In this document: one piece after another, positions 1 through 64,000 of the stretch | How positions within the stretch are numbered: position 1 is the stretch's first letter | Layout: each line of letters opens with the position of its first letter | Assembly: GCA_963768615.1 (NCBI GenBank) | Contig: CAVYIE010000004.1 | Span: 624,406 to 688,405 of the forward strand | Direction of reading: 5' to 3' | DNA: 64,000 nucleotides | From: Candidatus Eiseniibacteriota bacterium | GTDB lineage: Bacteria > Eisenbacteria > RBG-16-71-46 > JABDJR01 | The notes under the pieces: generated by a model | What the model was told of the DNA's origin: nothing | The model's input: the letters and a program-made list of their open reading frames with translations, nothing else | The model's database searches: none | Position numbers and translations under genes: made by a program

Positions 1-407
1 CCGTGGAGCGCCTCCACCGCGTCGGCCAGAGCCGGGGCGTCGTCGGCCGCCGCCGCCTTCTCGTAGGCCTTCAGGTCGGAGCGGAGGTCCTTGACCCCCT
101 TCGTCCACTCGGGCTTCTTGTCCCGGAGGATCCCGGGCAGGTCCGCCTTCTCCACCGCTTCCACGTGCTCCCGGACCTGGGGCAGGAGGTCCTTCATCAT
201 GGCGGTGTTCTTCTCCGCCCAGGCGGTGTGCCAGAGGGGGTAGATCACCTCGTGCATGGCGGTGAGCGCCGGGACCTCGGCCCGGAGCTCCGGATCCTGC
301 TCCGCCGCCGCCTTCCCGGCCGGCTCCTCGTCCCCGGCCCGGGCCGCGGTCGGGCCCGCCCCCAGCATCAGCACCGCGAACATCAACGCCGCCACGCCCA
401 TCTTCAT
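1..407 (-). CDS. Secreted alpha-helical hypothetical protein, 3' end runs off the window
   Basis: Manual translation of the minus strand from ATG 407 (GGAGG upstream): MKMGVAALMFAVLMLGAGPTAARAGDEEP...MHEVIYPLWHTAWAEKN...; signal-peptide-like N-terminus, open to position 1; absent from the ORF track. Confidence 0.75.
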   Translation of the reverse strand, partial: MKMGVAALMFAVLMLGAGPTAARAGDEEPAGKAAAEQDPELRAEVPALTAMHEVIYPLWHTAWAEKNTAMMKDLLPQVREHVEAVEKADLPGILRDKKPEWTKGVKDLRSDLKAYEKAAAADDAPALADAVEALH

Positions 408-558
408 GCCGGATTCCTCCCCTTTCATGCTCCGGCGGGATTTTGCCGGAGCCGGGCCCCAATTGTTGGCGCGGAGCGGCCCGGACTCAAGCCGGGAAGA
501 GCCTGGATAAGCCGCATCCGGTTTTTGAAATTCCTCCGGCCGGCCGCCGGGCGCACCA

Positions 559-574
559 TGGTTCCGGGTTTGCG
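559..574 (+). promoter_or_regulatory. Weak candidate sigma54 promoter for the molybdoenzyme operon
   Basis: TGGTTCCGGGTTTGCG has correct GG-N10-GC spacing and TTGC but lacks the CAC after TGG. Confidence 0.3.
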
Positions 575-805
575 ACAGCGAGCCTGGACAGCCTCCATTG
601 TTGTTCGGGGCGGCCTGCGGGGGCCGCCCCCTCTTCTTGCCTCCCGGTCGTGCGCCGGAGCCTCGGAAGGCCAAACCGGACAAATACGACCCTAAATATT
701 TTCTCGATGGCTCGATTAGCCGTTGTCCCGGCGGTGCGGACCCTCTTAGCGTGACCGCGAACCCCTCCGGTCTTCCCCGGTTCCACCGTCTTCGAGGAGG
801 CGCCC

Positions 806-1430
806 ATGCCCGACCGCGACGACCTCGATCCCCGCCCGGCCCAGGGAGTGAGCCGGCGCACGTTCCTGACCACCATGGGGGTGGGCGCCGCCGCCGCCGC
901 GGTCTCCGGGGCCCTGCCGGGGAGGGCCGGGGCGGATCCCGGGCGAGGAGCCGGCCGCGACCCGGGAGATCACCCTGACCGTGAACGGGGAGCGGCGCCG
1001 GCTCCTGGTCGAGCCGCGCTGGAGCCTCCTCTTCGTGCTCCGCGAGAAGCTGGGGGTGACCGGACCCAAGGCGGGCTGCGAGCGGGGGGAGTGCGGCGCC
1101 TGCACGGTGCTGATCGACGGCCTGCCCCGCTACGCCTGCCTCACCCTGGCCGTGGAGGCGGAGGGCTCCGCCGTCACCACCGTGGAAGGGCTCCTGGAGG
1201 GCGAGGATCCCGGACCGGTGCAGAAGGCCTTCATGGAGAAGGACGCCTTCCAGTGCGGCTACTGCACCTCGGGGCAGGTCACCGCCGCCGAGGGCCTGCT
1301 CCGGAAGCACCCCGATCCGGACCCGGAGACCATCCGCCACGGGATGAGCGGGAACCTCTGCCGCTGCGGCGCCTATCCGCACATCACCGCCGCGGTGGCC
1401 CGGGCCGCCGAACTCAAGAGGGGGAGGTAG
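806..1430 (+). CDS. Tat-exported (2Fe-2S) subunit of a xanthine dehydrogenase/PaoABC-family enzyme; +1 frameshift near 941-943
   Basis: N-terminal SRRTFL twin-arginine motif in frame 806. GCERGECGACTV and QCGYCTSG...NLCRC motifs in frame 981. Removing one G at 941-943 joins them (DPGEEPAATREITLTVNG). Confidence 0.9.
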
Positions 1431-1433
1431 CGG

Positions 1434-3759
1434 ATGAGCGACGAGACGAAGTCCTCCTACTACACCGAGGGAATCCCCGTTCCCGAGACCCCGCCTCCCG
1501 GCCAGGCCCCCGAGCCCTGGGGAAAGACGGCGCTGGTGGGAAGCGCGCGGCCCCGGGTGGACGCCTACGAGCGGGTGACCGGCACCGCCTCCTATCCCTC
1601 GGACCTGGTCCTCCCCGGCATGCTCTACGGGGCCGTCCTGCGCTGCCCCCATCCCCACGCGCGGGTGAAGCGGGTGGACACGGCGCCCGCGCGGAAGCTT
1701 CCCGGGGTGGTCGCGGTCATCGACGGGCTCGACCCCCGAGGCCGGTCTCACCTGGACCTACAGCGAGGAGATCCGCGGGCCGCTCTTCGATCCCCACTGC
1801 CGGTTCGAGGGGGAAGCGGTGGCGGCGGTGGCCGCCGAGACCCCCTACGCCGCCCGGGACGCCCTGCGGGCGATCGCGGTGGAGTACGACGTGCTCCCCT
1901 TCGTGAGCGACCCGGAGGAGGCCCTGGCCGCCGGCGCCGCCGCGGTGCACGAGGGGGGGAACCTGGTCGGTCCCGAGCGGACCTACGAACGCGGGGACCC
2001 GGAGCAGGGCTTCCGGGACGCGGACGTGGTGGTCGAGCGCACCTACCGCACCGCCTGCGAGATCCACACCCCGCTGGAGCGGCACGGCTGCGTGGCCCGC
2101 TGGGACGGGGACGCGCTCACGGTGTGGGAGTCCACCCAGGGGGTCTACGCGGTGCAGTCCCTGCTCGCCGCCGCGCTGCACCTGCCCCTGGCCAAGGTGC
2201 GGGTGATCGGCCACTACATGGGGGGCGGCTTCGGGAGCAAGCTCCGGGGGAGCAAGTACTCGGTGATCGCCGCGCTCCTGGCCCGGCGGACCGCCCGCCC
2301 GGTGAAGCTGTTCCTCACCCGGGAGGAGACCTTCCTCGCGGTGGGGAACCGGCCCCCCTCGGTGATGGCGGTGAAGGCGGGGGCGAAGCGGGACGGGACC
2401 CTGACCGCGCTGGACTTCGACGGGCTGGGGACCGGCGGCGCCTATCCCGCCGGCGGGACCTCGCTCCTGGACTGGCTCTTCCGCGATCTCTACACCTGCG
2501 CCAACGTGCGCACCCGGACCCGGGACGTGTACGTGAACGCGGGGCCGGCCCGGCCCTTCCGGGCCCCGGGGCATCCCCAGGGAGCCTGGGCCCTGGAGCA
2601 GGCCATGGACGCCCTGGCCGCGGAGCTGGGCATGGACCCGGTGGCCCTGCGGCTCCGGAACGTGCCCGCGGTGAGCCAGGGGCGGGGCGGGGTTCCCTAC
2701 AGCGTTACCGGCCTGGCCGAATGCCTGGAGAAGGGGGCCGAGGCCTTCGGCTGGACGGAGGCGCGGAAGCGGGCCGAGGCGGCCTCGGACGGGCCGGTGA
2801 AGCGGGGCGTGGGGGTGGCCGCGGGGCTCTGGGTCGGCGGGGCCGGCGGCCCCCCGTCCACGGTGATCGTGAAGCTCTTCGCCGACGGGAGCGCCAACCT
2901 GAACATGGGGGCCAGCGACATCGGCACCGGGACCAAGACGGTGATGGCGCTGGTGGTGGCCGAGGAGCTGGGGCTGGACCCCTCGGCGATCCAGATCACC
3001 CACGCCGACACCGGCACCACCCAGTACGCCACCCCCAGCGGGGGCAGCAAGACCGTGCCCACCGAGTCGCCGGCGGTGCGCTCGGCCGCGGTGGAGGTGA
3101 AGCGGCAGCTGCTGGACCTGGCCGCGGAGGAGCTGGGGATCCCGGCCGAGGACCTGGACTTCGAGGGGGCGCGGATCGAGGTGCGCCGGGACCGCTCCCG
3201 GGGCATCGCGGTGACCGATCTCCAGGGGCTCCAGCGCCGGGGCGTGGTGGTGGGGGTGGGCACCCGGGGCCCCAACCCCGAGGGCCTGGCCATCTGTCCC
3301 TTCGGGGCCCAGTTCTGCGAGGTGGAGGTGGATACCCGGACCGGGGAGGTGCGGGTCCTGCGCTTCCTGGCCGTGCAGGACAGCGGGCGGGTCATGGACC
3401 GGCTCACCTTCGACAACCAGGTCTTCGGGGGCATGGTCATGGGGCTGGGGCTCGCCCTCACCGAGGACCGCCGCCTGGACCGAGCCGGAACCGGGAAGAT
3501 GGTGAACGCCAACTGGCACGACTACAAGCTCCCGACCATGGAGGACACCGCGCCCGACATGCGCTCCGAGCCCCTGGACCGGCCCGACGACGCGGCCAAC
3601 CTGACCGGGGCCAAGGGCCTCGGGGAGCCGGCCACCATCCCCACCGCGCCCGCGGTGGCCAACGCGATCCATCACGCCACCGGGGTGCGGATCGCCGATA
3701 CCCCCATGAACCCGCCCCGGATGCTGGCCGCCCTGGCCGCGGCGCGGAAGGAGGGCTGA
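1434..3759 (+). CDS. Molybdopterin-binding large subunit (XDH/PaoC family); +1 frameshift near 1733-1737
   Basis: RVDAYERVTG, GGGFGSK, FRAPG and AKGLGEPATIPTAPA motifs; removing one C from the C5 run restores DPEAGLTWTYSEE and joins frames 1434 and 1819. Confidence 0.92.
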
Positions 3760-3762
3760 GCC

Positions 3763-4739
3763 ATGACCACGCCGTTCACCTACGTGCGGCCGAAGAGCGT
3801 GGACGAGGTCATCCGGCATCTTGGGGCCGGGAATGCCCGCGTCCACGCCGGCGGGACCGATCTGCTCGGTTGCCTGCGCGACGGGGTCTTCACCGCGGAC
3901 ACGGTGGTGAGTGTGACCGGGCTGAAGGAGCTGAAGGGACTCGGGGAGACGCCGGAAGGGGGGCTGCGGCTCGGCGCCCTCGTTCCCGTGGCCGAGGTCG
4001 CGGAGAACAAGCTGGTGGCCGGGCGCTGGCCGGCCCTGGCCCAGGCCGCGGGGGCGGTGGCCAGCCCCCAGCTCCGGAACCAGGGAACGATCGGAGGCAA
4101 CCTCTGCCAGAAGCCCCGCTGCTGGTACTACCGGGGGGATTTCCCCTGCCTGCGGAAGGGTGGCGACCTCTGTTACGCCTACCAGGGCGAGAACACCTAT
4201 CACGCCATCCTGGGCGGGGGGCCGTGCTTCATCGTCCATCCCTCCGACACCGCCTCCGCGCTGGTGGCCTACGACGCCGCGGTCACCGTGGCCGGGCCCA
4301 AGGGGACCCGCCGGGTGCCGGTGGCGGAGCTGCACGTTTCTCCGTCGGTGGACCCGCAGCGGGAGACGGTGCTCGCTCCGGATGAGATCCTGACCGAGGT
4401 CCTGGTTCCGCCTCCGCCGCCCGGCACCCGGAGCCGCTACCGCAAGGTGCGCGCGCGCCAAGCCTGGGACTTCGCCCTGGCCGGAGCGGCCCTGGCCGTG
4501 ACCCTGGACGGGGACCGGGTGGCCCGGGCCCGGGTGGTGCTCTCCGGGGTGGCGCCGGTGCCCTGGCGGTCGGCGCCGGCGGAGCAGGCCCTGGTGGGGG
4601 AGCGGCTCACCCCGGAACGGCCGCCCGCGCCGCCGAGGCGGCGGTGGCCGGCGCCGAGCCCCTGGCCCAGAACGCCTACAAGGTGGAGCTGGTGAAGGGG
4701 ATGCTGGCCGCGGAGCTGGAGGCCCTGGCCCGGGGGTAA
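3763..4739 (+). CDS. FAD-binding subunit with PaoB-type 4Fe-4S Cys motif; -1 frameshift near 4619-4620
   Basis: AGGTDLL, QLRNQGTIGGNLCQKPRCWYYR...C...C...HAI...C motifs; adding one G restores ERAARAAEAAVAGAEPLAQNAYKVELVKG to TAA 4737-4739. Confidence 0.9.
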
Positions 4740-4841
4740 ACGGGCGCGGTACGCCCGCGGCACGCCTGCGGCTCGACGGCCGGGCGAGGGGACGGCTATG
4801 CTGGCCGGGCCGGATCTGGGGGGAGTCCGGAGGAGGCCGGC

Positions 4842-5264
4842 ATGAAGAGCTACCGCGAAACCCTGACCATGAACGTCCCCGAGCGCATGGACTTCGTGAA
4901 CATCACCCCCCAGGTCGAGGAGGCGCTCCGGAAGAGCGGCATCCGCGAGGGGATGGTGCTCTGCAACGCCATGCACATCACCGCCAGCGTGTTCATCAAC
5001 GACGACGAGCCCGGCCTGCACCAGGACTACAAGCGCTGGCTGGAGAAGCTCGCCCCCTTCGACCCCAGCCCCGAGCGCTACCACCACAACCGCACCGGCG
5101 AGGACAACGGCGACGCCCACCACAAGCGCCAGGTCATGGGACGGGAGGTGGTGGTGGCGGTGACCGGGGGGAAGCTCGACTTCGGCCCCTGGGAGCAGAT
5201 CTTCTACGGAGAGTTCGACGGCCGCCGCCCCAAGCGGATCCTCATCAAGATCATCGGGGACTGA
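4842..5264 (+). CDS. yjbQ: YjbQ/UPF0047 family protein (secondary thiamine-phosphate synthase family)
   Basis: [23 protein letters not shown] and [13 protein letters not shown] motifs; GGAGG RBS. Confidence 0.9.
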
Positions 5265-5272
5265 CCGCCCGC

Positions 5273-5300
5273 CCTCCCGAGGCTCCTGGGCCTCGGGAGG
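5273..5300. terminator. 11-bp perfect hairpin between convergent genes
   Basis: CCTCCCGAGGC-tcctgg-GCCTCGGGAGG; no U-tract. Confidence 0.45.
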
Positions 5301-5330
5301 ACGGACACCGATCGTGTCCCGGCCGGCGGG

Positions 5331-8300
5331 TCAGTTCTTGAACGACTTGTCCGGGTAGGGCGGATGGCGGAGGGGCTCCACCGGCTCCTCCGCGATCTTC
5401 TTCTTCAGGTAGTCGATGGCCGCGTCGAGCTGGGCGTCCTCTCCTTCGAAGGTGGCGTGGGGGAGGTTGTCCACGGTGATGTCCGGGTCCACCCCGTGCC
5501 CCTCGATCAGCCACTGCCCCTCGGGGCCGTAGACCCCGTACTCGGCCGCGGTAGCAATGCCCTTGTCGACCAGGAAGTTGCTGGAGCTGAGCCAGATCTC
5601 GCCCCCCCAGGTCCGGGTTCCGATCACCGGACCGATCTCCAGGCGGCGGAAGCCCTCGGCGAAGACCTCGCCGTCGGAGGCGGTGTTCTCGTTCACCAGC
5701 ACCACCGCGTGGCCGCGGAAGGCGTACTGCATGTTGTAGACCGGCGGCTCGCCCACCCGCTGGCTCCAGGCCATCCACGCCTTGCGGATCAGCTTCTCCA
5801 GGATCCACGATTCGATGTTCCCCCCGCGGTTGCTGCGCACGTCCACGATGAGGCCGGGGCGGTCGAACACGGGGTAGAAGTTCTCGGCCCAGGAGGTCCA
5901 GTCGGAGCTTCCCATGGCCCGGAGGTGCACGTAGCCGATCTCGTCGTCGCTCTTCCGGTCCGTCTCCAGGCGGCGGGTGTACTCCCACTCGGTGTAGCGG
6001 AGGTCGGCCTCGGCCCGCTGGGATATGGGCTCCACGATCACCTCCCGGGCCTTGCCGCCCCCGGCGGGGGAGACGGCCAGCAGCACCTGCTTCCCGACCT
6101 GGTTCCGGAGCAGCCGGCCCAGGTCCGGGGCGGAGAGGGCGTCGGCCCCGTTCACCGCGGTGATCACGTCCCCCTCGCCCACCTTCACCCCCGGCCGGGC
6201 CAGGGGGGCGGTGTCCGAGGGATGGTCGGGGTCGGTGCGGTAGACGTGGGTCACCCGGTAGCCGCCGCGGGCGGGGTCCCGCACCGTCACCGCGCCCAGG
6301 GCCCCGACCTGGATGTCCTCCTCCGGCTCCCGCATGGCCCCGCCGTAGACGAAGATGTGCAGCGCGGAGAGCTCCGAGACCATCTGGCCCAGGATGTCGG
6401 AGAGCTCCTCCCGGCTGGCCACCCGGTCCACCAGGGGCAGGTACTTCTCGTAGACCGCATTCCAGTCCACGCCCTGCATGTTGGGGTCGTAGAAGTAGTC
6501 CCGCTCCAGCCGCCAGGCCTCGCGGTACATCTGCCGCCATTCCTCCCGGGGGATCACGGTGAGCTTCCACCCCGAGAGATCCACCCCCGCCTTGTCCAGG
6601 TCGGCCTTCTTGGGGGCGGCGTCCACCACGTAGAGCCCGTTCCCCTTGTGGATGAGCAGCTTCTTGCCGTCCAGGGAGAGCTCGTAGGACTTCACGTCCT
6701 CCACCACCGGGTTCACCTCGAAGTCCTCGTTGGTGATCTTGGCCCCCATGAGGTTCCGCTTGTGCTCGCCGGGAGGGGTGGCCAGCCAGTAGAGGGCGTC
6801 GGCGGTGGCACTCAGCCCGCCGTAGTTGCCCGGGGGCACCGGGGTCTTCTCGATCCGGGCCGCGATCCCGTCCAGGTCCACGGTGACCGTGACCCCGCCC
6901 ATCTCCTCGTCCTTCTTGTCCCCGTTCTTCTTGCTGTCCTTCTCTTCGGCTTCGCCGCCGGCGTGCAGCTCGTCGGCGGGGGCGAAGGGGGAACGGAGGC
7001 CGGGGACGAGGGCGATCTGGAACACCTCGGTGGTCTTGTCCAGGTAGGGCTCGGGCTGGTAGCTCCCCCATACCCCGCCCACCGAGGTGGTGAGGTTCCG
7101 GTCCGAGAGGAGGTACAGCCACTTCCCGTCCGCGCTCCAGGCCGGGCTGTAGCTGTCGAAGCGGTCGGTGGTGATCCAGGTGGTGGTGCCGCCGGCCACG
7201 GAATACAGCTTCACCCGGCGGAACATGTTCTCCCCGGGGATCACGTAGGCCAGCCACCGGGAGTCCGGCGACCAGGCCAGGCCGCTGAACTGGTCCACGG
7301 TGCTGGAGTCGATCTTCCGGTCGGTCTTCCCCTCCACGTCGTAGAGCCAGAGGATCTGGTTCTTGTCGTGGTGGGCGATGAGCTTCCCGTCCGGGGAGGG
7401 GACCGCCTCCCAGCGGAGGATGGTTCCGTCGTCGGTGAGCTGGACCGGGGCGCCGACCCCGTTGGCGGGCAGGGTCCAGAGTTCCACCTCCCCGGATTCG
7501 TCGGAGAGGGTGAGGAGCCGCTTGCCGTCGGGCATGAACTTCGCGTCCCGGTAGCGGACGCCGTCGTTGCGTTCGGCGGTGACCAGCCGGCCCTGCTTGG
7601 CCGGGGCCACGAACACCTCGCCCCGGGCGGTCAGGGCCACCCGGTCCCCGTCCGGGCTCAGGTGGGCGGCGGTGAGCCAGTCCATGGGCTTCTCGATCCA
7701 CTGCTCCCGCGTCTGGTCCAGGTCGGTGCTGAGGGTGATGGGGACGGTCACGTCCCGGTCCTGGTCGATGGAGTAGACGTGGATGTCGGCCCCGAGCTGG
7801 TAGGCGATCCGACCCTCGGAGAGGGTGGCGGACTGGGCGTCGAAGCCGGCGTGGGTGGTGTGCTGGCGGAGGTCGGAGCCGTCGGGGAGCATGGACCAGA
7901 GGTTCATGGTTCCGTCCCGGTCGGAGAGGAAGTAGACCCGGCCGTTCCACCACATGGGGTCCTTGCTGGTCCCGGCGTAGTCGGCGGTCAGGGGCACCGC
8001 CTCCTCGGCGCCGGGGGCGTACTTCCACAGGTTCTGCGCCGTGCCCCCCTTATAGCGCTTGGTGTGGCTGCCCTGGAAGGGGAAGCGGGTGAAGTAGAGG
8101 GTGCCTCCGGCCCGGTCGTAGCAACCGCCGGCGGCCTGGGCGAGGGGGACCAGGTTCTCCACGCCGGCCTCGGTGGGGGCGGACACGTCGAGCAGGGCGA
8201 GCTGGGCGCTGGGGAGGGTGGAACGGACGTCGGTGGCCACCATTACCTTGCCGTCCGGGGTCCAGCCGGCCACCCCCAGGCGCCGGCCGCCGCCGTAGGT

Positions 8301-8630
8301 GCGGCGGATGGGCGAGCCCCCGGCCAGGGGCATGGTGTAGACCTCCCGGGGCCCCTCGTAGGTGGCGGTGAAGGCCACGGTGGCGCCGTCGGGGGAGACG
8401 GCGGGCTCGCCCTCCGGGCCGGGGGCGGTGGTGAGCCGCAGGGCCTGGCCGCCGGTGACCGGCACCGTCCACAGGTCCCCCTCGGAGACGAAGACCAGGG
8501 TGCTGCCGTGGATGGCGGGCTGGAGGTAGTAGCCCTCGGGGCCTGCGGCCCGGGCGGGGGCGGCCGGGGCGAGGGCGGTGGCGGAGCAAAGGAGCAGGAG
8601 CAGGGCGGCGGAGGCGGTGATTCGAGGCAT
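5331..8630 (-). CDS. Secreted tricorn protease (S41 family; beta-propellers, PDZ, protease domain), 1099 aa
   Basis: Signal peptide MPRITASAALLLLL; LVFVSEGDLW propeller start; DVRSNRGG, NENTASDGE and GTRTWGG catalytic-domain motifs. Confidence 0.93.
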   Translation of the reverse strand: MPRITASAALLLLLCSATALAPAAPARAAGPEGYYLQPAIHGSTLVFVSEGDLWTVPVTGGQALRLTTAPGPEGEPAVSPDGATVAFTATYEGPREVYTMPLAGGSPIRRTYGGGRRLGVAGWTPDGKVMVATDVRSTLPSAQLALLDVSAPTEAGVENLVPLAQAAGGCYDRAGGTLYFTRFPFQGSHTKRYKGGTAQNLWKYAPGAEEAVPLTADYAGTSKDPMWWNGRVYFLSDRDGTMNLWSMLPDGSDLRQHTTHAGFDAQSATLSEGRIAYQLGADIHVYSIDQDRDVTVPITLSTDLDQTREQWIEKPMDWLTAAHLSPDGDRVALTARGEVFVAPAKQGRLVTAERNDGVRYRDAKFMPDGKRLLTLSDESGEVELWTLPANGVGAPVQLTDDGTILRWEAVPSPDGKLIAHHDKNQILWLYDVEGKTDRKIDSSTVDQFSGLAWSPDSRWLAYVIPGENMFRRVKLYSVAGGTTTWITTDRFDSYSPAWSADGKWLYLLSDRNLTTSVGGVWGSYQPEPYLDKTTEVFQIALVPGLRSPFAPADELHAGGEAEEKDSKKNGDKKDEEMGGVTVTVDLDGIAARIEKTPVPPGNYGGLSATADALYWLATPPGEHKRNLMGAKITNEDFEVNPVVEDVKSYELSLDGKKLLIHKGNGLYVVDAAPKKADLDKAGVDLSGWKLTVIPREEWRQMYREAWRLERDYFYDPNMQGVDWNAVYEKYLPLVDRVASREELSDILGQMVSELSALHIFVYGGAMREPEEDIQVGALGAVTVRDPARGGYRVTHVYRTDPDHPSDTAPLARPGVKVGEGDVITAVNGADALSAPDLGRLLRNQVGKQVLLAVSPAGGGKAREVIVEPISQRAEADLRYTEWEYTRRLETDRKSDDEIGYVHLRAMGSSDWTSWAENFYPVFDRPGLIVDVRSNRGGNIESWILEKLIRKAWMAWSQRVGEPPVYNMQYAFRGHAVVLVNENTASDGEVFAEGFRRLEIGPVIGTRTWGGEIWLSSSNFLVDKGIATAAEYGVYGPEGQWLIEGHGVDPDITVDNLPHATFEGEDAQLDAAIDYLKKKIAEEPVEPLRHPPYPDKSFKN

Positions 8631-8887
8631 GATCGGTCCCCATCGGTGGGGCCGCCGGTGCGAATCCGGGACCGCGGCAGGGGTGGGCCGGGCGCGGGAA
8701 CCGGCGGCGGAGGAAAACACCGGGACGGATTACACCCGATGCCGGGCCGGAGAGCAAGGACGGAAACCGGGGTCGCTTACGGGCGTGCCTGGGGGGCCGG
8801 TTGCCGGGCCGGCGTCCTCTCCGTACCCTTCGGGTCCGGAAACGCGTAGGATGCGGGGGAAGGGAGGCGCACGTGGGCAGACCGGGG

Positions 8888-9304
8888 ATGGTGCGGATCG
8901 CGTTGGCGGTGCTCCTGGTGATGGCGGGGCCGGCCTGCCGCCGGGTGCCTCACTCCACCCTGGGCCGGGACCTGGGGAGCATGGACCTGCGCCGGATGCA
9001 GGTGAACCCCGCCGACGGCCGGGTCCTCTGCATCTACCGGGTCGAGCACGGGGTGGGGAGCCCCAACAAGCTGCTGCGGCTCTACGCCCCGGACAGCGTG
9101 CTGGTGGCCGAGGACTGGTTCGGTGCCCATCCGTTGGAGATCCTCTCCTGGGGGGACACCCTGGTGCTGAAGGTGGAGGTCTTCTCCGCCCACGGCGACT
9201 CCGCCTACCGGACCTGGTACCTGGACGAGTGGATGGAGCGGAACCCGGCCATCGGCGACATCCCCATCCGCTACCTTGCCGACTACCATGATGAGATGCC
9301 GTAG
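8888..9304 (+). CDS. Hypothetical lipoprotein
   Basis: MVRIALAVLLVMAGPAC lipobox-like start; coding-type codon usage. Confidence 0.65.
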   Translation: MVRIALAVLLVMAGPACRRVPHSTLGRDLGSMDLRRMQVNPADGRVLCIYRVEHGVGSPNKLLRLYAPDSVLVAEDWFGAHPLEILSWGDTLVLKVEVFSAHGDSAYRTWYLDEWMERNPAIGDIPIRYLADYHDEMP

Positions 9305-9443
9305 GTGTCGCGGTGACCGGGATCCGAGCGAGTGATGGGAGGGTTTCCTCAGCTACGGACCGCCTGACAGGGGTTCGATCATGAGGGTTGAACCGGGGAG
9401 GCTCGTTTCCAAGGAAGGGGGGCCCTTGACTCTCGATTCCCGG

Positions 9444-9779
9444 ATGGTGCACTCAGAGAGAGCCTGTACCGGCCTGGCGATTGCGCTCGCTCTCGGCATC
9501 GGCTGGGTCGATCTGCACACCACGGAAGTCACGGTCACGGTCGTGGGCCTCCTCACCGCCGGCCTCCTCCTCGGCCTTCTGCGGCCGGCGAGGCCCTGGC
9601 GCTGGGCGGTGCTCCTCGCGGCGGGCCTGCCCGCCGTTGCGATCCTCGGTCGTCTCCTGCGGGTGAGGACCGCCGAACCGATCCATCTGGATCCGAGGGT
9701 GGTCCTCGTGGCCCTGGTCTTCGCCTCCATCGGTTGTTATGGCGGCGCCGCCATTCGCCGATCCCTCGCGCGAGCCTGA
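9444..9779 (+). CDS. Small multi-pass membrane protein
   Basis: Four hydrophobic segments, RPARPWRWA motif; start uncertain (9381 or 9444). Confidence 0.6.
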   Translation: MVHSERACTGLAIALALGIGWVDLHTTEVTVTVVGLLTAGLLLGLLRPARPWRWAVLLAAGLPAVAILGRLLRVRTAEPIHLDPRVVLVALVFASIGCYGGAAIRRSLARA

Positions 9780-9983
9780 AACCCCGCCGCACACGAGGAC
9801 ATTCTCACGACCTCCGGGAAGACCGCGAAGTGGTCGACCCAGGACGGCGCGCCGCCGCCGGCGCCGTCGATTTATGGTTGGATTATTTGTGCTTGAAGTA
9901 GAATAATGTGTACCCGGGTACCCGGGTAACCCGCCCGGCCGCACCCCCCGGCGCCGGAGCGCGGCGGCCGCCCCGCGCGCCCG

Positions 9984-10604
9984 TTACCCCGGCTCCCCCT
10001 CCACCGTGATCCGCGCCTGGCCGGCGGTGCGGTCGCGCAGCTCGCGCACGAAGGCCTCCACCTGCCGGAGCGGCACCGCGAACCGCTGCACCACCTGGGC
10101 CTCGTAGTCGGAGTCCGCCGGGGCCAGCCCCGCTGCGGCCACCGCGCCCTGGACCGCGCCGGAAAGCTCGTAGGGATAGGCCACGGTCACGGTTCGGGTC
10201 ACCACCACCGTCCGCACCGGGGCCCGCGCCAGGGCCTCGGCGGCCGCCCCCCCGTAGGCGCGGATGAGGCCCCCGACCCCGAGCTTCACCCCGCCGAAGT
10301 AGCGCACCACCACCACGGCCACGTCGGTCAACTCGTGCGCCTCGATCTGCTGCAGGATGGGCCGGCCGGCCGAGCCCGAGGGCTCGCCGTCGTCGCCGGA
10401 GCGGAACTCCGCGCCTTCGGGCCCCAGGCGCCAGGCCCAGCAGTGGTGGCGGGCGTCGGGATAGGCGATGCGGGCCTCGGCCACCAACGCCTCCCCCTCG
10501 GCCGCGCTCCCGCACGGGGCCACCCGGGCGATGAACCGCGACCCCTTGATCTTGGGCGGCTCGTGTTCCAGGGACCCGGCCAGGGTCCGGTAGCTCTCGC
10601 GCAT
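9984..10604 (-). CDS. yigZ: YigZ/IMPACT family protein
   Basis: KIKGSRFIA, ARHHCWAW, DDGEPSGSAGRPIL and VVRYFGGVKLGVGGLIRAY motifs. Confidence 0.93.
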   Translation of the reverse strand: MRESYRTLAGSLEHEPPKIKGSRFIARVAPCGSAAEGEALVAEARIAYPDARHHCWAWRLGPEGAEFRSGDDGEPSGSAGRPILQQIEAHELTDVAVVVVRYFGGVKLGVGGLIRAYGGAAAEALARAPVRTVVVTRTVTVAYPYELSGAVQGAVAAAGLAPADSDYEAQVVQRFAVPLRQVEAFVRELRDRTAGQARITVEGEPG

Positions 10605-10641
10605 GGTCTCCCCGCGGGCCGCCGGGCGCTCCCGCGAACGC

Positions 10642-11334
10642 CTACAGCGCCAGGTAGGTCCTCCGGTGGAAGAAGCTGTTCTCGTGCCCGATCAGGAACA
10701 GGGTGATCCAGTCCGCCTCGGTGATCAAGAGCCGGGCCGGCTTCACATCGGCGGGCACGTCGAACACCAGGTTGGTGACCACCGAGGCCCCCGGGACCAG
10801 GGGATGGTCCATCGGCCGGCCGGCCTCCCCGGCCCGGGCCAGGGCGGCGTTTGCGGCCGGGGACGTGCCGTGCCGGTGCCCGTGGGCGTCCACCACCCAC
10901 ACCTTCCGCGGGTTGGCCACCAGGGGCGCCCGGCCGCGTTCCGGCGAGATCGTGGCCGGGTCGAACCGGGTCCGCACCGAAACGACCAGAAAAGCCCCCT
11001 CAGGCTTCAACGGCCCCGCGCGTCCCACCAGCGTGTCGGGCGCGCTCACCGACTCCACCGAGTAGGCCAGGTGGCAGTCCACCTCGCAGAAGTACTTCTC
11101 GCCGCCCCGGGGGACGATCACGGTGCGGCTGGTGAGCGAGAAGGCGAACAGCGTCAGCAGGTAGGCCGCGGCCAGGCCGGCGCCGAAGATGAGCATCCAG
11201 GCGGCCATCCGGTGCCGGCGGGTGACGAAGAAGAAGAGGAAGAGGGCTCCCAGGACGACCAGGACCAGCCCGGCGCCCAGGAAGGCCAGGGCCGAGACCG
11301 CGGCGGGGACGGCCTGGAAGTTGGTGGCGGACAT
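10642..11334 (-). CDS. Membrane-anchored hypothetical protein with an extracytoplasmic Ig-like domain
   Basis: Two N-terminal transmembrane segments, then GEKYFCEVDCHLAYSV and a beta-rich C-terminus; GGAGG RBS before ATG 11334. Confidence 0.7.
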   Translation of the reverse strand: MSATNFQAVPAAVSALAFLGAGLVLVVLGALFLFFFVTRRHRMAAWMLIFGAGLAAAYLLTLFAFSLTSRTVIVPRGGEKYFCEVDCHLAYSVESVSAPDTLVGRAGPLKPEGAFLVVSVRTRFDPATISPERGRAPLVANPRKVWVVDAHGHRHGTSPAANAALARAGEAGRPMDHPLVPGASVVTNLVFDVPADVKPARLLITEADWITLFLIGHENSFFHRRTYLAL

Positions 11335-11571
11335 GGAACCTCCGTTCGGGCGGCGGATGCGCCCGGGGGAGTGTAGCCCGCCGGGGGCGCGGCATCGACC
11401 CGGAGCGGGGAAAAACCCGGTGCGGGGAGAAAGCCGGGGCCGCGCGGCCAGCCGCCGATGCCCACCGCACCGGCGGTTGATTCGCAACGACCCCGGCCGT
11501 GACGTCGATCCGCCGATCGAACGCGCCGCGATCCGCGGGCGGGGCCGGAGCGGCCGGCCCCGCGGCGGAGG

Positions 11572-13137
11572 CTACCGGAGGACGGTGATGCGGGTGGTGG
11601 CCCGCCCCCGGTCGGTGTCCAGGATCACGAAGTAGATTCCGCGGGCCACGCCGGCCGTGTTCCAGGTGGCGGTGTGCTCGCCGGCCGGGGCCGCACCCTC
11701 GGCCAGGATCGCCGTCCGGCGTCCCTGGACGTCGAACACGGTGATCCGGGCGGTGCCCGCCTCGGGCATCACGTAGCCCACCTGCTGCAGGGACTCGCCG
11801 GGCCGGGAAAGGGCGGTGAGCTCCGGCCGGGCCGAAGCGGCCTTGTTCTTCCCCTTGCCCGCGTCGGGCCGGCCCCGCATCCACACCGTGTCCGAGCCGG
11901 TGAGGGCGGTGCCGTCGAACAACGCGCCGGTGAGGGCCAGATCCACCACGTCCCCGGTCCCGGCCTCGCCGATCGCCGCCACCACCTGGTCGGCGGGGAA
12001 CTTGAGCACCAGGTCCTCGATCCCGTCCGGGCCGGAAGCGGCGCAGCGATCCTCACCGGGTCCGGTCACGTCTTCCCAGCTCCAGCGGAGCGCGGGCGCT
12101 CCGGCCAGGGCCAGCGAGGCCGGATCCACGGTGCGGACGTCGAAGTCCGCGGTGCCCACCACCGCCGCCGGCAGCACGCCCTTCTGGGCGAAGCTGAGCG
12201 GGTTGGGGCAGGAGCCGGGGAGCACGTCCAGGGTCACCGGGACCTCGGAGGGGCCCACCGCCTGCACCACCACGCCGTCCGGTTCGTAGGCCACCTCGAA
12301 GGTGAGCCCGGGCTCCTCGGGGAGATCGAGAATGCTGAACTGGCCGGTGTAGGACGCGGCGGTGAACACGGTGAACCGGTCGCCGTCCTGGGGCCGGTAG
12401 CCGTCGGCCAGGCGCACCCGCAGCGTTCCGGCCAGCATCACTCCCAGGGAGCCGTCGGCCACGGTCAGCCGGTCGTAGCCGGTGCCGGGATCGGGTCCGG
12501 CCAGGTCGATCTCCAGCACCCCCGAGGCGCGCTGGTCGTAGCCGGTGGCGCCGGCCGCGCCCAGGGTGAGCACGCCGGGGTCTCCGGCGGCTAGGCCGGG
12601 ACTCACCGTGCCCAGGTTCCGCAGCGTCTGGCCGCTCACCGCGCCGTCGCCGCGCAGCGTCCCGCCCCCCTCCACGGTGAAGCCGTAGCTCCCACCGGCG
12701 GTGCAGAGGAGGCCGGTTCCCGGGAAGAGGGTGAGGGTGCCGGCGGGCCCCACGGTATGGGGGGCGGGGCCGGTCACGGCGCCGCTCCGCAGGGTGAGGG
12801 AGGCGGGATAGCCCTGGGTGCCCACGGCCAGCACCGAGGCCAGCACCGGGGGCGCGTCCAGGTCCACCGCTCCCCGCGCCACCATCACGCCGGCCACCGG
12901 GCCCACCTGGGGCGCGAAGGTGGCGTCCACGGTATAGGACGCGTCGAGACCGAAGATGGCCACGTCCCAGAAGTAGGATGGATAGCCGGGAACGCTCCAG
13001 TTCCCGGACTGGTCCCACCGGCCTCCGGCGGGGTTGGTCCATTGATATCCGGCGGCGAAGGCCGGGGCGGCGGTCACCCATCCCAGCACCCCGACCACCA
13101 CCGCGGTGATGAGTTGTTTCCGGGGCAGCGCTTTCAT
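11572..13137 (-). CDS. Secreted protein: passenger-like beta-rich region, DVLPGSCPNP domain and C-terminal T9SS/FlgD-like sorting domain
   Basis: Signal peptide; GVLEIDLAG...YDRLTV...LAGTLRV motif; C-terminal ITVFDVQGRR...GEHTATWN...GIYFV. Confidence 0.8.
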   Translation of the reverse strand: MKALPRKQLITAVVVGVLGWVTAAPAFAAGYQWTNPAGGRWDQSGNWSVPGYPSYFWDVAIFGLDASYTVDATFAPQVGPVAGVMVARGAVDLDAPPVLASVLAVGTQGYPASLTLRSGAVTGPAPHTVGPAGTLTLFPGTGLLCTAGGSYGFTVEGGGTLRGDGAVSGQTLRNLGTVSPGLAAGDPGVLTLGAAGATGYDQRASGVLEIDLAGPDPGTGYDRLTVADGSLGVMLAGTLRVRLADGYRPQDGDRFTVFTAASYTGQFSILDLPEEPGLTFEVAYEPDGVVVQAVGPSEVPVTLDVLPGSCPNPLSFAQKGVLPAAVVGTADFDVRTVDPASLALAGAPALRWSWEDVTGPGEDRCAASGPDGIEDLVLKFPADQVVAAIGEAGTGDVVDLALTGALFDGTALTGSDTVWMRGRPDAGKGKNKAASARPELTALSRPGESLQQVGYVMPEAGTARITVFDVQGRRTAILAEGAAPAGEHTATWNTAGVARGIYFVILDTDRGRATTRITVLR

Positions 13138-13529
13138 GGCGGACTCCTTGCTCTTGCCGCTGCCGCGGTCCGGCGCCGACGATCGCCCTCGCAGAGCCGG
13201 TCGCGGCTACGGTCACCAGTTCATACTTCGGCATGGCATTCGAGAAATCTTTTCCCGGTGCGGGTTCACCACCCGGCTCGTGGGGTATAACTCCCGGCGT
13301 ATGCGGTACTTCCGGCGCCGCCGGCGTGGCCGGATGCGAACCGCGGTGCAGATTGCGGGAACCCCGGGGGGCGGTCGCGGTCCTGCACGGCTTCCGGCCG
13401 GCCTGGGCCAAACCGCCCGCCCCCCCGAGGCCGGTTTGCCCCCCCGGCCGGTGTCCGGCTACGGTGAAGGGAGCCCGGCGCGCGGCGGCGCCCCGGGGGG
13501 AAGGACCCGAAGCGCGCGGAGGACGGCCG

Positions 13530-14459
13530 GTGGCGGACTCATTCCGGGAACGGGGCGCGGCGGAGTGGCCCGGGGCCGAAGCGGAGCCGCTGGCCTACCC
13601 GGGCGCGCGCCCCGAGGGGAGCTTCCTGGTCCATGGGGGCCGCGTGCTCCTCCCCGCCCCCGGTGAGGAAGCCGGCTTCCTGACCGTCGGCGGACCGGTG
13701 GACCGGCGCCTGGCCGCGGCCGGCGCGGCGCCGCTCGCCGGGCGCATCGCGGTGCTGGCGGTGGGCTCCAACGCCTGCCCGGGGCGGCTGGTGGAGAAGT
13801 TCGGCGACGGCGGCGAGGCCGCCATCCCGGTGGCGGCGGGGCTCATGCCCGGGGTGGCCGCGGTCTACATGGCCGCGCTCGCTTCCTACGGCGCCGTTCC
13901 CGCCACCGCCTGGCCGGCCCCGGGCGGGGCCACCCGGCTCTGGATCACCCTGCTCGACCGCGAACAGCTCGAGCACATGAACGCCACCGAGAGCGTGGGA
14001 ACGAGCTACCGGCTGATCGCCCTGGAGGGCGTGTTCGAAACCGCCGGCGGCGCGCACCTGGCCCCGGTCTACGCCTACCGGGCCCCGGCGGCGCTGGAGC
14101 TGGACGGAGGCCCGGTCCGCCTGGCCGCCTTCGCCGCCGAGGGAAACGTGCCCGCGATCGCGCTCGACCAGCCCGCGGTCCTGGCCCGGGTGCTGGACCG
14201 GCTGGGGATCCTCCCCGGCCTGGAGATCGGGGAGCGGCACCGGCGCCTGGCCGCCGATCCGGATCTGCGGCGGGAGACCGCCGAACGCATGGCCCGGGAA
14301 CTGGGGCGCGCGGCGAACGACGAAAGGGAGGGACCGGCGGTCCCGTCCGCCATTCAACCCGCCCGGTGGACGGTTTCCCCGGGCCCACCCGGCCCGGCCC
14401 GGTCCGGTCCGGCCGCTCCGGACCGGCCCGGCCCGCCCGGAAGGAGTCGATGCACATGA
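13530..14459 (+). CDS. Conserved hypothetical protein, possibly gamma-glutamylcyclotransferase-like fold
   Basis: GGAGGA RBS plus GTG 13530; VLAVGSN, YGAVPAT and QLEHMNATE motifs; stop overlaps the next ATG (ATGA). Confidence 0.65.
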   Translation: MADSFRERGAAEWPGAEAEPLAYPGARPEGSFLVHGGRVLLPAPGEEAGFLTVGGPVDRRLAAAGAAPLAGRIAVLAVGSNACPGRLVEKFGDGGEAAIPVAAGLMPGVAAVYMAALASYGAVPATAWPAPGGATRLWITLLDREQLEHMNATESVGTSYRLIALEGVFETAGGAHLAPVYAYRAPAALELDGGPVRLAAFAAEGNVPAIALDQPAVLARVLDRLGILPGLEIGERHRRLAADPDLRRETAERMARELGRAANDEREGPAVPSAIQPARWTVSPGPPGPARSGPAAPDRPGPPGRSRCT

Positions 14460-15403
14460 GCGAGACCGCACTGGTCCTGGGGGCCACGGGAAGCTTCGGA
14501 GGAGGGGTGGCCGAGGAGCTGGCCTCCCGCGGCTGGCGGGTCCGAGCCCTGGCCCGGAGCCCTGAAAAGGGAAGGCGCCTCCATCCCCGGGCGTCCATCG
14601 ACTGGATCCAGGGCGACGTGCAGGACCCCGACGGGCTGCGGCGCGCGGCCGAGGGGGCCTCGGTGATCGTTCACGGCGTGAACTACCCCTACGACCGATG
14701 GGTGCCGCACATGGAGACGGCCACCGCCAACGTGGGGGCGGCGGCGGAGGAGAACGGGGCCCAGGTGATCTTCCCCGGCAACGTCTACAACCTGGGCGAC
14801 CAGACCGGGGTCCCCCTCACCGAGGAGGCACCGCAGCGGCCCAACACCCGCAAGGGGGCGGTCCGGGCCCGGCTGGAGGACTCGCTGGAGGAGCTTGCGC
14901 GGCGGGGGAAGGCCCGGGTGCTGGTGGTCCGGGCCGGCGACTACTACGGGCCCACGGTGCGGAACGGCCTGGTGGACCCGGTGTTCGGGAACGCGGCCCG
15001 GGGGAAGGCGCTCCAGGTGCTGGGCGACCCCGACATCCCCCACCAGTGGGCCTTCATCCCCGACCTGGCCCGGGCCGCGGTGGACCTCGCCGAGGCGCGG
15101 GAGCGCCCGGCCCCCTTCGAGGTGGTGCACTTCCGGGGCCACGTGGCCGATCCCCAGCGCGCGTTCCTGGAGCAGGTGGCGCGCACCGCGGGCCACCCCG
15201 GGCTCGGAGTTCGCGTCGTGCCCTGGTGGGTGATCCGGGGCATGGGCCTGTTCAACGGAGTGATGCGGGAGCTGATGGAGATGCGCTACCTCTTCGACGG
15301 CAGCGTGATCCTGGACGACGCCAAGCTCCGCCGGCTCCTCCCCGCCTACCGGGATACCCCGCCGGAGGAAACCATCGCCGCCACCGTGGAAAGCTATCGC
15401 TGA
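14456..15403 (+). CDS. NAD-dependent epimerase/dehydratase (extended SDR)
   Basis: VLGATGSFG Rossmann motif; PGNVYN, RKGAVR and RAGDYYGP motifs. Confidence 0.88.
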   Translation: MSETALVLGATGSFGGGVAEELASRGWRVRALARSPEKGRRLHPRASIDWIQGDVQDPDGLRRAAEGASVIVHGVNYPYDRWVPHMETATANVGAAAEENGAQVIFPGNVYNLGDQTGVPLTEEAPQRPNTRKGAVRARLEDSLEELARRGKARVLVVRAGDYYGPTVRNGLVDPVFGNAARGKALQVLGDPDIPHQWAFIPDLARAAVDLAEARERPAPFEVVHFRGHVADPQRAFLEQVARTAGHPGLGVRVVPWWVIRGMGLFNGVMRELMEMRYLFDGSVILDDAKLRRLLPAYRDTPPEETIAATVESYR

Positions 15404-15410
15404 GGACCCC

Positions 15411-16259
15411 GTGGACTTCGCCCTGCTGATCAACTTCGTCGTGGCCATGCTGGCCATCGTGAATCCGGTGAGCAAGGTCCCGGTGTGGCTGGAGATGGCC
15501 GGCGACGAGGACGCCCCGGTCCGCTGGCGCCTGGCGCTCCTGGTCTGCGCCACCTCCGCCGGGGTGCTGATCCTGTTCGCGGTGGGCGGGCGGCACATCC
15601 TGGAGCTCTTCCACGTGGACCTGGCCGCCTTCCGGGTGGCGGGCGGGATCCTCATCTTCATGCTCGCGGTGCAGATGATCCGGGGAGAGATGCGGGGCGG
15701 CATCCCCTCCCGGGAGAAGTCCGCCGACGGCCCCCTGTCCGAGGCCAAGCTCCGCTTCCGGGAGATCCTCACCCCGATGGTGGTGCCGATCCTGGTCGGC
15801 CCGGGGTCGATCACCACGGTGGTGGTCTACGCCAGCCGGGGCCGGGACTGGGGGGACGTGGCGGCCATGACCGCGGTGATCCTGGTGGTGTTCGCGGCCA
15901 TCGCGGTGTCCCTGATCTACGGCGGGGCCGTGCACCGGCTCCTGGGGGACCTGGGGCTGGAGGTCATGACCCGGCTCCTGGGCCTCATCCTGGCCGGCAT
16001 CGCCATGCAGTTCGTGCTGGAGGGGCTGGGCGAGGTCTTCCCGCGCTGGCTGGGGCCGCAGTCGCCCGTCCACCCGGATTCCACCAGGGCGGCGGCGGCC
16101 CTGGTGGCGGCGGCGATCACGATCCGGCCAGGAAGAACACGCTGTTCAGGAACATCCGGTTCAACCCGTACCAGAAGAGCCGGAAGTTCGGATCCTCCAC
16201 GTACATCACCACGTGGCCCCGCCCCCGGGGCTGGTCGACCAGGAAGGGCCGGTCGGTGA
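15411..16259 (+). CDS. marC: MarC family membrane protein (C-terminus may be over-extended)
   Basis: AIVNP, FRVAGGILIF, PMVVPILVGPGSITT and MTRLLGLIL motifs. Confidence 0.85.
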   Translation: MDFALLINFVVAMLAIVNPVSKVPVWLEMAGDEDAPVRWRLALLVCATSAGVLILFAVGGRHILELFHVDLAAFRVAGGILIFMLAVQMIRGEMRGGIPSREKSADGPLSEAKLRFREILTPMVVPILVGPGSITTVVVYASRGRDWGDVAAMTAVILVVFAAIAVSLIYGGAVHRLLGDLGLEVMTRLLGLILAGIAMQFVLEGLGEVFPRWLGPQSPVHPDSTRAAAALVAAAITIRPGRTRCSGTSGSTRTRRAGSSDPPRTSPRGPAPGAGRPGRAGR

Positions 16260-18756
16260 GCCGGTCCGCGGTCTCCGGCGAGGCGTAGCCCGACACCTTG
16301 GGCGAGCGGGTGAACCAGGCCACGTTGGTGCCGGGAGGCCCCAGCTCCAGGGCGCGGTCGGAGATCTTGAGCACCCGGGCCTCGCCGCTGTAGCCGAAGC
16401 CGAGGGGATGCTGGGGATCGACCCGGACCCGGAAGATCGTCCCGGGAAGCTCCTCCGTCCGGCGGCGCCGTTCGCGTTCGGCCGAGGTCTCGAGCTTCCG
16501 CTCCTTCTCCACCTTCTCCTTCTCCTCGTCGCTCATTCCGGCGTCGTCGTCGGGCGAGGGGGCCTCGGCCACGGTGGACAGGCCGGAAACGTCGGCGTCG
16601 GCGAAGAACCCCCCGCCCCCCAGCCCCACGAACACCCCGCCCTTGTCGATCCAGTGCCGGAGGGTGGCCACCCGGGCGCTGTCCAGGGCGGCCGCGTAGG
16701 CCCGGCCCCCCGCCTCGTCGTCGGGAAACACGAGCACGGTGTAGCGGGCCAGGGCGGATTCGGTGAGCTGGTCGAGGGGGATCACCGAGTAGGGGATTCC
16801 GTAGGCGCGGTCGAAGAGATACCAGCACGCCCCCAGGGAGGTGGGGGAGACGGGATCGTCGCCCACCACCGCCACCCGGGGGGGGCGCAGGTACTCCACC
16901 CGGAAGCTTCCCAGGTCCGGGCCCTGGTCGGTGAGACCGGTGTCCACCCCGATGATCTCGGCGCCGCTCTCCTCCGCCACCCCGGCCAGCAGGGTGTCCA
17001 GGTGCGCGGGGTTCCCGGCCCGGAACACGATGAGGGTGCCGGGGCCGTAGTCGCGTCCGGCCAGGGTGAAGGTGCGGGTGGCGTAGTGGAGGCGCACGTC
17101 GCGGTCCAGGAGCCGGGCGGCGGCGCGGGCGGCCCCGTTCCGTTCCCAGGGGATGAGATAGGCGTACCCGGCCTCGGGGTGGACCAGCCGGCCGGCCTGG
17201 GAGGGGGGGCGGGTGAGCCGCTCGCGGCCTCCCTCCACCGGCCCCTCGCTCCAGTAGGCCTCGATGCCGAAGGCGAGGGGGAGGGACCAGGCGCTGACGT
17301 CGTAGAAGAAGGTGTCGGGGAGCGCGGTCTCCGGCTCCAGGATGGCCTGCAGGAACCGGCTCAGGGGCTGGTCCAGCGGCACCACGTAGGTGCCGGTGGG
17401 AAGGGTGGTGGAGATGGGGGTGCCGTCGTAGGCGTGCACCCCCCGCGGGCGCACCGGCCCGGTGGCCCGGTAGACCTCCGCGCCGTGGGTCATCAGGAGC
17501 GAGATCATCTCCGCGGTGCGGGGTGGATCCTCCCCGGGCGGGAACAGGTAAGCCCCGGCCGGTCCGCCGTTTTCCGGCTCGAAGAAGCGGTGGAAGTCCA
17601 GGAGCCGGGACTCCCGGTTCTTCACCGCGGTGTCGAGGGTGGTGAGGGCGGCGGTGTAGTGGTGCTCGGCCCGCTCGGCCAGGGTCAGGGTGTCGCCGTC
17701 CGCGCGCAGCACCGAGGATCCGGCGAAGCCGTGGCCGGCCTGCTCGTAGGTCATCCCCACCGCGCCGTGGAAGGTGGGCCAGGAGTCGCCGTAGCCGGGG
17801 TAGTAGAGATCGAAGGCCTCGCCGGTGTAGTAGGCCCAGCCCCGGGCGTCGAAGGCGGCGGCGTTCCCGCGGCCGAAGATGGTGCTCCACTTCAGGACCT
17901 GGGAGGGGAAGTGGGGGTGGATGGGCCGCTCGGGGGGGAAGAAGAAGTAGGTGTCCCCGGCGTACATCTCGTGGAAGTCCACGTGGACCTGGGGATGCCA
18001 CTCGAGGTAGACCCGGGCCCGGGCCCGGGTCTCGCGCTGGGAGAGCCAGGCCCAGTCGCGGTTGAGATCGAAGAGGTAGTGGTTGTAGCGCCCGCCCGGC
18101 CAGGGCTGGTGGTGCTCCCGGGCCGGGGGAAGGGGATCGGGGGCCTCGCCCTGGACCCCGGTGAGCCAGTTCACGTACCGGTCGCGGCCGTCGGGGTTCA
18201 GGCAGGGATCGAGGAGCACCACCGAGCCGGAGAGAAGCTCCGCGGTCCCGGGATCGCGGGAGGCGGCCAGCCGGTAGGCCACCGCCATCGCCGCCTCGCT
18301 GCTCGAGGCCTCGTCCCCGTGGATGTTGAAGGAGAGCCACACCGCCACCGGGAGGTCCCGGGAGATTCCCCGGGCCTCGTCCTCGGAGGTCTCCCGGGGG
18401 TCGGCGAGGCGGGCGTAGGCGTCGCGAAGATCCTGCTCCCGGGACAGGTTGGCCGGGTCGGAGATGGTGAGGAGGAGGAGCGGGCGCCCCTCGTAGGTCT
18501 CCCCGTAGGTCCGTATCTCCACCCGCGGCGAGGCCCCGGCCAGCGCGGTCAGGTAATCCACCAGGCGATGATGGGGGGTGAACCGGGCGCCCAGGGGGTA
18601 GCCGAGGAAGGCCTCGGGGGAAGGCACGGCCGGATCCAGGTCTCCGCCCCCATAGAAGGGGACGGCGGCCCGGGCCGGGCTCCCGGCCAGGAGAAGGAGG
18701 AGGCAGAGGACGAGCGGGGTCCAGGCCGGCGGCGCGAGGCCGATGGAGCGGTTCAA
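16117..18756 (-). CDS. Secreted M14 zinc carboxypeptidase with C-terminal GATase-like domain
   Basis: Signal peptide; NIHGDE, NPDGR, DLNRDW and HVDFHEM motifs; TTG start after AAAGGA. Confidence 0.9.
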   Translation of the reverse strand: MNRSIGLAPPAWTPLVLCLLLLLAGSPARAAVPFYGGGDLDPAVPSPEAFLGYPLGARFTPHHRLVDYLTALAGASPRVEIRTYGETYEGRPLLLLTISDPANLSREQDLRDAYARLADPRETSEDEARGISRDLPVAVWLSFNIHGDEASSSEAAMAVAYRLAASRDPGTAELLSGSVVLLDPCLNPDGRDRYVNWLTGVQGEAPDPLPPAREHHQPWPGGRYNHYLFDLNRDWAWLSQRETRARARVYLEWHPQVHVDFHEMYAGDTYFFFPPERPIHPHFPSQVLKWSTIFGRGNAAAFDARGWAYYTGEAFDLYYPGYGDSWPTFHGAVGMTYEQAGHGFAGSSVLRADGDTLTLAERAEHHYTAALTTLDTAVKNRESRLLDFHRFFEPENGGPAGAYLFPPGEDPPRTAEMISLLMTHGAEVYRATGPVRPRGVHAYDGTPISTTLPTGTYVVPLDQPLSRFLQAILEPETALPDTFFYDVSAWSLPLAFGIEAYWSEGPVEGGRERLTRPPSQAGRLVHPEAGYAYLIPWERNGAARAAARLLDRDVRLHYATRTFTLAGRDYGPGTLIVFRAGNPAHLDTLLAGVAEESGAEIIGVDTGLTDQGPDLGSFRVEYLRPPRVAVVGDDPVSPTSLGACWYLFDRAYGIPYSVIPLDQLTESALARYTVLVFPDDEAGGRAYAAALDSARVATLRHWIDKGGVFVGLGGGGFFADADVSGLSTVAEAPSPDDDAGMSDEEKEKVEKERKLETSAERERRRRTEELPGTIFRVRVDPQHPLGFGYSGEARVLKISDRALELGPPGTNVAWFTRSPKVSGYASPETADRLTDRPFLVDQPRGRGHVVMYVEDPNFRLFWYGLNRMFLNSVFFLAGS

Positions 18757-19059
18757 GGTCGCGGCTTCCTTTCTCTCGGGGTCGGACCGGTGGGCGGCCA
18801 GAAGATACAGGATTCCCGCCCACCGGTCAGGGGGGAGGAAGCCGGGGCGGGGGTGGCGGAGGGAATCTGGGGACCAGCCCCACTGTCGACCCCCACGGGG
18901 TTTCCGGTGGTCAAGAGTGGCCGGGGTGGATCACTCATATCCTGCAATTACAGATATATCTAATCCTCAAGGGAGCGGGCTCGGTCAAGAAATCGTACCT
19001 GCACGTCCGTTGAGCACCCGGCTGGGGGCCGCTCCCGGGACCCCTTGCGGACGATCTGG

Positions 19060-19078
19060 ACAATCTGTAAAAGATTGT
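19060..19078. promoter_or_regulatory. Perfect inverted repeat, candidate operator upstream of the dcw promoter
   Basis: ACAATCT-gtaaa-AGATTGT in an AT-rich intergenic region. Confidence 0.5.
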
Positions 19079-19133
19079 GTATAAACGAATTGTGCGTTGT
19101 GAACAAGTTTGTCGCCAGCTCCGAGCTTTTGCG

Positions 19134-19162
19134 TTGACTCGCCCTTCCCCATCCGCTAATTT
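19134..19162 (+). promoter_or_regulatory. sigma70-type promoter of the dcw operon
   Basis: TTGACT-N17-TAATTT. Confidence 0.6.
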
Positions 19163-19179
19163 CCCGGTGGGAACGGACC

Positions 19180-19207
19180 CCAAGTTGTACCAAGTTTCAC
19201 CAAGTGG
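19180..19207 (+). promoter_or_regulatory. Three 10-bp-phased direct repeats, candidate MraZ-binding boxes
   Basis: CCAAGTTG (19180), CCAAGTTT (19190), CCAAGTGG (19200), between the promoter and mraZ. Confidence 0.7.
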
Positions 19208-19257
19208 AGGACCCTCCGCTTGGCCGACGGGCACCGGGGCCGTTCGGGGGTGCGACG

Positions 19258-19830
19258 GTGGAGCTGTTCATCGGGAAGCAGGAGTGTTCCGTCGACGACA
19301 AGCGGCGGTTCAGCGTGCCTCCCAAGTACCGGCCGCTCTTCGGTCTCGTCGAGACCCCTTCCGGCTATACCCACAACATGGTCCTCGTCCCCTGGTACGG
19401 GGGATCCCTGGCCCTGATGCCGGAAGCGCGGTGGAACGAGATCCAGGCCCAGCTCCTCCTGTTGAACTATACCACTCCTGATTTTCTGGAAGCGAAACGG
19501 CAATGCCTTTCGCGTATGGAATTCACCCACACCGACCCCGAGGGGCGGCTGATGCTGTCCCCGGAACACCACGCCTGGCTGCGCCTGAACCCCAAGGGGA
19601 AGGACAAGCTGGTCGCGGTGGGTGTGGGACAGCATCTCGAGCTCTGGAACTCCGGGGAGTGGCCCGAGGTGGAGCGCACCGGCAAGAACGGCGCCACCCG
19701 CCCGGCCTCCGACGTGGAGTACGACAAGAAGCTGGAGATCCTGATGCGGGCCGCCCTCGGCGCGGAGCAGGAATCCCGGGCCCGGGCGGCCGGATCCGGG
19801 TCCGGCGGGGACGGCGGCCCGGCGAGCTAG
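19258..19830 (+). CDS. mraZ: Division/cell-wall cluster repressor MraZ
   Basis: (M)ELFIGKQECSVDDKRRFSVP and DPEGRLML AbrB repeats, VGVGQHLELWN; first gene of the dcw cluster. Confidence 0.9.
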   Translation: MELFIGKQECSVDDKRRFSVPPKYRPLFGLVETPSGYTHNMVLVPWYGGSLALMPEARWNEIQAQLLLLNYTTPDFLEAKRQCLSRMEFTHTDPEGRLMLSPEHHAWLRLNPKGKDKLVAVGVGQHLELWNSGEWPEVERTGKNGATRPASDVEYDKKLEILMRAALGAEQESRARAAGSGSGGDGGPAS

Positions 19831-20025
19831 GGCGCCTCGCCTCACGACCCGGCCCCAAGGAGGGCACGGGGCGGGTCGTGAGAGGGGCGCCGGGAACGGT
19901 CCGGCCCTCCGCGGCATCCGCCCGCGCAGGGTGCCGCGGGGCGGCCGGACGAATGGAGATCGCGGGCGGCTTGATGCCGGCGCCGGATTCGCGGCACCGG
20001 CCGAGGCGGGAACGAAGGAGGTTAC

Positions 20026-20415
20026 ATGCTCCGGACCGACCGGTCTGACGAAGGACGCGTCTGCTTGCTGGGGCTGGAGGGCAGCCTCGGCAGTTCCGAT
20101 CTCGTCAACCTCGCGGAGCGGCTTCGCGGGCTGGCGGCCCGGGGCATGTTGCGGGTGGTGGTGGATCTGCGCGGCGTGGACCACTGGGATTTCCGGGGGC
20201 TGAACTGCCTCGCCGACGCGGTGGACTACCGCCGCCGGCTGGGCGGGGTCACCGCGTTCATCTCTCCCAGCCGCTATCTGCACTCCATCGCGGTGGCGGC
20301 GGGGGTGCGGGACCGCCTGGACATCTACGACGACCTGCGGATCGAGTCGGAGGTGGAGACGCTGCCTCTCCGGGTGGTGGAACCCGCCGAGGCCGCCGAG
20401 CTGCGCCGAGCCTAG
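20026..20415 (+). CDS. STAS-domain protein
   Basis: LGLEGSL...RVVVDLRGVDHWDFRGL pattern; AAGGAGG RBS. Confidence 0.8.
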   Translation: MLRTDRSDEGRVCLLGLEGSLGSSDLVNLAERLRGLAARGMLRVVVDLRGVDHWDFRGLNCLADAVDYRRRLGGVTAFISPSRYLHSIAVAAGVRDRLDIYDDLRIESEVETLPLRVVEPAEAAELRRA

Positions 20416-20433
20416 GCGCGAGACGGGGGAAGG

Positions 20434-21360
20434 GTGAGCGGGAGTCCCTACCACGAGCCGGTGCTCGTGGAAGAGGCGCTCACCCACTGGGTCACCGGAC
20501 CCCGGGGACGCTACGTGGACGGGACGATCGGCGGCGGAGGGCACGCCGACGTTCTCCTGTCCCGGCATCCCGAGGCCGAGCTCATCGGCCTCGACCGGGA
20601 CCCGGCCGCGTTGGAAGAGGCGTCCCGGCGGCTGGCGCCGTACGGGACGCGGGTGCGGCTCTTCAGGACGGACTATGCGGACATGGAGGACGTTCTCGCC
20701 GGGCTCGGCGGCCCACCGCCGGCCGGCATCCTCCTGGATCTGGGGGTCTCGAGCCGGCAGCTCGACGACCCCCTCCGCGGCTTTTCGTACCTGACCGAAG
20801 GGCCGTTGCGGCTGGTCCTGGACCGTGACGCGGAGCGCGGAGCGGCGGAGCTGCTGGCCGAGATCGAGGAGGGCGAGTTGAAGCGGATCTTCCGGGAACT
20901 GGGTGAGCTGCCTGCGGCCGGACGCGCGGCCCGGGCGGTGGTCGAGGCCCGCGACCGCGGACCCATCGACACCACCACCCGGTTGGCCGGGATCCTCCGC
21001 CGGGCCGGAGCGGGCAGCCCCCGCCGTCTCTCCCAGGCCTTCCAGGCCCTTCGCCTGGCCGTCAACGACGAGCTGGACTCCCTGCGCCGGGGGCTGGCCG
21101 CGGCGGCCCGGACGCTTCCCCCTGGAGGGACCCTCACCGTCATCTCCTTCGAGAGCCTCATGGACCGGATGGTCAAGCGGACCTTCCGGCCCCTGCGTTT
21201 CGAGCGCCCCGTGCCCGGCGTGCCCGAGCCGGAACCGGTCTGGGAGCCCCTGACCCGGCGGGTGGTGCGCCCCGGGCCCGAGGAATCGGCGCGGAACCCC
21301 CGATCCCGCAGCGCGCGCCTCCGCGCGGCGAGGAGGACCCCTCATGCGATTCCCGCTTGA
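20434..21360 (+). CDS. rsmH: 16S rRNA m4C1402 methyltransferase RsmH
   Basis: HEPVL, VDGTIGGGGHA, DLGVSSRQLD, FQALRLAVNDEL and NPRSRSARLR motifs. Confidence 0.95.
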   Translation: MSGSPYHEPVLVEEALTHWVTGPRGRYVDGTIGGGGHADVLLSRHPEAELIGLDRDPAALEEASRRLAPYGTRVRLFRTDYADMEDVLAGLGGPPPAGILLDLGVSSRQLDDPLRGFSYLTEGPLRLVLDRDAERGAAELLAEIEEGELKRIFRELGELPAAGRAARAVVEARDRGPIDTTTRLAGILRRAGAGSPRRLSQAFQALRLAVNDELDSLRRGLAAAARTLPPGGTLTVISFESLMDRMVKRTFRPLRFERPVPGVPEPEPVWEPLTRRVVRPGPEESARNPRSRSARLRAARRTPHAIPA

Positions 21361-21754
21361 TGCCCGGGTCCGCCGGCCCTGGAATGGCCGCGGACGCCGG
21401 TCGCGCACCCCCTACCAGTCGGTGCTGTGGGTGGCGGCGTTCTGCCTGGTCATGCTCTTCGTGTGGGAGCGGGCCTCGGTGGACCGCCTGGTGGTGAGGC
21501 TGGAGAAGGCGCGCGAGGTCCAGAAGGACCTCCAGACCGACCTGAGCTCCCTGAGCATGGAGGCGGACCGCCTCTCCAACCTGGTGCAGGTGGAGACCCG
21601 GGCCAAGGAGGAGCTGGGGCTCCGCTGCCCCACCCCCAAGGAGATCGTCCTCCTCGACTTCGACGGCGTCCCCGACGACCACCGGCAGTTCGCCATGGGG
21701 GCCCTGGTCCCCGAGGCCTCGGCCGCGGAGCGCGGCAAGACGGGGACCCGGTGA
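21344..21754 (+). CDS. ftsL: Cell division protein FtsL-like
   Basis: Short cytoplasmic part, one TM segment and a coiled coil ending RAKEELGL; position between rsmH and ftsI. Confidence 0.8.
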   Translation: MRFPLDARVRRPWNGRGRRSRTPYQSVLWVAAFCLVMLFVWERASVDRLVVRLEKAREVQKDLQTDLSSLSMEADRLSNLVQVETRAKEELGLRCPTPKEIVLLDFDGVPDDHRQFAMGALVPEASAAERGKTGTR

Positions 21755-23795
21755 ACCGCCGTTCCTCCACCGCCCGCCTCAACCTAGTGGCGGTGCTCTG
21801 CCTGGTGCCCCTCACCGTGGCCCTGGGCCGGGTGGTCTGGCTCCAGGCGGTGCGGTCGGGGGAGCTGCGCGCCGAGGCCGACTCGCAGCACATGCGCCGG
21901 GTGACCCTCCCCCCCACCGCGGGGAGATCCGGGACCGCAACGGGGACCCCCTCGCCTACACCATGTACAACTACTCCATCGTGGCCGACCCGACCCTGGT
22001 CCAAGACCCGGCCCGGACCGCCCGCACCCTGGGCCCGGCCCTGGACGTCCCGCCGGCCCGGATCGAGAAGCTCCTCCGCCTCAAGCGCCGGGAGGTGTAC
22101 CTGGAGAAGAAGATCACCCCGCTCCTGGACCGGCGGGTGGACATCTCCTCCCTGCCCGGGATCATGGAACGGCTGGAGCTGAAGCGGGTCTATCCCCAGG
22201 GCGAGCTGGCCGCCCCGGTGGTCGGCTTCATCGACGACGCCGGGGTGGGGAAGGCGGGGATCGAGAGCGAATTCGAGTCGATCCTGCGCGGGACCCCCGG
22301 CTGGGCCACCGAGCTCCGGGACGGGCGCGGGCGCTCCTACCAGGCCCTGGGCCGGCGGACCAAGCCGGCGGTGTCCGGGCACGACGTGGTCCTGACCCTG
22401 GACGCCACCCTGCAGGACGTGGCCGCCTCCGAGCTTCGCCGCCAGGTGGAGGAGCTGGACGCCCGGGCCGGGGTGTTCGTGGCCGTGGACCCCCGGACCG
22501 GCGAGATCCTGGCCATGGTCTCCTATCCCTTCTACGACCCCCAGCGGGTGAAGGGCGCCTCCGAGAACGCGCTGCGGAACCGCGCCGTCATGTCCCCCTA
22601 CGAGCCGGGATCCACCTTCAAGCTCGTGGCCGCGGCCACCGCCCTGAGCGACCACCTGCTGGAGGCGGGGACCCCGGTCAACTGCGAGAACGGCTCGTAC
22701 AACTTCGGCCGGTTCCGGATCACCGACCACCACCCCTACGGCATCGAGCCCTTCCGTCGCTGCTTCGCGGTGAGCAGCAACATCGCCTTCGCCAAGGTGG
22801 GGGAGCTCTGCGACAAGCGGCTCTACGACTTCGCCCGGGCCTTCGGATTCGGGGCGCCCACCGGGGTCGGCCTTCCCGGCGAGGATGCGGGCGTGCTCCA
22901 CCGCCCCGAGGACTGGTCGGGGCGTTCCGCGGCCACCGTGGCCATCGGCTACGAGGTGATGGTCACCCCGCTCCAGCTGGCCATGGCCTACGCCGCGGTG
23001 GCCAACGACGGGGTGCTGATGCGGCCGCTCCTGGTCCGGGCCATCTCCGATCCCGAGGGCAAGGTGGTGTACCAGGGCCGGCCGGAGGAGGTGCGCCGGG
23101 TGGTGACCCCCGAGGTGGCCCGCACCCTCCGCGGCTTCATGCGGGAGGTGATGACCGACGGGACGGGCAAGGACATCGACATTCCCTGGGTGGAGGTGGG
23201 GGGGAAGACCGGCACCTCGGAGAAGCTGGTCGACGGGCGCTACACCAGCGGCAAGCACTACGCCTCCTTCGTGGGCATGGCCCCCATCGACGATCCCAAG
23301 ATCGTCTGCCTGGTCATGATCGACGAGCCCCACCGCTCCACCTTCGGGTCCTCGGCCGCCGCCCCGGTGTTCCGGGAGGTACTGGAGGCCTGGGGCCGGC
23401 TCCCCGGCGCCGTCCTCTCCCCGGACTACGCCCGGGTCGAGGTAAGCGACCGGGGCGGCGAATCGCTGGCCGACCTGGCCGCGACCCCGGTCATCGCCGG
23501 CGGCCACGATCGGGCGCCGCTTCCCCCCTCGCCGGAGCAGGGGATGCCGGAGCTGGGGAAGATGTCCCTTCGCCAGGCCCTGCTGGTCCTGCGCGCCTAC
23601 GGGGTGGACGCCGAGGTGTCCGGATCCGGGGTGGTGACGGCCCAGTACCCGCCGGCGGGCGCGCCCCTGCCGGAGAAGGCGCGGATCACCTGCGGACGCG
23701 CGGGGACCGGGACCCTGGTCGCCGCCCCCGATCGTCCGGCGGTGCTGCAGCCGGCGGCCAGCCACGGAGGCCGGAAGCCGGCGGAGTTGAACTGA
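21751..23795 (+). CDS. ftsI: PBP3/FtsI transpeptidase with PASTA domain; -1 frameshift in the C7 run at 21909-21915
   Basis: EPGSTFK (SxxK), SSN and KTG motifs; adding one C restores PPHRGEIRDRNGDPLA. Confidence 0.93.
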
Positions 23796-23798
23796 TCG

Positions 23799-25289
23799 AT
23801 GAAGCTCGCGAGCCTACTCCCTGCGCTGCCGGGCTTCGAGCTCATCGGAAGCGGAAACGTGGACATCCGGTCCATCGAACTGGATTCACGGCGGGTCGGC
23901 GGCGGAGCGTTGTTTGTCTGTCTGGACGGGCTGGCCAGGAACGGGCATGACTTCGCCGCCGCCGCCGTGAACCAGGGTGCGGTCGCGCTGGTGGTCGATC
24001 ACCGGGTGGAGGGAGCGGGAGAGGCGACCCAGGTCGTGGTCCCGGACACCCGGGAGGCGATGGCCCGGCTGTCCGCCGCCTTCTACGGCCATCCCTCGCG
24101 GTCCCTGACCGTGATCGGGGTCACCGGCACCAACGGCAAGACCACCGTCACCCATCTCCTGGAAGGCATCGCCGAGGAGTCGGGCCACACCCCAGAGGTC
24201 CTGGGCACCCTGGGCAGCCGGACCCGGGGGAGCTACCGGCCCACCGGCTTCACCACCCCCGAATCCCCCGGGTTGCAGCGCATCCTCCGGGAGGCCGCCG
24301 ACCGGGGGGCGGGATGGGTGGCCATGGAGGTGTCCAGCCACGCCTTGGCCCAGAAGCGCACCTTCGGCACCGACTTCGCGGCGGTGGTGTTCACCAACCT
24401 CACCCGCGACCACCTGGATTACCACCGGACCATGGACGCCTACCTGGAGGCCAAGCTCCGGCTCTTCACCCGGGCCGGCCGGGGAAGCGAACGCGACGCG
24501 GTGGCGGTGGTGAACCTGGAGGACCCCGCCGGCCCGCAGGTGTCGGCCCGGGCCGACGGCCGGGTGGCCACCTACGGTTTCGGCGGCGGGGTCGACTACC
24601 GGGCCCGCCGGGTGCGGACCGGCCCCCGCGGGACCCGCTACGAGCTGATCACCCCCCGCGGCCGGGAGGCGGTGGAGTTCCCGCTCCTGGGCCGGTTCAA
24701 CGTGCTCAACGCCCTGGCCGCCCAGGCCGCGGCCATGGAGCTGGGGGCGGACCTGGGCCAGGCCGTCCGCGGGGTGCGGCGGGTGCACCGGGTGCGCGGA
24801 CGCATGGAGCCGGTGCCCGGAAGCCATCCCTTCCTGGTCCTGATCGACTACGCCCACACCCCGGACGGCCTCGCCCACGCCCTGCGGGCGGCGCGGGCCA
24901 TCACCTCCCGGGACCTGATCGTGGTCTTCGGCTGCGGCGGGGACCGGGACCCGGGCAAGCGCGCGGAGATGGGCCGGATCGCCGCCGGGCTGGGCGACCG
25001 GGTGATCGCCACCTCGGACAACCCGCGCCACGAGGATCCGGAGGCGATCCTGGATGCGATCCTGGAGGGCGCGGCCGGGGGACCGGCGCGGGTGACCCGG
25101 ATCGCCGACCGGGCCGCGGCCATCACCGCCGCCCTCGGCTCCGCCCGCCCCGGCGACACGGTGCTGGTGGCGGGGAAGGGGCACGAGACGGTTCAGATCG
25201 TGGGGGACGAGGAGCGTCCCTTCGACGACCGCGAGGTCGTGACGCGTACCCTCACCGAGCTTGGATTCCATGTCGATGACCGCGGCTAG
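23799..25289 (+). CDS. murE: MurE ligase (meso-DAP-type DNPR motif)
   Basis: VTGTNGKTT, MEVSSH, DYAHTPDG, SDNPRHE and AGKGHE motifs. Confidence 0.96.
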   Translation: MKLASLLPALPGFELIGSGNVDIRSIELDSRRVGGGALFVCLDGLARNGHDFAAAAVNQGAVALVVDHRVEGAGEATQVVVPDTREAMARLSAAFYGHPSRSLTVIGVTGTNGKTTVTHLLEGIAEESGHTPEVLGTLGSRTRGSYRPTGFTTPESPGLQRILREAADRGAGWVAMEVSSHALAQKRTFGTDFAAVVFTNLTRDHLDYHRTMDAYLEAKLRLFTRAGRGSERDAVAVVNLEDPAGPQVSARADGRVATYGFGGGVDYRARRVRTGPRGTRYELITPRGREAVEFPLLGRFNVLNALAAQAAAMELGADLGQAVRGVRRVHRVRGRMEPVPGSHPFLVLIDYAHTPDGLAHALRAARAITSRDLIVVFGCGGDRDPGKRAEMGRIAAGLGDRVIATSDNPRHEDPEAILDAILEGAAGGPARVTRIADRAAAITAALGSARPGDTVLVAGKGHETVQIVGDEERPFDDREVVTRTLTELGFHVDDRG

Positions 25290-26664
25290 GACCTTCGACC
25301 TCTCCTTCCTGACCGGCGCCACCCGGGGGATCCCGGTGGGCGATCCCGGGGGCGAACGCGTGGTCACCGATTCCCGGGCCGACGTGGCCGGGGCCCTGTT
25401 CGTGGCCCTCACCGGCCCCAACTTCGACGGCCACGACTTCGTGGCCCCGGTCCTGGCCGCGGGGGCGGCGGGAGCGGTGGTCTCGGCCTCGTGGTGGGGG
25501 CGCGCCGGCCGGGGCCGGGTCACCGACGTGCTGGTGGTCCCGGACACCCTCCTCGCCCTCCAGGACCTGGCCCGGGCCCACCGGGTGCGCCATCCCGTCC
25601 CCCTGGCCGCGGTCACCGGGTCCAACGGCAAGACCACCACCAAGGAACTCCTGGCCGCGGCCCTGGCTCCCCTGGGGCCGGTGCTCAAGACCGCGGGCAA
25701 CCTCAACAACCACATCGGGGTCCCCCTGACCCTGCTCGGGCTCCGGGGGAGCCACCGCGCGGCCGCGGTGGAGATCGGGCTCAACCGCCCCGGCGAGCTG
25801 TCCCTGCTCTCCGGGCTGGCCCGGCCCCGGGCCGCGATCATCACCAACGTGGCCGCCGCGCACCTGGAGGGCCTGGGCTCGGTGGACGGCGTGGCCCGGG
25901 CCAAGTCGGAGATCGTGGACGGGCTCGAACCGGGCGGGGTGCTGGTCGTGCCCCACGGCGACCCCCACCTGGAGCGGGCGCTGGCCGGATACGCCGGGCC
26001 CCGGGTCACCTTCGGGCTGGACCCCGCCGCCGACCTCCATCCCGAGCGCCTGGAACCGGCGCCCGGGGGGGGCACCCGGGTGGTCCTGCCCGGAGGGACG
26101 GCCGTGGACCTGCGCCTGGCCGGCGCGCACAACGTGCGGAACCTCCTGGCCGCGGTGGCCGCCGCGCGAGGCCTCGGCGTGGCCCCCGCCGACGCCGCCC
26201 CCCACCTGGCCGGGGTGGAGCCGGTGGCCGGACGCCTCCAGCCCCGCGCCGCGGCCGGGGTCACGGTGATCGACGACAGCTACAACGCCAACCCGGGAAG
26301 CCTGGCCGCCTCGCTGGCCGTGCTCCGCGAGCGCCCCGAGCGCGGCCGCCGGTTCGCCATCCTGGCCGACATGCTGGAGCTGGGCCCGGACACCGCCGCC
26401 CTCCACCGCGAGGCGGGGCGGAACGCGGCCTTCCTGGACGGCCTGGTCACGGTGGGGGAGATGGGGCGGGAGCTGGCCGCGGGGGCGGTGGAGGCCGGAC
26501 TGGAGGCGGGGAAGGCCCGGGAGGCCGCCGACGGCGAGGCCGCGGGCGCGCTCCTCCTTCCCGACCTGGCCCCCGGGGACGTGGTCCTGGTCAAGGGGAG
26601 CCGCGGCATGCACCTGGAGTCGGCGGTGGCCGGGCTCCTGGCCGGACTGGAGGGGAGAGGCTGA
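25270..26664 (+). CDS. murF: MurF ligase
   Basis: TGSNGKTTTKE, GNLNNHIGVP, DDSYNANP and VKGSRGM motifs. Confidence 0.95.
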   Translation: MSMTAARTFDLSFLTGATRGIPVGDPGGERVVTDSRADVAGALFVALTGPNFDGHDFVAPVLAAGAAGAVVSASWWGRAGRGRVTDVLVVPDTLLALQDLARAHRVRHPVPLAAVTGSNGKTTTKELLAAALAPLGPVLKTAGNLNNHIGVPLTLLGLRGSHRAAAVEIGLNRPGELSLLSGLARPRAAIITNVAAAHLEGLGSVDGVARAKSEIVDGLEPGGVLVVPHGDPHLERALAGYAGPRVTFGLDPAADLHPERLEPAPGGGTRVVLPGGTAVDLRLAGAHNVRNLLAAVAAARGLGVAPADAAPHLAGVEPVAGRLQPRAAAGVTVIDDSYNANPGSLAASLAVLRERPERGRRFAILADMLELGPDTAALHREAGRNAAFLDGLVTVGEMGRELAAGAVEAGLEAGKAREAADGEAAGALLLPDLAPGDVVLVKGSRGMHLESAVAGLLAGLEGRG

Positions 26665-27749
26665 TGCTCTACCACCTCCTCTATCCCCTCCACGAGATCT
26701 TCTCGCCGCTGAACGTCTTCCGGTACATCACCTTCCGCGCCGCCTACGCCACGGTGACCGCGCTCCTCCTCTGCTTCATCTTCGGGCCGCCGCTGGTGCG
26801 CCGGCTCCGGCAGTTCAAGATCCGGCAGATCATCCGCCAGGAAGGGCCGAGTTCCCACAAGACCAAGGCCGGCACCCCGACCATGGGCGGGATCCTCATC
26901 GTGGCGGCCATCGTGGTTCCCACCCTCCTCTGGGCGTCGCTGGTCAACCGCTACGTGCTGGTGGCGGTGGGGGTCACCCTCGTCCTGGGCGGGCTGGGCT
27001 TCCTCGACGACTATCTCCACGTGGTCCGGCGCACCCCCAAGGGGCTCCTCGGCCGCTACAAGCTGGTGGTCCAGGTCGCGGTGGGCCTGGCGGTGGGCGC
27101 CTTCCTCTACCTGTTCCCGGTGGACCCCAACTTCGGCACCGCCACCACCGTTCCCTTCCTCAAGAACCACCTCCTGGACCTCGGGCTCTGGTACATCCCC
27201 TTCGTGGCCCTGGTCATCACCGCCACCTCCAACGCGGTGAACCTGACCGACGGGCTGGACGGCCTGGCCTCGGGGCTCATGGCCCTGGCCGCCGCCGCCT
27301 ACGCCGGGCTGGCCTACGTGAGCGGGAACGTCCGCCTCGCCGGCTACCTCAACATCCCCTACTTCGCGGGGAGCGGCGAGCTGGCCATCTTCTGCACCGC
27401 CATGTTCGGGGCCGCCCTGGGCTTCCTCTGGTTCAACTCCCATCCCGCCGACGTGTTCATGGGGGACACCGGGTCCCTGGCCCTGGGAGGCGCCCTGGGC
27501 ACGGTGGCGGTGATGCTGAAGAAGGAGCTGCTGCTGTTCCTGATCGGGGGGATCTTCGTGGCCGAGGCCCTCTCGGTGATCATCCAGGTGGTCTCCTACA
27601 AGCTGCGCCACAAGCGGGTCTTCCGCATGGCGCCCATCCACCATCACTTCGAGCTCAAGGGGTGGCCGGAGTCGCGGGTGGTGGTGCGTTTCTGGATCAT
27701 GGGGGTGCTGCTGGCCCTCCTCAGCCTGTCCACCCTCAAGCTGCAGTGA
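26664..27749 (+). CDS. mraY: Phospho-MurNAc-pentapeptide transferase MraY
   Basis: GTPTMGG, LDDY, NAVNLTDGLDGLA, VFMGDTGSL and MAPIHHHFE motifs. Confidence 0.96.
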   Translation: MLYHLLYPLHEIFSPLNVFRYITFRAAYATVTALLLCFIFGPPLVRRLRQFKIRQIIRQEGPSSHKTKAGTPTMGGILIVAAIVVPTLLWASLVNRYVLVAVGVTLVLGGLGFLDDYLHVVRRTPKGLLGRYKLVVQVAVGLAVGAFLYLFPVDPNFGTATTVPFLKNHLLDLGLWYIPFVALVITATSNAVNLTDGLDGLASGLMALAAAAYAGLAYVSGNVRLAGYLNIPYFAGSGELAIFCTAMFGAALGFLWFNSHPADVFMGDTGSLALGGALGTVAVMLKKELLLFLIGGIFVAEALSVIIQVVSYKLRHKRVFRMAPIHHHFELKGWPESRVVVRFWIMGVLLALLSLSTLKLQ

Positions 27750-27769
27750 CCGGGGAAGGAGCGACGGCG

Positions 27770-29164
27770 ATGGCGGAACGCGGCGACCGGACGGCCTCCT
27801 GGCGGGGGCGGAGCGTGGTCGTGCTCGGCCTGGCCCGGAGCGGCCGGGGCGCGGCCCGGCTTCTGGCCCGCCACGGGGCCCGGGTGGTGGCCGCCGATCT
27901 CAAGCCCGCCGCGGACCTGGGGCTGGACCCGGAGGCCTTCGCCGCCGCCGGGGTGGACCTCCGCCTGGGCGGTTTCGATCCCGCCCTCTTCGAGGGCATG
28001 GACCTGGCCGTGGTGAGCCCGGGAATCCCCAAGGATGCGCCCATGGTGGCCGAGGCCCTCCGGCGCGGCATCCCGCTCCGGAGCGAGCTGGACGTGGCCG
28101 CGGAGTTCGCCGCCGCCCCCCTGGCCGTGGTCACCGGGACCAACGGCAAGAGCACCACGGTGACGGTGCTGGGGGCGCTCATCGACTCCCTGGGGGTGCC
28201 GGTGGCGGTGGCCGGAAACGTGGGCACGGCCCTCTCGGAGGTGGTGGAGTCGGTGCCCGCCCACGGGGCCCTGGTGGTGGAGGCGAGCTCCTTCCAGCTC
28301 GAGGACGTGGAGGCGCTCCACCCCCGGGCGGGGGCGATCCTGAACCTGACCCCCGACCACATGGACCGCTACCGCTCCCTGGAGGAGTACCTGGCCGCCA
28401 AGCTCCGCCTCTTCGAGCGCATGGGGCTCGGGGATACCGCCGTCCTTCCCGCCGACGACCGCCGGCTCCTGGCCGCCGCCCCCGCCGGCGCCCGGCTCCT
28501 CACCTTCGGCACCGGGGAGACGGTCTCGGACGGGGTGGCGCTCCGGGACGGGGTCCTGGCCCGGGTCACCGGGGGGAAGGCCTACCCGGTGCTGCCCGCC
28601 GCCGACCTCTCCCTCAAGGGCCCCCACAACGTGGCCAACGCCGCCGCCGCCCTCTGCCTCCTGGACGGGCTCGGCTTCGACCTCTTCGATCCCCGGGTGG
28701 CCGGATGCCTGCGAGCGGTGCGGGGGCTTCCCCACCGGCTGGAGCCGGTGGGGGAGGTGGACGGCGTCCCCTTCTTCAACGACTCCAAGGCCACCAACCC
28801 CGAGTCCCTGGAGGTCGGCCTCCAGGCCTTCCCGGGGCGGGTGGTGCTGATCGCCGGCGGGCATCCCAAGGGCGGGGACTACGCCCGGCTGGCCCCCCTG
28901 GTCGGGCGGTACGTGGCCGAGGCGGTGCTGATCGGGGAGGCCGCCCCGCTCCTGGAGACGGCCTGGGCCGGGGCCAACGTGCCCCTCCATCCGGCCGGGA
29001 CCGACTTCGAGGCCGCGGTGCGCCTGGCCCTGGACCGGGCGCGGGAACGGGGGGTGCCGGTGCTCCTCTCCCCGGGGTGCGCCTCCTTCGACATGTTCCG
29101 CGACTACGAGGACCGGGGGGACCGGTTCCGGGCCCTGGTCCGCGCCTGGGAGAAGGCATCGTGA
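27770..29164 (+). CDS. murD: MurD ligase
   Basis: GLARSG, VTGTNGKSTT, SSFQL, NDSKATN and SPGCASFDMF motifs. Confidence 0.95.
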   Translation: MAERGDRTASWRGRSVVVLGLARSGRGAARLLARHGARVVAADLKPAADLGLDPEAFAAAGVDLRLGGFDPALFEGMDLAVVSPGIPKDAPMVAEALRRGIPLRSELDVAAEFAAAPLAVVTGTNGKSTTVTVLGALIDSLGVPVAVAGNVGTALSEVVESVPAHGALVVEASSFQLEDVEALHPRAGAILNLTPDHMDRYRSLEEYLAAKLRLFERMGLGDTAVLPADDRRLLAAAPAGARLLTFGTGETVSDGVALRDGVLARVTGGKAYPVLPAADLSLKGPHNVANAAAALCLLDGLGFDLFDPRVAGCLRAVRGLPHRLEPVGEVDGVPFFNDSKATNPESLEVGLQAFPGRVVLIAGGHPKGGDYARLAPLVGRYVAEAVLIGEAAPLLETAWAGANVPLHPAGTDFEAAVRLALDRARERGVPVLLSPGCASFDMFRDYEDRGDRFRALVRAWEKAS

Positions 29165-30356
29165 AGCGACTTCAGCAGTTCCGCCGGCTGGCGGCCTCCG
29201 TGCTCCGGGGTGAGATCGAGCCCCCGACCCTGCTCCCCCCGAGCTCCGGGGGCGGGGCTGGGACAAATGGCTGGTGATCGCCACCCTGGTCCTGACCGGC
29301 TTCGGCCTGATCATGGTCTACTCGGCCACCACGGTGACCGCCTCCCGCCCCAGCGCCTACGTGGAAAACCAGGCGTTCAAGGTGCTTCTGGGCATCGTCG
29401 CCTTCGCCATCGGGCTCCGGATCGATTATCATCGTTGGGGTCGGTGGGCCCCCTGGTTCTACCTGGGCGGCCTCGTCCTCCTGTTCCTGGTCTACGTGCC
29501 GGGGTTGGGACATTCCGCGGGACATGCCCGCCGATGGATCAACATCGGCGGCTTCACCGTTCAGCCGGCGGATTTCGCCAGGCTCGGCCTCGTGGTCTAC
29601 CTGGCCTACCTGCTGTCGAAGCCGAGGGCGCGGCTTCAGCGTTTCACCACCGGGGTGCTCCCGTGCGTGGTGGCGCTGGTCCTCATGGCCCTCCCGGTGG
29701 CGAAGCAGCCCAACCTGAGCACCACCCTGGCCCTGGCCGCGATCACCGGGATGATGCTGATCGCGGGACGGATTCCGTTCCGGCATCTGGCCGTCCTGAT
29801 GTCGCCGGCGGCGATCGTGCCGTTCTTCCTGCACGGGTACCAGTGGAACCGGCTCCAGTACTGGCTGTCCTACTGGCGGGGGCACGAGCTGCTCCGGGAG
29901 GGGAACTATCAGATGCACCAGTCCATCCTGGCCATCGGGTCGGGGGGACTGCTGGGACGGGGGCTGGGCGAGAGCCGGCAGAAATGGTTCTTCCTGCCCG
30001 ACGCCCACACCGACTTCATATTCGCGATCGTAGGAGAAGAGCTTGGACTTCTGGGAGCGGTCTTATTGATCGGACTGATCGTGGTCCTTCTGTGGCGCGC
30101 CTATGACGCCGCCCGTCGGGCCCCGGATCGATTCGGATCCCTGTTGGCCGTCGGCATCGGGGCCACGGTGGCGGTCTACGCCGGAGTGAACCTCCTGGTG
30201 GCCACGGGCATGTTCCCGACCACCGGCCTCCCGCTGCCCCTGGTGTCCTACGGCGGTTCCGCCGTCCTGGTCATGCTCTTTTCCCTGGGAATTCTCGGCA
30301 ACGTTTCCAGCCAGGGCGATTCCTCGCTGCTGGCCGGAATTGGAGAGCAAGACTAA
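29161..30356 (+). CDS. ftsW: FtsW (SEDS family); -1 frameshift in the C6 run at 29235-29240
   Basis: GLIMVYSA, ARRWI, QPADFA, LPDAHTDFIF and LPLVSYGGS motifs; adding one C joins GTG 29161 to the main frame. Confidence 0.92.
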
Positions 30357-32627
30357 ATGTCCGAAGAACGCAACCAAGAGCCGGGAGCGGGATCCGGCGG
30401 ATCCGAGAACGCTTCCGAAGACCGGCCCCGGGGAACCCGGCGGCGCCGGCGCCGCGGACGCCGCGGCTACGAAGGACGACCGGAATGGCAGGGGGGAGAG
30501 GGCGGGGGATCCGAAGCCTCGGGCGGCGGACGGGAGAGCCGGAGAGAGAGCGCATCCGGAGGGGGCGGCGAGCCGGCCCCGGACCGCGGTGACCGTCCCT
30601 CCCGGGCTTCCGGCCGCGGGTCGGGCGGCGGCGGCTCCGAGGCCCCGGCGCGGGAGGCGACGCGCTCCGCCGGGGAGCGGGCCCCCCGGTCCGAGGATCG
30701 GGACCGGAACCGGGGCGAGGAGCCGGCCGGGGCCGGCGGCCGTTCCCGGGAAGGCGGCGAGGAGGCCCGCGAGGGCCGCCGTCCCCGCCGCCGGGGCGTG
30801 CGCCGCCGGCGCGGAGCTTCGAGCGAAGGTGAGCCGGGCGCGGCCGGGGCCGCGGCCGGGGCGTCCCCGGCGGAGACCGGCGGGGAGCGGCCGGAGGAAG
30901 GAGCCGGGGACCGGCGCGGCGAGCGCCGGGACCGGGAGGAGCGCCCGGCGGCGGAGGCCGCGGGCGAAGCCGGGAAGGGGGCTCCCGGGAGCGAGGGCGA
31001 GCGGGGCGAGTCCGGCGGGCGAGAGCGCCGGCGCCGTTCCCGCCGGCGGCGCTCCCGGGACCGGAGCGGGTCCGAAGGCGGAGAGAGCCGGGGCGGCGAC
31101 GAGGATCGCCCCGCAGAGGGGGGCCGGTCCTCGACGGCGGCGGCCCCTGCCGCCTCGGGCGAGGAGCCGGCCGACCGGAGCCGGCGGCGCCGGTCCGGCG
31201 AGCCGTCCCGGGATCGCGATCGCGGCCGGGACCGGGACCGGGACCGGGACCGGGACCGCGGCCGGGAGCGGAGCGGCTCCGGCCGCGACAGCGCCTCCCG
31301 CGGCGGTTCCCGGGACGCCCGCAGCCGGAGCGGGGGACGGAGTGACCGCGGTGAGCGCGGCGGGGGACGCCGGCCCTACGGCGGCCGGCAGGGGGCCTCG
31401 CGGCCCCAGCCCCTGCGGCCCACCGCCGCCCTCACCCTCCCCCCCCAGCCGGTGCGGGTGATGATCGCCGGCGGCGGGACCGGGGGGCACATCATCCCCG
31501 CGCTCTCCATCGGCGAGGCCCTCAAGCAGCGGAACCCCGCGACCGAGCTGCTCTTCCTGGGCAGCGACCGGGGCATCGAGCGGGAGATGATCGGGGAGGC
31601 CGGACACCGGCTGGAGGAGTTCCCGGTCCGCGGGCTGCCGCGGCGTCCGGACGCGGACTCCTTCCGCAACGCGTTGGCCATGTTCCGGGCCTATCGCCGC
31701 ATCCGCCGGCTGATCGACGAGTTCAAGCCGGGGGTGCTGGTGGGCACCGGCGGCTACGTGATCGTCCCCGCGGTGATCGCGGCCTGGCGGGCCAAGGTTC
31801 CGGTGGTGCTCCAGGAGCAGAACAGCGTGCCCGGCCGGGCCAACCGGTTCCTGGCCCGCTTCGCCCGGGAGATCCACATCCACTTCGCCGAGTCCCGCCG
31901 GTACTTCAAGGGCCGGGGACGGCTGCGGCTCTCCGGGAACCCGGTGCGGGTCAAGATCTCCGAGGGCCGGGCGCTCAAGACCCTGAGCCGGCTGCGGCTC
32001 TTCTCCGACCGGCGCACGGTGCTGATCCTGGGCGGATCCCAGGGGGCCCACAGCCTGAACGTGGCCTTCATGGACATGCTCCCCCGGTTCCGGGGCGACC
32101 GCACGGTGCAGTTCGTGATCCAGACCGGCAAGGAGGATTACGAGGCGGTGCAGGAGGCGGTGCGAGCCTCGGGAGTGCGCGCGGTGGTACGCCCCTTCTT
32201 CAACGAGATGGAGGAGCTCTACGGCATCGCCAACCTGGTGGTGGGCCGGGCGGGGGCGATGACCATCTCCGAGATCTCGGCCTGCGGCCTGGCCAGCATC
32301 CTGGTTCCCTATCCCCACGCCATGGACGACCACCAGACCGCCAACGCCGAGGCCCTGGCCGGCAAGGACGCGGCGGTGATCCTCCGCGACGCCGAACTCA
32401 CCGCGGACCGTCTGGCCGAGGAGATCCGCAAGCTCCTGGCCGACCCGGCCCGCCTCCGGGGCATGGCCCGGAACGCCTTCGCCCTGAGCCGTCCCGACGC
32501 GGCCAAGCGGATCGCGGAGGCGGTGGAGAAGCTGGGGGGCGGCGCTCCCCAGTCCATGCTCCACCTGCCCGAGGAATACGACACCGAGGACGAAGAGGCC
32601 GAGACCGAGGAAGCGGGGGTGCGCTAG
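30357..32627 (+). CDS. murG: MurG with a 365-aa low-complexity N-terminal extension and acidic C-terminal tail
   Basis: MurG core from about 31452 (IAGGGTGGH, EQNSVPGRAN, GGSQGA, RAGAMT, VPYP...HQ); ATG directly follows the ftsW TAA with GGAGAG upstream. Confidence 0.92.
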   Translation: MSEERNQEPGAGSGGSENASEDRPRGTRRRRRRGRRGYEGRPEWQGGEGGGSEASGGGRESRRESASGGGGEPAPDRGDRPSRASGRGSGGGGSEAPAREATRSAGERAPRSEDRDRNRGEEPAGAGGRSREGGEEAREGRRPRRRGVRRRRGASSEGEPGAAGAAAGASPAETGGERPEEGAGDRRGERRDREERPAAEAAGEAGKGAPGSEGERGESGGRERRRRSRRRRSRDRSGSEGGESRGGDEDRPAEGGRSSTAAAPAASGEEPADRSRRRRSGEPSRDRDRGRDRDRDRDRDRGRERSGSGRDSASRGGSRDARSRSGGRSDRGERGGGRRPYGGRQGASRPQPLRPTAALTLPPQPVRVMIAGGGTGGHIIPALSIGEALKQRNPATELLFLGSDRGIEREMIGEAGHRLEEFPVRGLPRRPDADSFRNALAMFRAYRRIRRLIDEFKPGVLVGTGGYVIVPAVIAAWRAKVPVVLQEQNSVPGRANRFLARFAREIHIHFAESRRYFKGRGRLRLSGNPVRVKISEGRALKTLSRLRLFSDRRTVLILGGSQGAHSLNVAFMDMLPRFRGDRTVQFVIQTGKEDYEAVQEAVRASGVRAVVRPFFNEMEELYGIANLVVGRAGAMTISEISACGLASILVPYPHAMDDHQTANAEALAGKDAAVILRDAELTADRLAEEIRKLLADPARLRGMARNAFALSRPDAAKRIAEAVEKLGGGAPQSMLHLPEEYDTEDEEAETEEAGVR
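31227..31256 (+). repeat. (CGGGAC)x5 in-frame tandem repeat encoding (Arg-Asp)5
   Basis: Read directly from the sequence. Confidence 0.9.
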
Positions 32628-34025
32628 GTGTACGGGAAGATCGGACGCATCCACATGATCGGGATCGGGGGCTCGGGGATGAGCGGCATCGCCGAGGTCC
32701 TCCTGAACCTGAACTACGAGGTCAGCGGGTCCGACCTCCACCGCACCCCGGTCACCGACCACCTGGTCGGCCTGGGGGCCCGGGTGGCCGAGGGGCACCG
32801 GGCGGAGCTGGTCCGGGGGGCGGCGGTGGTGGTGGCCTCCACCGCGGTCCGGGACACCAACCCCGAGGTGGCCGAGGCCCGCCGGCTGGGCATCCCGGTC
32901 ATCGCCCGGGCGGAGATGCTGGCCGAGCTCATGCGCATGAAGCACGGGGTGGCGGTGGCCGGGGCCCACGGCAAGACCACCACCACCTCCCTGGTGGCCG
33001 CGGTCCTGGCCGGGGGCGGGTTCGACCCCACCGTGGTGGTGGGGGGGCGGGTCCGGGCCCTCGGCACCAGCGCCCGCCTGGGCACCGGCGAGTTCCTGGT
33101 CGCCGAGGCCGACGAGAGCGACGGCTCTTTCCTCCGTCTGAATCCCACCCTCGCCGTGATCACCAACATCGACCGGGAGCACCTCGACCACTGGAAGGGG
33201 GGGATCGAGGAGATCCAGGACGCCTTCGTGGACTTCGCCAACAAGGTCCCCTTCTACGGGGCGGACGTGGTCTGCCTGGAGGACCCCCGGGTGCGGGAGG
33301 TGTTCCCCCGGCTGGAGCGGCGGGTCATCACCTACGCCGCGGCCGAGGAGGCCGACTACCGGCTGGCCGACCTCCGCGGCCACGACGACTTCAGCACCTC
33401 CTTCGACGTGCTCGAGAAGGGCTTCCTCCTCGGCCGGGCCCGGCTCCGCATGCCCGGCCGGCACAACGCGCTCAACGCCCTGGCCGCGGTGGCGGTGGGC
33501 CGGGAGCTGGGGATGGAGACGCGGGCCATCTTCGAGGCCCTGGAGGCCTTCGAGGGGGTCTCCCGGCGCTTCGAGGTCAAGGGCGAGGAGGCGGGGGTGC
33601 TGGTGGTGGACGATTACGGCCACCACCCCAACGAGATCCGGGCCGTGCTGCGGGCGGCCCGGGAGCACGGCGGGCGGCGGGTGGTGGCGCTGTTCCAGCC
33701 CCACCGGTTCACCCGCACCCGGGACCTGGGGGAGGAGTTCGCCGGCTGCTTCGCCGACGCCGACCTCGTCTTCCTGACCGCCATCTACGCCGCCGGCGAG
33801 GATCCCATCGAGGGGGTGTCGGCGGAGGCGGTGGCCGAGGCGGTCCGCTCCGGCGGGCACCGGGCCTGCCGCTACGTGCCCGGCCTGGAGGACCTGCCGG
33901 AGGCGGTCCGGGGCGAGCTCCGGTCCGGAGACGTGGTCATCACCCTCGGGGCGGGGGACATCCACAAGGCGGGAGAGGCCCTGCTCTCCCTGCTGGCCGC
34001 CCACGGCGTGGGAGTGGAGGCGTGA
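32628..34025 (+). CDS. murC: MurC ligase
   Basis: [34 protein letters not shown] and FQPHRFTRT motifs. Confidence 0.96.
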
Positions 34026-34951
34026 CGACCGCCCCCGGCGTGGCCGCGGCCCTGGAGGCCGCCGCTCCGGGAGCGGTGCGCCGGAAGGTGTCCCTGGCCC
34101 CGTTCTGCTCCTACAAGACCGGGGGCGCGGCCGACTGGCTGGTGGAACCGTCCACCGAGGCCCAGGTCGCCGCGGTCCTGGCCGCGGTCCGGGAGCTGGA
34201 GCTGCCGCTCTTCGTGCTCGGGGGGGGGACCAACCTCCTGGTGCGGGACGGCGGGGTGCGGGGGGTGACCCTGCGCCTGGGCCGGACCTTCCGCACCGCC
34301 GAGGTCCGGGGCACGGAGCTCCACGCGGGGGCCGTGGCCCCCATGTCCCTGGCCGGGGCGGCGGCGGAGCGGGCCGGGCTCACCGGCTTCGAGTTCGCCT
34401 TCGACATCCCCGGCACCGTGGGCGGGGCCCTGCGCATGAACGCGGGCGCCCACGGGGGGGAGATCCGCGACGTGCTGGCCCGGGTGGAGGGTTGCGACCT
34501 GGCCGGGAAGCCGGTCCGGGTGGAGGCCTCGGAGATACGCTTTTCCTACCGCCGGGCGGTCTACCCGGCGGACATGGTCTTCCTGCGCGGCGTGTTCGCC
34601 CTCGCCCCCGGCGACCCCGCCGAGGTGGCCGGGCGCCGCCGCCGCTACCACGAGTACCGGCTGGCCACCCAGCCCAAGGGGCTGAGCGTGGGCTCCACCT
34701 TCATCAACCCCGAGGGGGACAAGGCGGGGAGGCTGATCGAGGCCGCCGGGCTCAAGGGCTTCCGGGTCGGGGACGCGGTGGTCTCCATCAAGCACGCCAA
34801 CTGGATCCTGAACGAGGGGAAGGCCAGCGCGGCCGAGATCGAGGCGGTGATCGACGCCGTGCGCGAGCGGGTGCGGGAGCGGTTCGGGGTGGACCTGGAG
34901 CCGGAGGTCCGGATCGTGGGCGAGCCCGCGGGCCGGGAGGCGCTCCGGTGA
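34022..34951 (+). CDS. murB: MurB reductase
   Basis: [30 protein letters not shown] and KHANW motifs. Confidence 0.95.
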
Positions 34952-35817
34952 CCGGCCGCACCCCGGGAACGACGCACTTCGATCCCGACGGCGCCCGGCG
35001 GGCACTCCGGCGCCGCCGGCGCCGCCGCCGCGTGCGCCGGGGGCTGGCCTGGATGGTGGTGAGCGCGATCGCGGTGGTGGCCGGGATGGGGGTCGCCCTG
35101 GGCTGGAACGCGGGGCTGACCTGGGTCCGCACCCACACCCGGATCTTCGAGGTCCAGGCCCTGGAGGTGTCGGACACCGACTGGGTCCCGCCCTGGGAGC
35201 TGGCCGAGCTGTGCGGGGTGCACCCCGGTGACGACATCCTGGCCGTGGACCCGGACTCGGTGGCGGTCCGGCTGGCCGAGCACCCGAGGGTGGACCACGC
35301 CCGGGTGACCCGGACCTGGCATCGCACGGTGCGGCTCACGGTGACCGAGAAGGCTCCGGTGGCGCTGCTGGTCTCCGGCCGCACCTTCGAGATCGCGGCG
35401 GACGGGACCGTGCTCGGTCCGCCCCCGCTGAGAGCGGAATGGCCGGTGCCGGTCACCGGTTCCGACGAGCCCCGGGGGGTGGAGCTTCCGCTCCTCACCG
35501 GGGTGGACGGCTCCCGGCTGCGGCCGGGCAACGTGCTGGAGGGTCCGGGGGTCCGGCGGGCGCTGACCTTCCTGACCCGTCTGCGCACCTACGGGTGCCC
35601 CGGATCGGGGTGGCTGTCCGAGGTCTGGGTGGACCGCCCGGAAGGGCTGGTGGCGGTCACCCTGGACGGCACCGCGGTCCGGATCGGGGACGGGAGGCTG
35701 AGCGCCCGCAAGGTCGAGGCCCTGATGACGGTCCTGAAGCGGATGCGCGACGACGGGCGCCAGGTCGAGTACGTGGACGCCCGGTTCCGCAATCAGGTCA
35801 TCGTCAAGGAAGGCTGA
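34948..35817 (+). CDS. ftsQ: FtsQ/DivIB
   Basis: Arg-rich cytoplasmic N-terminus, one TM segment, POTRA domain, C-terminal YVDARF; position before ftsA. Confidence 0.85.
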   Translation: MTGRTPGTTHFDPDGARRALRRRRRRRRVRRGLAWMVVSAIAVVAGMGVALGWNAGLTWVRTHTRIFEVQALEVSDTDWVPPWELAELCGVHPGDDILAVDPDSVAVRLAEHPRVDHARVTRTWHRTVRLTVTEKAPVALLVSGRTFEIAADGTVLGPPPLRAEWPVPVTGSDEPRGVELPLLTGVDGSRLRPGNVLEGPGVRRALTFLTRLRTYGCPGSGWLSEVWVDRPEGLVAVTLDGTAVRIGDGRLSARKVEALMTVLKRMRDDGRQVEYVDARFRNQVIVKEG

Positions 35818-35839
35818 GGAAAGGCAGGTGAGGGTCCCC

Positions 35840-37057
35840 ATGCGAACCTACGTCGGACTGGACATCGGCACCACCAAGACCGCGGCGGTGATCGCGGAGC
35901 CGGACGAGCGGGGGACGCTGAAGGTGATCGGGGTGGGGCACGCCCCCTCGGCGGGCATCCGCCGGGGGGTGGTGGTCGACCTCGAGAGCACGGTCCGGTC
36001 CATCCGGACCGCGGTGGCCGAGGCCGAGCGCATGTCCGGGGAGCCGGTCCGCCAGGTCACCGCCGGCATCGCCGGGGAGCACGTCCGCTCCATCAACAGC
36101 CGGGGGGTGATCGCGGTGAGCCGGGGGGGGACCGAGATCGGCCCCGACGACGTGAGCCGGGTGGTGGAGGCGGCCCGGGCAGTGGCCATCCCCGGGGACC
36201 GGCAGGTCCTCCACGTCATCCCCCAGGAGTACGTGGTGGACGAGCAGGCCGGGATCAAGAACCCGGTGGGCATGAGCGGGGTCCGGCTGGAGGCCGAGGT
36301 CCACATCGTGACCGGGGCGGTGACCAGCGCCCGCAACGTGGAGAAGGCGGTCCAGCGGTCCGGCCTCCGGGCCGGGTCCCTGGTCCTGGAGCCCCTGGCT
36401 TCCTCCTACGCCGTCCTGGCCCCGGACGAGAAGGAGCTGGGGTGCCTGCTCATCGACCTCGGGGGAGGGACCACCGACCTGGCCCTGTTCTACGAGGGGG
36501 CGGTCCGCCATACCGCGGTGATCGGGCTGGGGGGAAACAACGTCACCCACGACCTGGCCGTGGGTCTTCGGACTCCCACCGAGGCCGCGGAGGAGATTAA
36601 GATACGGCACGGGTCCGCCACCGCGGACCGGGTGGGGGCGGAGGAGACGGTCGAGGTGCCGGGGGTGGGGGGGCGGGACGCCAAGCCCATCCCGCGGCAG
36701 GTTCTGGCCTCCATGATCGAACCGCGTATGGAAGAGATCTTCACCATGGTTTATCGTGAGGTGAAGAAGAATCTCTTCAGCGAGCTATTGGCCGGGGGCG
36801 TGGTCCTGACCGGCGGCGGCGCGTGCCTGGAGGGGGTGGAGGACCTCGCCGAGCGCATCTTCGAGATGCCGGTGCGGCGGGGGGTGCCCCGGGGGGTAAC
36901 CGGGATCCGCGAGGCGGTGGAGGATCCACGCTACGCCACCGCGGTGGGCCTGGTCATCTACGCGCGGGAGAAGGACGGGGAGGAAAGGCCGGAGGATCCC
37001 CGGCTCCTGAATCGGATCTCGGCGCCGGTCCGGCGCTGGCTGGGGGAGTTTTTCTAG
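35840..37057 (+). CDS. ftsA: Cell division protein FtsA
   Basis: GLDIGTTK, DLGGGTTD and VVLTGGG motifs; C-terminal amphipathic VRRWLGEFF. Confidence 0.96.
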   Translation: MRTYVGLDIGTTKTAAVIAEPDERGTLKVIGVGHAPSAGIRRGVVVDLESTVRSIRTAVAEAERMSGEPVRQVTAGIAGEHVRSINSRGVIAVSRGGTEIGPDDVSRVVEAARAVAIPGDRQVLHVIPQEYVVDEQAGIKNPVGMSGVRLEAEVHIVTGAVTSARNVEKAVQRSGLRAGSLVLEPLASSYAVLAPDEKELGCLLIDLGGGTTDLALFYEGAVRHTAVIGLGGNNVTHDLAVGLRTPTEAAEEIKIRHGSATADRVGAEETVEVPGVGGRDAKPIPRQVLASMIEPRMEEIFTMVYREVKKNLFSELLAGGVVLTGGGACLEGVEDLAERIFEMPVRRGVPRGVTGIREAVEDPRYATAVGLVIYAREKDGEERPEDPRLLNRISAPVRRWLGEFF

Positions 37058-37135
37058 ACGGAAGCAGGTGATGGCTTCCCGGGCCGGTGATGGCCCGAAG
37101 GCAGGACCGCCCCGCGGGGCGCAAAGGAGGGAAAC

Positions 37136-38314
37136 ATGATGCTGGAACTGGTGGAGCCCAAGACGCACGCCATCCTCAAGGTCATCGGCGTGGGCGGCGC
37201 CGGCGGCAACGCGGTCAACGGCATGGTCCAGGGGGGCCTCAGCGGGGTCGAGTTCGTGGCCATGAACTCGGACGCCCAGGTGCTGGAGCAGAGCCTGGCC
37301 GGGCTGAAGGTGCAGCTCGGGGACACCGTGACCCAGGGCCTGGGTTGCGGGGGCAAGCCCGAGGTGGGGCGCCAGGCCGCCGAGGAATCGGTGGAGTACA
37401 TCCGCGACTCGGTGCGGGGCGCGGACATGGTGTTCATCACCGCGGGCATGGGCGGCGGTACCGGCACCGGCGCCTCGGCGGTGGTGGCCCGGGTGGCCCG
37501 GGAAGAGGGCGCGCTCACGGTGGCCGTGGTCACCAAGCCCTTCATCTTCGAGGGACGCCAGCGGGGCCGGCAGGCCGAGGAGGGCCTGGCCGCCCTCCGG
37601 GACGAGGTGGACACCCTCATCGTCATCCCCAACCAGCGCCTGCTCACCGTGACCGACGCCAAGACCACCCTCCTGGACGCCTTCAAGCGGGCGGACGAGG
37701 TGCTGTTCCACGCCACCCGCGGCATCAGCGACCTCATCACCGTGCCCGGCCTCATCAACCTGGACTTCGCCGACGTGAAGGCGGTGATGAGCTCCCGCGG
37801 GAACGCGCTCATGGGCACCGGCTACGCCTCGGGCGACGGCAGCGCCGAGGACGCGGCCCGCATGGCCATCTCCAGCCCCCTCCTGGAGGACGTGAGCATC
37901 TCCGGGGCGGAGGCGGTGCTGGTCAACATCTGCGGCGGTCCCGACCTGGGCATCCACACCGTGAGCGAGTCCATGAACATCGTGAACGAGGCGGTGGGAG
38001 GCGACGCCAACGTGATCTTCGGCGCGGTCATCGATCCCGAGATGGGCGACGGGGTGCGGATCACCGTAATCGCCACCGGCTTCGGCCAGGTCGCGGTGGA
38101 GGAGAAGCGGGAGGAGGCCCGCCGGCCCCGGTCCAAGGGCGAGGCGGCCCTGGAGCGGCTCATCGGGCGGACCCCGGCCGAGCCGGCCCCGGCCCCGGCC
38201 CGCGAGGCCAAGGAGTCCACGCCCGGCCCCGGGTTCAGCAACGAACGGTGGGCCCGGGTCTACGGCAAGGAGAGCCTGGAGGTCCCGACCTTCATTCGCA
38301 AGCAGATGGACTGA
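37136..38314 (+). CDS. ftsZ: Cell division protein FtsZ
   Basis: VIGVGGAGGN, GMGGGTGTG, GLINLDFADV and C-terminal LEVPTFIRKQMD motifs. Confidence 0.98.
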   Translation: MMLELVEPKTHAILKVIGVGGAGGNAVNGMVQGGLSGVEFVAMNSDAQVLEQSLAGLKVQLGDTVTQGLGCGGKPEVGRQAAEESVEYIRDSVRGADMVFITAGMGGGTGTGASAVVARVAREEGALTVAVVTKPFIFEGRQRGRQAEEGLAALRDEVDTLIVIPNQRLLTVTDAKTTLLDAFKRADEVLFHATRGISDLITVPGLINLDFADVKAVMSSRGNALMGTGYASGDGSAEDAARMAISSPLLEDVSISGAEAVLVNICGGPDLGIHTVSESMNIVNEAVGGDANVIFGAVIDPEMGDGVRITVIATGFGQVAVEEKREEARRPRSKGEAALERLIGRTPAEPAPAPAREAKESTPGPGFSNERWARVYGKESLEVPTFIRKQMD

Positions 38315-38362
38315 TCGGGCCCGGCCCGAACACCAGCGGTCAAACCCGGACGGAGGGCGAAG

Positions 38363-40009
38363 GTGTCGTTCCTGAGCCGCGTATTCGGGCGGTGGGGGAA
38401 CCCCCATTACGCCCGGGGGATCATGCACTTCAACCGCCGCGAGTACGCGGAGGCGGTGGCCGAGTTCGAGGCGCTCCTGGCCGAGAGCCGGGATCCCTCG
38501 AACCCGGACGTGGAGCTGGCCCGGTTCTACTCCGCCGAGGCCCACACCAAGCTGGGCCTGGCCCTGTACCGCAAGGGGGACTACGAGCGGGCGGAGGAGC
38601 AATTCCGCGCCGCCCTGGAGGTGGAGGACAGCTACCCCGACCTCCACTACTACCTGGCCGTGCTGGCCGAGCGCCGGGGGCTTCCCGCCGAGGCGCGGCC
38701 CCACCTGGACCGGGCCCTGGAGCTCAATCCCCGCTACGTGGAGGCCCTGGCCTACCGGGCCATCGTGCACGAGGCGCTGGGGAACTCCGAGGCCGCCGGG
38801 GCGGATCTCCGGGCGCTGTCCGCCCTGGAATTCCAGCTTCCCCCCTCCATCAATCTCCAGTCCCGGGCCCCCCTCCCCACCCACGCCCTGGAGGACCTGC
38901 GGCGGGCGGTGGAGGACCGGAGCCGGGACGACGACCACCTGACCCGGGCCCTGGAGGCCTACGACCGCGGCGACCTCGATGCGGCCCGGGAGGCCCTGGA
39001 GACGGCGGTGGAGGAGAAGCCCGCCTACGCCGACCTGCGCTGCCGCTACGGGCAGGTCCTGGCCGAGCTGGGCCGCCACCAGGCCGCGGTGGCCGCCTTC
39101 GACGCCGCCCTGGAGCGGAATCCCGACTACATGGAGGCCCTGCTCTCCCGGGGACGGTCGCTGCTGGTCCTGGACCGCCCCACCGAGGCCCTGGGCTCCT
39201 TCCGCCACGCCGCGGGGCTCCGGCCCGGCTATGCCGACGTGGCCTGCTACGAGGGGGAGGCGGCGCTCCGGGCCGGCCGCCCGGGGGAAGGCGCCGAGGC
39301 CCTGACCCGGGCCCTCGACCTCAACCCGGGCTTCGCCCGGGCCCGGTTCGTCCTCGGCCAGGTGAAGCTGGCCCTGGGTGACCGTGAGGGGGCCCTGGTG
39401 GAGCTGCGCCGGGCCCTGGAGGCGGACCGGAAGCTCAGCCCCGCCTACCTGGGAGCGATCCACCTGGACCGGGGGGAGTTCTCCGACGCGGTGGAACTCC
39501 TGGCCGCGGCGGTGGAGGTCCATCCCGACTACGCCGATCTCCGGGTGCAGCTGGGGCTGGCCCACCTGGGCTCGGGGCGGGTGGACGAGGCCCGGGAGCA
39601 GTTCGCGGCCGCGGCCGGGATCCACCCCGGCTACGTGATGGCCCACGTGAACCTGGGAAAGACCGAGGTCCGGGCCGGACGCCCCGCGGAGGCGGTTCCC
39701 CACCTGGAGCGGGCCCTGGCCCTGGAGCCCAAGCTGGCCGACGTCCACCGCCTCCTGGGGGAGGTGCGGATGGCGTTGGGGAACGACGGCGGGGCCGAGG
39801 AGTCGTTCGTGGACGCCCTGGCCCTGAACCCCAACTACGCCGACGCGCTGCTCGGCTTGGGCATGCTCCGCCGCCGCCAGGGGCGGGACGCGGAGGGCCG
39901 CAAGCTCATCGAACGGGTCTTGGAGCTGGCCCCGGGGAACCCGGTGGCGCTGGCTCTCCTGGGACGGATCGAGGGGGGAGGGGGAGCGGAGGCGTCGGAG
40001 GCGGGTTGA
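38363..40009 (+). CDS. TPR-repeat protein
   Basis: More than ten TPR-like units with recurrent P-x-Y-A-D-L turns; GGAGG RBS; 48 bp after ftsZ. Confidence 0.85.
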   Translation: MSFLSRVFGRWGNPHYARGIMHFNRREYAEAVAEFEALLAESRDPSNPDVELARFYSAEAHTKLGLALYRKGDYERAEEQFRAALEVEDSYPDLHYYLAVLAERRGLPAEARPHLDRALELNPRYVEALAYRAIVHEALGNSEAAGADLRALSALEFQLPPSINLQSRAPLPTHALEDLRRAVEDRSRDDDHLTRALEAYDRGDLDAAREALETAVEEKPAYADLRCRYGQVLAELGRHQAAVAAFDAALERNPDYMEALLSRGRSLLVLDRPTEALGSFRHAAGLRPGYADVACYEGEAALRAGRPGEGAEALTRALDLNPGFARARFVLGQVKLALGDREGALVELRRALEADRKLSPAYLGAIHLDRGEFSDAVELLAAAVEVHPDYADLRVQLGLAHLGSGRVDEAREQFAAAAGIHPGYVMAHVNLGKTEVRAGRPAEAVPHLERALALEPKLADVHRLLGEVRMALGNDGGAEESFVDALALNPNYADALLGLGMLRRRQGRDAEGRKLIERVLELAPGNPVALALLGRIEGGGGAEASEAG

Positions 40010-40024
40010 GGCGGGCCGCCGGGA

Positions 40025-40243
40025 CTACGCTTCGGCGGCCGCCCGCGGGGTCCGCACGTTCTTCTGGACCTTCCCCGAACGCAGGCAGCGGGTGCAGACC
40101 CGGATCTTCTTGGGGGTCCCGTCCACGATCGCCCGCACCGCCTGGAGATTGGGCTCCCACCGGCGGCGCGAGGTGTTGTGGGCGTGACTGACCTTGTTGC
40201 CGTAAACCGGTCCCTTGCCGCAGATGTCGCAAGCCTTGGCCAT
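40025..40243 (-). CDS. rpmB: 50S ribosomal protein L28 (form with two CxxC motifs)
   Basis: MAKACDICGKGPVYGNKVSHAHN..RRRWEPNLQ...VCTRCLRSG. Confidence 0.96.
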   Translation of the reverse strand: MAKACDICGKGPVYGNKVSHAHNTSRRRWEPNLQAVRAIVDGTPKKIRVCTRCLRSGKVQKNVRTPRAAAEA

Positions 40244-40381
40244 GATCGAACTCCTTTTCCGGACCGGGCCCCGACCTGGACCCGGCGCAAAGCCGGAAGA
40301 GCGTAGCACACCCCGGGTCCGCACTCAACCGGCGGATGGCGGCCGTTGTCAGCGCCCCGGCCCCGCCCGTACCCTGTCTCC

Positions 40382-42532
40382 ATGATCCCCACCGCCCCCC
40401 CTCCCGGCCCTCCCGAGACCGCCCCGGTGACCGTCCTGGCCGGGGTGGGGAAGACCGCGGCCGAGGCCCTGGAGCGCCTGGACGTCCGGACCCTGGAGGA
40501 CCTCCTCCGCCACTATCCGGTCCGGTGGGTGGACCGGCGCGAGATCCGCCCCCTGGGCGGGTTCACCCGGGCCGACGCCGCCGCCATGGAGCAGGGAGAG
40601 GACGGCCGGGTCCGGAAGGCGGTGTTCACCACCCTGGGCACGGTGGCCCGGGTGGAGAAGAAGGGGTTCAAGAAGTCCGAGCGCCTGGTGGTCACCCTCA
40701 CCGACGGCACGGGATCGGTGCCGATGGTCTTCTTCGGCGGGGTTTGGCGCCGCTCCCAGTTCCAGCCGGGGGACAAGGTCCTGGTCTCGGGCCCGGTCGG
40801 CTGGTACCGGGGCGGCGCCCAGTTCACCTCCCCCGAGTACGAGCTCCTGACCGACCTCGAGGAGAGCGAGATCCACACCGGCCGGCTGTACCCGGTGTAT
40901 CCGTCCACCCGGGGGGTCTCCCAGCGGAACCTCCGGACCTGGGTGCGGGCGGCCCTGGAGCGCACCCTCCCCACCCTGGCCGACCCGCTGCCGGAGGAGA
41001 TCCGCCTCCGCTACAAGCTGCTCCCCCTGGGCCCCGCCCTGGAGGGGATCCACTTTCCCGCCTCGCCGGAGGCGCGGGACGCCGCCCGCCGCCGGCTGGC
41101 CTTCGAGGAGATCTTCCTCGACCAGCTCTTCGTCCACGCGGTGCGGCTGCGGCGGGACCACGGCAAGGTGGCGGAGCGGATCCCCGGCCACGGCCCGCTC
41201 TTCCGGCGGATTCGGGCCTCGCTTCCCTTCCGGCTCACCCCCGACCAGGACCGGGTCCTGGACGAGATCCTCGAGGACCTGGACTCGGGACGGCCCATGA
41301 ACCGGCTGCTCCAGGGGGACGTGGGCTCGGGGAAGACGGTGGTGGCCTTCCTGGCCGCGGTGGCCGCCGCCGACGCGGGCATCCAGACCGCGTTCATGGT
41401 GCCGACCGAGATCCTGGCCGAGCAGCACCTGCGCAACCTCCGGGAGCTGGGCGCCCCCTTCGGGCTCGAGCCCAGGCTCCTGACCGGGAGCCTGAGCGGC
41501 CCCGCCCGGCGCGAGGTGCTGCGGGGGCTGGCCGACGGGAGCACCCCCCTCGTGGTGGGAACCCACGCCCTGTTCCAGGACGAGGTGCGCTTCCACCGCC
41601 TGGGCCTGGTGGTGGTGGACGAACAGCACCGCTTCGGGGTCATGCAGCGGGTGGCGCTCCTGGAGAAGGGCTCCGCCCCCCACGTGCTGGTCATGTCGGC
41701 CACTCCCATCCCCCGCAGCCTGGCCCTGGTCCGCTACGCGGACCTGGAGCTCTCGGTGATCCGCCACCGCCCCGCCGGCCGCGGCCGGGTGATCACCCGG
41801 GTCACCCCGGAGCACAAACGGCCCGCGGTCTACGAGTTCCTGGCCGAACGATTGCAGGAGGGACGCCAGGCTTTTATCGTTTATCCTCTGGTCGAGGAGT
41901 CGGAGAAGTCGGATCTCAAGGCGGCCGCGGTCATGGCCAAGCGCCTGGCCGCCCGCCCGGAGTTCCGGGGGTTCGGGGTGGCCCTGCTCCACGGCCAGAT
42001 GAAGCCGGAGGAGAAGGAGGCGGCCATGGCCCGGTTCGTCTCCGGCGAGATGCGGGTGCTGGTGGCGACCACGGTGGTGGAGGTGGGCATCGACGTGCCC
42101 AACGCCTCCTTCCTGATCATCGAGCACCCGGAGCGCTACGGGCTGAGCCAGCTCCACCAGCTCCGGGGCCGGGTGGGCCGGGGGAGCCACACGTCCTATT
42201 GCGTCCTCATGCTGGGCGAGAAGCTGGACCCCGGGACCCGGGAACGCCTGGAGCGGTTCGCGGCCATCGAGGACGGGTTCGCCCTGGCCGAGCTCGACCT
42301 GTCCCTCCGTGGCCAGGGCGACGTGGCCGGAGTGCGGCAGAGCGGCCGGCCGGGCTACAAGCTGGTCGATCCGCGCCGCGACGTGAAGATGATCGAGGTG
42401 GCGCGCACCGAGGCGCGCCGGGCGCTGGAAGGGGATGCCTTCTCCGGCGGGTGGGGTCCGGACTGGGAACCGCTCCGGAGACGCCTGCGGGCGCTGCTCG
42501 AGGCGGCGGGCCCCCTGGTGGACGCGGGTTGA
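40382..42532 (+). CDS. recG: ATP-dependent DNA helicase RecG
   Basis: RRLAFEE, LQGDVGSGKT, VDEQHRFGV, MSATPIPR and SQLHQLRGRVGRG motifs. Confidence 0.96.
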   Translation: MIPTAPPPGPPETAPVTVLAGVGKTAAEALERLDVRTLEDLLRHYPVRWVDRREIRPLGGFTRADAAAMEQGEDGRVRKAVFTTLGTVARVEKKGFKKSERLVVTLTDGTGSVPMVFFGGVWRRSQFQPGDKVLVSGPVGWYRGGAQFTSPEYELLTDLEESEIHTGRLYPVYPSTRGVSQRNLRTWVRAALERTLPTLADPLPEEIRLRYKLLPLGPALEGIHFPASPEARDAARRRLAFEEIFLDQLFVHAVRLRRDHGKVAERIPGHGPLFRRIRASLPFRLTPDQDRVLDEILEDLDSGRPMNRLLQGDVGSGKTVVAFLAAVAAADAGIQTAFMVPTEILAEQHLRNLRELGAPFGLEPRLLTGSLSGPARREVLRGLADGSTPLVVGTHALFQDEVRFHRLGLVVVDEQHRFGVMQRVALLEKGSAPHVLVMSATPIPRSLALVRYADLELSVIRHRPAGRGRVITRVTPEHKRPAVYEFLAERLQEGRQAFIVYPLVEESEKSDLKAAAVMAKRLAARPEFRGFGVALLHGQMKPEEKEAAMARFVSGEMRVLVATTVVEVGIDVPNASFLIIEHPERYGLSQLHQLRGRVGRGSHTSYCVLMLGEKLDPGTRERLERFAAIEDGFALAELDLSLRGQGDVAGVRQSGRPGYKLVDPRRDVKMIEVARTEARRALEGDAFSGGWGPDWEPLRRRLRALLEAAGPLVDAG

Positions 42533-42546
42533 ATGGAGGGCCGATC

Positions 42547-43053
42547 ATGATCCTTCGCTGTCCGGACTGCCGCTCGACCTACGAGGTGGCCGGCGACCGG
42601 GTGCCGGAGCCGGGGCAGAAGCTCCGCTGTCCCCGCTGCAAGGCGGTGTTCCCGGTGGCCTCGGCGGTGCAGGCGGACGCCGGGGCGACGTCGCCGGGGG
42701 GCCCCGTCCCGGCGCTCCCGCCCGGTCCCGGGGCCCGTAGCGCCTCGGAGCCCTCCCCCGATCCCCAGCCCCGGCCCGAGGCCCCGGCGCCCGCCCCGCC
42801 CCGGCCCCGGATCGTGGATCCCGCCCTGGCCCGGCGCATGGCCCGGGCCATGATCTCCGAGATGGTCCTGAACCGCCGCAGCGAACGGGACGAGGCCCTG
42901 CGCCGGGAGGAACTCCTCCTGCGTTTCGGGCCCGCCATCGCCGGCGCCTTCGACGTCTACCGGGGGAAGGTGTCCCCGGATCTCGACGCGGGCCCCCGGC
43001 TCTTCCGGGAGGCGGTCAACGAGATCCTGGGCGAGGGGCAGCCGATCCTTTGA
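42547..43053 (+). CDS. Zinc-ribbon (MJ0042-type) protein with Pro-rich linker and helical C-terminal domain
   Basis: CPDC...CPRC; GGAGG RBS; C-terminal ARRMARAMISEMVL...AVNEILGEG. Confidence 0.8.
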   Translation: MILRCPDCRSTYEVAGDRVPEPGQKLRCPRCKAVFPVASAVQADAGATSPGGPVPALPPGPGARSASEPSPDPQPRPEAPAPAPPRPRIVDPALARRMARAMISEMVLNRRSERDEALRREELLLRFGPAIAGAFDVYRGKVSPDLDAGPRLFREAVNEILGEGQPIL

Positions 43054-43960
43054 AGTCCGGCAGGGGAATCTCGCAGGCCGGCCCGTAGGCCCCCACCTGC
43101 CCGCACTCCCCCGCGTTCTCCGCCGAGCACCGGGAGTCCCGGCGCAGGGTGTAGACGTGGTGTTCCAGGTCGCAGAAGAGCGGGTCGTCGCTGAAGTCGC
43201 TCTCCGGGGCGGTGCAGTCAAGGTAGCCGCCGTTGGCGTTGTCGACCACGTCGTTGCACCCGCTGCTGTCGGCCAGGCTCGCCCCCTCCATGCAGGCCAG
43301 CCCGTAGTTGGCCGACCGGTAGACGATGGAGTTCCGGACGTCGGCCGCGGCGCCGCCGCGGGCCCGGATGCCGCAGTCCCCGGCCTGATCGATGGTGGTG
43401 CGGCGGCAGAGGAGGGCTGTCTTCCCGGTCACGTCCAGGGAGAAGGTGCCCGCCCCCCGCATGAGGTTGTCCTCGGCGGTGATCCGGACGCCCGATCCCG
43501 ACCCCATCCCCAGCACCTGGACCCCGCCTCCCACGAAGGCGCAGTCGCGCAGGGTGATCGCCCCCGATCCCGCGACCACCACGCCGGTGTCGGCGCCGGC
43601 CAGGGTCACGCCCTCCACCCGGGTGCCGGCCCGGGGGCTCTCGAACCGGAGGAGGGCCCGGAACAGCGGCCCCTGGAGGGTGGGATGGTTCTTGGAGCCC
43701 CGGATGACCAGGGGGGTCTGGGCGGATCGGAAGGTGACCGTCCCCGAGGCCGGCGCGGCCGGCCCGATGATGAGCAGGGTGTCGCCCGCGGCCATCGAAT
43801 CCGGGGCCTGGTCCAGGCTCAGGTCGGTGGGAACCAGGAAGACCCGGCCGGTGGCCGGGATCCGGGGCCGGGTGGTCCCGTCATCGTTGCACCCGGTCGC
43901 GAGCAGGAGGCCCAGACCGGCGAAGGCGAGGGCGATTCCGAAAGCGATGCGTCCGATCAT
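43016..43960 (-). CDS. Right-handed beta-helix lipoprotein
   Basis: LATGC lipobox; short beta repeats; C-terminal DPLFCD...YTL..DSRC...GAYGPAC. Confidence 0.75.
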   Translation of the reverse strand: MIGRIAFGIALAFAGLGLLLATGCNDDGTTRPRIPATGRVFLVPTDLSLDQAPDSMAAGDTLLIIGPAAPASGTVTFRSAQTPLVIRGSKNHPTLQGPLFRALLRFESPRAGTRVEGVTLAGADTGVVVAGSGAITLRDCAFVGGGVQVLGMGSGSGVRITAEDNLMRGAGTFSLDVTGKTALLCRRTTIDQAGDCGIRARGGAAADVRNSIVYRSANYGLACMEGASLADSSGCNDVVDNANGGYLDCTAPESDFSDDPLFCDLEHHVYTLRRDSRCSAENAGECGQVGAYGPACEIPLPDFKGSAAPRPGSR

Positions 43961-44190
43961 GAGGATCCTCCGCCAAGCCCAGGGGATAGACGCTGCCCCC
44001 GGGGGCGGCCCCGGGGCCGCCCTTCACGGGGGGGAGGGCGGCCGTGCGCCCGGAAGGAGCCCGAGCAGTATAGCCGACGGGCCGGGGGAGCAAAAGGAAC
44101 CGGCCCCGTGGGGGGGGCCGGTTCGAGGTCTGCCGCGGGGGGCGCCGGGCCGATCGGGGGGCGGAGGGAGGTTCGGAGCCTCCGCCGGGA

Positions 44191-44808
44191 TCAGTCCTTG
44201 ACGCTGCTGGCGAGCAGGGAACGCACCTCGGGGGCGACCATCTCGGAGCGGGTCACCAGGAGCAGGCGCAGCTCGTCGGCGCCGACGTTCCGGATGACCT
44301 GGTCCTTCTGGGCCTTCACGAAGATGGAATCTCCCGGATCCACCACGTAGTTGTCGCCCTGGATCTGGACCTCGCACTTCCCGCGCAGCACGTAGAGGAA
44401 GTACTCGTCCGGCACGCTCGGCCGGGGGTTCAGCCGCAGCTCGCCCGAGGCCAGCTCCAGGAACAGTACGTTGAAGGCGCCGGAGTTGGAGCGCGCGGTC
44501 AGGACCTCGACCGAGACGTTCTCCTGGGTGTTGAGGACCTTGCGCCCCTTGCCCTTGCGGACCAGCTCGACCTCCTTCATGCGCTCGTCCTCGAAGAACT
44601 CGGTCATGGGGACGTTGAGGGCCTGGGCGATCCGGTGCAGGGTGGCCAGGGAGGGGGACGAAACCCCGCGCTCGATGGTCGAGATCTGGCCGTTGGTGAT
44701 GCCGACCTGCTGGGCCAGCTCCAACTGGGTCAGGTTCTGCTCCTTGCGCAGTTTGCGGAGCTTCTGGCCCAGATACATCATGTGAACTCTCTCGTCATTC
44801 GTGTACAT
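44191..44808 (-). CDS. XRE-family HTH plus cupin transcriptional regulator
   Basis: LRKLRKEQNLTQLELA...ISTIERGVSSPSLATL; cupin EYFLYVLRG; start may be 44781-44808. Confidence 0.9.
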   Translation of the reverse strand: MYTNDERVHMMYLGQKLRKLRKEQNLTQLELAQQVGITNGQISTIERGVSSPSLATLHRIAQALNVPMTEFFEDERMKEVELVRKGKGRKVLNTQENVSVEVLTARSNSGAFNVLFLELASGELRLNPRPSVPDEYFLYVLRGKCEVQIQGDNYVVDPGDSIFVKAQKDQVIRNVGADELRLLLVTRSEMVAPEVRSLLASSVKD

Positions 44809-44898
44809 CGCGTTTCTCCGTAGCAGCCCGTTGCCAAGTCCGGGGGAAAAGGGCCCGACCGACCCTTGCTCCTACATGTAGAACCATCCCTCCTATAT

Positions 44899-44913
44899 TC
44901 ATATTCCGTGCCA
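44899..44913 (-). promoter_or_regulatory. Candidate variant sigma54 promoter for the XRE regulator
   Basis: TGGCACG-GAAT-ATGA: perfect -24 element, -12 GC replaced by GA. Confidence 0.4.
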
Positions 44914-45018
44914 ACTTCGGAGGGGGTCTGCAAGAAACAGTAACCAGCTTTGAGACAAAGAATTACAAAAGACGAGGATCGAGTGGACTATGAACCTGGA
45001 CAATCGAGATTGAAAGAT

Positions 45019-46374
45019 TCATGAGGAAGGCGAGGAAGTTTCTTTCAAGCCGTATTCCCGGATCTTCTTGCGCAGGGTGGGGCGCGAGACCCCCAGCACC
45101 TCGCAGGCGCGCCCCTGGTGCCACCCCACCGCGTCCAGAACCCGGTGCACGTGTTCGGCCTCCACCTCCTGCAGGCTCCGGAGCGGCGAGGGATGGGGCG
45201 ACTCGGTGAGGAGGGCTTCCTCCAGGCTCTTGGAGGGGAGTTCCAGCACCTCCCCCTTGCTCAGCACCACCGCCCGGGTGAGGACGTTCTCCAGTTCCCG
45301 GACGTTTCCCCGCCAGTCGTAGCGGACCAGCTGGGCCATGGTGTCGTCGGGGATCTTGTAGACCTCCTTGTGCACCTCGGTGTTGATCTTCTGGAGGAAG
45401 TGCTCGACCAGGAGGGGTATGTCCTCCCTCCGTTCCCGCAGCGGCGGCACGTGCACGGTGATGACCTTGAGGCGGTAGTAGAGGTCCTCGCGGAAGTTCC
45501 CGGCCGCGACCAGCGCCTCCAGGTTCCGGTTGGTGGCGGTCACCACCCGGGCATCGGTGTGCAGCACGTCGCTCCCCCCCACCCGGGTGAACTCCCGCTC
45601 CTGGAGTACCCGCAGGACCTTGGTCTGGAGGTTGGGCGACATGTCGCCGATCTCGTCCAGGAACATGGTGCCCTTGCCGGCCAGCTCGAACTTCCCCGGC
45701 TTGCGGTAGCTGGCCCCGGTGAAGGCCCCCTTCTCGTGGCCGAAGAGCTCGCTCTCCAGCAGGGTGTCCACGATGGCCGAGCAGTTGACCGAGATGAAGG
45801 GCTCGGCGGGGGAGGCGTTGGCGTGGATGGCGTGGGCCACCAGCTCCTTGCCGGTTCCGCTCTCGCCGGTGATGAGGACGGTGGTGTTGCTGGAGGAGAC
45901 CACCCCGATGGTCTTGTAGATCTCCAGCATCGGCTTGCTCTTGCCCACCAGCACGTGCTGCTTCACCGGCTCGCTGCGTTCGGCCTGGAGCCGGGACACG
46001 GCCTGGGTGAGCCGGCGGTTCTCCCGGGCCTTGTTGACCACGATCTCCAGCTTCTCGGGATCGAAGGGCTTGTCGATGTAGTCGAAGGCCCCGTGCTGCA
46101 TGGCCGCCACCGTGGTTTCCATGTCCTGGTAGGCGGTGATCATGATCACGTAGGCGTCGGCGTCCATGCGCCGGATCTCGCTCAGGACCTCGAGGCCGGT
46201 CCCGTCGGGAAGCCGCACGTCGCAGATCACGTAGTTCGGTTTGACCTCCTGGAACAACCGCAGACCCTCGGCCTTGGAGAGGGCGGTGTGGGTCTCGAAG
46301 TTCTTGCTCCGGAAGAACAGGGAGAGCTCCCGGCAGAGGTTGGTCTCGTCGTCGATGATCAGCAGGCGTTCCAT
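45019..46374 (-). CDS. NtrC-family sigma54-dependent response regulator
   Basis: Receiver domain (IDDE, CDVRLP), [14 protein letters not shown], Fis-type HTH. Confidence 0.95.
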
Positions 46375-46375
46375 G

Positions 46376-47527
46376 TCAGGCCTCATCGATCGGGGTCTCG
46401 GGCAGCCGGAGCGTCACCGTGGTTCCCCGTCCGGGAGTGGACTCCAGGTTCACCGTACCCCCGTGGAGGATCATGATCCTCTGCACGTTGGACAATCCCA
46501 GGCCGAGCTGCTGGGACGTGGTCGAGAAGAAGGGCTCGAAGACCCGGGCCTGGAGGTGGGGGGCGACGCCCGGCCCGTTGTCCCGCACCTCGACCAGCCA
46601 GTGGGTGCCCGCGGGGGCCGGCTGTCGCTTGACCACCACGTGCACCTCCCCCTTGTTCTCCATGGCCTCGGAGGCGTTCTGGACCACCTGGCTCACCGCC
46701 TGGGCGAACTGGCCGGGGTCGAGACGCAGCCGGGGCCCCGTCCGGGGGAACTGGCGGAAGAGGGCCACCGACTTCAGGGCCAGGGTGGGGCGCACGTCCT
46801 CGAGGCCCCGGTTGATGACCTCGATCAGGTTCAGGTTCTCGAAGCGCGGCTTGGGGGGGCGGGCGTAGTTGACCAGGGTGCGCAGGAAGAGCTCGATGCG
46901 GTTGGTCTCCTCCCGGGCGATGGAGAAATGGAGCGCCTCGTCCCCGACCGGGTCCCGTCCGTCCTCGAGCATGTAGAGGCTCATCTTGATCGCGGACAGG
47001 TGGTTCCGGATCTCGTGGGCCATGTTGTGGGCGATGAGGCCGAGGGTTCCGAGCTTCTCCTCGGCCACCAGCCGCTGCTGGAAGGCCCGCTGCTCGGTGA
47101 TGTCCCGGGCCACCCACACCAGCATGGGCGGCCCCCCCGACCGGCTCTGGAGGAGGGTGGTCTCCAGGAAGACCGGGAAGCTCGAGCCGTCCTTGCGGAA
47201 CCCGGTGCTCTCCCCCTTCCACCCTCCCCGCCCCGCTTCCCGGAGCAGGGCCTTGAATTCCCGGGGCTCCAGGGTGGGGCCGTTCAGGATCTCGATGCTC
47301 TGCCCGATGAGTTCCCCCAGTTCGTAGCCGAGGGCGTTGATGATGCGCCGGTTGACGTAGAGCAGCCGGCCCTCCAGGTCGGTGGCGGCGATGCCGACCG
47401 GGACCCCCTCCATGATCAGGAAGAGGTCCTCCACCTCCCGAGAGAGGGGGGCGTCCGGGCGGACTCTGGACCGGGAAAGTTGTTTTCCAATGGCCGGCCT
47501 TTCGGGCTCCGATGGAGCGAATTCCAA
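46376..47527 (-). CDS. Cytoplasmic PAS sensor histidine kinase (start uncertain)
   Basis: PAS domain (LLYVN), H-box AHEIRN, DNGPG, FEPFFST and GLGLS motifs; no TM segment seen. Confidence 0.9.
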   Translation of the reverse strand: MEFAPSEPERPAIGKQLSRSRVRPDAPLSREVEDLFLIMEGVPVGIAATDLEGRLLYVNRRIINALGYELGELIGQSIEILNGPTLEPREFKALLREAGRGGWKGESTGFRKDGSSFPVFLETTLLQSRSGGPPMLVWVARDITEQRAFQQRLVAEEKLGTLGLIAHNMAHEIRNHLSAIKMSLYMLEDGRDPVGDEALHFSIAREETNRIELFLRTLVNYARPPKPRFENLNLIEVINRGLEDVRPTLALKSVALFRQFPRTGPRLRLDPGQFAQAVSQVVQNASEAMENKGEVHVVVKRQPAPAGTHWLVEVRDNGPGVAPHLQARVFEPFFSTTSQQLGLGLSNVQRIMILHGGTVNLESTPGRGTTVTLRLPETPIDEA

Positions 47528-47612
47528 TATCGTCCTAAAGATAGAGGGGCGAAGTTGGATTCTTCAAGGCAAAGCGTGACCGGCGAGGGGGGGAGCCGGG
47601 AGGCGGGGGGGG

Positions 47613-47804
47613 TCAGCTCTGGGGCGGGGTGGGGTCGGCCACCACCGGCGCCGGGGCGTAGCCCGCATAGGCGGGGCAGTTCCGACGGATCGGGCAGCTG
47701 GGCGGACCCTGGGTCATGGGACAGGACCCCACCACCCGGTTGTGATGGCGGCAGTAGAAGGAATGAACCGGGGTGTCGGCGCCGCTCCGCTTGAACTTGA
47801 ACAT
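47613..47804 (-). CDS. 63-aa Cys/His-rich small protein
   Basis: MFKFKRSGADTPVHSFYCRHHNRVVGSCPMTQGPPSCPIRRNCPAYAGYAPAPVVADPTPPQS; GGAGG RBS; high GC3; lies just downstream of a sigma54 site. Confidence 0.7.
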   Translation of the reverse strand: MFKFKRSGADTPVHSFYCRHHNRVVGSCPMTQGPPSCPIRRNCPAYAGYAPAPVVADPTPPQS

Positions 47805-47852
47805 GCCCGTCGTGCCTCCGCCTGGATGCTGGTGGGTGATGCCCCCCTTCAA

Positions 47853-47868
47853 TGCAACTTGCGTGCCG
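47853..47868 (-). promoter_or_regulatory. sigma54 promoter
   Basis: CGGCACG-CAAG-TTGCA on the minus strand. Confidence 0.85.
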
Positions 47869-48095
47869 ACGCCGGGTTGAGGGATCGAGGCCGGGGCCGG
47901 CCGCCGTGCGGGATCGGGTAAGCGGCCGTGTCCAAAAGGGTTGTGTCCTGGGGGGCGTTCTCCGGGGCCTCGGGGGGACGGTCGGTGAGGCCGCAGTTCG
48001 CCCGGGCGGGCCGGGCAGGAATCCACCGCGGCGGCGCGAAACCACCCGATCGGGCCGGGAACGGCCCCGCCGGCGAGATTCCTCCCCGCCCCGCT

Positions 48096-48122
48096 TCAAG
48101 TCCGCCTCCGCCCCGCCGATAG
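48096..48122 (+). promoter_or_regulatory. sigma28 (FliA) promoter upstream of the MglA-like gene
   Basis: TCAAG-N14-GCCGATAG, 74 bp before ATG 48197. Confidence 0.8.
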
Positions 48123-48196
48123 ATGCACCAGAGGCGGATCCCGCCACGCGTGGATCCAGGTGAAGAGGGCTCCAGGGAACCAAGGGGGTTCGTCCC

Positions 48197-49627
48197 ATGG
48201 TCGTCGTGTCTTACTCGGGGAAAGAGATCAACGCCAAGCTGGTCTATTACGGTCCCGGACTCAGCGGGAAGACCACCAACCTCGAGTACATCTACCAGAG
48301 CGTGCCCAACAGCAACCGGGGCAAGATGGTCTCCATGAAGACCCGGACCGAGCGCACGCTCTTCTTCGACTTCCTGCCCGTGGACCTCGGGGAGATGGGC
48401 GGGTTCAAGACCCGGTTCCTTCTCTACACCGTGCCCGGCCAGGTCTATTACAACGCCACCCGGAAGCTGGTGCTCCGGGGGGTGGATGCGATCATCTTCG
48501 TGGCCGACTCCGCCCGGGGGAAGATGGACGAGAACCTCGAGTCCCTCCGGAACCTCCACGACAACCTCAAGGAGTACGGCCTTTCCCTCGACGAGATCCC
48601 CTTCGTGGTCCAGTACAACAAGCGGGACATCGAAGACGTGTACAGCGTCGAGGAACTGGAGCAGGCCCTGAACCCCACCGGGGCGCCCTACTACGAGGCG
48701 GTGGCCACCACCGGTCAGGGCGTATTCGAGACCTTCCGCGGCATCGCGCGGGTCCTGCTCCAGAAGCTCAGCAAGGAGATCAAGGTGGGCGAGGGACGCA
48801 GCCTGGAGGCGAAGTCGGCCGCGTTGGCGAGCCCGGCCGAGCCTGCGGCCCCGGGACGGAAGACGGAGGCGCCGGCCCCCGTTCCCCCCGCTCCGGCCCC
48901 CGTCGCCGAGACTCCTTCCTTTACCAAGCCGCCGCGGCCGGAGTTGGTCCGGGCCTCGGAGCCCGTTCCCGTGCCGGAGACCCAGGCGGGCCCGGTCCGG
49001 GGCGCGGAACCGGATCCGGAACCCCGGCCCGAGGCGGAAACCGAGCCCCTGGGGGCCGGGGACGGGGCCCAGGAAACCCCGGCCGAGACCCCCGCTCCGG
49101 CTCGCCGGTCCCCCTACGGACCGCCCCGCCGGCCCGCCTCGCCGCCCGCGCCGGAGCCCCGGGCTCCGGAGCCGGTCGCGGAGGAGCATGCGGAACCCGG
49201 GAAGCCCGCCCCGGCGCCGGAGGCGGTGGAGGCCCGGCCGGAACCGGCCCTCCCCAGCCCGCCCGAACCGGTGCGGGAGCCCGAGACCGTCACCGCGCAG
49301 CAAAGGACCGCCATGGCCGCACGCCCCCGACCCGACTCCGCCGCCGACCCCGAGGAGCGCCCCGGCTTCTGGGGCCGTCTCTTCGGCCGCGGGAACAAGG
49401 AAGAGCAGGGAGCCGGCGCCTCGCCGGCGACCCGGGAAGCCCGCCTGGCCCCGGTGGAGCTGCCCGCGGTGGGCGGCTCCGGGGACGCCTCCCCGGTGTT
49501 CATCGAGCGCCGGATCCAGGTCCCGATCACCCTCGGGCCCGAGGAGATGGTGCGGGGAGCGCGGCTCCGGCTGGTGCTGGAGATCCAGGTGGAGGCATCC
49601 GGCGAGTCCGGGAGCAAGGTGGCCTGA
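48197..49627 (+). CDS. mglA: MglA-family small GTPase with a long Pro/Glu/Ala-rich C-terminal extension
   Basis: EINAKLVYYGPGLSGKTTNL, RTLFFDFLP, LYTVPGQVYY and NKRD motifs; about 280-aa tail containing GFWGRLFGR. Confidence 0.9.
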   Translation: MVVVSYSGKEINAKLVYYGPGLSGKTTNLEYIYQSVPNSNRGKMVSMKTRTERTLFFDFLPVDLGEMGGFKTRFLLYTVPGQVYYNATRKLVLRGVDAIIFVADSARGKMDENLESLRNLHDNLKEYGLSLDEIPFVVQYNKRDIEDVYSVEELEQALNPTGAPYYEAVATTGQGVFETFRGIARVLLQKLSKEIKVGEGRSLEAKSAALASPAEPAAPGRKTEAPAPVPPAPAPVAETPSFTKPPRPELVRASEPVPVPETQAGPVRGAEPDPEPRPEAETEPLGAGDGAQETPAETPAPARRSPYGPPRRPASPPAPEPRAPEPVAEEHAEPGKPAPAPEAVEARPEPALPSPPEPVREPETVTAQQRTAMAARPRPDSAADPEERPGFWGRLFGRGNKEEQGAGASPATREARLAPVELPAVGGSGDASPVFIERRIQVPITLGPEEMVRGARLRLVLEIQVEASGESGSKVA

Positions 49628-49803
49628 CCGACCGCTTTCGGGACCGAAATCCCGGAGTTCGAGCCCGCCGACGGGGACCCAACCGGTCCCCGTCGGTGTA
49701 TAGAGGGACGGAACGGGGGCCGGCGCCGGTGTCCGGTTGACGGAGCCGGGACCCTCCACTACTCTTGATCCAGGTTCCGTCCAAGGCGTTCCGGAGGCCC
49801 GTC

Positions 49804-50316
49804 ATGCGCAAGTTCCAACCCCCCATCCTGGTCCTGATCGTATTCATCCTGGCCGCGGCCGGAGCGGGTCCGGTTTCGGCAGGGGTGCCCGCCTCCAATC
49901 CGCGGGCCATGGCCGGCATCTCCAGCGCCCCCTCGGTGGGGCTCCTGAACTCGGGCCTCCTGAACCTGTCCCGCTTCGACATCCACAACAGCCTGAGCTA
50001 TTCGGTGTCGTCCTCCTCCTTCGGCACCCGGTCGGCGGGACTCTGGCTCACCGAGATCGGCTACCGCGTCTCCGACCCGCTCCGGGTCTCCGTGGACGTG
50101 GGCGCCACCCTGAACCCGGCCTCGGACCAGCTCTTCAGCGAGAAGAACGTGTTCCTGCACCGGTTCGACCTCGACTACCGCCCCAGCGACAAGTTCCAGC
50201 TCAACCTCTCCTACGTGAACATGCCGCCCGACGCGGCCACCGCTCTCGGCTATCACAACTGGGGCTACTTCCCCGGCAGCCGTCCCTGGGGGTCGCCCCT
50301 GAGCGCGGGCCATTGA
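49804..50316 (+). CDS. Secreted, beta-strand-rich hypothetical protein
   Basis: Signal peptide; alternating-pattern beta strands (LSRFDIHNSLSYS...FDLDYRPSDKFQLNLSY). Confidence 0.7.
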   Translation: MRKFQPPILVLIVFILAAAGAGPVSAGVPASNPRAMAGISSAPSVGLLNSGLLNLSRFDIHNSLSYSVSSSSFGTRSAGLWLTEIGYRVSDPLRVSVDVGATLNPASDQLFSEKNVFLHRFDLDYRPSDKFQLNLSYVNMPPDAATALGYHNWGYFPGSRPWGSPLSAGH

Positions 50317-51464
50317 AGTTTCGTCCACCCGCCCCCCCTTCCCCCCCCAACGCCTCCTCCCCCTCGCACCGTGAGCTTCGCGGGCGGGCCGAGGACGCCG
50401 CCCGGCGCCTGAAGTCCGAGCCGGGGCGGCTGGACCTGGCCCTGGAGCTGGCCCAGACCCTGGAGCGGCTGGGGGAGCACCGCGACGCCCTCAGGGTGCT
50501 GGAGCGCATGAGCAAGCGCGGCGCGGCCACCCCGGAGCTGGTGCGGATGCGGGCGGAGTGCCTGCGGCAGGTGGGACGGGCCGAGGAGGGGGTGGGCGTC
50601 CTCGACGAGGCGGGGGAGATGCTGGCCGGGAGCGTGGCCGCCTGGATGACCCGGGCCCGCTGCCTGAGCGCGGCGGGGCGGATCGACGAGGCCATCGAGG
50701 CCGCCCAGGAGGCGGCCAAGCTGGATCCGCGGTCCGCCGACGCCCACTACGTCCAGGGCCTGGTCCTGGCCCGGGCGGACCGGGCCTTCGAGGCCGAGCA
50801 GGCCTACCACCGGGCGATCCGCCTGGATCCGGATCTGGCCAAGGCCCACATCAACCTGGGCATCCTCTACGACCGGCTCGGCCGCAAGGACGAGGCGGTG
50901 GGCGCGCTCCGCCGGGCCACGGTGTGCGATCCGGAGTGCGCGGCCGGGCACGCCAACCTGGGCGCCCTCTACGGCGAGCAGGGACGGCGGGAAGAGGCCT
51001 ACGCCGAGCTGAAGCGGGCGCTGGAGATCGATCCCCGCTCGGCCGAGGCCCACTTCAACCTGGCCATCCTCTACCTGGACGACGGACGGCTGGAGCAGGC
51101 GGACGAGGCCCTGGCCGAGGCCCGGCGCCTGGCTCCCACCGACGGCCGCATCCTCTACTACTCGGGGGTGCTGTCCCTCCGCCAGGGCCGGTACGGCGCC
51201 ACCGTTTCCCTCTTCCGCGAGTACACCCGCCTTCTCCCCGAGGACGCCCGTGGCCACTATCATCTCGGGGTGGGGCAGCTCCGCCTCGGCAAGTCGGACG
51301 ACGCGATCCGGAGCCTGCAGCAGGCGGTCAAGATCGACCCCGCCCACCAGCGCGCCCACTACTACCTGGGGGTGGCCTTCGACCAGAAGGGCATGAAGCA
51401 CGAGGCGCGCCTGGCCTACCACTCCGCCGACCGTCTGGACCGGGGCGGTCCCCCGCTCGGATAG
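50313..51464 (+). CDS. TPR-repeat protein
   Basis: TTG overlapping the upstream TGA; repeated A..NLG...DP..A.AH.NL units. Confidence 0.85.
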   Translation: MKFRPPAPPSPPNASSPSHRELRGRAEDAARRLKSEPGRLDLALELAQTLERLGEHRDALRVLERMSKRGAATPELVRMRAECLRQVGRAEEGVGVLDEAGEMLAGSVAAWMTRARCLSAAGRIDEAIEAAQEAAKLDPRSADAHYVQGLVLARADRAFEAEQAYHRAIRLDPDLAKAHINLGILYDRLGRKDEAVGALRRATVCDPECAAGHANLGALYGEQGRREEAYAELKRALEIDPRSAEAHFNLAILYLDDGRLEQADEALAEARRLAPTDGRILYYSGVLSLRQGRYGATVSLFREYTRLLPEDARGHYHLGVGQLRLGKSDDAIRSLQQAVKIDPAHQRAHYYLGVAFDQKGMKHEARLAYHSADRLDRGGPPLG

Positions 51465-51467
51465 CCG

Positions 51468-52265
51468 GTGTCCTTCCTCGACGCCGTGCTCCTGGGACTG
51501 GTCCAGGGGCTCACCGAATTCCTGCCCGTGTCCTCCTCCGGGCACCTGGTGCTGGCCGGGCGCCTGCTGAACCTGACCATGAACGGGGTGGCCTTCGAGA
51601 TCTGGCTGCACCTGGCCACCCTGGTCGCGGTGCTGGTGGCCCTGCGCTCGGACGTCTGGACCATGTTCCGGAGCCTGTCCCCGCGGGCCCCGGCGCCCAC
51701 CGCCCGGCGGGGCCGCACCCTGATCGCGGCCATGGTGATCGGCACCCTCCCCGCGGTGGTGATCGGACTGACCGCCAAGGACGCGGTGGAGGCGGCCTTC
51801 ACCAGCGTCCGGCTGGTGGGGGTGGACCTCCTCTTGACCGCGTTCATCCTCGCCCTCTCCCGCCTCTTCCCGGGGCGGGGCATGCCCCTCACCCCGCTCA
51901 AGGGACTGGGGATCGGGATCGCCCAGTGCATCGCCATCCTCCCCGGGGTGAGCCGCTCCGGGTCCACCCTCACCGCCGGGCTCATGTTCGGGCTCTCCGG
52001 CGAGGAGGCGGCCCGGTTCTCATTCCTCCTCTCGGTGCCGGCGATCCTGGGCGCGGTGGTGCTGGACGCCGGCGAGCTGGCCGCTCTCGGGCGCACCGAA
52101 CCCCTGCTCCTGGCCGCCAGCTTCCTGGTCGCCTCGGTGAGCGGGTACGTGGCCATCCGAATGGTCTGGCGGGTGATGGAACGGGGGAAGCTCATCGCCT
52201 TCGCGCCCTACTGCCTGCTCGTCGGCCTGGCCGCGCTCCTCATCGGCGGCAGCGTTCCGCGCTAG
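51468..52265 (+). CDS. uppP: Undecaprenyl-diphosphate phosphatase
   Basis: GLVQGLTEFLPVSSSGHL and PGVSRSGST motifs. Confidence 0.96.
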   Translation: MSFLDAVLLGLVQGLTEFLPVSSSGHLVLAGRLLNLTMNGVAFEIWLHLATLVAVLVALRSDVWTMFRSLSPRAPAPTARRGRTLIAAMVIGTLPAVVIGLTAKDAVEAAFTSVRLVGVDLLLTAFILALSRLFPGRGMPLTPLKGLGIGIAQCIAILPGVSRSGSTLTAGLMFGLSGEEAARFSFLLSVPAILGAVVLDAGELAALGRTEPLLLAASFLVASVSGYVAIRMVWRVMERGKLIAFAPYCLLVGLAALLIGGSVPR

Positions 52266-52352
52266 CCCTCGCGCCCGTTCCGGTCCGCGGCTTCCCGGCA
52301 GCGCTCGCGGGGCGGGGTCGCCCACTGCCGCCGGGCGGTCTATACTCCGCGG

Positions 52353-53795
52353 ATGCCGTGCCCCCGCGACTCATCCCGCCCCCGCGCCGTGCGGGTCGCG
52401 GGCCTCTTCGCCGCCCTGCCTGCCCTGGCCCTCCTGCTGTTCCTGGCCTCGCCGGGCCTCGCCGCGCCCTATTCCCCGGCCCAGGGGCTGGCGTCCTTCG
52501 ACCAGGTGGACCGGGTCATCGCCGAGCACTACTACGATCCCACCTTCGGCGGAGTGGACTGGGATGCCTGGTGCGCCGAGCTTCGCCCGCGGGCGGCGGC
52601 GGCCGGGGACATCCAGCACCTGCGGGGGGTGCTCTGGGATCTTCTTCTCCGGCTGCCCAGCTCCCACGTGGGCCTCCTTCCCGCCGCCGCGGACACCTCG
52701 CTGCTCCCTCTGCCGCCGGGAGCGGAGGCGGACCGGCGCCTGGCCTGGACCCTGCTCGCCGCGGTGCCACGGTACCTGGGCCGCGCCGACCCCGGCATCG
52801 ACGCCCGGATCCTGGACGGGGAGGCGGTGGTCTGGCGGATCCGGCCGGGAAGCCCGGCCGACCGCGCCGGCGTCCGGCCGGGTTGGATCGTGCGAGCGGT
52901 GGCCGGGCGTCCGCTGGAGGCTTCCTACCGGACGGTGCTGGACGAGCTGGGGACCCAGATCGGCAAGGAATCCCTGAGGAAGGTGGAAAGGCGGCTCCGC
53001 CTGGTCCTCCTCCGGGAGAAGCTGAGCGGGCGGGCGGAGAGCCGGGTGCCGGTGACCTTCGAGGACGGCGGTGGAGAGCGGCGCGCGATGGTCCTGACCC
53101 GGGAGGATCCCCCGGGGGCGGCGGTGAAGATCGGCGGCCTTCCCGCCCTCCACCCGGAGGTGGAGGCGCGCCGGATTCCGGTCGCCGGGGGCACGGTGGG
53201 CCTGCTCACCGTGAACGTGTGGGTCCCCTCGGTGCTGGAGCCGGTGCGGGCGGCCATGGACACCCTGCGCGACGCCGCCGGGCTGGTGCTGGACCTGCGG
53301 GGCAACCCGGGCGGCGACCATCGCCTGGCCGGACTCATGGCCGGCTACTTCCTCGACCGCGACGCCGACCTCGGCACCTTCCGCTCCCGGGAGGCCTCCT
53401 TCGCGGTGAAGGCGGTGCCGGGCTGGGTGGGAGGGGGCGAAGGGGCGTTCGTGCCCTTCGAGGGGCCGGTGGCCATCCTCACCGACGGGCTCACCGCCAG
53501 CACCTCGGAGATCCTCACCGCGGGGCTCAAGGACCTGGACCGGGCCCGCCAGTTCGGGGAGCCGACGGCGGGGGCCCTGCTGCTGGCCACGGTGGAGAGC
53601 CTGCCCGACGGCGACGGCCTCCTCTATCCCACCCACGCCTACCGCCGCCCCGACGGCGAGGCGGTGGAGGGGAAGCCCCTGAAGCCGGACGACGAGGAGA
53701 AGCTCCGGCGCAAGGACCTCCTGGAAGGGCGCGACCGGGCCCTGGAGGCGGCGGTGAAGTGGATCGTGGCCGAGCGCCGCTCGGACCGCCGCTGA
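52353..53795 (+). CDS. S41 family C-terminal processing peptidase with PDZ domain
   Basis: Signal peptide; GSPADRAG, LDLRGNPGG, TASTSE and GEPTAG motifs. Confidence 0.88.
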   Translation: MPCPRDSSRPRAVRVAGLFAALPALALLLFLASPGLAAPYSPAQGLASFDQVDRVIAEHYYDPTFGGVDWDAWCAELRPRAAAAGDIQHLRGVLWDLLLRLPSSHVGLLPAAADTSLLPLPPGAEADRRLAWTLLAAVPRYLGRADPGIDARILDGEAVVWRIRPGSPADRAGVRPGWIVRAVAGRPLEASYRTVLDELGTQIGKESLRKVERRLRLVLLREKLSGRAESRVPVTFEDGGGERRAMVLTREDPPGAAVKIGGLPALHPEVEARRIPVAGGTVGLLTVNVWVPSVLEPVRAAMDTLRDAAGLVLDLRGNPGGDHRLAGLMAGYFLDRDADLGTFRSREASFAVKAVPGWVGGGEGAFVPFEGPVAILTDGLTASTSEILTAGLKDLDRARQFGEPTAGALLLATVESLPDGDGLLYPTHAYRRPDGEAVEGKPLKPDDEEKLRRKDLLEGRDRALEAAVKWIVAERRSDRR

Positions 53796-53815
53796 ACCGG
53801 CCGGGAGGAACCCCC

Positions 53816-54694
53816 TTGAACGTCCTCATCCTCGGCTGCGGCTACCTGGGACGCCGCCTGGGCCGCCGGCTGGCCGGAAGCGGGGCCTCGGTGACCGGGA
53901 CCACGCGATCCGGAGCCTCCGACGCCGCCCTCCGGGCCGCGGGCATCCGGCCCGAACGCTGGGACGCGGCCGCGCCCGGCGCCGGGGAGCGCCTTCGCCG
54001 CCTTTCCGCCGAGGCGGGGTGGGTGGTCTGCGCCGCCGCCCCCTCGGGCGGCGCGGGCTACGAGGACGTCTATGTTCGCGCGGCCGAGGCCATGGCCACC
54101 GCCCTCGACCCGGACCGGACGCGGAGCGCGCTCTTCGTCTCCAGCACCTCGGTGTACGGGGTGAGCGACGGCTCCTGGGTGGACGAGAGCACCCCGGCGC
54201 GGCCCTCCCGCCCCGCCGGCCGGATCCTCCTGCGCGCCGAGGAGGCCGTCCGGGCCGGGGAAGGGCGGGGACTCCGGGTGTCGGTGGTGCGGGCGGCGGG
54301 GATCTACGGTCCGGGACGGACCCCGGCCGCCCGCCTGGCCCCGGGCGCCCAGCCCGGGGGGACGGGCCAGGAGTGGCTGAACCTGGTCCACGTGGACGAC
54401 CTGGCCGGGATCCTGGTCCGGACCGCGGAGCGCGGGCCGGCGACGGTCCTGGCCTCCGACGGGACCCCCGTCCGCCGCCGGGACTACTACGCCGAGGCGG
54501 CCCGGCTCTACGGGCTACCCGCGCCCCGCTTCGGCGGCGGCGACGCCGGGCCCCACGTGCAGGGGGCGGGGAAGCGGCTGCGGAGCGCGGTGCTGGGCCC
54601 CGACCTGGAATACCGGTTCATCCACCCCGACTACCGGGCCGGCCTGGCCGCCTCCCGGCGCGAGGAGGCCGGCCCCGGAGAACCTTCGCCATGA
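53816..54694 (+). CDS. SDR/NAD-dependent epimerase (YeeZ-like)
   Basis: TTG after GGAGGA; ILGCGYLG, SSTSVYG, AGIYGPGR and NLVHVDDL motifs. Confidence 0.88.
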   Translation: MNVLILGCGYLGRRLGRRLAGSGASVTGTTRSGASDAALRAAGIRPERWDAAAPGAGERLRRLSAEAGWVVCAAAPSGGAGYEDVYVRAAEAMATALDPDRTRSALFVSSTSVYGVSDGSWVDESTPARPSRPAGRILLRAEEAVRAGEGRGLRVSVVRAAGIYGPGRTPAARLAPGAQPGGTGQEWLNLVHVDDLAGILVRTAERGPATVLASDGTPVRRRDYYAEAARLYGLPAPRFGGGDAGPHVQGAGKRLRSAVLGPDLEYRFIHPDYRAGLAASRREEAGPGEPSP

Positions 54695-56124
54695 CCGCCT
54701 TTCCGGACGAGCCCAACTCCTTCCCCATGGACCCCGAGACCATGCGCCGCATCGGGTACGCGGCGGTGGACCGGGCGGTGGATCACCTGAGCCGCCTGGA
54801 GGAGCAGCCGGCCTGGACCATGCTCACCCGGAGCGAGGCCGAGGCGCGAATCCGGGAACCGGTCCCGGAGGCCGGGCGCCCCCTGGAAGCACTGATGGAG
54901 CGGGCGGAGCGGGACGTGCTGGCCCACGGGGTCCGGCTGGGACACCCGCGGTTCCTGGCCTTCGTACCCTCGGCGGCGACCTTTCCCGGCGTGGTGGCCG
55001 AGATCCTGGCCGCGGCCCACAACCCCTTTGTCGGCACCTGGGTCGGAGGCTCCGGCCCGACCATGGTCGAGCTCACGGTGCTGGACTGGATCCGGGAGAT
55101 GACCGGGCTTCCCGAGGGGGCGGGAGGGCTCCTCACCAGCGGCGGCTCCGCGGCCAACCTGATGGCCCTGGTCGCCGCCCGGCACGCCCGCCTCGAGGAC
55201 CGCACCGCGGGGGCGGTGATCTACGCCTCGGACCGGACGCACACCGCGATCACCCGGGCGGCGTGGATCGCCGGGTTCGCCCCGGACGCGGTCCGGCTCC
55301 TCCCCGCGGACTCCGGGGACCGGCTGGATCCGGGCCGGGTGGCCGAGGCGGTGGGCGCCGACCGGGCCGCCGGGCGCCGGCCCTTCCTGGTCGTGGCCAA
55401 CGCCGGGACCACCAGCACCGGGGCGGTGGATCCGATGGGGGACCTGGCCGCGCTCTGCCGCCGGGAGGACCTGTGGTTCCACGTGGACGCGGCCTACGGC
55501 GGATTCGCGGCGGTGACCGACCGGGGGCGGAAGCTCCTGGCCGGGATGGAGGAGGCGGACTCCTGGGTCTTCGATCCCCACAAGTGGCTCTACCAGGGCC
55601 TGGAGTGCGGGTCGGTGCTGCTGCGGCGGCCGGAGGAACTCGCCCGGGCCTTCGATCTCCACGCCGACTACCTCCAGGACGTGAAGCTGGACGAGGAGCG
55701 GCCGAATCTGGCCGACCGCGGGCTCCAGCTCTCGCGGTCCTTCCGCGCCCTGAAGGTGTGGCTCACCGTGGGGCACTTCGGGCTGGCCGCGATCCGGCGG
55801 GAGGTCGACCGCACCCTGGACCTGGCCCGGTTCCTGGAGGCCCGGGTGCGGGAGGATCCCGCCTTCGAGCTGCTCAGTCCGGCCCGGCTGGGTGTGGTCT
55901 GCTTCCGCCTGGCCCCCGCCGCCGGCGAGGACGACGCCGCGGTCGAGGCGCGGAACCGGGCCGCCCTGGAGGCATTGAACGCCGGGGGCTACGCCTTCCT
56001 CTCCTCCACCCGGGCCGGGGGGCGCTTCGCGCTCCGGGTGTGCATCCTCTCCTACCGGACCCGGGAGGAGGATCTGGCCGGGGTCCTGGACCGGCTCCGT
56101 GCCGGCGGGGGGTCCCCGGGCTGA
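54691..56124 (+). CDS. Group II PLP-dependent amino-acid decarboxylase
   Basis: TSGGSAAN, GTTSTGAVDP, HVDAAYGG and DPHKWL motifs. Confidence 0.92.
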   Translation: MTAFPDEPNSFPMDPETMRRIGYAAVDRAVDHLSRLEEQPAWTMLTRSEAEARIREPVPEAGRPLEALMERAERDVLAHGVRLGHPRFLAFVPSAATFPGVVAEILAAAHNPFVGTWVGGSGPTMVELTVLDWIREMTGLPEGAGGLLTSGGSAANLMALVAARHARLEDRTAGAVIYASDRTHTAITRAAWIAGFAPDAVRLLPADSGDRLDPGRVAEAVGADRAAGRRPFLVVANAGTTSTGAVDPMGDLAALCRREDLWFHVDAAYGGFAAVTDRGRKLLAGMEEADSWVFDPHKWLYQGLECGSVLLRRPEELARAFDLHADYLQDVKLDEERPNLADRGLQLSRSFRALKVWLTVGHFGLAAIRREVDRTLDLARFLEARVREDPAFELLSPARLGVVCFRLAPAAGEDDAAVEARNRAALEALNAGGYAFLSSTRAGGRFALRVCILSYRTREEDLAGVLDRLRAGGGSPG

Positions 56125-56146
56125 TCCCGGGCCCCCCGTTCTTGGC

Positions 56147-56175
56147 TTGAAGCTCGGACCGGAACGGGTTACAAC
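56147..56175 (+). promoter_or_regulatory. sigma70-type promoter
   Basis: TTGAAG-N17-TACAAC upstream of the lipoprotein gene at 56252. Confidence 0.55.
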
Positions 56176-56251
56176 CGGGGCGGGCGGGTCCTTCGGAACC
56201 CCAACCCGGGGCTTCCCGCCGGACCGCACGGCCATGCGAAGGAGGCAGGTC

Positions 56252-56590
56252 ATGAAGGGTTCAGTGGGCCTGGTGCTGGTGCTCGCCGCCGCCGGACTCT
56301 GGATCGGTTGCGGAGGGGGGACCCCCGCCGACCGGGCCGGGGACGACGCCGCCGGATCCGCGGGCTCGGCCCCGGTGGAGGCGGACGGAATGGTGGTTCG
56401 GGTGGACCTCGAGGGGGGGTTCTTCGGCATCGTCGCCGACGACGGCACCCGGTACGACCCGGTCAAGCTCTCTCCCGAGTTCGAGGTGGACAGCCTCCGG
56501 GTCCACTTCGCCGGCACCACCCTGGACAGCCTCATGACCAGCCACATGTGGGGCACGCCGGTCCGGATCGACACCATCGCCCGCCGGTGA
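56252..56590 (+). CDS. Lipoprotein with small beta-barrel domain
   Basis: LWIGC lipobox; LEGGFFGI..DDG..Y.P and MWG motifs; GGAGG RBS. Confidence 0.75.
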   Translation: MKGSVGLVLVLAAAGLWIGCGGGTPADRAGDDAAGSAGSAPVEADGMVVRVDLEGGFFGIVADDGTRYDPVKLSPEFEVDSLRVHFAGTTLDSLMTSHMWGTPVRIDTIARR

Positions 56591-56702
56591 CCGCTCCCGG
56601 GACGGGTCCGGGGAGGAGGGGGCCCCGCTTTCGGAGCGGGAGCGGGTCGGGTACAATGCGGTCCTTCGCGCTTTGAACCCGGCTTGGGAGGGGGAACAAT
56701 CA

Positions 56703-57128
56703 GTGACGAGCAAGACTTGGCTGAGATGGGCCGCGGCCGCGGGGGCGGCGGTGCTGATCACCGCCTGCGGGGGGCCCCTGAAGGGACTTCCCCGGCAGGC
56801 CGAGTGGAACGTCCACGGCACGGTGAAGGGGCAGGACGGCAAGGCCCTGAGCTATGCCAGCGTGGCCCTCTCCGGGAGCCCCCGGGGGGACGTGACCGAT
56901 GATCAGGGGCGGTTCGACCTCAGCGCGATCCGGCGGGGGACCTACGGCCTGACCGTGATCTATCTGGGTTTCCGCTCCGACGAGGTCCGCTTCACCCTCC
57001 CCGGCGCCGACGACAGCACCGCCACCCTGGAGATGGTCCGCGATCCCGAGCTGGGCCCCGCCCTGGCCGACAGCCTGGATCCGGTGACGGTGACCTACGG
57101 GTTCACCCTGGCCCAGGAAACGCCCTGA
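56703..57128 (+). CDS. Lipoprotein with carboxypeptidase-regulatory-like domain
   Basis: LITAC lipobox; GTVKG..GKALSYASV, TDDQGRF and GTYGLTVIYLGF motifs. Confidence 0.78.
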   Translation: MTSKTWLRWAAAAGAAVLITACGGPLKGLPRQAEWNVHGTVKGQDGKALSYASVALSGSPRGDVTDDQGRFDLSAIRRGTYGLTVIYLGFRSDEVRFTLPGADDSTATLEMVRDPELGPALADSLDPVTVTYGFTLAQETP

Positions 57129-57226
57129 CCGCGGCGGGCCGGCCGCCGGACGCCGGATGGGGACCGTCCCCGTCCGCCGGTACCGGACCCACCGCCCTCC
57201 CGCGCGGGTGAGCGCGACGGAGCCCG

Positions 57227-58420
57227 ATGTCCGACACCCCGACGCCCGTTCCGGGCCTGGCCAAGTCCACCCTCATCCGGGAGCTGGTGGACCTCTCCCG
57301 GTTCACCGAGGGCATCCTCCGCACCATGGGCTCGGCGGTGGTGGCCATGGACGCCGCGGGCCGGGTGGCCTACGTGAACCCGGCCGCGGAGTCCCTGCTC
57401 GACCGCCCCGCCTCCGCCCTGCTCAACCGCCCCGCCGACGAGGTCCTGGTCACCCGGAGCGGGAGCAGCCTGGTCGGGGACGCTCCCGAGGAGGCGGCGG
57501 GGGAGGTGGACCTGAAGCTCCACGACGGGCGGCTGGTCACCGTGGAGGCCCGCATCTCCCATCACCAGGGGAAGAACGGCGAGGAGGAGGGGGTGGTGGC
57601 CATCCTCACCGACCGCACCGACGTGAAGCGGGCGGAGGAGGAATCCCGGCGGAAGGAGCGGCTGGCCTCCCTGGGCGAGCTCTCGGCCGGGGTGGCCCAC
57701 GAGATCCGCAACCCGCTGGCCGGCATCGCCGCCGGGGCCCAGCTTCTCCGCTCCCGGCTGGGGGAGGGGGACGAGCGGACCCGGCTCACCGACATGATCC
57801 TGGAGGAGTCGGCCCGCCTGGAGCGGATCGTGGAGAGCCTGCTCCAGTTCGCCCGGCCTCCCCAGCCCCGGCTCCAGGAGTCCGACCTGGCCTCGGCGGT
57901 GGCCCGCTCCCTGGACCTGGTGGCCGAGGACGCGGCCCGGCGGGGCGTGGAGGTGCGCCGCGAGCTGGCCTCCGGACTCCCCCGGCTGTGGATCGATCCC
58001 GAGCAGATGGTGCAGGTGCTCCTGAACCTGCTCCGCAACGCCGTCCAGGCCATGGACGGGGGAGGGACCCTCACCGTGGCCCTGCGCCGCGTCTCCCGGA
58101 GGGCCTACATCCGCCGGCGGGCGGGACGGCGGGACGAGGACCCCGAGCGGCTGCCCGGACGCCAGGGTCCGCTCCAGGACTGGCTGGAGATCGAGGTCAC
58201 CGACACCGGCCAGGGCATCGAGCCGGAGGCCCTGGAGCGGGTCTTCAATCCCTTCTACACCACCCGGCGGAGCGGCACCGGCCTCGGGCTCTCCATCACC
58301 CAGGCCATCGTCCAGGAACACTGTGGCATGATCTCCTGCAGCAGCGAGCCCGGCCGCGGCACCACCTTCCTGGTGGATCTGCCGGTGGAGAAGCGCCAGC
58401 GGCGCCGGCGCGGAGCCTAA
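57227..58420 (+). CDS. PAS sensor histidine kinase (NtrB/PilS-like)
   Basis: YVNPAAE PAS domain, GELSAGVAHEIRNPL, NLLRNA, DTGQG and GTGLGL motifs. Confidence 0.93.
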   Translation: MSDTPTPVPGLAKSTLIRELVDLSRFTEGILRTMGSAVVAMDAAGRVAYVNPAAESLLDRPASALLNRPADEVLVTRSGSSLVGDAPEEAAGEVDLKLHDGRLVTVEARISHHQGKNGEEEGVVAILTDRTDVKRAEEESRRKERLASLGELSAGVAHEIRNPLAGIAAGAQLLRSRLGEGDERTRLTDMILEESARLERIVESLLQFARPPQPRLQESDLASAVARSLDLVAEDAARRGVEVRRELASGLPRLWIDPEQMVQVLLNLLRNAVQAMDGGGTLTVALRRVSRRAYIRRRAGRRDEDPERLPGRQGPLQDWLEIEVTDTGQGIEPEALERVFNPFYTTRRSGTGLGLSITQAIVQEHCGMISCSSEPGRGTTFLVDLPVEKRQRRRRGA

Positions 58421-58435
58421 CCCGATGAGGATTCG

Positions 58436-59857
58436 ATGAGCGGCCCCGAACGATCCCCGGAAAGCCGTCCCTACGGCGTCCTGGTGGTGGACGACGAACG
58501 CACCCTGCGCTTCACCCTGGCCGAGAGCCTGCGCGACGAGGGCTACCGGGCCTGGGAGGCGGCGGACGGGAGCGAGGCCTTCGCCGCCCTGCGGGAGCAG
58601 AGCGTGGACGTGGTGCTCCTGGACATGCGCCTGCAGGAATCGGGGGAGAACGGCCTCGTCATCCTGAAGAGCATCAAGAAGGACTACCCCGAGGTCGAGG
58701 TGGTGATGATGACCGCCTACGGCCAGTTCGACCACGCGGTGGAGGCGACCAAGTCCGGCTGCTTCCAGTTCGTGGGCAAGCCCTTCCAGCTCGACCAGAT
58801 CAAGCTGGTGGTGCGGGGGGCGCTGGAGAACGCGTCCCTGCGCCGCGAGGTGGAGGTGCTGCGCCGGGGGAGCCGGGGCCGGTTCCCGTTGGACCAGGTG
58901 GTGGTGGACAGCCGGGCCATGGCCGATGTGCTGGCCACGGTGGAGAAGGTGGCCCGGAGCCGGGCCACCGTCCTCCTCACCGGGGAGACGGGGAGCGGCA
59001 AGGAGGTGGTGGCGCGCGCGGTGCACCGGGCCTCGGACGTGGCCGGGGGCCCCTTCGTGGCCGTCAACTGCAGCGCGGTGCCCGAGAACCTCCTGGAGTC
59101 CGAGCTCTTCGGCTACGAGAAGGGCGCCTTCACCGACGCCAAGAACCGCAAGAAGGGGATGTTCGAGCTCGCCGACCACGGCACCCTGTTCCTGGACGAG
59201 ATCGGGGACATGGCGGCGGGGGTCCAGGCCAAGCTCCTCCGGGTGCTGGAGACCGGCACCTTCAAGCGCCTGGGCGGCACCGGGGACATCCAGGTCGAGG
59301 TGCGGGTGGTGGCCGCCACCAACAAGGACCTCAAGGCCGAGGTGGCCGGGAACCGCTTCCGCGAGGATCTCTACTACCGGCTGGCCGTGGTGCCCATCCG
59401 CATTCCTCCCCTGCGGGAACGGACCGAGGCCGTGCTCCCCCTGGCCCGGTTCTTCCTGGACCACCTGAACCGGGAGATGGGCCGGAGCGTGGAGGGGTTC
59501 ACCCCCGAGGCGGAGCGGGCCCTGACCGCCTACGCCTGGCCGGGCAACGTGCGCGAGCTCCGGAACGTGGTCGAGCGCGCGCTCCTTCTCTCCTCCGGGA
59601 ACCGGATCGAACCCTCGGCCCTCTCCCTGGAGGTGCTGGGAACGGATCCCGCCCCGGACCGGAGCGGCGGGGAACTCCCCCCCGACTCCGGGGCCTGGTC
59701 CCTGGCCGACGCCGAGCGCTACGCCATCCGCATGGCCCTGCGCCGCTTCGAGGGGAACAAGACCCGGGCCGCCGAGGCCCTGGGCGTCTCCCGGCAGACC
59801 CTGCGGGCCAAGGTCAAGGACTACGGCCTGGACGAGGGGGCCGGCGCCGGGGACTAG
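58436..59857 (+). CDS. NtrC-family sigma54-dependent response regulator
   Basis: Receiver domain, GETGSGKE, GAFTDA, WPGNVREL, Fis HTH. Confidence 0.95.
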   Translation: MSGPERSPESRPYGVLVVDDERTLRFTLAESLRDEGYRAWEAADGSEAFAALREQSVDVVLLDMRLQESGENGLVILKSIKKDYPEVEVVMMTAYGQFDHAVEATKSGCFQFVGKPFQLDQIKLVVRGALENASLRREVEVLRRGSRGRFPLDQVVVDSRAMADVLATVEKVARSRATVLLTGETGSGKEVVARAVHRASDVAGGPFVAVNCSAVPENLLESELFGYEKGAFTDAKNRKKGMFELADHGTLFLDEIGDMAAGVQAKLLRVLETGTFKRLGGTGDIQVEVRVVAATNKDLKAEVAGNRFREDLYYRLAVVPIRIPPLRERTEAVLPLARFFLDHLNREMGRSVEGFTPEAERALTAYAWPGNVRELRNVVERALLLSSGNRIEPSALSLEVLGTDPAPDRSGGELPPDSGAWSLADAERYAIRMALRRFEGNKTRAAEALGVSRQTLRAKVKDYGLDEGAGAGD

Positions 59858-60110
59858 CCCGGCCGGGTCCGGCGCGGGCCGGGCGGCCCCGCCCCCCCGG
59901 GCGGGTTCGGGCCGGCCCGGATGATTTCCGACCACCTCCGCCCCCGGTCCGGGCCTTCGGTGTCCGCCCCCCGAGGCCCCGGCGCGGAGCCTCGGACCGG
60001 CGGTCGCCGTCCCCGGAGCAGGGATCCCGCCTTCCAACTCCCGCAATTCCAGAGTGTTGCTCCCCCGATCGTGCCGTTCGCACGCCCCCGGGGCGGGATC
60101 GGGGCCGGGC

Positions 60111-60126
60111 TGGCCCCGCTCTTGCA
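60111..60126 (+). promoter_or_regulatory. sigma54 promoter for flhG-fliA
   Basis: TGGCCCC-GCTC-TTGCA, correct GG-N10-GC spacing. Confidence 0.8.
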
Positions 60127-60231
60127 AAAGTGATTCCCCGCGGTCCGAGCCCGGGCTCACCCGGCTTCCGGACCGGACGGACGGATTCCCCGCCGGCCCG
60201 GCGAGCGCCGCCGGACCCGCGGGGGAAGCGC

Positions 60232-61218
60232 GTGGGGGACGCACCGGTGAACGGACGGGACGGATTCGGAACGCGGGACGGGATCGCGGTGGGGCCCAGG
60301 CCGCGGCTCAAGCTGGTGCCGGGGGGACGGCCCGGCCTCGAGACGCCCCGCCCCCGGAGCCTGGCTCCGCTGCGCACCCTGGCCCTGGCCAGCGGCAAGG
60401 GCGGCGTGGGCAAGACCAGCCTCGCCGTGAACCTGGCCCTGGCCCTGGCCGATCTCCGCCAGCGGGTGCTGGTGGTGGACGGCGACCTGGGCCTGGGGAA
60501 GCTGGACCTGCTCATCGGGGCCACCCCGACGCTGCATCTCGGCCACGTCCTGGCCGGGGAGTGCGACATCCTGGATGCGGTGATCACCGGCCCCCGCGGG
60601 GTCCGGTTCCTGCCCGGCGCCTGCGGCGAGGGTTCCCTGGCCGTGCTGGATCCTCTTCGGCGCCGCCGGCTCCTCGAGAGCCTGGATCGCTTCCGGGGCG
60701 CGGTGGACCTGGTCATCCTGGACCTGGCCACCGGGATCGGACCCAACGCCCTGGAGCTCGCCCGCGGCGCGGACGAGGTGGGCGTGGTCACCACCCCCGA
60801 GCCCACCGCCTACGCCGACGCCTACGCCCTGATCAAGCTTCTCTCCGGACGCGGTTCGCTGCCGCCCCGGATCGTGGTCAACCGGACCCGCGACGAGGAG
60901 GAGGGCCGCGAGACCTTCCTCCGCATCTCCACCACCGCCAAGCGGCACCTCGGGGTGTCCCCGACCTTCTGGGGCGCCATTCCCGAGGACGCGGCGGTGC
61001 AGGACGCGGTCCGCGGCCAGCTTCCCTTCACCCTGAGCGCGCCGGACGCCCCGGCCAGCCGCCACGTGCGGGAGCTGGCCTGGCGGATCGTGCGGGGCCG
61101 GCACCCCGACGGGGGGAACCGTGTTCCCGCGGCGGGGTTCGCCCCGTCCCCGGCCGCTCCCGGATCGCTCCGGCGGAGTGCCGCCGCCGGTGGACCGCCG
61201 CTGCCCGAGGCGGCCTGA
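60232..61218 (+). CDS. flhG: FlhG/FleN-type MinD-like ATPase (start 60232 or 60247)
   Basis: ASGKGGVGKT deviant Walker A, DGDLGLGKLD and TTPEPTAYADAYALIK motifs; adjacent to fliA. Confidence 0.88.
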   Translation: MGDAPVNGRDGFGTRDGIAVGPRPRLKLVPGGRPGLETPRPRSLAPLRTLALASGKGGVGKTSLAVNLALALADLRQRVLVVDGDLGLGKLDLLIGATPTLHLGHVLAGECDILDAVITGPRGVRFLPGACGEGSLAVLDPLRRRRLLESLDRFRGAVDLVILDLATGIGPNALELARGADEVGVVTTPEPTAYADAYALIKLLSGRGSLPPRIVVNRTRDEEEGRETFLRISTTAKRHLGVSPTFWGAIPEDAAVQDAVRGQLPFTLSAPDAPASRHVRELAWRIVRGRHPDGGNRVPAAGFAPSPAAPGSLRRSAAAGGPPLPEAA

Positions 61219-61258
61219 ACCCGTGACCTCACCGACTACCCGAAGGAGACCCACCGAC

Positions 61259-62032
61259 ATGGCCACGCAGCGCATCGCCACCCGCACCACGCCCGATCTT
61301 CCCGCCAAGCCGGGAAGCTGGAGCAAGCCGTCCAAGGACGAGGCCTACCGCCGCTATGCCCCGCTCATGAAGTACGTGGTGGACCGCGTGGCCTCCAACG
61401 TGCCCAAGTACGTGGAACGGGACGACCTGCTCAACGCCGCCGCCCTGGGGCTGTTCGATGCCCTGGAGAAGTACGACAGCGGCAAGGGAACCAAGTTCGA
61501 AACCTACGCGGTGTGGCGGATCCGGGGCGCGGTGCTGGACGAGCTGCGGGCCATGGACTGGGCCAGCCGTTCGGTGCGGCGCAAGGCGCGCCACGTGGAC
61601 ACCCTCACCCGGGACCTGGACCAGCGTCTGGGCCGGGCGGCCAGCGACGACGAGCTGGCCGAGGCCATGGAGATCTCCTCCACCGAGATGGCCCGGGTGC
61701 TGGAGGAGGTGCGCGGAGTGGTGCTCCTCTCCCTCAACCAGTCCCCCAACGACACCGAGGAAGGCCATTCGGGCGGCCTGGCCGAGGTGATCGAGGATCC
61801 CAACACCGAGGACGCCCTGGACGAGATCGAGAAGCAGCAGCTCTCCGAGGTGCTGGTGGACGTGATCAGCGATCTCTCCGAGCAGGAGAAGCTGGTGCTC
61901 GCCCTCTACTACTACGAGGAGATGACCTTGAAGGAGATCGGCCAGACCCTGGGCATCTCCGAGAGCCGGGTCTCCCAGATCCACACCAAGGCGATCTCCC
62001 GCCTCCGGGGGCGGATGCGGCGCGCCGCCTGA
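61259..62032 (+). CDS. fliA: FliA/WhiG-family sigma factor (sigma28)
   Basis: DDLLNAAALGL, KFETYAVWRIRGAVLDELRAMDWASRSVR and LKEIGQTLGISESRVSQIH motifs. Confidence 0.95.
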   Translation: MATQRIATRTTPDLPAKPGSWSKPSKDEAYRRYAPLMKYVVDRVASNVPKYVERDDLLNAAALGLFDALEKYDSGKGTKFETYAVWRIRGAVLDELRAMDWASRSVRRKARHVDTLTRDLDQRLGRAASDDELAEAMEISSTEMARVLEEVRGVVLLSLNQSPNDTEEGHSGGLAEVIEDPNTEDALDEIEKQQLSEVLVDVISDLSEQEKLVLALYYYEEMTLKEIGQTLGISESRVSQIHTKAISRLRGRMRRAA

Positions 62033-62056
62033 TCCCCGGGCGCCGGCCGTGAACGG

Positions 62057-62072
62057 CGGCACGGCCCTTGCA
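62057..62072 (+). promoter_or_regulatory. sigma54 promoter for the GAF/GGDEF-like gene
   Basis: CGGCACG-GCCC-TTGCA, 24 bp after the fliA stop. Confidence 0.85.
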
Positions 62073-62378
62073 ATTTGCATGACCGGCGGGGCGATCCGCC
62101 CGGCCGGAGATCACATCGAACGGGGGGGAAGACTTGGACGCAGCCGACCGAACCGCCGGCGAACGACCCGAAACGGCCCTGGAGGGGTCTTTCGGGGGTG
62201 CCGCCGGCCCGGTCGGGGGCCCGCCGGACCCGGGGGGGACCGGCGGCCCGGACCGGCCTCGCATTGCGCGACGGCCGATTCCTGACCGGTGGAACGGACG
62301 ATTCCCGACCACCGGCTCCCGGTCCAGCCTCCGCCCCGGACGCACCCTGACCCGACACCCAGACGGAGGGACCCTCGC

Positions 62379-63671
62379 GTGAAGACGACCCGCAAGCGCA
62401 CCTCGGCCAAGACCGCCGCCGGCAAGACCGCCGCCGGCAAGACCGATCGCAAGACCGCCAGGAGCCGTCCCACCGCCGCCAAGGCGGCCCGGGAGAAGGT
62501 GGCCCTGGTGGAGAGCCTCCAGGGCATGGGCCTGCTGGAGCAGACCGAGGCCGAACGCCTGGAGAAGAAGGCCGAAACCCTGGGGGCGGAGAAGAGTTCC
62601 GAGGGTCTGAACCGGGCCGCGGGCTGGGACCGGAACCTGCGGACCAGCCTGGAAGGATTCTCGGTGTCCGGCGGGGACAAGAACGCCGCCCACGCCCTCC
62701 AGGCCCTGATGCTCTGGCAGGGTGGGCTGGCCGGGCTCTCCGCCGATCCCGAGGGCATCGGCGAGGCCATCGGCGCTCTGAGGAAGGTGGTTCCGTACTC
62801 GGGGGCCACGCTCTTCCTCCGCGATCCCGACCGGCAGACGGTGAGGCCGGTGGTGTCCCTGGGCATCCCGGTCGACCTGATCAGCCGGATCCGGTTCAGC
62901 GAGGGGATGGGTTTCTCCTCCTGGGTGGCCGGGCGCCGGAAGCCGGTGCTCTACGCCTCCCTGCACCGCAACGAGGCCCCGGGGGAAGACCGGGTGCGGT
63001 CCTTCATCTCCGTGCCCCTGGTGGTGGGGGAGGCCTGCGTGGGGGTGCTGAACCTGGGCCATCACGAGGACGGATTCTACGGCCCGGCCCACCTCCGGAC
63101 CCTGATCCTGGCCGCGGCGGTGCTGGCGTCGCTGGTCCAGCGCCACGTGGCCCTGAACCAGATCGCGGAGCGGGAGATCCGCGACCCGAAGACCGGGCTG
63201 GCCACCGCCGGGTACCTGCGCTCCCGGCTGGAGGAGGAGGTGGTCCGCTGCCGCGAGCTGGGCCACTCCATGAGCCTCCTCGTGTTCCGCCTCAACGAGC
63301 TGGAAGAGCACGTGGAGCGGTTCGGACCCGAGTATCGCGGGCGCTGCCGGTCGGAGCTGGCCGAGCTGGTCTCGGCCTGGCGGGAGCCCTCCGAGCTGGT
63401 GGGCCACGGGACCGACGACCGGGTGGTGGTGATCCTCCCCTCGGCGCGCCGGGAGAAGGCGGAAGCCCGGGCGGCCGCTCTCCGCGAGGCCCTCGAGAAG
63501 CACAACTTCCCCCGGCGCAAGCGGATGACCGTCGGCCTGGGCCTGGCCACCTATCCCGCCGACGCAGAAGCGGCTCAAGATCTATACGATGCCGCCGATA
63601 AGGCGTTGTATGACACGGCGCGAACCCGGCCCGGAGAACCGGCCGGGATCCAGCCTATGGCCCTGTCCTGA
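62379..63671 (+). CDS. GAF plus degenerate GGDEF-domain protein with a Lys/Ala-rich N-terminus
   Basis: GAF domain (GEGMGF-like ..WVA...SFISVPL...VGVLNL); DPKTGL, GTDDR in place of GG(D/E)EF, and ADKALY motifs; GGAGG RBS. Confidence 0.85.
   Translation: MKTTRKRTSAKTAAGKTAAGKTDRKTARSRPTAAKAAREKVALVESLQGMGLLEQTEAERLEKKAETLGAEKSSEGLNRAAGWDRNLRTSLEGFSVSGGDKNAAHALQALMLWQGGLAGLSADPEGIGEAIGALRKVVPYSGATLFLRDPDRQTVRPVVSLGIPVDLISRIRFSEGMGFSSWVAGRRKPVLYASLHRNEAPGEDRVRSFISVPLVVGEACVGVLNLGHHEDGFYGPAHLRTLILAAAVLASLVQRHVALNQIAEREIRDPKTGLATAGYLRSRLEEEVVRCRELGHSMSLLVFRLNELEEHVERFGPEYRGRCRSELAELVSAWREPSELVGHGTDDRVVVILPSARREKAEARAAALREALEKHNFPRRKRMTVGLGLATYPADAEAAQDLYDAADKALYDTARTRPGEPAGIQPMALS
63575..63601 (+). 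promoter_or_regulatory. sigma28 promoter embedded in the 3' end of the GGDEF-like gene
   Basis: TCAAG-N14-GCCGATAA, 94 bp before ATG 63696; built from codons rare in this genome (GCT CAA GAT CTA). Confidence 0.7.
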
Positions 63672-63695
63672 TCCAGGAGGGCGGTGCGGACCCAC

Positions 63696-64000
63696 ATGAC
63701 CGAACACCAAGACGTTCCGTTCAACCCCGAGATCCGGCCCCGGCTCCTGGTCGTGGACGACGAGGAGAACGTGGTCCAGATCCTCCAGGATCTGTTCAGC
63801 GAGCGCCCCTACGACGTGGACACGGTCACCTCGGGGGAGGAGGCGCTGGAACGGCTGGAGGCCAACCGGTACGACCTGCTCCTCACCGACATCAACCTTC
63901 CCGGAGTGAACGGGCTGAAGGTGGTGGAGGCGGCCAAGAACGCCGATCCCGACATCGTGATGATCGTCATCACCGGTTACGCCTCCACCGGGACCGCCAT
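63696..64000 (+). CDS. Response-regulator receiver-domain protein (partial)
   Basis: LLVVDDEE...LLLTDINLPGVNG...ITGYAS; AGGAGG upstream; truncated by the window end. Confidence 0.9.
   Translation, partial: MTEHQDVPFNPEIRPRLLVVDDEENVVQILQDLFSERPYDVDTVTSGEEALERLEANRYDLLLTDINLPGVNGLKVVEAAKNADPDIVMIVITGYASTGTA

Follow-up and report, generated by a model that had tools for sequence, protein, structure and literature searches.

The window, a stretch of 64,000 nucleotides from an uncultured soil phylum, Candidatus Eisenbacteria, contains a dcw cluster in the order mraY-murD-ftsW-murG-murC-murB-ftsQ-ftsA-ftsZ, with murG located between ftsW and murC (Table 1). The products of ten neighbours (nine dcw cluster genes and recG) are of ordinary size and domain content, and the dcw clusters of relatives present the same picture. 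The TAA of ftsW (30354-30356) adjoins the murG ATG without a gap. An earlier examination of the letters without database searches (the sequence-only reading) described one frame running from this ATG into the MurG core, a GGAGAG upstream of it, and no Shine-Dalgarno sequence before the core. These observations hold: the frame and the GGAGAG were found in place, and the internal GTG/ATG of the core is not preceded by any purine-rich Shine-Dalgarno sequence.

Table 1. Features at the murG locus (positions are those of the window)
Feature	Position	Strand	Basis
ftsW (SEDS family)	29274..30356	+	PF01098 315 bits; frame common with murG, only TAA between
Shine-Dalgarno GGAGAG	30342..30347	+	9 nt 5' of murG ATG
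Full murG ORF	30357..32627	+	756 aa plus stop, ATG start
Disordered N-terminal extension, aa 1-365	30357..31451	+	Composition; AF2; dN/dS in relatives
Distal peptide RRRRRRGRRGYEGRPEW, aa 28-44	30438..30488	+	Conserved RRRR(R)xRRGY(E/D/Q)GxPEW, 9 lineages aligned
Arg cluster 2, RRPRRRGVRRRR, aa 141-152	30777..30812	+	Aligns with RRRRRGRRRGRGR-type clusters of relatives
Arg cluster 3, RERRRRSRRRRSRDR, aa 221-235	31017..31061	+	Composition and alignment
(RD)n repeat, peptide RDRDRGRDRDRDRDRDRGRER	31208..31271	+	6-nt unit CCGGGA x10.7 (TRF)
Pre-core motif PQPLRPTAALTLPPQP, aa 350-365	31404..31451	+	Clade-wide (H/Q)PLKPT..L(T/M)(L/M)PPxP
MurG catalytic core (GT28), aa 366-729	31452..32543	+	HMM, motifs, AF2, PDB alignment
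Acidic C-terminal tail APQSMLHLPEEYDTEDEEAETEEAGVR	32544..32624	+	Conserved in N-extension clade

MurG is an essential and nearly universal enzyme and an antibiotic target. The core encoded here matches TIGR01133 over aa 366-722 (309.1 bits; cutoff 250.25) as well as PF03033 (121 bits) and PF04101 (137 bits). It contains the G-loop GGGTGGH (aa 372-378) and the RAGAMTxSE and HQxxNA motifs, and residues R631, G633, E639, Q660, N663, and A664 fall in invariant columns of a 33-sequence alignment. The core aligns to PDB entries 3s2u, 1f0k, and 7d1i, residue by residue to the first of these; in the AF2 model most of its pLDDT values exceed 90, and beta and alpha elements alternate in two halves, as in the two-domain GT-B fold predicted for it. 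Score, motifs, and gene position place it in TIGR01133/GT28 as a canonical MurG core, and the predicted activity is that of lipid II synthase (the GlcNAc transferase converting lipid I to lipid II).

Canonical MurG proteins (E. coli 1F0K, P. aeruginosa 3S2U, and A. baumannii 7D1I) share the full GT28 core of two domains, the G-loop, the UDP-GlcNAc motifs, and the ftsW-murC position in the dcw cluster. They are 355-400 aa long, however, and the window protein adds 365 disordered N-terminal residues and a conserved acidic tail. The sequence-only reading gave a typical length of about 360 aa, in agreement with the solved MurG structures (364-365 aa), from which the extension is missing. The acidic C-terminal tail that it pointed out is present, ending in ...LPEEYDTEDEEAETEEAGVR; the consensus in the clade with the N-terminal extension is GGGAPxxxL(H/N)LPEEYD, followed by acidic residues.

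The extension is an Arg-rich polyampholyte (R 24%, G 21%, E 13%, S 11%, A 11%, P 7%, and D 6%; FCR 0.43; net charge +23) with six Arg runs of at least three residues and the peptide RDRDRDRDRDR at aa 291-301, much as first described (a region dominated by R/G/E/S/A/D, with Arg runs and an (RD)5 repeat). A 15-nt tandem duplication (31026-31057) lies in Arg cluster 3. Hydrophobic residues make up 2% of the extension, and the aromatics are limited to two Tyr and one Trp. AF2 predicts no secondary structure for aa 1-348 (pLDDT below 50); the pLDDT climbs to about 61 at the pre-core motif. Charge segregation relative to shuffled sequences gives z = +0.75 for the window extension and spans -4.1 to +1.7 over 12 extensions, four of which are significantly over-mixed (z -3.5 to -4.1); none of the 12 tested is more segregated than its shuffles or has a blocky charge pattern, and no difference from the shuffles was seen in their sequence charge decoration (SCD). 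Another product of the window (48164-49627) contains a 100-aa P/E/A-rich stretch.

The open frame by itself proves nothing, because the extension stretch is 83% GC (55 T in 1095 nt) and 9% of its mononucleotide shuffles stay open; its reality rests on comparison with relatives and not on the window alone. A second plus-strand frame (30340..31461) and an antisense frame of 1313 aa are also open, making three of the six frames in all, and every codon position is GC-rich, leaving a weak codon-position contrast. These properties, together with the choice of an internal start by one gene caller in a relative (P0010), would suit a MurG that truly begins at the internal GTG/ATG (VRVM...), with 30357-31451 a long GC-rich spacer open by chance. 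We consider this highly improbable. Directly after ftsW, 10 of 10 related loci keep an ATG preceded at 6-10 nt by a GGAG(A) Shine-Dalgarno, and no Shine-Dalgarno precedes the core; peptide motifs of the extension are conserved, and no promoter, terminator, or RNA family is found in the stretch. Substitutions are also codon-periodic. For the two pairs close enough for good alignment, dN/dS of the extension in the murG frame is 0.25 (L083 versus L084) and 0.29 (L003 versus L004), compared with 0.05-0.09 for the core, and four of the five other frames give 1.6-2.2, a frame signature like that of the core; the antisense frame that shares wobble positions scores close to the murG frame (0.30-0.32), towards which protein-guided alignment biases the ratio slightly. 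The window and its closest relative form a nearly saturated pair (omega 0.67).

Protein-guided codon alignments were used because the nucleotide alignment of the L003 and L004 extensions is noisy, with indels that are not multiples of three; in the codon alignments the frame is kept through many indels between orthologues, across 12 lineages. An identical 759-aa product (P0002) is present in two assemblies. GC is 0.64 over the 45 nt that follow the ATG and 0.81 over the next 300 nt. By substitution pattern, motifs, and conserved start, the spacer explanation appears to be largely refuted already, and these comparisons indicate that the 365-residue extension is a genuine, translated part of MurG. 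Two other candidates were rejected. The 1313-aa minus-strand ORF also spans the true murG core and murC, sharing their wobble positions, and is thus a high-GC artefact rather than an antisense gene. A hidden RNA gene or separate transcription unit within the extension was ruled out by an Rfam scan, which gave only a sub-threshold chance match (Moco-II, E = 0.14), and by promoter and terminator scans, which gave no signals inside it.

Orthologues of the lineage, which the sequence-only reading had proposed examining, have a leader of 334-424 aa in eleven further cases, loci or proteins that all belong to one well-supported clade; members of this clade with organism labels are Candidatus Eisenbacteria MAGs, and by these alignments the extension is conserved within a single clade of the phylum. 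The 11 extensions of the clade have R 21-27%, K 0-3%, FCR 0.41-0.49, and NCPR +0.01 to +0.11. Their identity is 45-80% or none, yet length and bulk composition are held: sequence and internal repeats turn over, and what stays is the length, about 24% Arg, the charged fraction, and a slight positive charge. The peptides retained are the distal RRRRxRRGYEGxPEW (degenerate in the deeper branches P0012 and L245), one or two inner Arg clusters, and the pre-core PLKPT..LTLPP, with a variable middle. In the more distant protein P0029 the extension is 196 aa long, with a similar composition. In a well-supported sister clade of Eisenbacteria, MurG instead has a C-terminal R/G/acidic region of 100-270 aa with a distal RRRRRRRG motif, and similar Arg-rich regions appear to have arisen independently at the N-terminus in one clade and at the C-terminus in the other. 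The extension is missing from almost every one of the 150 nearest cluster representatives.

Queried with the first 60 residues and with the full extension, a set of 5.8 billion proteins returned the query itself as sole match, and no relatives of the distal peptide were detected outside these MurGs; such searches fail because the extension is too low in complexity and evolves too fast. A profile scan of genome contigs (13-sequence alignment) matched mostly generic MurG motifs and, among the matches listed, one further Eisenbacteria locus (L085). Literature searches turned up no description of this architecture, and the sequence-only reading likewise knew of none.

The best explanation is that the extension, as a genuine, translated, and clade-conserved disordered region, acts as a flexible tether or spacer with an Arg-rich docking motif; in our judgment its chances are about even. 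We infer this function from the anatomy of the protein, which fits a tether or scaffold better because a conserved distal peptide is followed by a variable linker of steady length and then by the enzyme. Length is kept while sequence is not in 11 lineages, and the distal peptide is conserved in nine. On the cytoplasmic side of the membrane, the distal Arg-rich motif would bind a partner that is a protein or carries negative charge; the candidates are anionic phospholipids, FtsW or some other protein of the divisome or elongasome, and the conserved acidic tail of a second MurG molecule. The polyampholyte chain, long and well mixed, would let the core roam 10-20 nm around its anchor (a random-coil estimate), so that MurG would be held or clustered at the membrane or divisome and kept concentrated beside MraY and FtsW without a rigid complex.

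A comparable layout is found in FtsZ, whose C-terminal linker is disordered, with length and flexibility mattering over sequence and a conserved docking peptide at its end. Both proteins combine a folded domain, a variable, length-constrained linker, and a short conserved terminal peptide. In MurG, however, the polarity is reversed (the peptide is N-terminal), the Arg content of the region is much higher, its carrier is an enzyme and not a cytoskeletal protein, and the docking partner is putative. In mycobacteria, FtsQ is reported to have an Arg/Ala-rich, disordered, membrane-anchoring N-terminal region (PMC10036325) and FtsK a positively charged N-terminal extension (PMC13277299), and it has been suggested that such regions serve as anchors to the membrane or to a partner (PMC10036325; PMC13277299). 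They too are lineage-specific, positively charged, disordered N-termini on envelope or division proteins; FtsQ and FtsK are integral membrane proteins with shorter regions, whereas MurG is a peripheral enzyme whose polyampholyte is roughly 3-4 times longer.

Low-complexity regions can hold their composition by mutational bias (high GC, slippage) without function, and the extension might be translated and yet have no specific role, having expanded by slippage and GC drive at a permissive terminus of MurG under selection only to be soluble and harmless. Such growth would leave lineage-specific tandem repeats, and these occur throughout (RD, PERGDR, RRDEMRRDEARP, and SRGDAPREMREPG); turnover is very fast, the extension alone retrieves no homologues, and the genome encodes a low-complexity stretch in at least one other protein (the P/E/A-rich product mentioned above). 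We nevertheless think neutral growth rather unlikely, since deep branches differ in length only within 334-424 aa, the acidic tail is conserved along with the terminal peptide and the pre-core motif, the extension evolves at dN/dS 0.25-0.29, MurG is the only one among the neighbouring dcw proteins to have such a region in several genomes, and similar regions arose independently on the sister-clade MurG. A different role is suggested by the disordered regions known to form condensates, those of the Caulobacter RNase E C-terminal domain and of Rho with N-terminal insertions. The RNase E domain has a blocky charge pattern, and in well-mixed polyampholytes expanded, soluble chains are favoured. 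As in these proteins, the MurG region is long, highly charged, Arg-rich disorder on a housekeeping protein, and its predicted disorder is extensive; unlike in RNase E, its charges are well mixed and form no alternating blocks, their segregation is not above random, and an RNA-related domain is missing. The charge-patterning statistics ruled out an RNase E-like, blocky-charge interpretation. The extension could still self-associate through its Arg, Gly, and acidic residues, coacervate with polyanions (RNA, polyphosphate, or anionic lipids), or pair its poly-Arg with the acidic C-terminal tail of other MurGs, giving a membrane-associated cluster that makes lipid II. Its composition (about 24% Arg, about 21% Gly, FCR 0.43) favours this, as do several poly-Arg clusters that could pair in trans with the conserved acidic LPEEYD tail, the gain of Arg-rich regions at either terminus, and one published report of MurG as an oligomeric scaffold (PMC6420597). 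The lack of blocky charge in 12 extensions, four of them significantly over-mixed, and the near absence of aromatic 'sticker' residues speak against it, and we regard the proposal as unlikely; a condensate role is possible but unsupported. The sequence-only reading had lipid II synthesis organised in a condensate or scaffold: the scaffold half is viable and fits the anatomy. Neither the condensate half nor its further suggestion that MurG is coupled to RNA or polyanions, both drawn from composition, is supported so far.

The shared frame with ftsW raises another explanation, in which the extension evolved as, or is becoming, the disordered linker of an FtsW-MurG chimera, with readthrough or stop loss yielding a covalent SEDS-MurG tether. 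A single stop separates ftsW and murG in one frame in the window and in L081, L082, L004, and L002, and in L003 a TAG-to-CAG change joins them into one FtsW-IDR-MurG ORF of 1201 aa. PF01098 and MurG domains are fused elsewhere (P0039, P0070, and P0106), and natural Mur chimeras have been published, among them MurE-MurF with disordered linkers of 200-300 aa, MurG-MurC, MraY-MurG, and MurD-FtsW (PMC10214165). Those chimeras likewise place a long disordered segment on an enzyme of the precursor pathway, and L003 with its single ftsW-murG frame resembles them; the window region, by contrast, is a free terminus, with a stop and its own Shine-Dalgarno and ATG. We judge the chimera explanation quite improbable: ftsW and murG overlap out of frame in L083 and L084 (gTGATG), are out of frame in L245, and have a 57-nt spacer in L246; conservation of the Shine-Dalgarno and ATG shows that murG is initiated independently; and the L003 fusion lies on a contig of 4.7x coverage and may be a sequencing error. 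TAA stands between the two genes in the window, and among relatives only L003 reads through. The L003 joining and the FtsW-MurG fusions may still hint at a tether.

There is still debate over how MurG is placed beside MraY, the flippase, and the SEDS polymerases; recruitment that depends on MreB or FtsZ, a lipid preference, and oligomeric scaffolds are among the proposals. A disordered region of 350-420 aa maintained by selection in a whole clade, with a counterpart at the other end of the protein in the sister clade, constitutes a natural experiment and suggests that simply tethering or clustering MurG is advantageous. More speculatively, and in our view unlikely in this full form, Eisenbacteria may repeatedly have given MurG an Arg-rich polyampholyte of 100-420 aa with a distal poly-Arg anchor because a disordered leash or cluster organises lipid II synthesis, either as a non-covalent FtsW-MurG tether (covalent in L003) or as a membrane-bound MurG assembly held by contacts between poly-Arg and the acidic tail. 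If true, this would be a previously unknown spatial coupling of precursor synthesis to a SEDS polymerase. The distal poly-Arg peptide, linker, and acidic tail form a tractable module for laboratory strains. Annotation also matters here, as MurG with a long leader is truncated or split in some records. The architecture is under-reported in databases because the gene was cut by 1.1 kb in at least one annotation pipeline (P0010/L245) and, in a Nanopore MAG (L002), is broken at a C homopolymer.

The murG gene of the window lies in a dcw cluster with the order mraY, murD, ftsW, murG, murC, murB, ftsQ, ftsA, ftsZ, TPR protein, recG, and its product is a canonical enzyme joined to an undescribed, lineage-conserved disordered module. 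The catalytic core (residues 366–722 by Pfam and NCBIfam) matches TIGR01133 (309 bits; cutoff 250), PF03033, and PF04101, and can be aligned over its full length to the solved MurGs 3s2u, 1f0k, and 7d1i (364–365 residues). The N-terminal extension (residues 1–365) is composed of Arg (24%), Gly (21%), Glu (13%), Ser (11%), Ala (11%), Pro (7%), and Asp (6%), with 2% hydrophobic residues; its charged fraction is 0.43 and its net charge +23, and it contains four or five Arg clusters as well as the run RDRDRDRDRDR, which arises from 10.7 copies of a 6-nt DNA repeat. In an AlphaFold2 model built with a 33-sequence alignment, residues 1–348 stay under pLDDT 50 and lack secondary structure, and the core exceeds 90. 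A sequence-only reading had described a mixed-charge, disordered N-terminus and an acidic C-terminal tail on this MurG, and all of its sequence observations, the tail included, were found in the window. The 10 neighbors scanned (nine dcw proteins and RecG) are ordinary in domain content and size, as are the neighbor proteins in the dcw clusters of relatives.

Coordinates of murG and surrounding features (window positions)
Feature	Position	Length	Remark
murD, as listed	27662-29164	500 aa	GTG start
ftsW + murG	29274-32627		same frame, one TAA between
GGAGAG upstream of murG ATG	30342-30347
ftsW stop TAA	30354-30356		murG ATG immediately 3'
murG ORF	30357-32627	756 aa
TPR protein	38345-40006	554 aa	directly downstream of ftsZ
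recG	40367-42529		after TPR protein
MglA-like gene	48164-49627

The open frame by itself is not beyond chance. The extension DNA is 83% GC with 55 T in 1,095 nt, and 9% of mononucleotide shuffles remain open; a second forward frame and a 1,313-residue antisense frame are open across it too, and all three codon positions are GC-rich, in contrast to the core. Because the open frame alone is uninformative, comparison with relatives was needed to settle translation. In protein-guided codon alignments of this low-complexity sequence, dN/dS for the extension and core, respectively, is 0.25 and 0.05 between L083 and L084 (related murG loci on other contigs), 0.29 and 0.09 between the loci L003 and L004, and 0.67 (hardly alignable) and 0.36 between the window and L081. 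Four of the five other frames give 1.6–2.2 in the first two pairs; only the wobble-sharing antisense frame mimics the low values (0.30–0.32), and the core behaves likewise. Synonymous divergence between L083 and L084 is alike in the two parts (dS 0.42 for the extension, 0.38 for the core), and the frame is kept through numerous indels among orthologous extensions. GC content is 0.64 in the first 45 nt past the ATG versus 0.81 over the next 300 nt, a drop of the kind usual at translation starts, and the core has no such dip ahead of it; scans of the extension for promoters, terminators, and Rfam families found none inside the stretch. At all ten loci examined, the murG ATG is at or adjoining the ftsW stop, with GGAG(A) 6–10 nt upstream. 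Non-translation is essentially excluded, and these comparisons make it very probable that translation of MurG includes the extension; internal initiation may yield an additional, shorter product.

A length-restricted search for MurGs recovered proteins of 719–810 residues with 59%–77% core identity to the window (P0002, P0004, P0005, P0007, P0008, P0009, and P0012); the closest relatives on organism-labeled contigs are Candidatus Eisenbacteria MAGs (L002 and L004). The murG of L004 is an intact 797-residue ORF, and identical copies of P0002 are encoded on a 2-Mb contig and an independent Logan contig. In L245 (JGI Ga0074470_11488149, 2927–4000) the product, P0010, is called as 419 residues, and the ~1.07–1.08 kb upstream is open, in the same frame, and R/E/P/G-rich; the full frame gives a 381-residue extension beginning at an ATG 9 nt past the ftsW stop. 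The start of P0010 was called too late, the gene caller truncating L245 murG, and annotation pipelines under-call the extended architecture. In L002 (Nanopore MAG MFD02923.bin.2.9, 3990–4010) a 1-base deletion beside the C7–8 run encoding the LPPQP motif divides murG into 330- and 391-residue ORFs; murG is in frame in L001, a near-identical short-read assembly, and the frameshift most likely stems from a homopolymer error during assembly.

Orthologues in the lineage carry the extension as well. Across 11 lineages of the clade with N-terminal extensions (N-type), its properties fall in a tight range: length 334–424 residues, Arg 21%–27%, Lys 0%–3%, fraction of charged residues 0.41–0.49, and NCPR +0.01 to +0.11; the more distant P0029 has a 196-residue extension of similar composition. 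The 33-sequence alignment contains three conserved islands, the remainder being unalignable: a distal peptide, M(S/T)D(E/D)...RRRR(R)xRRGY(E/D/Q)GxPEW; one or two inner poly-Arg clusters; and a pre-core motif, (H/Q)PLKPT..L(T/M)(L/M)PPxP(V/I)RV. The middle consists of lineage-specific tandem repeats (RD, PERGDR, RRDEMRRDEARP, PREDRPPRDDR, SRGDAPREMREPG, and REPRGE), and the N-type clade shares an acidic C-terminal tail, GGGAPxxxL(H/N)LPEEYD followed by acidic residues. What the data show is an Arg-rich polyampholyte that is translated and disordered, has well-mixed charges, and keeps its length; the distal peptide, pre-core motif, and acidic tail are conserved.

When the core was used as query in an exhaustive HMMER search of 1.84 billion cluster representatives, only P0002 among the best 150 matches had a long N-terminal extension; a few of these matches have C-terminal additions (P0125, 522 residues; P0128, 478 residues), P0124 probably reflects a truncated gene call, and the rest are 355–400 residues long. 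Another group of MurGs, with 47%–50% identity to the window core, has a comparable region at the C-terminus (C-type); its organism-labeled members (L165, L166, and L167) are Candidatus Eisenbacteria, and P0013, P0014, P0021, P0023, P0025, P0026, and P0031 also carry the C-terminal region. This region is rich in Arg, Gly, and acidic residues, 100–270 residues long, and usually has a distal RRRRRRRG and, directly behind the core, an acidic patch. A maximum-likelihood tree of MurG cores recovers the N-type sequences as a monophyletic group (support 100/98) and the main C-type clade apart from it (99/98), with P0021 and P0128 as further isolated C-type cases; at least one Eisenbacteria MurG (L085) is plain. 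It follows that MurG acquired Arg-rich disordered regions at least twice in this portion of the tree.

As in the window, ftsW and murG share a frame with a single intervening stop in L081, L082, L004, and L002, where stop-codon readthrough would yield a fusion protein; in L083, L084, and L245 their reading frames differ. In L003:2740–2800 (binchicken_co342_17) CAG replaces the ftsW stop (TAG in the sister locus L004), producing a single 1,201-residue FtsW-IDR-MurG ORF on a contig of only ~4.7x coverage; the fusion may be genuine, or it may stem from a sequencing error. In other lineages MurG is fused to FtsW (PF01098), MurC (Mur ligase domains), FtsQ-type POTRA (PF08478), or MurB (PF01565/PF02873), in proteins including P0039, P0047, P0070, P0094, P0106, and P0113, and one 1,301-residue protein combines MurG with MurJ-like (PF03023) and HEAT domains. 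The shared frame and the joined ORF of L003 fit a link between MurG and FtsW.

By analogy with FtsZ, whose C-terminal linker and peptide have the layout inferred here (a distal docking peptide, a length-constrained linker, and a folded domain), we favor a role for the extension as a tether. In this model the end that carries poly-Arg/GYEGxPEW would dock on an anionic or protein partner on the cytoplasmic side of the membrane, and the catalytic core, at the other end of the disordered chain, could explore the surroundings of the anchor, with a reach of roughly 10–20 nm for ~365 residues (random-coil estimate). A condensate or cluster, as the sequence-only reading had proposed beside a scaffold, could form if the poly-Arg motifs pair with the acidic tail in trans; however, the charges are well mixed (segregation z = −4.1 to +1.7 versus shuffles, four sequences being significantly over-mixed and the pattern not blocky) and aromatics are very rare (two Tyr and one Trp in the extension). 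Neutral low-complexity growth is argued against by the conserved length and motifs, dN/dS below 0.3, the restriction of the region to MurG, and its repeated gain there. A further rival reading makes the extension the linker of a split or joined FtsW-MurG. The extension is real, conserved, and recurrent; the tethering function proposed for this uncultured organism is putative.

In full-text literature searches, no account of a MurG carrying a long disordered terminus came up, nor anything on the cell biology of Eisenbacteria. The closest published parallels are the disordered linkers of MurE-MurF chimeras (PMC10214165), where Mur chimeras with linkers of 200–300 residues are published; the disordered, Arg-rich N-terminal regions of the mycobacterial proteins FtsQ and FtsK (PMC10036325, PMC13277299); and the extracytoplasmic disordered regions of PBP1 and RsgI (PMC9732909).

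Elsewhere in the window, murD as listed encodes ~50 residues ahead of the MurD-like N domain and shares 88 nt with the end of mraY; its real start may be further downstream. The protein encoded after ftsZ consists entirely of TPRs and has a 550-residue counterpart after ftsZ in L081. The MglA-like gene encodes a Pro/Glu/Ala-rich stretch of ~100 residues with few hydrophobics (residues 269–369 of the stop-to-stop frame), acidic and Pro-rich in contrast to the Arg-rich MurG extension.

Follow-up and report, generated by a model that had tools for sequence, protein, structure and literature searches.

A conserved four-cysteine microprotein family with a predicted sigma54 promoter in Eisenbacteria

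Several described systems resemble a small cysteine-containing protein encoded next to a two-component pair. WhiB-like (Wbl) proteins of Actinobacteria and actinophages bind a [4Fe-4S] cluster and make contact with region 4 of the principal sigma factor. They are small and cytoplasmic, with four invariant cysteines arranged as C-x(n)-C-x2-C-x5-C over about 37 residues, a G(V/I)WGG turn and a conserved basic C-terminal tail; their C-P-(V/I/L)-R-x-x-C-x-A stretch wraps the cluster. A C-x2-C-x5-C iron-sulfur staple is also found in nucleases of the AddB, AdnAB and Cas4 type. Zinc ribbons, rubredoxins and treble clefts can usually be recognized by a CxxC or CPxCG knuckle. Among small partners of signalling proteins, Sda and FixT are kinase inhibitors acting on KinA and FixL respectively, and ZraP with ZraSR and PspA with PspF are accessory outputs encoded beside their regulators. 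Genes that lie beside their enhancer-binding protein are usually sigma54-dependent targets. The microprotein described here comes from the Eisenbacteria, a phylum that to our knowledge has no cultured member and is known from metagenomes only. A literature search on sigma-54 and MglA in Eisenbacteria and on WhiB-like proteins outside Actinobacteria found nothing relevant.

The gene was studied within a continuous stretch of 64,000 nucleotides, referred to as the window, in which it occupies positions 47613–47804 of the minus strand. The ORF MFKFKRSGADTPVHSFYCRHHNRVVGSCPMTQGPPSCPIRRNCPAYAGYAPAPVVADPTPPQS runs from an ATG at 47804 to a TGA at 47613 and encodes a basic protein of 63 residues with cysteines at positions 18, 28, 37 and 43 and histidines at 14, 20 and 21. 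A Shine-Dalgarno sequence, GGAGG, can be read at 47815–47819 on the minus strand, 10 nt 5′ of the ATG, and a ribosome-binding site of the GGAG(G) type lies 4–10 nt 5′ of the start codon at each orthologous locus. The GC content at third codon positions is 0.89, compared with 0.59 and 0.60 at first and second positions (hypergeometric p = 2.5e-5), and in a sliding GC profile the periodicity sets in at the ATG and ends at the stop codon. The antisense frame that shares its third positions with the ORF contains stop codons. An in-frame extension upstream to a GTG at 48026 shows no GC3 bias (0.80/0.68/0.68), so the ATG at 47804 was taken as the start; the corresponding 137-aa extension was rejected on the additional grounds that it would include the sigma54 site and that homologues begin at the ATG. 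The initial annotation, made from the letters of the DNA without database searches, had described a sigma54 site, a GGAGG ribosome-binding site and a high-GC3 ORF with these cysteine and histidine positions, and all of these were recovered at the coordinates that it gave, on the minus strand. Neither tblastn nor a family HMM run over six frames revealed a paralogue in the window. The sequencing runs that contain the microprotein region are DNA metagenomes only, with zero RNA runs among them.

A phmmer search over 1.84 billion representatives returned 20 other homologues, each of 54–73 aa, and two profile searches added further clusters of the family, whose source labels were either none or ‘hypothetical protein’. 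The family comprises 32 further distinct homologues of 53–75 aa in addition to the window protein. A word-indexed search with the single sequence returned only the self-match, an exact look-up of the window protein returned zero records, and neither pattern scans of genome and metagenome contigs nor tblastn against phage records gave a match to the microprotein. The orthologue in a Candidatus Eisenbacteria MAG (locus L001), an ORF of 65 aa, was recovered only through a scan with the kinase. No Pfam or NCBIfam family covers the microprotein or its homologues, which agrees with the initial statement that it matches no recognised family.

The defining feature of this family is the cysteine pattern FYC-x9/10-C-x8-C-x5-C, retained in 33/33 distinct sequences, all of which also carry a net basic charge. 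Written out for the window protein, the core is FYC18R-x2-N-x5-C28P-x7-C37P(L/I/V)R-x2-C43PA. Residues F16, Y17, C18, R19, N22, C28, C37, C43 and A45 are invariant in both the 22- and the 32-sequence alignment. P29, P38 and R40 come close to invariance in the larger alignment, as does G33 in the smaller one. The first 15 N-terminal residues and everything after C43-P-A are variable. Thus of the composition originally highlighted, the four cysteines proved invariant, but the three histidines and the Pro-rich tail of the window protein vary among homologues. Over the 30-codon core, NG86 dN/dS was 0.03–0.44 with dS near 1 for the six loci with DNA that were compared, and the full-length value was 0.29 for the two closest pairs. 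The check originally proposed, cysteine conservation together with dN/dS in related genomes, thus came out in favour of a translated gene. The ORF is 67% identical at the DNA level to its orthologue in L001, as against 46–53% in the flanking intergenic DNA. We regard the ORF as demonstrated, from its sequence properties, to be a genuine protein-coding gene with a conserved sigma54 promoter and ribosome-binding site, and by the same kind of evidence the microprotein is a real, previously unnamed small-protein family that has so far been seen only in Eisenbacteria-type contigs. A RiPP precursor or secreted peptide was rejected as an identity, given the absence of a signal peptide and of nearby modification genes and the conservation across the whole core. 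Metallothionein was likewise rejected, the family keeping only four conserved cysteines.

Four invariant, singly spaced cysteines, three of them followed by proline, within a core of 30 residues imply one metal centre, and the microprotein probably holds a metal or iron-sulfur centre. The initial suggestion of metal or redox binding is reasonable as far as the cysteines go; the histidines, which it had also listed, have no conserved part in it. For the type of centre, an iron-sulfur cluster is favoured over structural zinc, because there are three Cys-Pro pairs and no CxxC knuckle and because C37-P-(L/I/V)-R-x-x-C43-(P)-A mimics the cluster-binding stretch of WhiB; the ranking thus depends on the role of this shared stretch in wrapping the [4Fe-4S] cluster of Wbl proteins. 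A cytoplasmic location is predicted for the kinase, which contains no hydrophobic segment, and for the microprotein, which lacks a signal peptide.

The resemblance to Wbl proteins lies in small size, cytoplasmic location, four invariant cysteines, the motif C-P-(V/I/L)-R-x-x-C-(L/P)-x-A and an identical C-x5-C spacing. In a profile search of the PDB, WhiB7 (7kug/7kif) ranked top at a sub-threshold E of 0.13–0.16, with gCPlRreCpA aligned to SCPIRRQCLA. The Pfam family Whib (PF02467) matched 3/22 members weakly, with a best E of 0.08, and gave no hit to the window microprotein at E <= 10. Alignment of the family with six annotated actinophage WhiB proteins by hhalign gave a probability of 41% over 18 columns, in which the conserved Pro34 of the family stands opposite the first cysteine of the WhiB CxxC. 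Unlike the Wbl arrangement, the microprotein pattern is C-x9/10-C-x8-C-x5-C, with CxxC replaced by (G)PxxC and a cysteine span of 25 residues. The turn and the basic tail of Wbl proteins are both missing, whereas the aligned phage WhiB proteins do show GxWGG; moreover, the family is non-actinobacterial and sigma54-promoted. With the GVWGG turn and basic tail absent and the cysteine span shorter, the family is therefore not considered a member of the Wbl proteins, an assignment also contradicted by the wrong cysteine pattern and by scores below the Pfam gathering threshold.

Other known proteins are more distant. The C-P-x-R-x-x-C stretch gave weak profile matches (E 2–8; 6ppu, 6ppj) to the C-terminal cluster region of mycobacterial UvrD/REP-type helicase-nuclease chains, which have the staple of the AddB/AdnAB/Cas4 type as a domain within more than 700 residues; these matches are not significant, and the CxxC of the staple is missing from the microprotein. 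Zinc ribbons and rubredoxins have two CxxC (CPxCG) knuckles, whereas CxxC is absent from the conserved core of all members, and no member matched a Pfam zinc-finger family. In genetic layout the locus recalls ZraP with ZraSR and PspA with PspF, in that a short regulated gene lies beside the kinase/activator pair presumed to control it, and with such a layout the protein could plausibly feed back on the sensor. However, ZraP resides in the periplasm and PspA forms a large coiled coil associated with the inner membrane, in contrast to a cytoplasmic Cys4 protein; none of ZraP, PspA, Sda and FixT has sequence similarity to the microprotein, and some microprotein lineages lack the kinase/activator pair. 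Structure prediction contributed little: AlphaFold2 models from the 22-row and 32-row alignments reached pLDDT values of 54.6 and 57.7, which makes them unusable, and Foldseek against the PDB gave a best E of 3.2, the top matches being CRIB peptides bound to Cdc42/Rac, not significant and obtained with a poor model.

The predicted sigma54 –24/–12 promoter of the gene, CGGCACGCAAGTTGCA, lies at 47853–47868 on the minus strand, 48 nt 5′ of the ATG. Its sequence (cGGCACG-N4-TTGCA) agrees with the consensus TGGCACG-N4-TTGCW at 11/12 specified positions and has the 10-nt spacing between the –24 GG and the –12 GC, and transcription is expected to start near 47843. The core GGCAYG-N4-TTGC occurs 2 times in the 64-kb window against 0.27 expected, a count that was reached in 4/100 shuffles, and it is found 16–52 nt 5′ of the microprotein start in 12/12 loci with DNA, although the intergenic DNA around it cannot be aligned between loci. 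The second match in the window (62058) is intergenic, just after a FliA-type gene and upstream of the next gene.

Gene neighbourhoods were compared across 13 distinct loci, 12 of them with DNA; look-ups of other family members led to metagenome contigs with the same neighbourhood as the window. Downstream of the microprotein gene and on the same strand is a gene for a soluble PAS-HisKA-HATPase histidine kinase (46376–47527, minus strand), identified by Pfam and NCBIfam, whose orthologues are 42–68% identical. Its Pfam matches are HATPase_c (7e-25), PAS (1e-11) and HisKA (5.8e-6, at 26.7 bits just below the cut-off of 26.9 bits). The next gene (45019–46386, minus strand; Pfam and NCBIfam, orthologues 69–83% identical) encodes an NtrC-family response regulator and sigma54 activator composed of a REC domain, an AAA+ domain with GAFTGA at residue 220 and HTH_8 (Response_reg 1e-26, Sigma54_activat 4e-66, HTH_8 6e-11). 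By domain content, the two adjacent genes qualify as a two-component system of the NtrB/NtrC type. A regulator combining an XRE-type HTH with a cupin (44191–44808, minus strand; Pfam) follows 210 nt after the activator gene as a separate unit and is the best conserved gene of the cluster, at 77–94% identity in other loci. Identities between L001 and the window are 68% for the kinase, 83% for the activator, 94% for the XRE-cupin regulator and 89% for the GTPase treated below. A second PAS kinase/NtrC pair is located 10 kb away at 57227–59857, its NtrC-type gene at 58436–59857.

According to the initial annotation, the microprotein gene precedes, in the same orientation, the genes of a soluble PAS kinase and of an activator with a GAFTGA loop. 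This was upheld by Pfam, by NCBIfam and by 10/13 loci, where kinase, activator and XRE-cupin gene all follow. The remaining loci differ. At L034 the XRE-cupin gene comes directly after the microprotein gene and the kinase and activator are absent; at L031/L032 and L036 the next gene encodes a beta-helix lipoprotein and the kinase, activator and XRE-cupin gene are all missing. Since 3/13 loci lack the adjacent kinase and activator, neither needs to be adjacent for the microprotein gene and its sigma54 promoter to be present. Gly33-Pro34, otherwise conserved, has been lost in a subgroup made up of the sequences from kinase-less loci. In the window a beta-helix lipoprotein gene lies beyond the XRE-cupin gene. 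Gene order is conserved over about 10 kb in any case within the single narrow clade compared.

The further claim that the microprotein heads the kinase operon is doubtful, in view of these three loci and of the DNA that separates the two genes. The kinase ORF is listed from a TTG at 47527; over its first 30 codons the composition is that of non-coding DNA, and a GC3 signal appears only from about 47440 onwards (GTG at 47437), so that the real gap between microprotein and kinase is about 170 nt. Within this gap the GC content falls to about 50% in a genome of 72% GC. A regular-expression scan found a candidate sigma70-type promoter here, TTGAAG-N18-TATCTT (47538–47567, minus strand), and equivalents recur ahead of the kinase in other loci: TTGAAT-17-TATTCT (L001), TTGATC-17-TATCGT (L035), TTGAAA-17-TATGTT (L047) and TTGTGT-17-TATATT (L050). 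At L034 a comparable element, TTGAAA-18-TAAGAT, stands ahead of the XRE-cupin gene. The sigma70-like element is defined by this looser pattern and its cross-locus recurrence; a stricter consensus scanner of promoters and terminators, run over 47300–48300, called neither a sigma70 promoter nor an intrinsic terminator. With no terminator called, transcription from the sigma54 promoter may read through.

What accompanies the microprotein gene at every locus is not the kinase gene but a divergent gene for an MglA-like small GTPase with a long Pro/Ala/Glu-rich tail (48197–49627, plus strand; Pfam Ras/Arf/Gtr1). It was detected at 80–96% identity in each DNA-bearing locus tested by tblastn, and a divergent gene occupies the same position in L047, L050 and the locus without DNA. 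Upstream of the GTPase gene is a predicted sigma28-type promoter, TCAAG-N14-GCCGATAG (48096–48122, plus strand), recognized from its sequence and its recurrence across loci: the element (TCAAG-N(14)-GCCGATA; reverse complement TATCGG-N13-17-YTTGA) is present in 11/12 loci with DNA. The window also encodes a FliA/WhiG sigma factor at 61121–62032 (TIGR02479, 257 bits against a cut-off of 190). No MglB gene lies beside the GTPase gene.

The explanation that we consider best, with a probability of about 0.5, is that the microprotein is the product of a sigma54-dependent output gene and serves as a basic Cys4 metal adaptor, with an iron-sulfur cluster favoured, of the surrounding circuit. On this model, transcription of the gene would strictly require an active sigma54 enhancer-binding protein, in most genomes most likely the NtrC-type regulator of the adjacent downstream gene in the form phosphorylated by the PAS kinase. 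Adjacency is the basis for tying this activator to the promoter; as noted, the window has another PAS kinase/NtrC pair and three lineages have no adjacent one. The kinase/activator pair would probably have its own basal sigma70-type promoter in the low-GC gap of about 170 nt, in which case the microprotein would be a regulated output rather than simply the first cistron. Reworded in this way, the regulatory part of the initial annotation is largely upheld. The polypeptide, basic and cytoplasmic, would fold its 30-residue core around a single metal centre held by the four invariant cysteines. As a small adaptor responsive to metal or redox state, akin to a small redox switch, it would bind a protein partner in the signalling and transcription circuit; candidate partners are the PAS kinase, the activator, the XRE-cupin regulator, FliA or RNA polymerase, and the MglA-like GTPase.

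The microprotein could instead be a feedback modulator of the adjacent PAS kinase, induced by the pair and tuning kinase autophosphorylation according to metal or redox state in the manner of Sda or FixT, as in the autoregulatory loop of the initial annotation. Soluble kinases with small, induced inhibitors are well established, the microprotein gene lies directly upstream of the kinase and co-oriented with it in 10/13 loci, and its sigma54 promoter adjoins the gene of a sigma54 activator. Yet three lineages keep both the microprotein and the sigma54 promoter with no adjacent kinase or activator, and the core is at least as well conserved in these kinase-less loci, the Gly-Pro loop excepted; we consider such a role unlikely, albeit ahead of the other alternatives. 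Next in rank, and also unlikely, is a tiny basic protein that binds nucleic acid or associates with the ribosome or RNA, in which the four cysteines hold a structural zinc and have no redox role. Very small basic proteins with a Cys4 site often bind zinc there, every one of the 33 members is net basic, and the AlphaFold2 models hint at a beta-hairpin followed by short helices, although at a confidence too low to use; against this, neither a CxxC nor a CPxCG knuckle is present and no zinc-finger family matches. Behind the zinc-binding protein, we place with more doubt an action on the divergent side of the locus, either on the MglA-like GTPase or on sigma28/RNA polymerase, by which the microprotein would connect a sigma54 input with the GTPase gene driven by sigma28. 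When a divergent gene pair is conserved, one gene often encodes a regulator of the other, and this proposal would account for the GTPase gene as the neighbour at each locus, for the sigma28-type promoter in 11 of the 12 loci with DNA and for the FliA/WhiG sigma factor encoded 13 kb away behind another sigma54-type site. However, the argument is one of synteny within a narrow clade whose gene order is conserved anyway over about 10 kb, the microprotein resembles neither FlgM, MglB and RomX nor any other GTPase regulator (no match to the families of the three named proteins in Pfam/NCBIfam, at E <= 0.1 for the window protein and at E <= 10 for the alignment members), and the Foldseek matches to CRIB peptides, with E above 3 on a poor model, are meaningless.

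Two further proposals stand well below these. In its boldest form the favoured adaptor model would make the family a miniature, non-actinobacterial counterpart of WhiB: a sigma54-induced [4Fe-4S] microprotein that docks on sigma28/FliA, on the housekeeping sigma factor or on the MglA-like GTPase and so feeds redox or O2/NO sensing into a cascade sigma54 -> sigma28 -> small GTPase. We put this forward as speculation and judge it improbable. Lowest of all, and scarcely credible, is the proposal that the ORF is untranslated and that the conserved stretch serves the kinase operon as a 5′ leader or regulatory RNA. It draws on the shortness of the ORF and on a GC-rich genome full of spurious ORFs, but it is opposed by a GC3 bias confined to the ORF, by synonymous change with core dN/dS values down to 0.03, by the conserved ribosome-binding site and start codon, and by retention of the ORF where no kinase follows. 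A search of 44000–50000 against Rfam gave no match at the microprotein; its one hit, within the activator gene, was below threshold and is ascribed to chance.

Small proteins routinely escape annotation, and this one carries no Pfam or NCBIfam name while being under clear purifying selection. Its regulatory signature is unusually clean, with a sigma54 promoter at every locus with DNA, and at 63 residues it is a well-defined target that is easily synthesized. If it were a true iron-sulfur switch with transcription or a Ras-like GTPase as its target, the principle of WhiB-type proteins would reach beyond Actinobacteria, and the microprotein would offer a first functional handle on signalling in Eisenbacteria. 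Even a merely structural zinc peptide would still be a defined new family and a validated member of a sigma54 regulon for the phylum.

Two additional DNA elements were noted on either side of the microprotein gene. A MAFFT alignment of ten intergenic regions contains, at 48021–48032 on the minus strand, the sequence CCGCGGTGGAT, which we propose with low confidence as a candidate upstream activator site. It falls within a loosely conserved block, CCAC..ACCGGTGGAT, about 150 nt upstream of the sigma54 site; its 9-mer is common in the GC-rich window, so the proposal draws on position-specific conservation. On the kinase side, just 5′ of the kinase coding signal, is the palindrome GGAAA-ACAAC-TTTCC (47474–47488, minus strand). 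The form GGAAA-N5-TTTCC is shared by the window, L001, L026 and L035, while L028, L030 and L047 have near-matches. The palindrome keeps no constant reading frame and is therefore conserved as DNA, and it is possibly an operator.

Among the proteins encoded in the cluster, the XRE-HTH/cupin regulator (window 44191-44808, - strand) displayed the highest conservation, with 94 % identity to its counterpart in the Candidatus Eisenbacteria MAG locus (L001) and 77-85 % to the others. At locus L034 the microprotein gene was followed directly by that of the regulator (1295-1807), with no adjacent kinase or activator. The regulator may be functionally paired with the microprotein.

A distinct microprotein subtype was observed in lineages lacking an adjacent kinase and activator (L031 6001-6186 and L036 488-655, also proteins P0013, P0005 and P0014). 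The Gly33-Pro34 pair, which is conserved elsewhere and lies in the interval from Cys28 to Cys37, was replaced in this subtype (CPRxExxxxCPLRLxCPAF). Another subfamily, comprising L026 6001-6171, L028 6001-6162 and the related proteins P0017, P0019, P0023, P0026-P0028, P0030 and P0031, carried a fifth Cys in place of Arg23 (FYCRRENCLVGRCP), which could act as a ligand, either as an alternative or in addition to the others.

The gap between the microprotein and kinase genes (window 47438-47612, - strand) spanned approximately 170 nt rather than 85. The TTG given as the kinase start (47527) lay within DNA of non-coding composition. GC content fell to approximately 50 % within this gap, which contained a recurrent putative sigma70-like promoter and the palindrome GGAAA-N5-TTTCC. 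Immediately 3' of the microprotein stop was a tract rich in C and poor in G (47612-47575, - strand) that could serve as a Rho loading site.

The interval separating the two divergent promoters contained a CCAC..ACCGGTGGAT block (window 48021-48032, - strand), approximately 150 nt 5' of the microprotein sigma54 site. This block, which was only loosely conserved, was aligned in ten loci and was also found in the loci lacking the kinase; it may represent an activator binding site. A sigma28-type element, TCAAG-N14-GCCGATAG (window 48096-48122, + strand), was located 5' of the small MglA-like GTPase gene. Of the 11 other loci with available DNA, 10 had this element at the corresponding position (L001, L026, L028, L030, L031, L033, L036, L037, L047 and L050). 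This conservation, combined with the presence of a FliA/WhiG sigma factor gene in the window (61121-62032), suggests that the GTPase gene is sigma28-dependent.

Two further sigma54 sites, both on the + strand, came after the second PAS kinase/NtrC pair (57227-59857): a second perfect core, GGCACGGCCCTTGC (62058-62071), directly 3' of the FliA-type gene and 5' of the next gene, and a weaker site, TGGCCCCGCTCTTGCA (60111-60126), 5' of a MinD/FlhG-like ATPase gene.

Follow-up and report, generated by a model that had tools for sequence, protein, structure and literature searches.

The window analysed here, a 64-kb stretch of DNA from an uncultured soil-dwelling member of the Eisenbacteria with a G+C content of about 72%, encodes the polarity GTPase MglA and, 13 kb downstream of mglA, a sigma factor of the FliA/WhiG family (Table 1). 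The remainder of the window is occupied by the dcw cell-division cluster, recG and housekeeping genes, and no flagellar, chemotaxis or pilus structural genes were identified within the 64 kb. Upstream of mglA, a sigma-54 core oriented away from the gene (CGGCACGCAAGTTGCA) contains the GG at -24 and the GC at -12 that sigma-54 promoters require, in the arrangement TGGCAC-N5-TTGC. Only two exact matches to GGCAC-N5-TTGC are present in the window, this one on the minus strand and a second one upstream of a GGDEF-like gene. The core divergent from mglA is conserved in the window and in its six nearest relatives (L001-L005 and L038), which supports the sigma-54 promoter originally predicted to be divergent from mglA. 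Downstream of it lies a gene for a Cys-rich microprotein without a Pfam or NCBIfam family match, and the neighboring PAS histidine kinase and NtrC-type activator genes, the latter encoding the type of activator used with sigma-54, are probably co-transcribed with the microprotein gene.

Table 1. Genes and predicted regulatory features of the 64-kb window discussed in the text. Positions are counted from the first nucleotide of the window.
Feature	Position	Strand	Basis or remark
NtrC-type sigma-54 activator gene	45019-46386	-	Pfam
PAS histidine kinase gene	46376-47527	-	Pfam
Cys-rich microprotein gene, about 64 aa (FYCRHxNRVVGGCP...CP.RR.CPA)	47613-47805	-	orthologues in L001-L005 and L038
Sigma-54 core GGCACGCAAGTTGC, divergent from mglA	47854-47867	-	exact GGCAC-N5-TTGC match
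Predicted sigma-28 (FliA-type) promoter of mglA, full span TCAAGTCCGCCTCCGCCCCGCCGATAG	48096-48122	+	sequence and conservation
-35 element TCAAG of this promoter	48096-48100	+	
14-nt spacer of this promoter	48101-48114	+	
-10 element GCCGATAG of this promoter	48115-48122	+	
Ribosome-binding site AAGGGGG ahead of mglA	48182-48188		
mglA, 476 aa	48197-49627	+	translation; PDB alignments
Hairpin after mglA	49664-49698	+	folding versus shuffles
FlhG/FleN-like MinD/ParA ATPase gene, directly upstream of fliA	60130-61218	+	ParA, CbiA, AAA_31; start codon uncertain
FliA/WhiG-family sigma-28 gene (fliA)	61121-62032	+	start uncertain; conserved part from about 61256
GAF/GGDEF-like gene, 3' end holds second motif copy	62289-63671	+	domains; exact sigma-54 core upstream at 62058-62071
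Predicted second sigma-28-type promoter, TCAAG-N14-GCCGATAA	63575-63601	+	pattern match, rare codons, conserved in L081 and L082
-10 element GCCGATAA of the second promoter	63594-63601	+	
Response regulator-GAF-histidine kinase gene, receiver domain	63684-64000	+	Response_reg; cut by window end; start 63684 or 63697

The identity of the gene as mglA, proposed from the sequence at the outset, is confirmed by structural alignments of its product. Residues 3-191 align with MglA of Thermus (PDB 3T12; E = 8e-75) and residues 3-193 with the Myxococcus protein (6HJH; E = 6e-74), and all MglA signatures are aligned identically, comprising the P-loop GPGLSGKTT, RTLFFDF, TVPGQ (replacing DTAGQ of Ras) and NKRD, while Pfam and NCBIfam return generic small-GTPase matches only. 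The protein consists of an N-terminal GTPase domain of 195 aa, a Pro/Glu/Ala-rich linker of ~200 aa and a conserved C-terminal motif of ~35 aa, which is retained in the complete orthologues that were aligned (40 among the matches listed). No mglB (roadblock/LC7) was found near mglA in the window or in the 3-kb flanks of the relatives' loci, and adjacency of the two genes is not a strict requirement. The neighbors of mglA comprise a gene for a 183-aa protein without an assigned family, uppP and, two genes downstream, a TPR gene, which we take to recall the MglA-TPR partnership of Bdellovibrio. About 40 nt past the mglA stop codon, a hairpin of 14-16 bp was identified (-33.8 kcal/mol, z = -4.3), which none of 200 shuffled sequences matched in folding stability. 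It looks like a terminator without a U-tract, and this strong hairpin therefore suggests that mglA is monocistronic.

The sigma factor encoded 13 kb downstream contains Sigma70_r2, r3 and r4 and scores above the cut-offs of TIGR02479 (256.5 bits, cut-off 189.6) and NF005413 (235.8 bits, cut-off 201). It aligns over its full length with Streptomyces WhiG (6PFV; E = 3e-53) and Escherichia coli FliA (6PMI; E = 2e-50), and its score against the WhiG equivalog model is below the cut-off (252.7 vs 343). Orthologues were fetched from about 44 Eisenbacteria species, at least seven species having fliA on one contig with mglA, at a distance of 8-60 kb. The flhG-like gene (cluster 5) adjoins fliA across the Eisenbacteria, and two types of locus can be distinguished. 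Most species share the arrangement (csrA, small FlgM-like gene), PAS kinase, NtrC, receiver, flhG, fliA, GGDEF-like and RR-GAF-kinase gene, and a subclade carries fliP-fliQ-fliR-flhB-flhA-flhF-flhG-fliA. A cascade leading from sigma-54 to fliA was not confirmed: an exact-core scan upstream of flhG/fliA in 45 loci returned almost nothing, and the window contains only a one-mismatch sigma-54 site upstream of flhG-fliA (at 60112).

Direct reading of positions 47500-48600 bore out the original prediction of a TCAAG-N14-GCCGATA motif 74 bp before mglA, with 74 nt separating the end of the -10 element from the ATG. The site fits the sigma-28 consensus in both sequence and spacing. A pattern search for exact copies of the motif returned two matches in the window, 48096-48121 ahead of mglA and 63575-63600, and none in 100 dinucleotide-preserving shuffles. 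The original estimate of ~0.002 chance matches per 128 kb was reproduced by hand (0.14^6 x 0.36^6 x 128000). Both copies, originally described as correctly placed, are exact and located on the plus strand, with the qualification that the second one is not intergenic and lies inside the GAF/GGDEF-like gene. A third site on the minus strand (47774-47800), with 11 of the 12 bases, was dismissed as a chance match, as it is located in the first codons of the microprotein gene and not conserved in L001-L005. Neither a sigma-70-like promoter nor an activator-type inverted repeat was found in the intergenic region upstream of mglA, and the 5' leader of mglA shows no significant structure (z = -0.02). 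Public sequencing runs containing the mglA promoter locus are DNA metagenomes only; one metatranscriptome matches only the conserved coding part of MglA, in other organisms and mostly at less than 90% likeness.

Conservation upstream of mglA orthologues, which the original prediction had named as a check, was examined across the phylum. A search with the MglA domain retrieved 80 loci (best match, 91% identity), the closest of which all belong to Candidatus Eisenbacteria metagenome-assembled genomes, followed by Latescibacterota and Krumholzibacteriia. The collection searched does not include the genome of the window. A site, defined as a match to 10 or more of the 12 motif bases with the two blocks 13-16 nt apart and no more than 260 nt ahead of the mglA start, is present in 38 of 81 mglA loci (the 80 fetched and the window), compared with a background rate of 0.005 per 260 nt elsewhere in the same loci. 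Among these 38 orthologous sites, which were chosen for matching at least 10 of 12 bases, there is almost no variation at the T, A, A and G of the -35 element or at the central C, G, A and T of the -10 element, nor in the CCGAT core as a whole. The spacer varies in sequence and is 14-16 nt long in 37 of the 38 sites (15 nt, n = 30; 14 nt, n = 4, including the window; 16 nt, n = 3), the remaining one having 13 nt. At the stricter level of at least 11 of 12 bases within 320 nt upstream, the motif precedes mglA in 38 of 56 Eisenbacteria species and other genes in 32 of 895 cases (Fisher p = 7e-35, a value that overstates independence because the species are related, and several of the 32 control matches are genuine sites). 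The other 18 of the 56 mglA loci have no good site.

At shorter distance, the intergenic region is largely unalignable between the window and its six nearest relatives, and three islands are conserved: the sigma-54 core, the sigma-28 motif in the form cTTCAAGT...CCGCCGATA, and the ribosome-binding site with the start codon. These islands have the appearance of a classical phylogenetic footprint of two putative divergent promoters. In a soil metagenome, a 600-nt contig with about 97% identity to the window differs from positions 47948-48147 by 15 substitutions, two of which are located in the spacer and none in the -35 or -10 block. That both motif copies in the window are chance matches, as short motifs do recur in general, is thus extremely improbable, because the motif is kept across 38 species amid diverged intergenic DNA, against an expectation of about 0.002 and no copy in 100 shuffles.

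The motif is not restricted to mglA. A scan of all loci identified the consensus TCAAGTCGCTTGC..CTTGCCGATA ahead of csrA (PF02599), at a distance of 45-60 nt, in more than 20 relatives. In these, a small FlgM-like gene comes after csrA, which adjoins the flhG-fliA cluster. The small gene is termed FlgM-like on the basis of weak Pfam matches in four of eight members (best E = 0.017, below threshold), and no PDB profile matched. The Eisenbacteria sigma-28 promoter consensus reads as T-C-A-A-G, N14-16, (G)CCGAT(A), and the predicted regulon members are mglA, csrA and a response regulator/kinase gene. As FliA is linked to the site by motif identity and our view of the sigma factors is that of the 64-kb window, the conserved motif could instead be read by another alternative sigma factor or bound by a DNA-binding regulator, with the likeness to sigma-28 promoters being coincidental. 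We regard this as improbable, given that both blocks and their distance agree with those of sigma-28 promoters determined by experiment in other phyla, that the motif also precedes csrA and the FlgM-like gene beside fliA, and that a pair of short conserved blocks, kept at a fixed distance by a spacer of free sequence, is the hallmark of a promoter and not of a regulator site. Furthermore, the consensus sequences of ECF, SigB-type and sigma-54 factors differ from TCAAG-N14-GCCGATA.

The second copy of the motif is located in the last 100 nt of the GAF/GGDEF-like gene, where it overlaps the codons for A-Q-D-L-Y-D-A-A-D-K, about 85-95 nt upstream of a gene of which the window contains the receiver domain and whose full-length orthologues (cluster 1) have the domain order RR-GAF-HisKA-HATPase. 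It could be a mere by-product of coding, since GCCGATAAG in the -10 block encodes the conserved A-D-K of the ADxALY motif of GGDEF domains and coding constraint could explain part of the conservation; moreover, only the window, L081 and L082 carry the site, and most intragenic FliA sites of E. coli yield no detectable transcript (PMC4183435). The codons used argue against this, as GCT and CAA in the -35 block and GAT in the -10 block are rare in the window (usage of 0.024, 0.056 and 0.14, respectively), and for these amino acids the three codons would be expected together with a probability of about 1.2e-4. In addition, the motif bases are identical in the three genomes although the amino acids encoded by the spacer differ (DLYDAA, ELYEFA and GLLSQA), and the site has the right orientation and distance to the next start codon. 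A by-product of coding without promoter function therefore appears rather unlikely. Intragenic FliA promoters of E. coli can drive the next gene, e.g., the one inside flhC for motAB (PMC4183435), and because of such precedents and the rare codons kept in three genomes, we consider the second copy a putative working internal promoter, with the response regulator/kinase gene as its probable target. In L081 and L082 the motif precedes the RR-GAF-kinase gene at the same position, and it is absent from more distant relatives, which places this predicted promoter in the small clade of the window.

The original prediction that FliA controls mglA gains support from the consensus match, the presence of fliA in the window, the conservation of the motif and the csrA sites, and we infer FliA dependence from motif identity. 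The mglA site is very likely a genuine sigma-28 promoter, one whose target gene is of a new kind, and it is likely that RNA polymerase transcribes mglA from it with the FliA/WhiG-family sigma-28 factor whose gene lies 13 kb downstream. In the proposed mechanism, region 4 of sigma-28 would contact TCAAG at -35 and regions 2/3 would contact GCCGATA at -10, and transcription would start about 7 nt beyond the -10 element, near position 48129 (predicted range, about 48128-48131). The mglA mRNA would then begin with about 67 nt of leader sequence and probably end at the hairpin, and production of the long-tailed polarity GTPase would be tied to sigma-28 activity. The sigma factor itself is part of a conserved regulatory island, which comprises the PAS kinase, NtrC activator, FlhG, FliA, GGDEF-like protein and response regulator/kinase, the last of these probably being driven by the second promoter in the 3' coding end of the GGDEF-like gene. 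Sigma-28 activity is presumably set by the neighboring kinase/NtrC, FlhG and GGDEF-like proteins, and in the relatives may additionally depend on the FlgM-like protein.

Whether the host of such a module has flagella was approached by searching for FlhA. As a single-protein query was too specific and returned only two Eisenbacteria, an Eisenbacteria sub-alignment was used, and the search, which rests on two 9-residue patterns, yielded 581 candidate stretches in all, 501 of them FlhA relatives, from which 80 loci were kept. At least 13 Eisenbacteria assemblies with flhA are among these 80 loci. The mglA locus was fetched for ten flhA-bearing genomes (L011, L012, L014, L016, L020, L021, L023, L026, L029 and L030), and the motif (at least 10 of 12 bases) is present upstream of mglA in all ten. 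One flhA-bearing genome contains a full fliI...flgE...fliMNOPQR...flhBA cluster, and some Eisenbacteria combine a full flagellar gene cluster beside flhG-fliA with the mglA motif. In the FlhA pattern search, no flhA was recovered from the clade of the window (CAVSKL, CAYRIJ, CAWANH, CAVXKA, CALOCN and CAZWKH) or from four complete or chromosome-level Eisenbacteria records (OY970178, OY970342, OZ245046 and CP070702), and in two of these records the locus is of the kinase-NtrC-flhG-fliA type. In the window and most relatives, kinase-NtrC-(receiver) takes the place of the flagellar export operon before flhG-fliA, and flhF is missing.

The predicted link between sigma-28 and mglA is thus present both in flagellated members and in members in which no flagellar export gene was found. 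A simple reading would place mglA among the late (class III-like) genes of an ordinary flagellar regulon in a flagellated organism, the flagellar genes being located elsewhere in the genome. The motif upstream of mglA in the ten flagellated Eisenbacteria, one of them with a full flagellar cluster, fits this reading, and the flagellar gene content of this genome was viewed through the 64-kb window. We nevertheless consider a flagellated host rather doubtful, as none of the 13 flhA-bearing assemblies belongs to the clade of the window or to the four complete or chromosome-level records, and the export operon is replaced and flhF missing in the window and most relatives. Instead, moderate evidence suggests that flagella were lost in the clade of the window and in the lineages of the four records. 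The lineage of the window probably lacks flagella and has kept its sigma-28 module for non-flagellar targets, for which support is likewise moderate, and because no flhA was found in its nearest relatives the module may have outlived the flagellum. As a tentative extension, for which we see somewhat less than an even chance, most Eisenbacteria may have lost the flagellum and kept the late-gene switch (FlhG, sigma-28, CsrA, the short FlgM-like protein and the kinase/NtrC pair), which would now run a cell-polarity program around an unusual, long-tailed MglA without MglB. MglA would in that case have been an original member of the late regulon, as the link, being also present in flagellated members, would predate flagellar loss.

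In textbooks, sigma-28 is the switch that turns on late flagellar genes, and MglA is the polarity switch for pili and gliding in non-swimming bacteria. The suggestion that a link between the two is undescribed was upheld by a full-text literature search, which returned no connection of sigma-28 to an MglA GTPase, its matches being to the galactose transporter MglA of E. coli or to both proteins separately in Bdellovibrio. The sequence evidence supports mglA as a novel type of target, kept across the phylum, for a promoter of a type already known. If true, this phylum-wide link would join two motility/polarity systems that have so far been studied apart, and with MglA in the late regulon, completion of the flagellum would be coupled either to pole identity or to the change between swimming and motility on surfaces. 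It would also provide a concrete, testable case of what becomes of a flagellar sigma factor's targets after the flagellum is lost, comparable to Legionella longbeachae, Chlamydia and Streptomyces, and a first handle on gene regulation in the Eisenbacteria, a widespread soil phylum seen here from metagenome-assembled genomes only.

The consensus of E. coli FliA is TAAAGTTT-N11-GCCGATAA. The class III FliA promoters of E. coli and Salmonella have the same two blocks as the mglA site, with a GCCGATA -10, a TAAAG/TCAAG -35 and the 14-nt spacer found in the window, whereas most Eisenbacteria sites have a 15-nt spacer. The intragenic copy in the window likewise has counterparts in E. coli that drive the next gene (PMC4183435). 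The predicted target differs, being a Ras-like polarity GTPase and not a flagellar, motor or chemotaxis gene, and the host lineage probably lacks a flagellum.

In Bdellovibrio bacteriovorus, FliA is a global attack-phase regulator, and its experimentally mapped consensus is TTAAG-N16-CCGATA (Karunker et al., 2013, PMC3627812). This motif and its block distance are nearly the same as in the Eisenbacteria, the spacing corresponding to their 15-nt class, and sigma-28 also controls many non-flagellar genes in B. bacteriovorus (PMC3627812). Bdellovibrio likewise relies on MglA for polarity (PMC13689555), and neither the text nor the supplements of its FliA promoter map mention Bd3734/mglA (PMC3627812). 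In contrast to the lineage of the window, which probably has no flagellum, Bdellovibrio is flagellated.

With regard to the putative loss of flagella, the non-flagellated Legionella longbeachae keeps FliA, FleN and FleS/FleR (Cazalet et al., 2010, PMC2824747). This is the same set as in the window, i.e., sigma-28, FlhG/FleN and a kinase with an NtrC-type activator, with flagellar structural genes not nearby. L. longbeachae belongs to another phylum and has no known MglA target, and its flagellar loss was demonstrated with a complete genome, whereas loss in the lineage of the window is deduced. Streptomyces WhiG and Chlamydia sigma-28 are further members of the family that occur in non-motile bacteria and have non-flagellar targets. 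The window sigma factor matches WhiG (6PFV) as well as FliA, and a GGDEF-like (c-di-GMP-type) gene adjoins it. It differs from WhiG in that no RsiG-like partner was identified and the WhiG equivalog score is below the cut-off, and an FlhG-like gene adjoins as in flagellar systems. Compared with mglBA of Myxococcus xanthus, the GTPase domain is that of a true MglA (about 60% identity, with all signature motifs), but mglB is absent from the fetched neighborhoods, the protein carries a tail of about 280 aa and the gene is predicted to be transcribed by sigma-28 RNA polymerase.

The predicted sigma-54 promoter that diverges from mglA drives transcription of a conserved microprotein gene, which precedes the genes for the PAS kinase and NtrC activator. 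The encoded protein, also present in the mglA loci of the nearest relatives (L001-L005, L038), comprises ~55-65 amino acids and has four cysteines in the pattern FYCRHxNRVVGGCPxxxGPxxCPxRRxCPA. No Pfam or NCBIfam family matched it. The window has one further exact sigma-54 core, GGCACGGCCCTTGC, which lies downstream of fliA and precedes the GGDEF-like gene by ~218 nt.

Most MglA orthologues of Eisenbacteria and related phyla (L001-L080) contain ~360-650 amino acids, compared with ~195, and the long forms, including that of the window, carry a disordered linker rich in Pro, Glu and Ala. A C-terminal motif of ~35 amino acids, E-R-x-I-x-V-P-V...L-x-x-E-x-L-x-x-G-V-x-L-K-L, is retained in the orthologues, and a GFWGRLFGR segment is an additional feature of MglA in the window's clade. 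No mglB was found near mglA in the window or in the neighbourhoods of the orthologue loci. Downstream of mglA, a very stable hairpin (z = -4.3) is followed by TTGACG-N17-TACTCT immediately ahead of a gene for a 183-aa protein, which suggests that this gene and those encoding a TPR protein, UppP and an S41 peptidase are transcribed from a promoter separate from that of mglA. The window also contains a complete dcw cell-division cluster, in which the murG product is exceptionally long (756 aa).

In Krumholzibacteriia and Latescibacterota, mglA is preceded not by the sigma-28 motif but by another conserved element, consisting of GCAAGAGCAC, a short variable stretch and GGGCCGCTCCGGC, ~80-125 nt upstream of the gene (L042, L046, L047, L049, L056-L058, L064, L065).

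Sigma-28-type sites were also identified elsewhere in the relatives. A predicted promoter, TCAAGTCGCTTGC..CTTGCCGATA, precedes csrA by 45-60 nt in the four tabulated loci and >15 others; csrA is followed by a gene of 65-75 codons, whose product has a weakly FlgM-like C-terminus, and both are situated directly upstream of a kinase-NtrC-flhG-fliA cluster. Another conserved site falls at the 3' end of a SpoIIE/PP2C-type phosphatase gene, within its last ~15 codons; it has the orientation of that gene and is directed into the convergent trpA. An antisense or other small RNA could be transcribed from this site, or a small ORF expressed. A sigma-28-like match, TCAAGGAGTACGCGCTCGG.GACGATA, within the 3' part of an NtrC-type activator gene may be a by-product of the coding sequence; the next called gene begins ~260-350 nt downstream.

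Coordinates of features in the window and in loci of relatives (L-handles)
Feature	Position	Strand
Microprotein gene	window 47613-47805	-
Sigma-54 core GGCACGGCCCTTGC	window 62058-62071	+
mglA	window 48197-49627	+
Hairpin downstream of mglA	window 49664-49698	
TTGACG-N17-TACTCT region	window 49727-49765	
183-aa gene	window 49765	
dcw cluster (mraZ, rsmH, ftsI, murE, murF, murD, ftsW, murG, murC, murB, ftsA, ftsZ)	window 19200-38300	
csrA site	L067 5741-5767; L068 4956-4982; L095 4865-4891; L111 4397-4423	
Phosphatase-gene site (also in other loci)	L095 2266-2292; L096 1758-1784; L105 1729-1755; L111 1754-1780; L119 1883-1909; L124 1970-1996	-
NtrC-gene match	L106 7652-7678; L109 7669-7695; L118 7614-7640; L123 7608-7634	

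The comparison of fliA loci set L083, L085-L088, L161 and L162 against a second group made up of L084, L089-L124 and the window. Downstream of fliA, both locus types share the GGDEF-like and RR-GAF-kinase genes, whereas upstream fliPQR-flhBA-flhF in flagellated species contrasts with kinase-NtrC-receiver genes in the remainder; the flagellar genes thus appear to have been replaced, as an operon, at one and the same site upstream of fliA.

Follow-up and report, generated by a model that had tools for sequence, protein, structure and literature searches.

Bacterial Ras-like polarity control has MglA as its model system, whose operation is currently understood from the MglA-MglB(-RomRX) cycle of a single organism. 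The Group 1 proteins of Myxococcus xanthus and Thermus thermophilus have 195 aa and a cognate MglB partner, Group 1 being marked by mglB within about four genes, and the main survey of the family took in only single-domain proteins of 150-240 aa (Wuichet & Sogaard-Andersen 2014; PMC4316618). Orphan MglAs, namely SofG of M. xanthus (239 aa) and the MglA of Bdellovibrio bacteriovorus (197 aa), also act without a cognate MglB (PMC4316618). Furthermore, SgmX of Myxococcus and Bd2492 of Bdellovibrio are established TPR effectors of MglA, each being a TPR-only protein functionally tied to the GTPase (PMC7519303, PMC3983030).

The window analysed here, a whole stretch of 64,000 nucleotides from a Candidatus Eiseniibacteriota bacterium, holds the sole MglA copy of the 4.62-Mb source genome (93.9% complete). 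The initial annotation had read its open reading frame as an MglA with a tail of about 280 residues, and both the matches of the G domain and the presence of the tail in orthologues bear this out. The gene is preceded by AAGGGGG 9 nt 5' of the ATG, as read from the sequence, and is composed of the following parts:

48197..49627, + strand: long-tailed mglA gene, 476 aa plus stop, ATG start
48197..48784, + strand: MglA G domain, residues 1-196, with P-loop, Arg53, Gln82 and NKRD intact
48785..49363, + strand: disordered linker, residues 197-389, delimited by composition, a GC3 of 0.87 and AlphaFold2
49364..49390, + strand: MinD-MTS-like basic amphipathic helix GFWGRLFGR, residues 390-398, from hydrophobic moment and conservation
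49496..49591, + strand: family-defining terminal motif, residues 434-465, VFIERRIQVPITLGPEEMVRGARLRLVLEIQV, from alignment and AlphaFold2

The G domain is that of a classic MglA. In a PDB search, residues 3-193 aligned to T. thermophilus MglA (3t12, E 1.5e-73) and to M. xanthus MglA (5ymx and 6izw, E ~1e-72, with 1.1e-72 for 5ymx), and from the alignments we estimate that the domain is ~60-65% identical over 190 residues to the Group 1 proteins (5ymx, 6izw, 6h17, 3t12). It shares with them the P-loop (GPGLSGKT), the intrinsic Arg53 (TERTLFFD), Gln82 (in TVPGQ, a G3 motif without the usual Asp), NKRD and the screw-mechanism beta2 strand. The GTPase motifs that had been noted as intact, including the Arg of RTLFFD and the Gln of PGQ, are present and invariant across the family: G19, K25, T26, R53, Q82, N141, K142 and D144 are unchanged in 35/35 long-tailed relatives, and the beta2 strand TLFFDFLP is conserved, with T54, F56, F57 and L60 invariant in the long clade. 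G21 is kept in at least 34 of these 35 proteins, so that, compared with orphan MglAs, the window protein does not look obviously GTP-locked. Clade-specific substitutions relative to classic MglA lie at switch I, beta3 and switch II (L47M, A48K, H75L, S88T, I92V, G98A). AlphaFold2 gave a core pLDDT above 90 at residues 100-190 and an unexplained low value over the first 60 residues of the full-length model. In similarity and motifs, the protein thus reads as a member of Group 1 of the MglA family and is predicted to be a hydrolysis-competent MglA-type Ras-like switch.

The resemblance to Group 1 does not extend to size. The protein has 476 aa, against 195 aa for the M. xanthus and T. thermophilus proteins, and sampled long-tailed homologues range from 332 to 690 aa, beyond the 150-240 aa of the survey, so that its length filter placed the long-tailed form outside its scope. 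A database search returned more than 7,800 homologues of the long-tailed MglA (262-833 aa), and in a G-domain tree the 35 long-tail tips were monophyletic with a support of 1.0. The clade was found in Candidatus Eisenbacteria, Krumholzibacteriota and Latescibacterota. Sister families of the same class have, besides the long MglA, a second, short mglA adjoining a Roadblock gene (15/21 genomes of the class's other families). This separate persistence of the short mglA-mglB pair identifies the long-tailed form as a paralogue, as had been suggested, and the order of the source genome has lost the short pair. The protein belongs to a large, undescribed side-branch of MglA.

The long-tailed subfamily works without the Roadblock GAP MglB. 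An mglB gene was found nearby in 0/25 long-tail loci vs 95/102 classic loci, and the window has no Roadblock/MglB gene on either side of the long-tailed mglA, in agreement with the initial annotation, which had reported no adjacent MglB. The search extended to the genome level gave the same answer: no Roadblock gene was detected in the whole 93.9%-complete source genome with Pfam PF03259, an HMM built from 43 mglB genes returned a best E of 4.5 with filters off, and no Roadblock gene was found in nine genomes of the source's order. The independence from a cognate MglB is shared with SofG and the Bdellovibrio MglA, whereas both of these lack the 280-residue tail, the MinD-like helix and the terminal VP motif.

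The greater part of the tail is a linker of low complexity. Residues 197-430 are made up of 23% Pro, 18% Ala and 14% Glu, AlphaFold2 assigned the linker a pLDDT of 40-65 without secondary structure, and both its length and its sequence vary among homologues, all of which fits the Pro/Glu/Ala-rich disordered tail described previously. The helix GFWGRLFGR was found exactly where it had been placed (49364-49390), and no other stretch of the tail matches its helical hydrophobic moment (0.72 for the 11-mer at 392). F391, W392, L395 and F396 fall on one arc, giving one hydrophobic and one basic face (moment 0.56-0.72), and among the 34 closest homologues conservation reaches at least 90% at G390, F391, R394 and R398. 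The E. coli MinD MTS, KGFLKRLFGG (PMC5471200), is identical to it at 6/9 residues and has the same F-x-x-R-L-F amphipathic pattern, its moment being 0.45 vs 0.56 for the window decamer. However, the motif of MinD is C-terminal on a ParA/MinD ATPase, while here it is internal on a Ras-like GTPase, ~78 residues from the end (84-180 residues in homologues). In addition, MinD membrane binding is gated by nucleotide-dependent dimerisation, which is not known for MglA.

Self-anchoring, as proposed initially, is plausible for the window protein on the strength of this predicted, amphipathic and conserved helix, but the internal position and the restricted distribution of the helix weaken the proposal for the family. 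The MinD-like motif occurs in 44/154 sampled long-tailed MglAs (~30%), which makes it a sub-clade feature instead of a defining one and rules out membrane binding as the role of the tail throughout the family. The order of G domain, disordered tether and membrane element recalls the hypervariable region and anchor of eukaryotic Ras/Rho and the amphipathic helix of Arf/Sar. Unlike Ras/Rho, the window protein has no lipidation motif, has a tether of ten times the length and carries a further peptide motif, the terminal one, beyond the helix; by this comparison, the likeness is an analogy and not homology.

What the family holds in common is the terminal motif, which consists of a strand-like IQVPITL, a turn or short helix PEEMVR and a strand-like RLRLVLEIQV. 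The pattern h-x-V-P-h-x-h...h-x-L-R-h-x-L is kept in more than 150 sampled homologues, and a strict form of it lies near the C-terminus in 127/140, the misses being variants that read REVPILVDL. P443 is present in all 35 tails aligned, and V442 in at least 90% of them. AlphaFold2, run with a 35-sequence alignment, gave this 30-residue motif a pLDDT of 82-85 in the full-length protein and 81-89 in the last 65 residues modelled separately, scores that carry little weight at this motif length and alignment depth, and no strand pairing of the motif appeared in the monomer models with or without the G domain. The initial annotation had seen a built-in interaction domain and proposed a structure prediction of the tail end: a universal terminal element is indeed present, but it is a motif of ~30 residues with two strand-like segments and not a compact beta domain. 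Nor does it correspond to a curated family or solved fold, as Pfam and NCBIfam searches of the tail, a Pfam search of the terminal segment at E up to 10 and a Foldseek comparison of the tail model with the PDB gave no matches. A profile search for the motif in other architectures, covering 1.84 billion proteins, retrieved only fragments of long MglAs and one adhesin of 3142 aa, a repeat of which ends in a similar strand-turn-strand; we judged this a chance resemblance of pattern. In both strand-like segments hydrophobic residues take turns with polar ones, so a hydrophobic face must be covered by some other surface, and the equal pLDDT with or without the G domain, together with the unpaired strands, makes the motif look like a docking or oligomerisation element.

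The surroundings of mglA add a candidate partner and a candidate mode of expression, both absent from the initial annotation:

48097..48123, + strand: sigma-28 (FliA)-type promoter-like site TCAAG-N14-GCCGATAG, read from the sequence
49805..50316, + strand: small secreted protein, 170 aa from the ATG at 49805, with signal peptide, between mglA and the TPR gene
50313..51464, + strand: cytoplasmic TPR protein, 383 aa, candidate effector or partner (Pfam TPR_2, E 4e-45)
51468..52265, + strand: uppP (BacA), conserved last gene of the mglA-TPR-uppP run (Pfam BacA, E 4e-70)

In 10/11 class relatives, an orthologue of the TPR gene directly follows mglA on the same strand, one relative (G009) having no such gene beside mglA, and uppP is syntenic in 11/11. 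Although TPR proteins are common gene neighbours in general, a same-strand downstream TPR gene was found at 10/21 wider long-tail loci vs 0/79 classic loci, so the genetic linkage expected of an MglA-TPR module is present both in the class and beyond it. One large sub-clade (starting VVVVSY, then trpA) has no TPR gene beside mglA, and clustering of its neighbourhoods brought out only trpA downstream. The TTG start of the TPR gene and the TGA stop of the ORF before it share nucleotides (ATTGA), an arrangement that suggests translational coupling. The TPR protein is built of near-consensus repeats, its PDB matches being generic peptide-binding TPR superhelices, and no signal peptide was detected in the orthologues. 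Bdellovibrio MglA works with the TPR protein Bd2492 (PMC3983030), and here a TPR gene follows mglA; by this analogy, the presumably co-transcribed protein is likely an effector or landmark partner, whereas the link to MglA, functional for SgmX and Bd2492, is drawn at this locus solely from gene order. The 170-aa secreted ORF had no Pfam or NCBIfam match and is only weakly conserved in the same genus and family (36-45 bits), which indicates a lineage-specific insert, and we set it aside as a conserved partner.

The promoter-like site lies 74 nt upstream of the mglA ATG, and 61121-62032 codes for a FliA/WhiG sigma factor (TIGR02479, 257 bits). The full TCAAG-N13-17-GCCGAT[AT] site was found at 5/29 long-tail mglA loci vs 0/116 classic loci, and GCCGAT[AT] by itself upstream of 11/29 vs 4/116. 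From these sequence matches, a FliA-type sigma factor appears to drive the expression of mglA, the site being conserved in a minority of the relatives only. The genome also encodes type IV pilus genes (PilB-like, 485 bits; PilT-like; PilM, 217 bits).

As a whole, we consider these observations best explained, with somewhat better than even confidence, by an MglB-independent long-tailed switch that is tethered by its tail and partnered by the TPR protein, and we infer that the protein may function as a self-tethered, MglB-independent polarity switch. The G domain would cycle between GTP and GDP with its own Arg53 and Gln82 while tethered by ~190 disordered, Pro/Ala/Glu-rich residues. The protein would be fixed at the distal end of this tether, its basic amphipathic helix lying on the cytoplasmic membrane as the MinD MTS does, and the terminal 30-residue motif would add avidity by completing a beta-sheet with a partner or with its own copies. 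The TPR protein would act as a likely effector or landmark, as SgmX and Bd2492 do for MglA, the output would probably be polar control of the genome-encoded type IV pilus machinery, and the FliA-type sigma factor would drive mglA expression.

Another reading, which we hold to be unlikely, is that the tail stands in for MglB in cis, with the terminal hairpin or acidic stretches folding back on the G domain, either on the hydrophobic beta2 face that MglB covers or in the alpha5/beta2-beta3 pocket for the MglB Ct-helix, and conferring a built-in GAP-like or exchange-promoting activity. The invariance of Arg53, Gln82, T54, F56, F57 and L60 in a genome and order without MglB would fit such a role, as would a net acidic linker (37 D+E vs 26 K+R) and a terminal motif universal in the family, although the screw mechanism also accounts for the invariance of beta2. 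The pocket residues of M. xanthus MglA are L64, I67, K181 and K185 (PMC6785124), and the corresponding positions here are L64, M67, R181 and R185; 29/35 long MglAs carry R or K at position 181, but just 15/35 have a basic residue at position 185. Docking of the terminal motif on the G domain was set aside since its AlphaFold2 confidence did not change upon removal of the G domain, leaving no sign of docking in the models. A reading of GFWGRLFGR as mimicking the MglB Ct-helix was likewise discarded, since the motif is basic, the wrong charge for a Lys/Arg pocket that binds the acidic Ct-helix and its acidic RomR analogue; RLFG is common to this helix and to Gemmatimonadota MglB tails (...DEIDRLFGDL). 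Moreover, the coexistence of the long form with mglBA in sister families indicates that it did not arise as a substitute for a lost MglB. A bolder form of the idea, to which we assign a rather low probability, is a class of self-contained switches in which the tail would take over in cis the work that MglB and polar landmarks perform in trans: the hairpin would dock on the beta2 face or allosteric pocket in one nucleotide state, as a built-in GAP/GEF or auto-inhibitor, and be freed in the other to bind the TPR partner at the membrane. If true, switch, regulator and anchor would all reside in one polypeptide.

It is rather improbable that the tail is mainly a disordered scaffold, with motif-driven homo-oligomerisation and a Pro/Glu-rich linker that clusters or condenses at the pole or division site, free of specific membrane binding and of a TPR partnership. 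A low-complexity linker of variable length that is conserved at its end only is what such a scaffold would look like, two amphipathic strands unpaired within the molecule fit an intermolecular sheet, and mglA belongs to a conserved recG...mglA region and is ~10 kb away from ftsA-ftsZ. However, a scaffold accounts neither for the MinD-like helix, strongly conserved in its sub-clade, nor for the same-strand TPR gene conserved across the deepest splits of the family.

Very little probability attaches to the view that the extreme C-terminus (-KVA / -RAA, with its free carboxylate) is a degradation or recognition tag and that protein level, and not a GAP, resets the switch. Tags of the ssrA type ending in -LAA are read by ClpX, and among 153 long MglAs 92 end in -AA or -VA and 100 in Ala, a residue that accounts for only 16% of the tail. 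However, many sub-clades end in -ERQD, -IDD or -TGTR, the residues preceding -AA are charged and not hydrophobic, and the neighbourhood offers no protease linkage, the S41 peptidase at 52353-53795 having a signal-peptide-like start and not being syntenic. No correlation was found between -AA/-VA termini and TPR adjacency, the TPR-linked loci ending in -IEP, -IID, -KKD and others.

Finally, the idea that the tail arose from a normal 195-aa mglA by read-through or a frameshift in this high-GC assembly, a concern raised with the initial annotation and seemingly invited by long spurious ORFs in all frames of this 70-80% GC stretch and by one database homologue (P0118) with an Arg-rich, frameshifted-looking tail, has practically no probability left and is already refuted by the tail's presence in orthologues, by a GC3 of 0.87-0.93 throughout the tail in the mglA frame, by open frames of 381-686 aa in 25/25 relatives with the long form and by the conservation of the terminal motif in frame across phyla.

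Overall, the tail-tethered, MglB-independent switch that we favour would stand for a large natural family, with thousands of sequences from soil and sediment phyla without cultured members, and a whole branch of MglA that the standard family survey missed through its length filter. This family keeps every catalytic residue of MglA and drops MglB, and it appears to have acquired a tether together with a membrane helix and a docking motif. It thereby raises the question of how a bacterial small GTPase is switched off and positioned without a Roadblock GAP, and whether membrane tethering via a disordered C-terminal region, a hallmark of Ras/Rho, may have arisen independently in bacteria.

The gene under study is real and conserved, and the sequence features reported for it in the initial annotation were all recovered. 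It is undescribed in the literature searched, where no paper linked MglA with Eisenbacteria and none reported a tailed MglA. It comprises:

48197-49627, plus strand: long-tailed mglA open reading frame, 476 codons, with an ATG start and AAGGGGG ahead of the ATG
49364-49390, plus strand: GFWGRLFGR, residues 390-398
Residues 434-465: terminal segment VFIERRIQVPITLGPEEMVRGARLRLVLEIQV

Solved MglA structures matched residues 3-193 end to end, including T. thermophilus MglA (3t12, E 1.5e-73) and M. xanthus MglA (5ymx/6izw/6h17, E 1.1e-72, aligned with residues 3-193), while Pfam returned weak Ras/Arf matches only and the NCBIfam search no specific model. The intact GTPase motifs described in the initial annotation were all read in the window protein: the P-loop GPGLSGKT, Arg53 in TERTLFFD (the intrinsic arginine finger), Gln82 in TVPGQ and NKRD form a complete catalytic set that shows no variation across 35 of 35 relatives with the long tail. 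The full-length AlphaFold2 model of this protein (P0001, model m6fa15b70611b) has pLDDT above 90 at residues 100-190; values are unusually low (41-57) at residues 1-60, the beta1, P-loop and switch I/II stretch of a G domain that is otherwise strongly conserved, possibly because the alignment is shallow, because no nucleotide is bound or because of the beta2 screw. Among Gemmatimonadota metagenome-assembled genomes, the short MglAs of loci L046, L054, L072 and L075 are 224-225 aa long because some 30 extra residues (…PDPYHPGELLIYQVDGQWIERAPYFE…) are inserted immediately ahead of the G5 region, and mglB still adjoins mglA.

A maximum likelihood tree of the G domain alone grouped the 35 long-tailed sequences in one clade (support 1.0), apart from all 121 short ones and with clade-fixed substitutions (L47M, A48K, H75L, S88T, I92V, G98A) near switch I, beta3 and switch II; its named records belong to Candidatus Eisenbacteria, Krumholzibacteriota and Latescibacterota, besides a few further metagenome-assembled genomes. 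The analysis gathered 160 mglA loci from species genomes and metagenomes. Linkage to mglB was counted with an HMM trained on 43 genes just upstream of classic mglA, for those loci whose upstream sequence reached 1 kb or more. The flank held mglB at 95 of 102 classic loci (192-225 aa), whereas none of the 25 long-tailed loci had it. The window genome encodes a single MglA and no Roadblock-domain gene, so that the lack of a roadblock neighbor noted earlier extends from the flanks to the whole genome, where a search for mglB had been advised, and nine genomes of the same genus, family and order likewise have one MglA and no Roadblock-domain gene. In other families of the class, a Roadblock gene occurs in 15 of 21 genomes, always adjoining a second, short MglA (43-59% identical), and the long-tailed copy (67-78% identical) is located elsewhere. 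Since the long copy coexists with short mglA and Roadblock genes in sister families, the long form represents an ancient paralogue and not a replacement, in line with the paralogy proposed in the initial annotation, and the classic mglBA pair has since been lost from the lineage of the window. The branch is missing from the standard survey of the MglA family because only G proteins of 150-240 aa were analyzed there (PMC4316618).

The linker (residues 197-389) is predicted by AlphaFold2 to be disordered, and its composition (23% Pro, 18% Ala, 14% Glu) agrees with the Pro/Glu/Ala-rich linker described before. More than 7,800 homologues were recovered from 5.8 billion proteins with a length filter of 262-833 aa, the same terminal motif closes nearly all of the 120 long homologues inspected, and GC3 across the tail in the mglA frame is 0.87-0.93; therefore, the earlier reservations that orthologues might lack the tail or that it might result from read-through both fail. 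An assembly artefact was also excluded as its source. One database protein, P0118 (477 aa), has a normal G domain, but its tail is Arg-rich and lacks the terminal motif; it is most likely a frameshifted record.

The GFWGRLFGR helix, located exactly where it had been reported, is identical at six of nine residues to KGFLKRLFGG, the sequence that targets E. coli MinD to the membrane (PMC5471200). Its region has the highest helical hydrophobic moment of the tail (0.72, best 11-mer), and its decamer exceeds that of MinD (0.56 vs. 0.45). G390, F391, R394 and R398, but not the flanking linker, are at least 90% conserved in the 34 closest homologues. Because the motif is internal and, of 154 long-tailed MglAs sampled, only 44 have a recognizable version, it is reasonable to infer membrane binding for the sub-clade carrying it, and not as the family-wide function of the tail. 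An Eisenbacteria sub-clade whose proteins start VVVVSYSGKEIN (P0074-P0119, L009-L019, L089-L096) has tails without this helix and with an extra short motif, DYGREIELP; in this sub-clade trpA follows mglA in place of a TPR gene. Elsewhere, a classic-type MglA of 323 aa starting MSMINYASREIN (locus L110:92-1063, metagenome contig Ga0315288_10450970) ends its tail in a hydrophobic transmembrane-like segment, LVILICLLVAAALTGVACWFLG, a putative second and independent way of membrane-tethering MglA.

In the alignment of the last 65 residues (35 proteins, independent contigs), P443 never varies and the valine before it is at least 90% conserved, within the pattern h-x-V-P-h-x-h, a turn of 5-9 residues and h-x-[LI]-[RK]-h-x-[LF]. 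The motif matched no Pfam family, even with E allowed up to 10, and with one exception its profile retrieved from 1.84 billion proteins only C-terminal fragments of long MglAs. That exception, the top match, was P0121, a giant adhesin of 3142 aa in which ITVPVTVTDEHGAKATSTLEITITGTNDKP is repeated 11 times; the repeat forms the final strand-turn-strand of a cadherin/Ig-like unit, and the match is probably a pattern resemblance only. Motif pLDDT was 82-85 when the full-length protein was modeled and 81-89 for the last 65 residues alone; both AlphaFold2 models have a short helix at PEEMVR and neither has paired strands in the motif, and a PDB search with the terminal-segment model found no structural neighbor. 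Hydrophobic and polar residues alternate in both segments flanking PEEMVR, and pairing them in a hairpin would therefore leave a hydrophobic face uncovered. Altogether, the motif looks like a short docking or oligomerization element that would complete a sheet with something else, with no apparent need of the G domain. The built-in interaction domain suggested initially thus appears to be a conserved, putative docking element and not a compact domain.

What the tail does is something that we infer. It could act in cis on the G domain, standing in for MglB, and the invariant beta2 face, the partly retained pocket for the MglB Ct-helix (L64, M67, R181 and R185 in the window protein) and the complete lack of MglB argue for this; however, AlphaFold confidence is the same without the G domain, the MinD-like helix is basic in charge, and the long form and mglBA coexist in sister lineages, and we consider this main alternative unlikely. 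A role of the tail in clustering or condensates appears slightly less probable again. A C-terminal degradation tag is very improbable, being based on the -AA or -VA ends of 92 of 153 proteins (Ala is last in 100, among P0001-P0120 and the long loci; 16% of tail residues are Ala, and the window protein ends in -SKVA).

The surroundings of the gene contain the following features:

48097-48123: sigma-28-type promoter-like site TCAAG-N14-GCCGATAG, read from the sequence, 74 nt upstream of the ATG
49805-50316, plus strand: lineage-specific secreted protein of 170 residues, downstream of mglA
TTG start at 50313, plus strand: all-TPR protein of 383 residues, its start overlapping the preceding stop (ATTGA)
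Plus strand, third of the genes 3' of mglA, after the TPR gene: uppP
61121-62032: FliA/WhiG sigma factor gene, 11.5 kb downstream of mglA

The TGA of the secreted frame overlaps the TTG of the TPR gene at 50313-50316, which suggests that the two may be translationally coupled; the default ORF listing opens the TPR frame at 49737, through Arg/Pro-rich sequence that looks out of frame. The order mglA-TPR-uppP is retained in 10 of the 11 class relatives fetched, and a TPR gene starts 90-1000 nt 3' of mglA at 10 of 21 long-tailed loci, the deepest branches among them, compared with 0 of 79 classic loci. A large sub-clade starting VVVVSY is without the TPR neighbor and has trpA downstream instead. 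The block at 40346-52265, which runs from recG through minus-strand genes (a beta-helix protein, an HTH-cupin protein, a sigma-54 response regulator and a PAS kinase) to mglA-TPR-uppP, is conserved through the family and order (loci L163-L173), and the linkage of recG, TPR and uppP reaches through the class; ftsA-ftsZ lies about 10 kb upstream in the window. Signal peptides are absent from the TPR orthologues, which among solved structures come closest to generic peptide-binding TPR superhelices. In Myxococcus (SgmX) and Bdellovibrio (Bd2492), it is established that TPR proteins act as effectors of MglA.

Our favored explanation, with a slightly better than even chance of being correct, is a self-tethered switch, in which a hydrolysis-competent MglA G domain would hang on a long disordered tether whose far end would be fixed by the membrane-binding helix and the terminal docking motif, and the co-transcribed TPR protein would serve as effector or landmark. 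As for regulation, similar full sigma-28-type sites lie upstream of 5 of 29 long-tailed loci compared with 0 of 116 classic loci. As for the likely output, the window genome encodes PilB-, PilT- and PilM-type proteins, the machinery whose placement depends on MglA in other bacteria.
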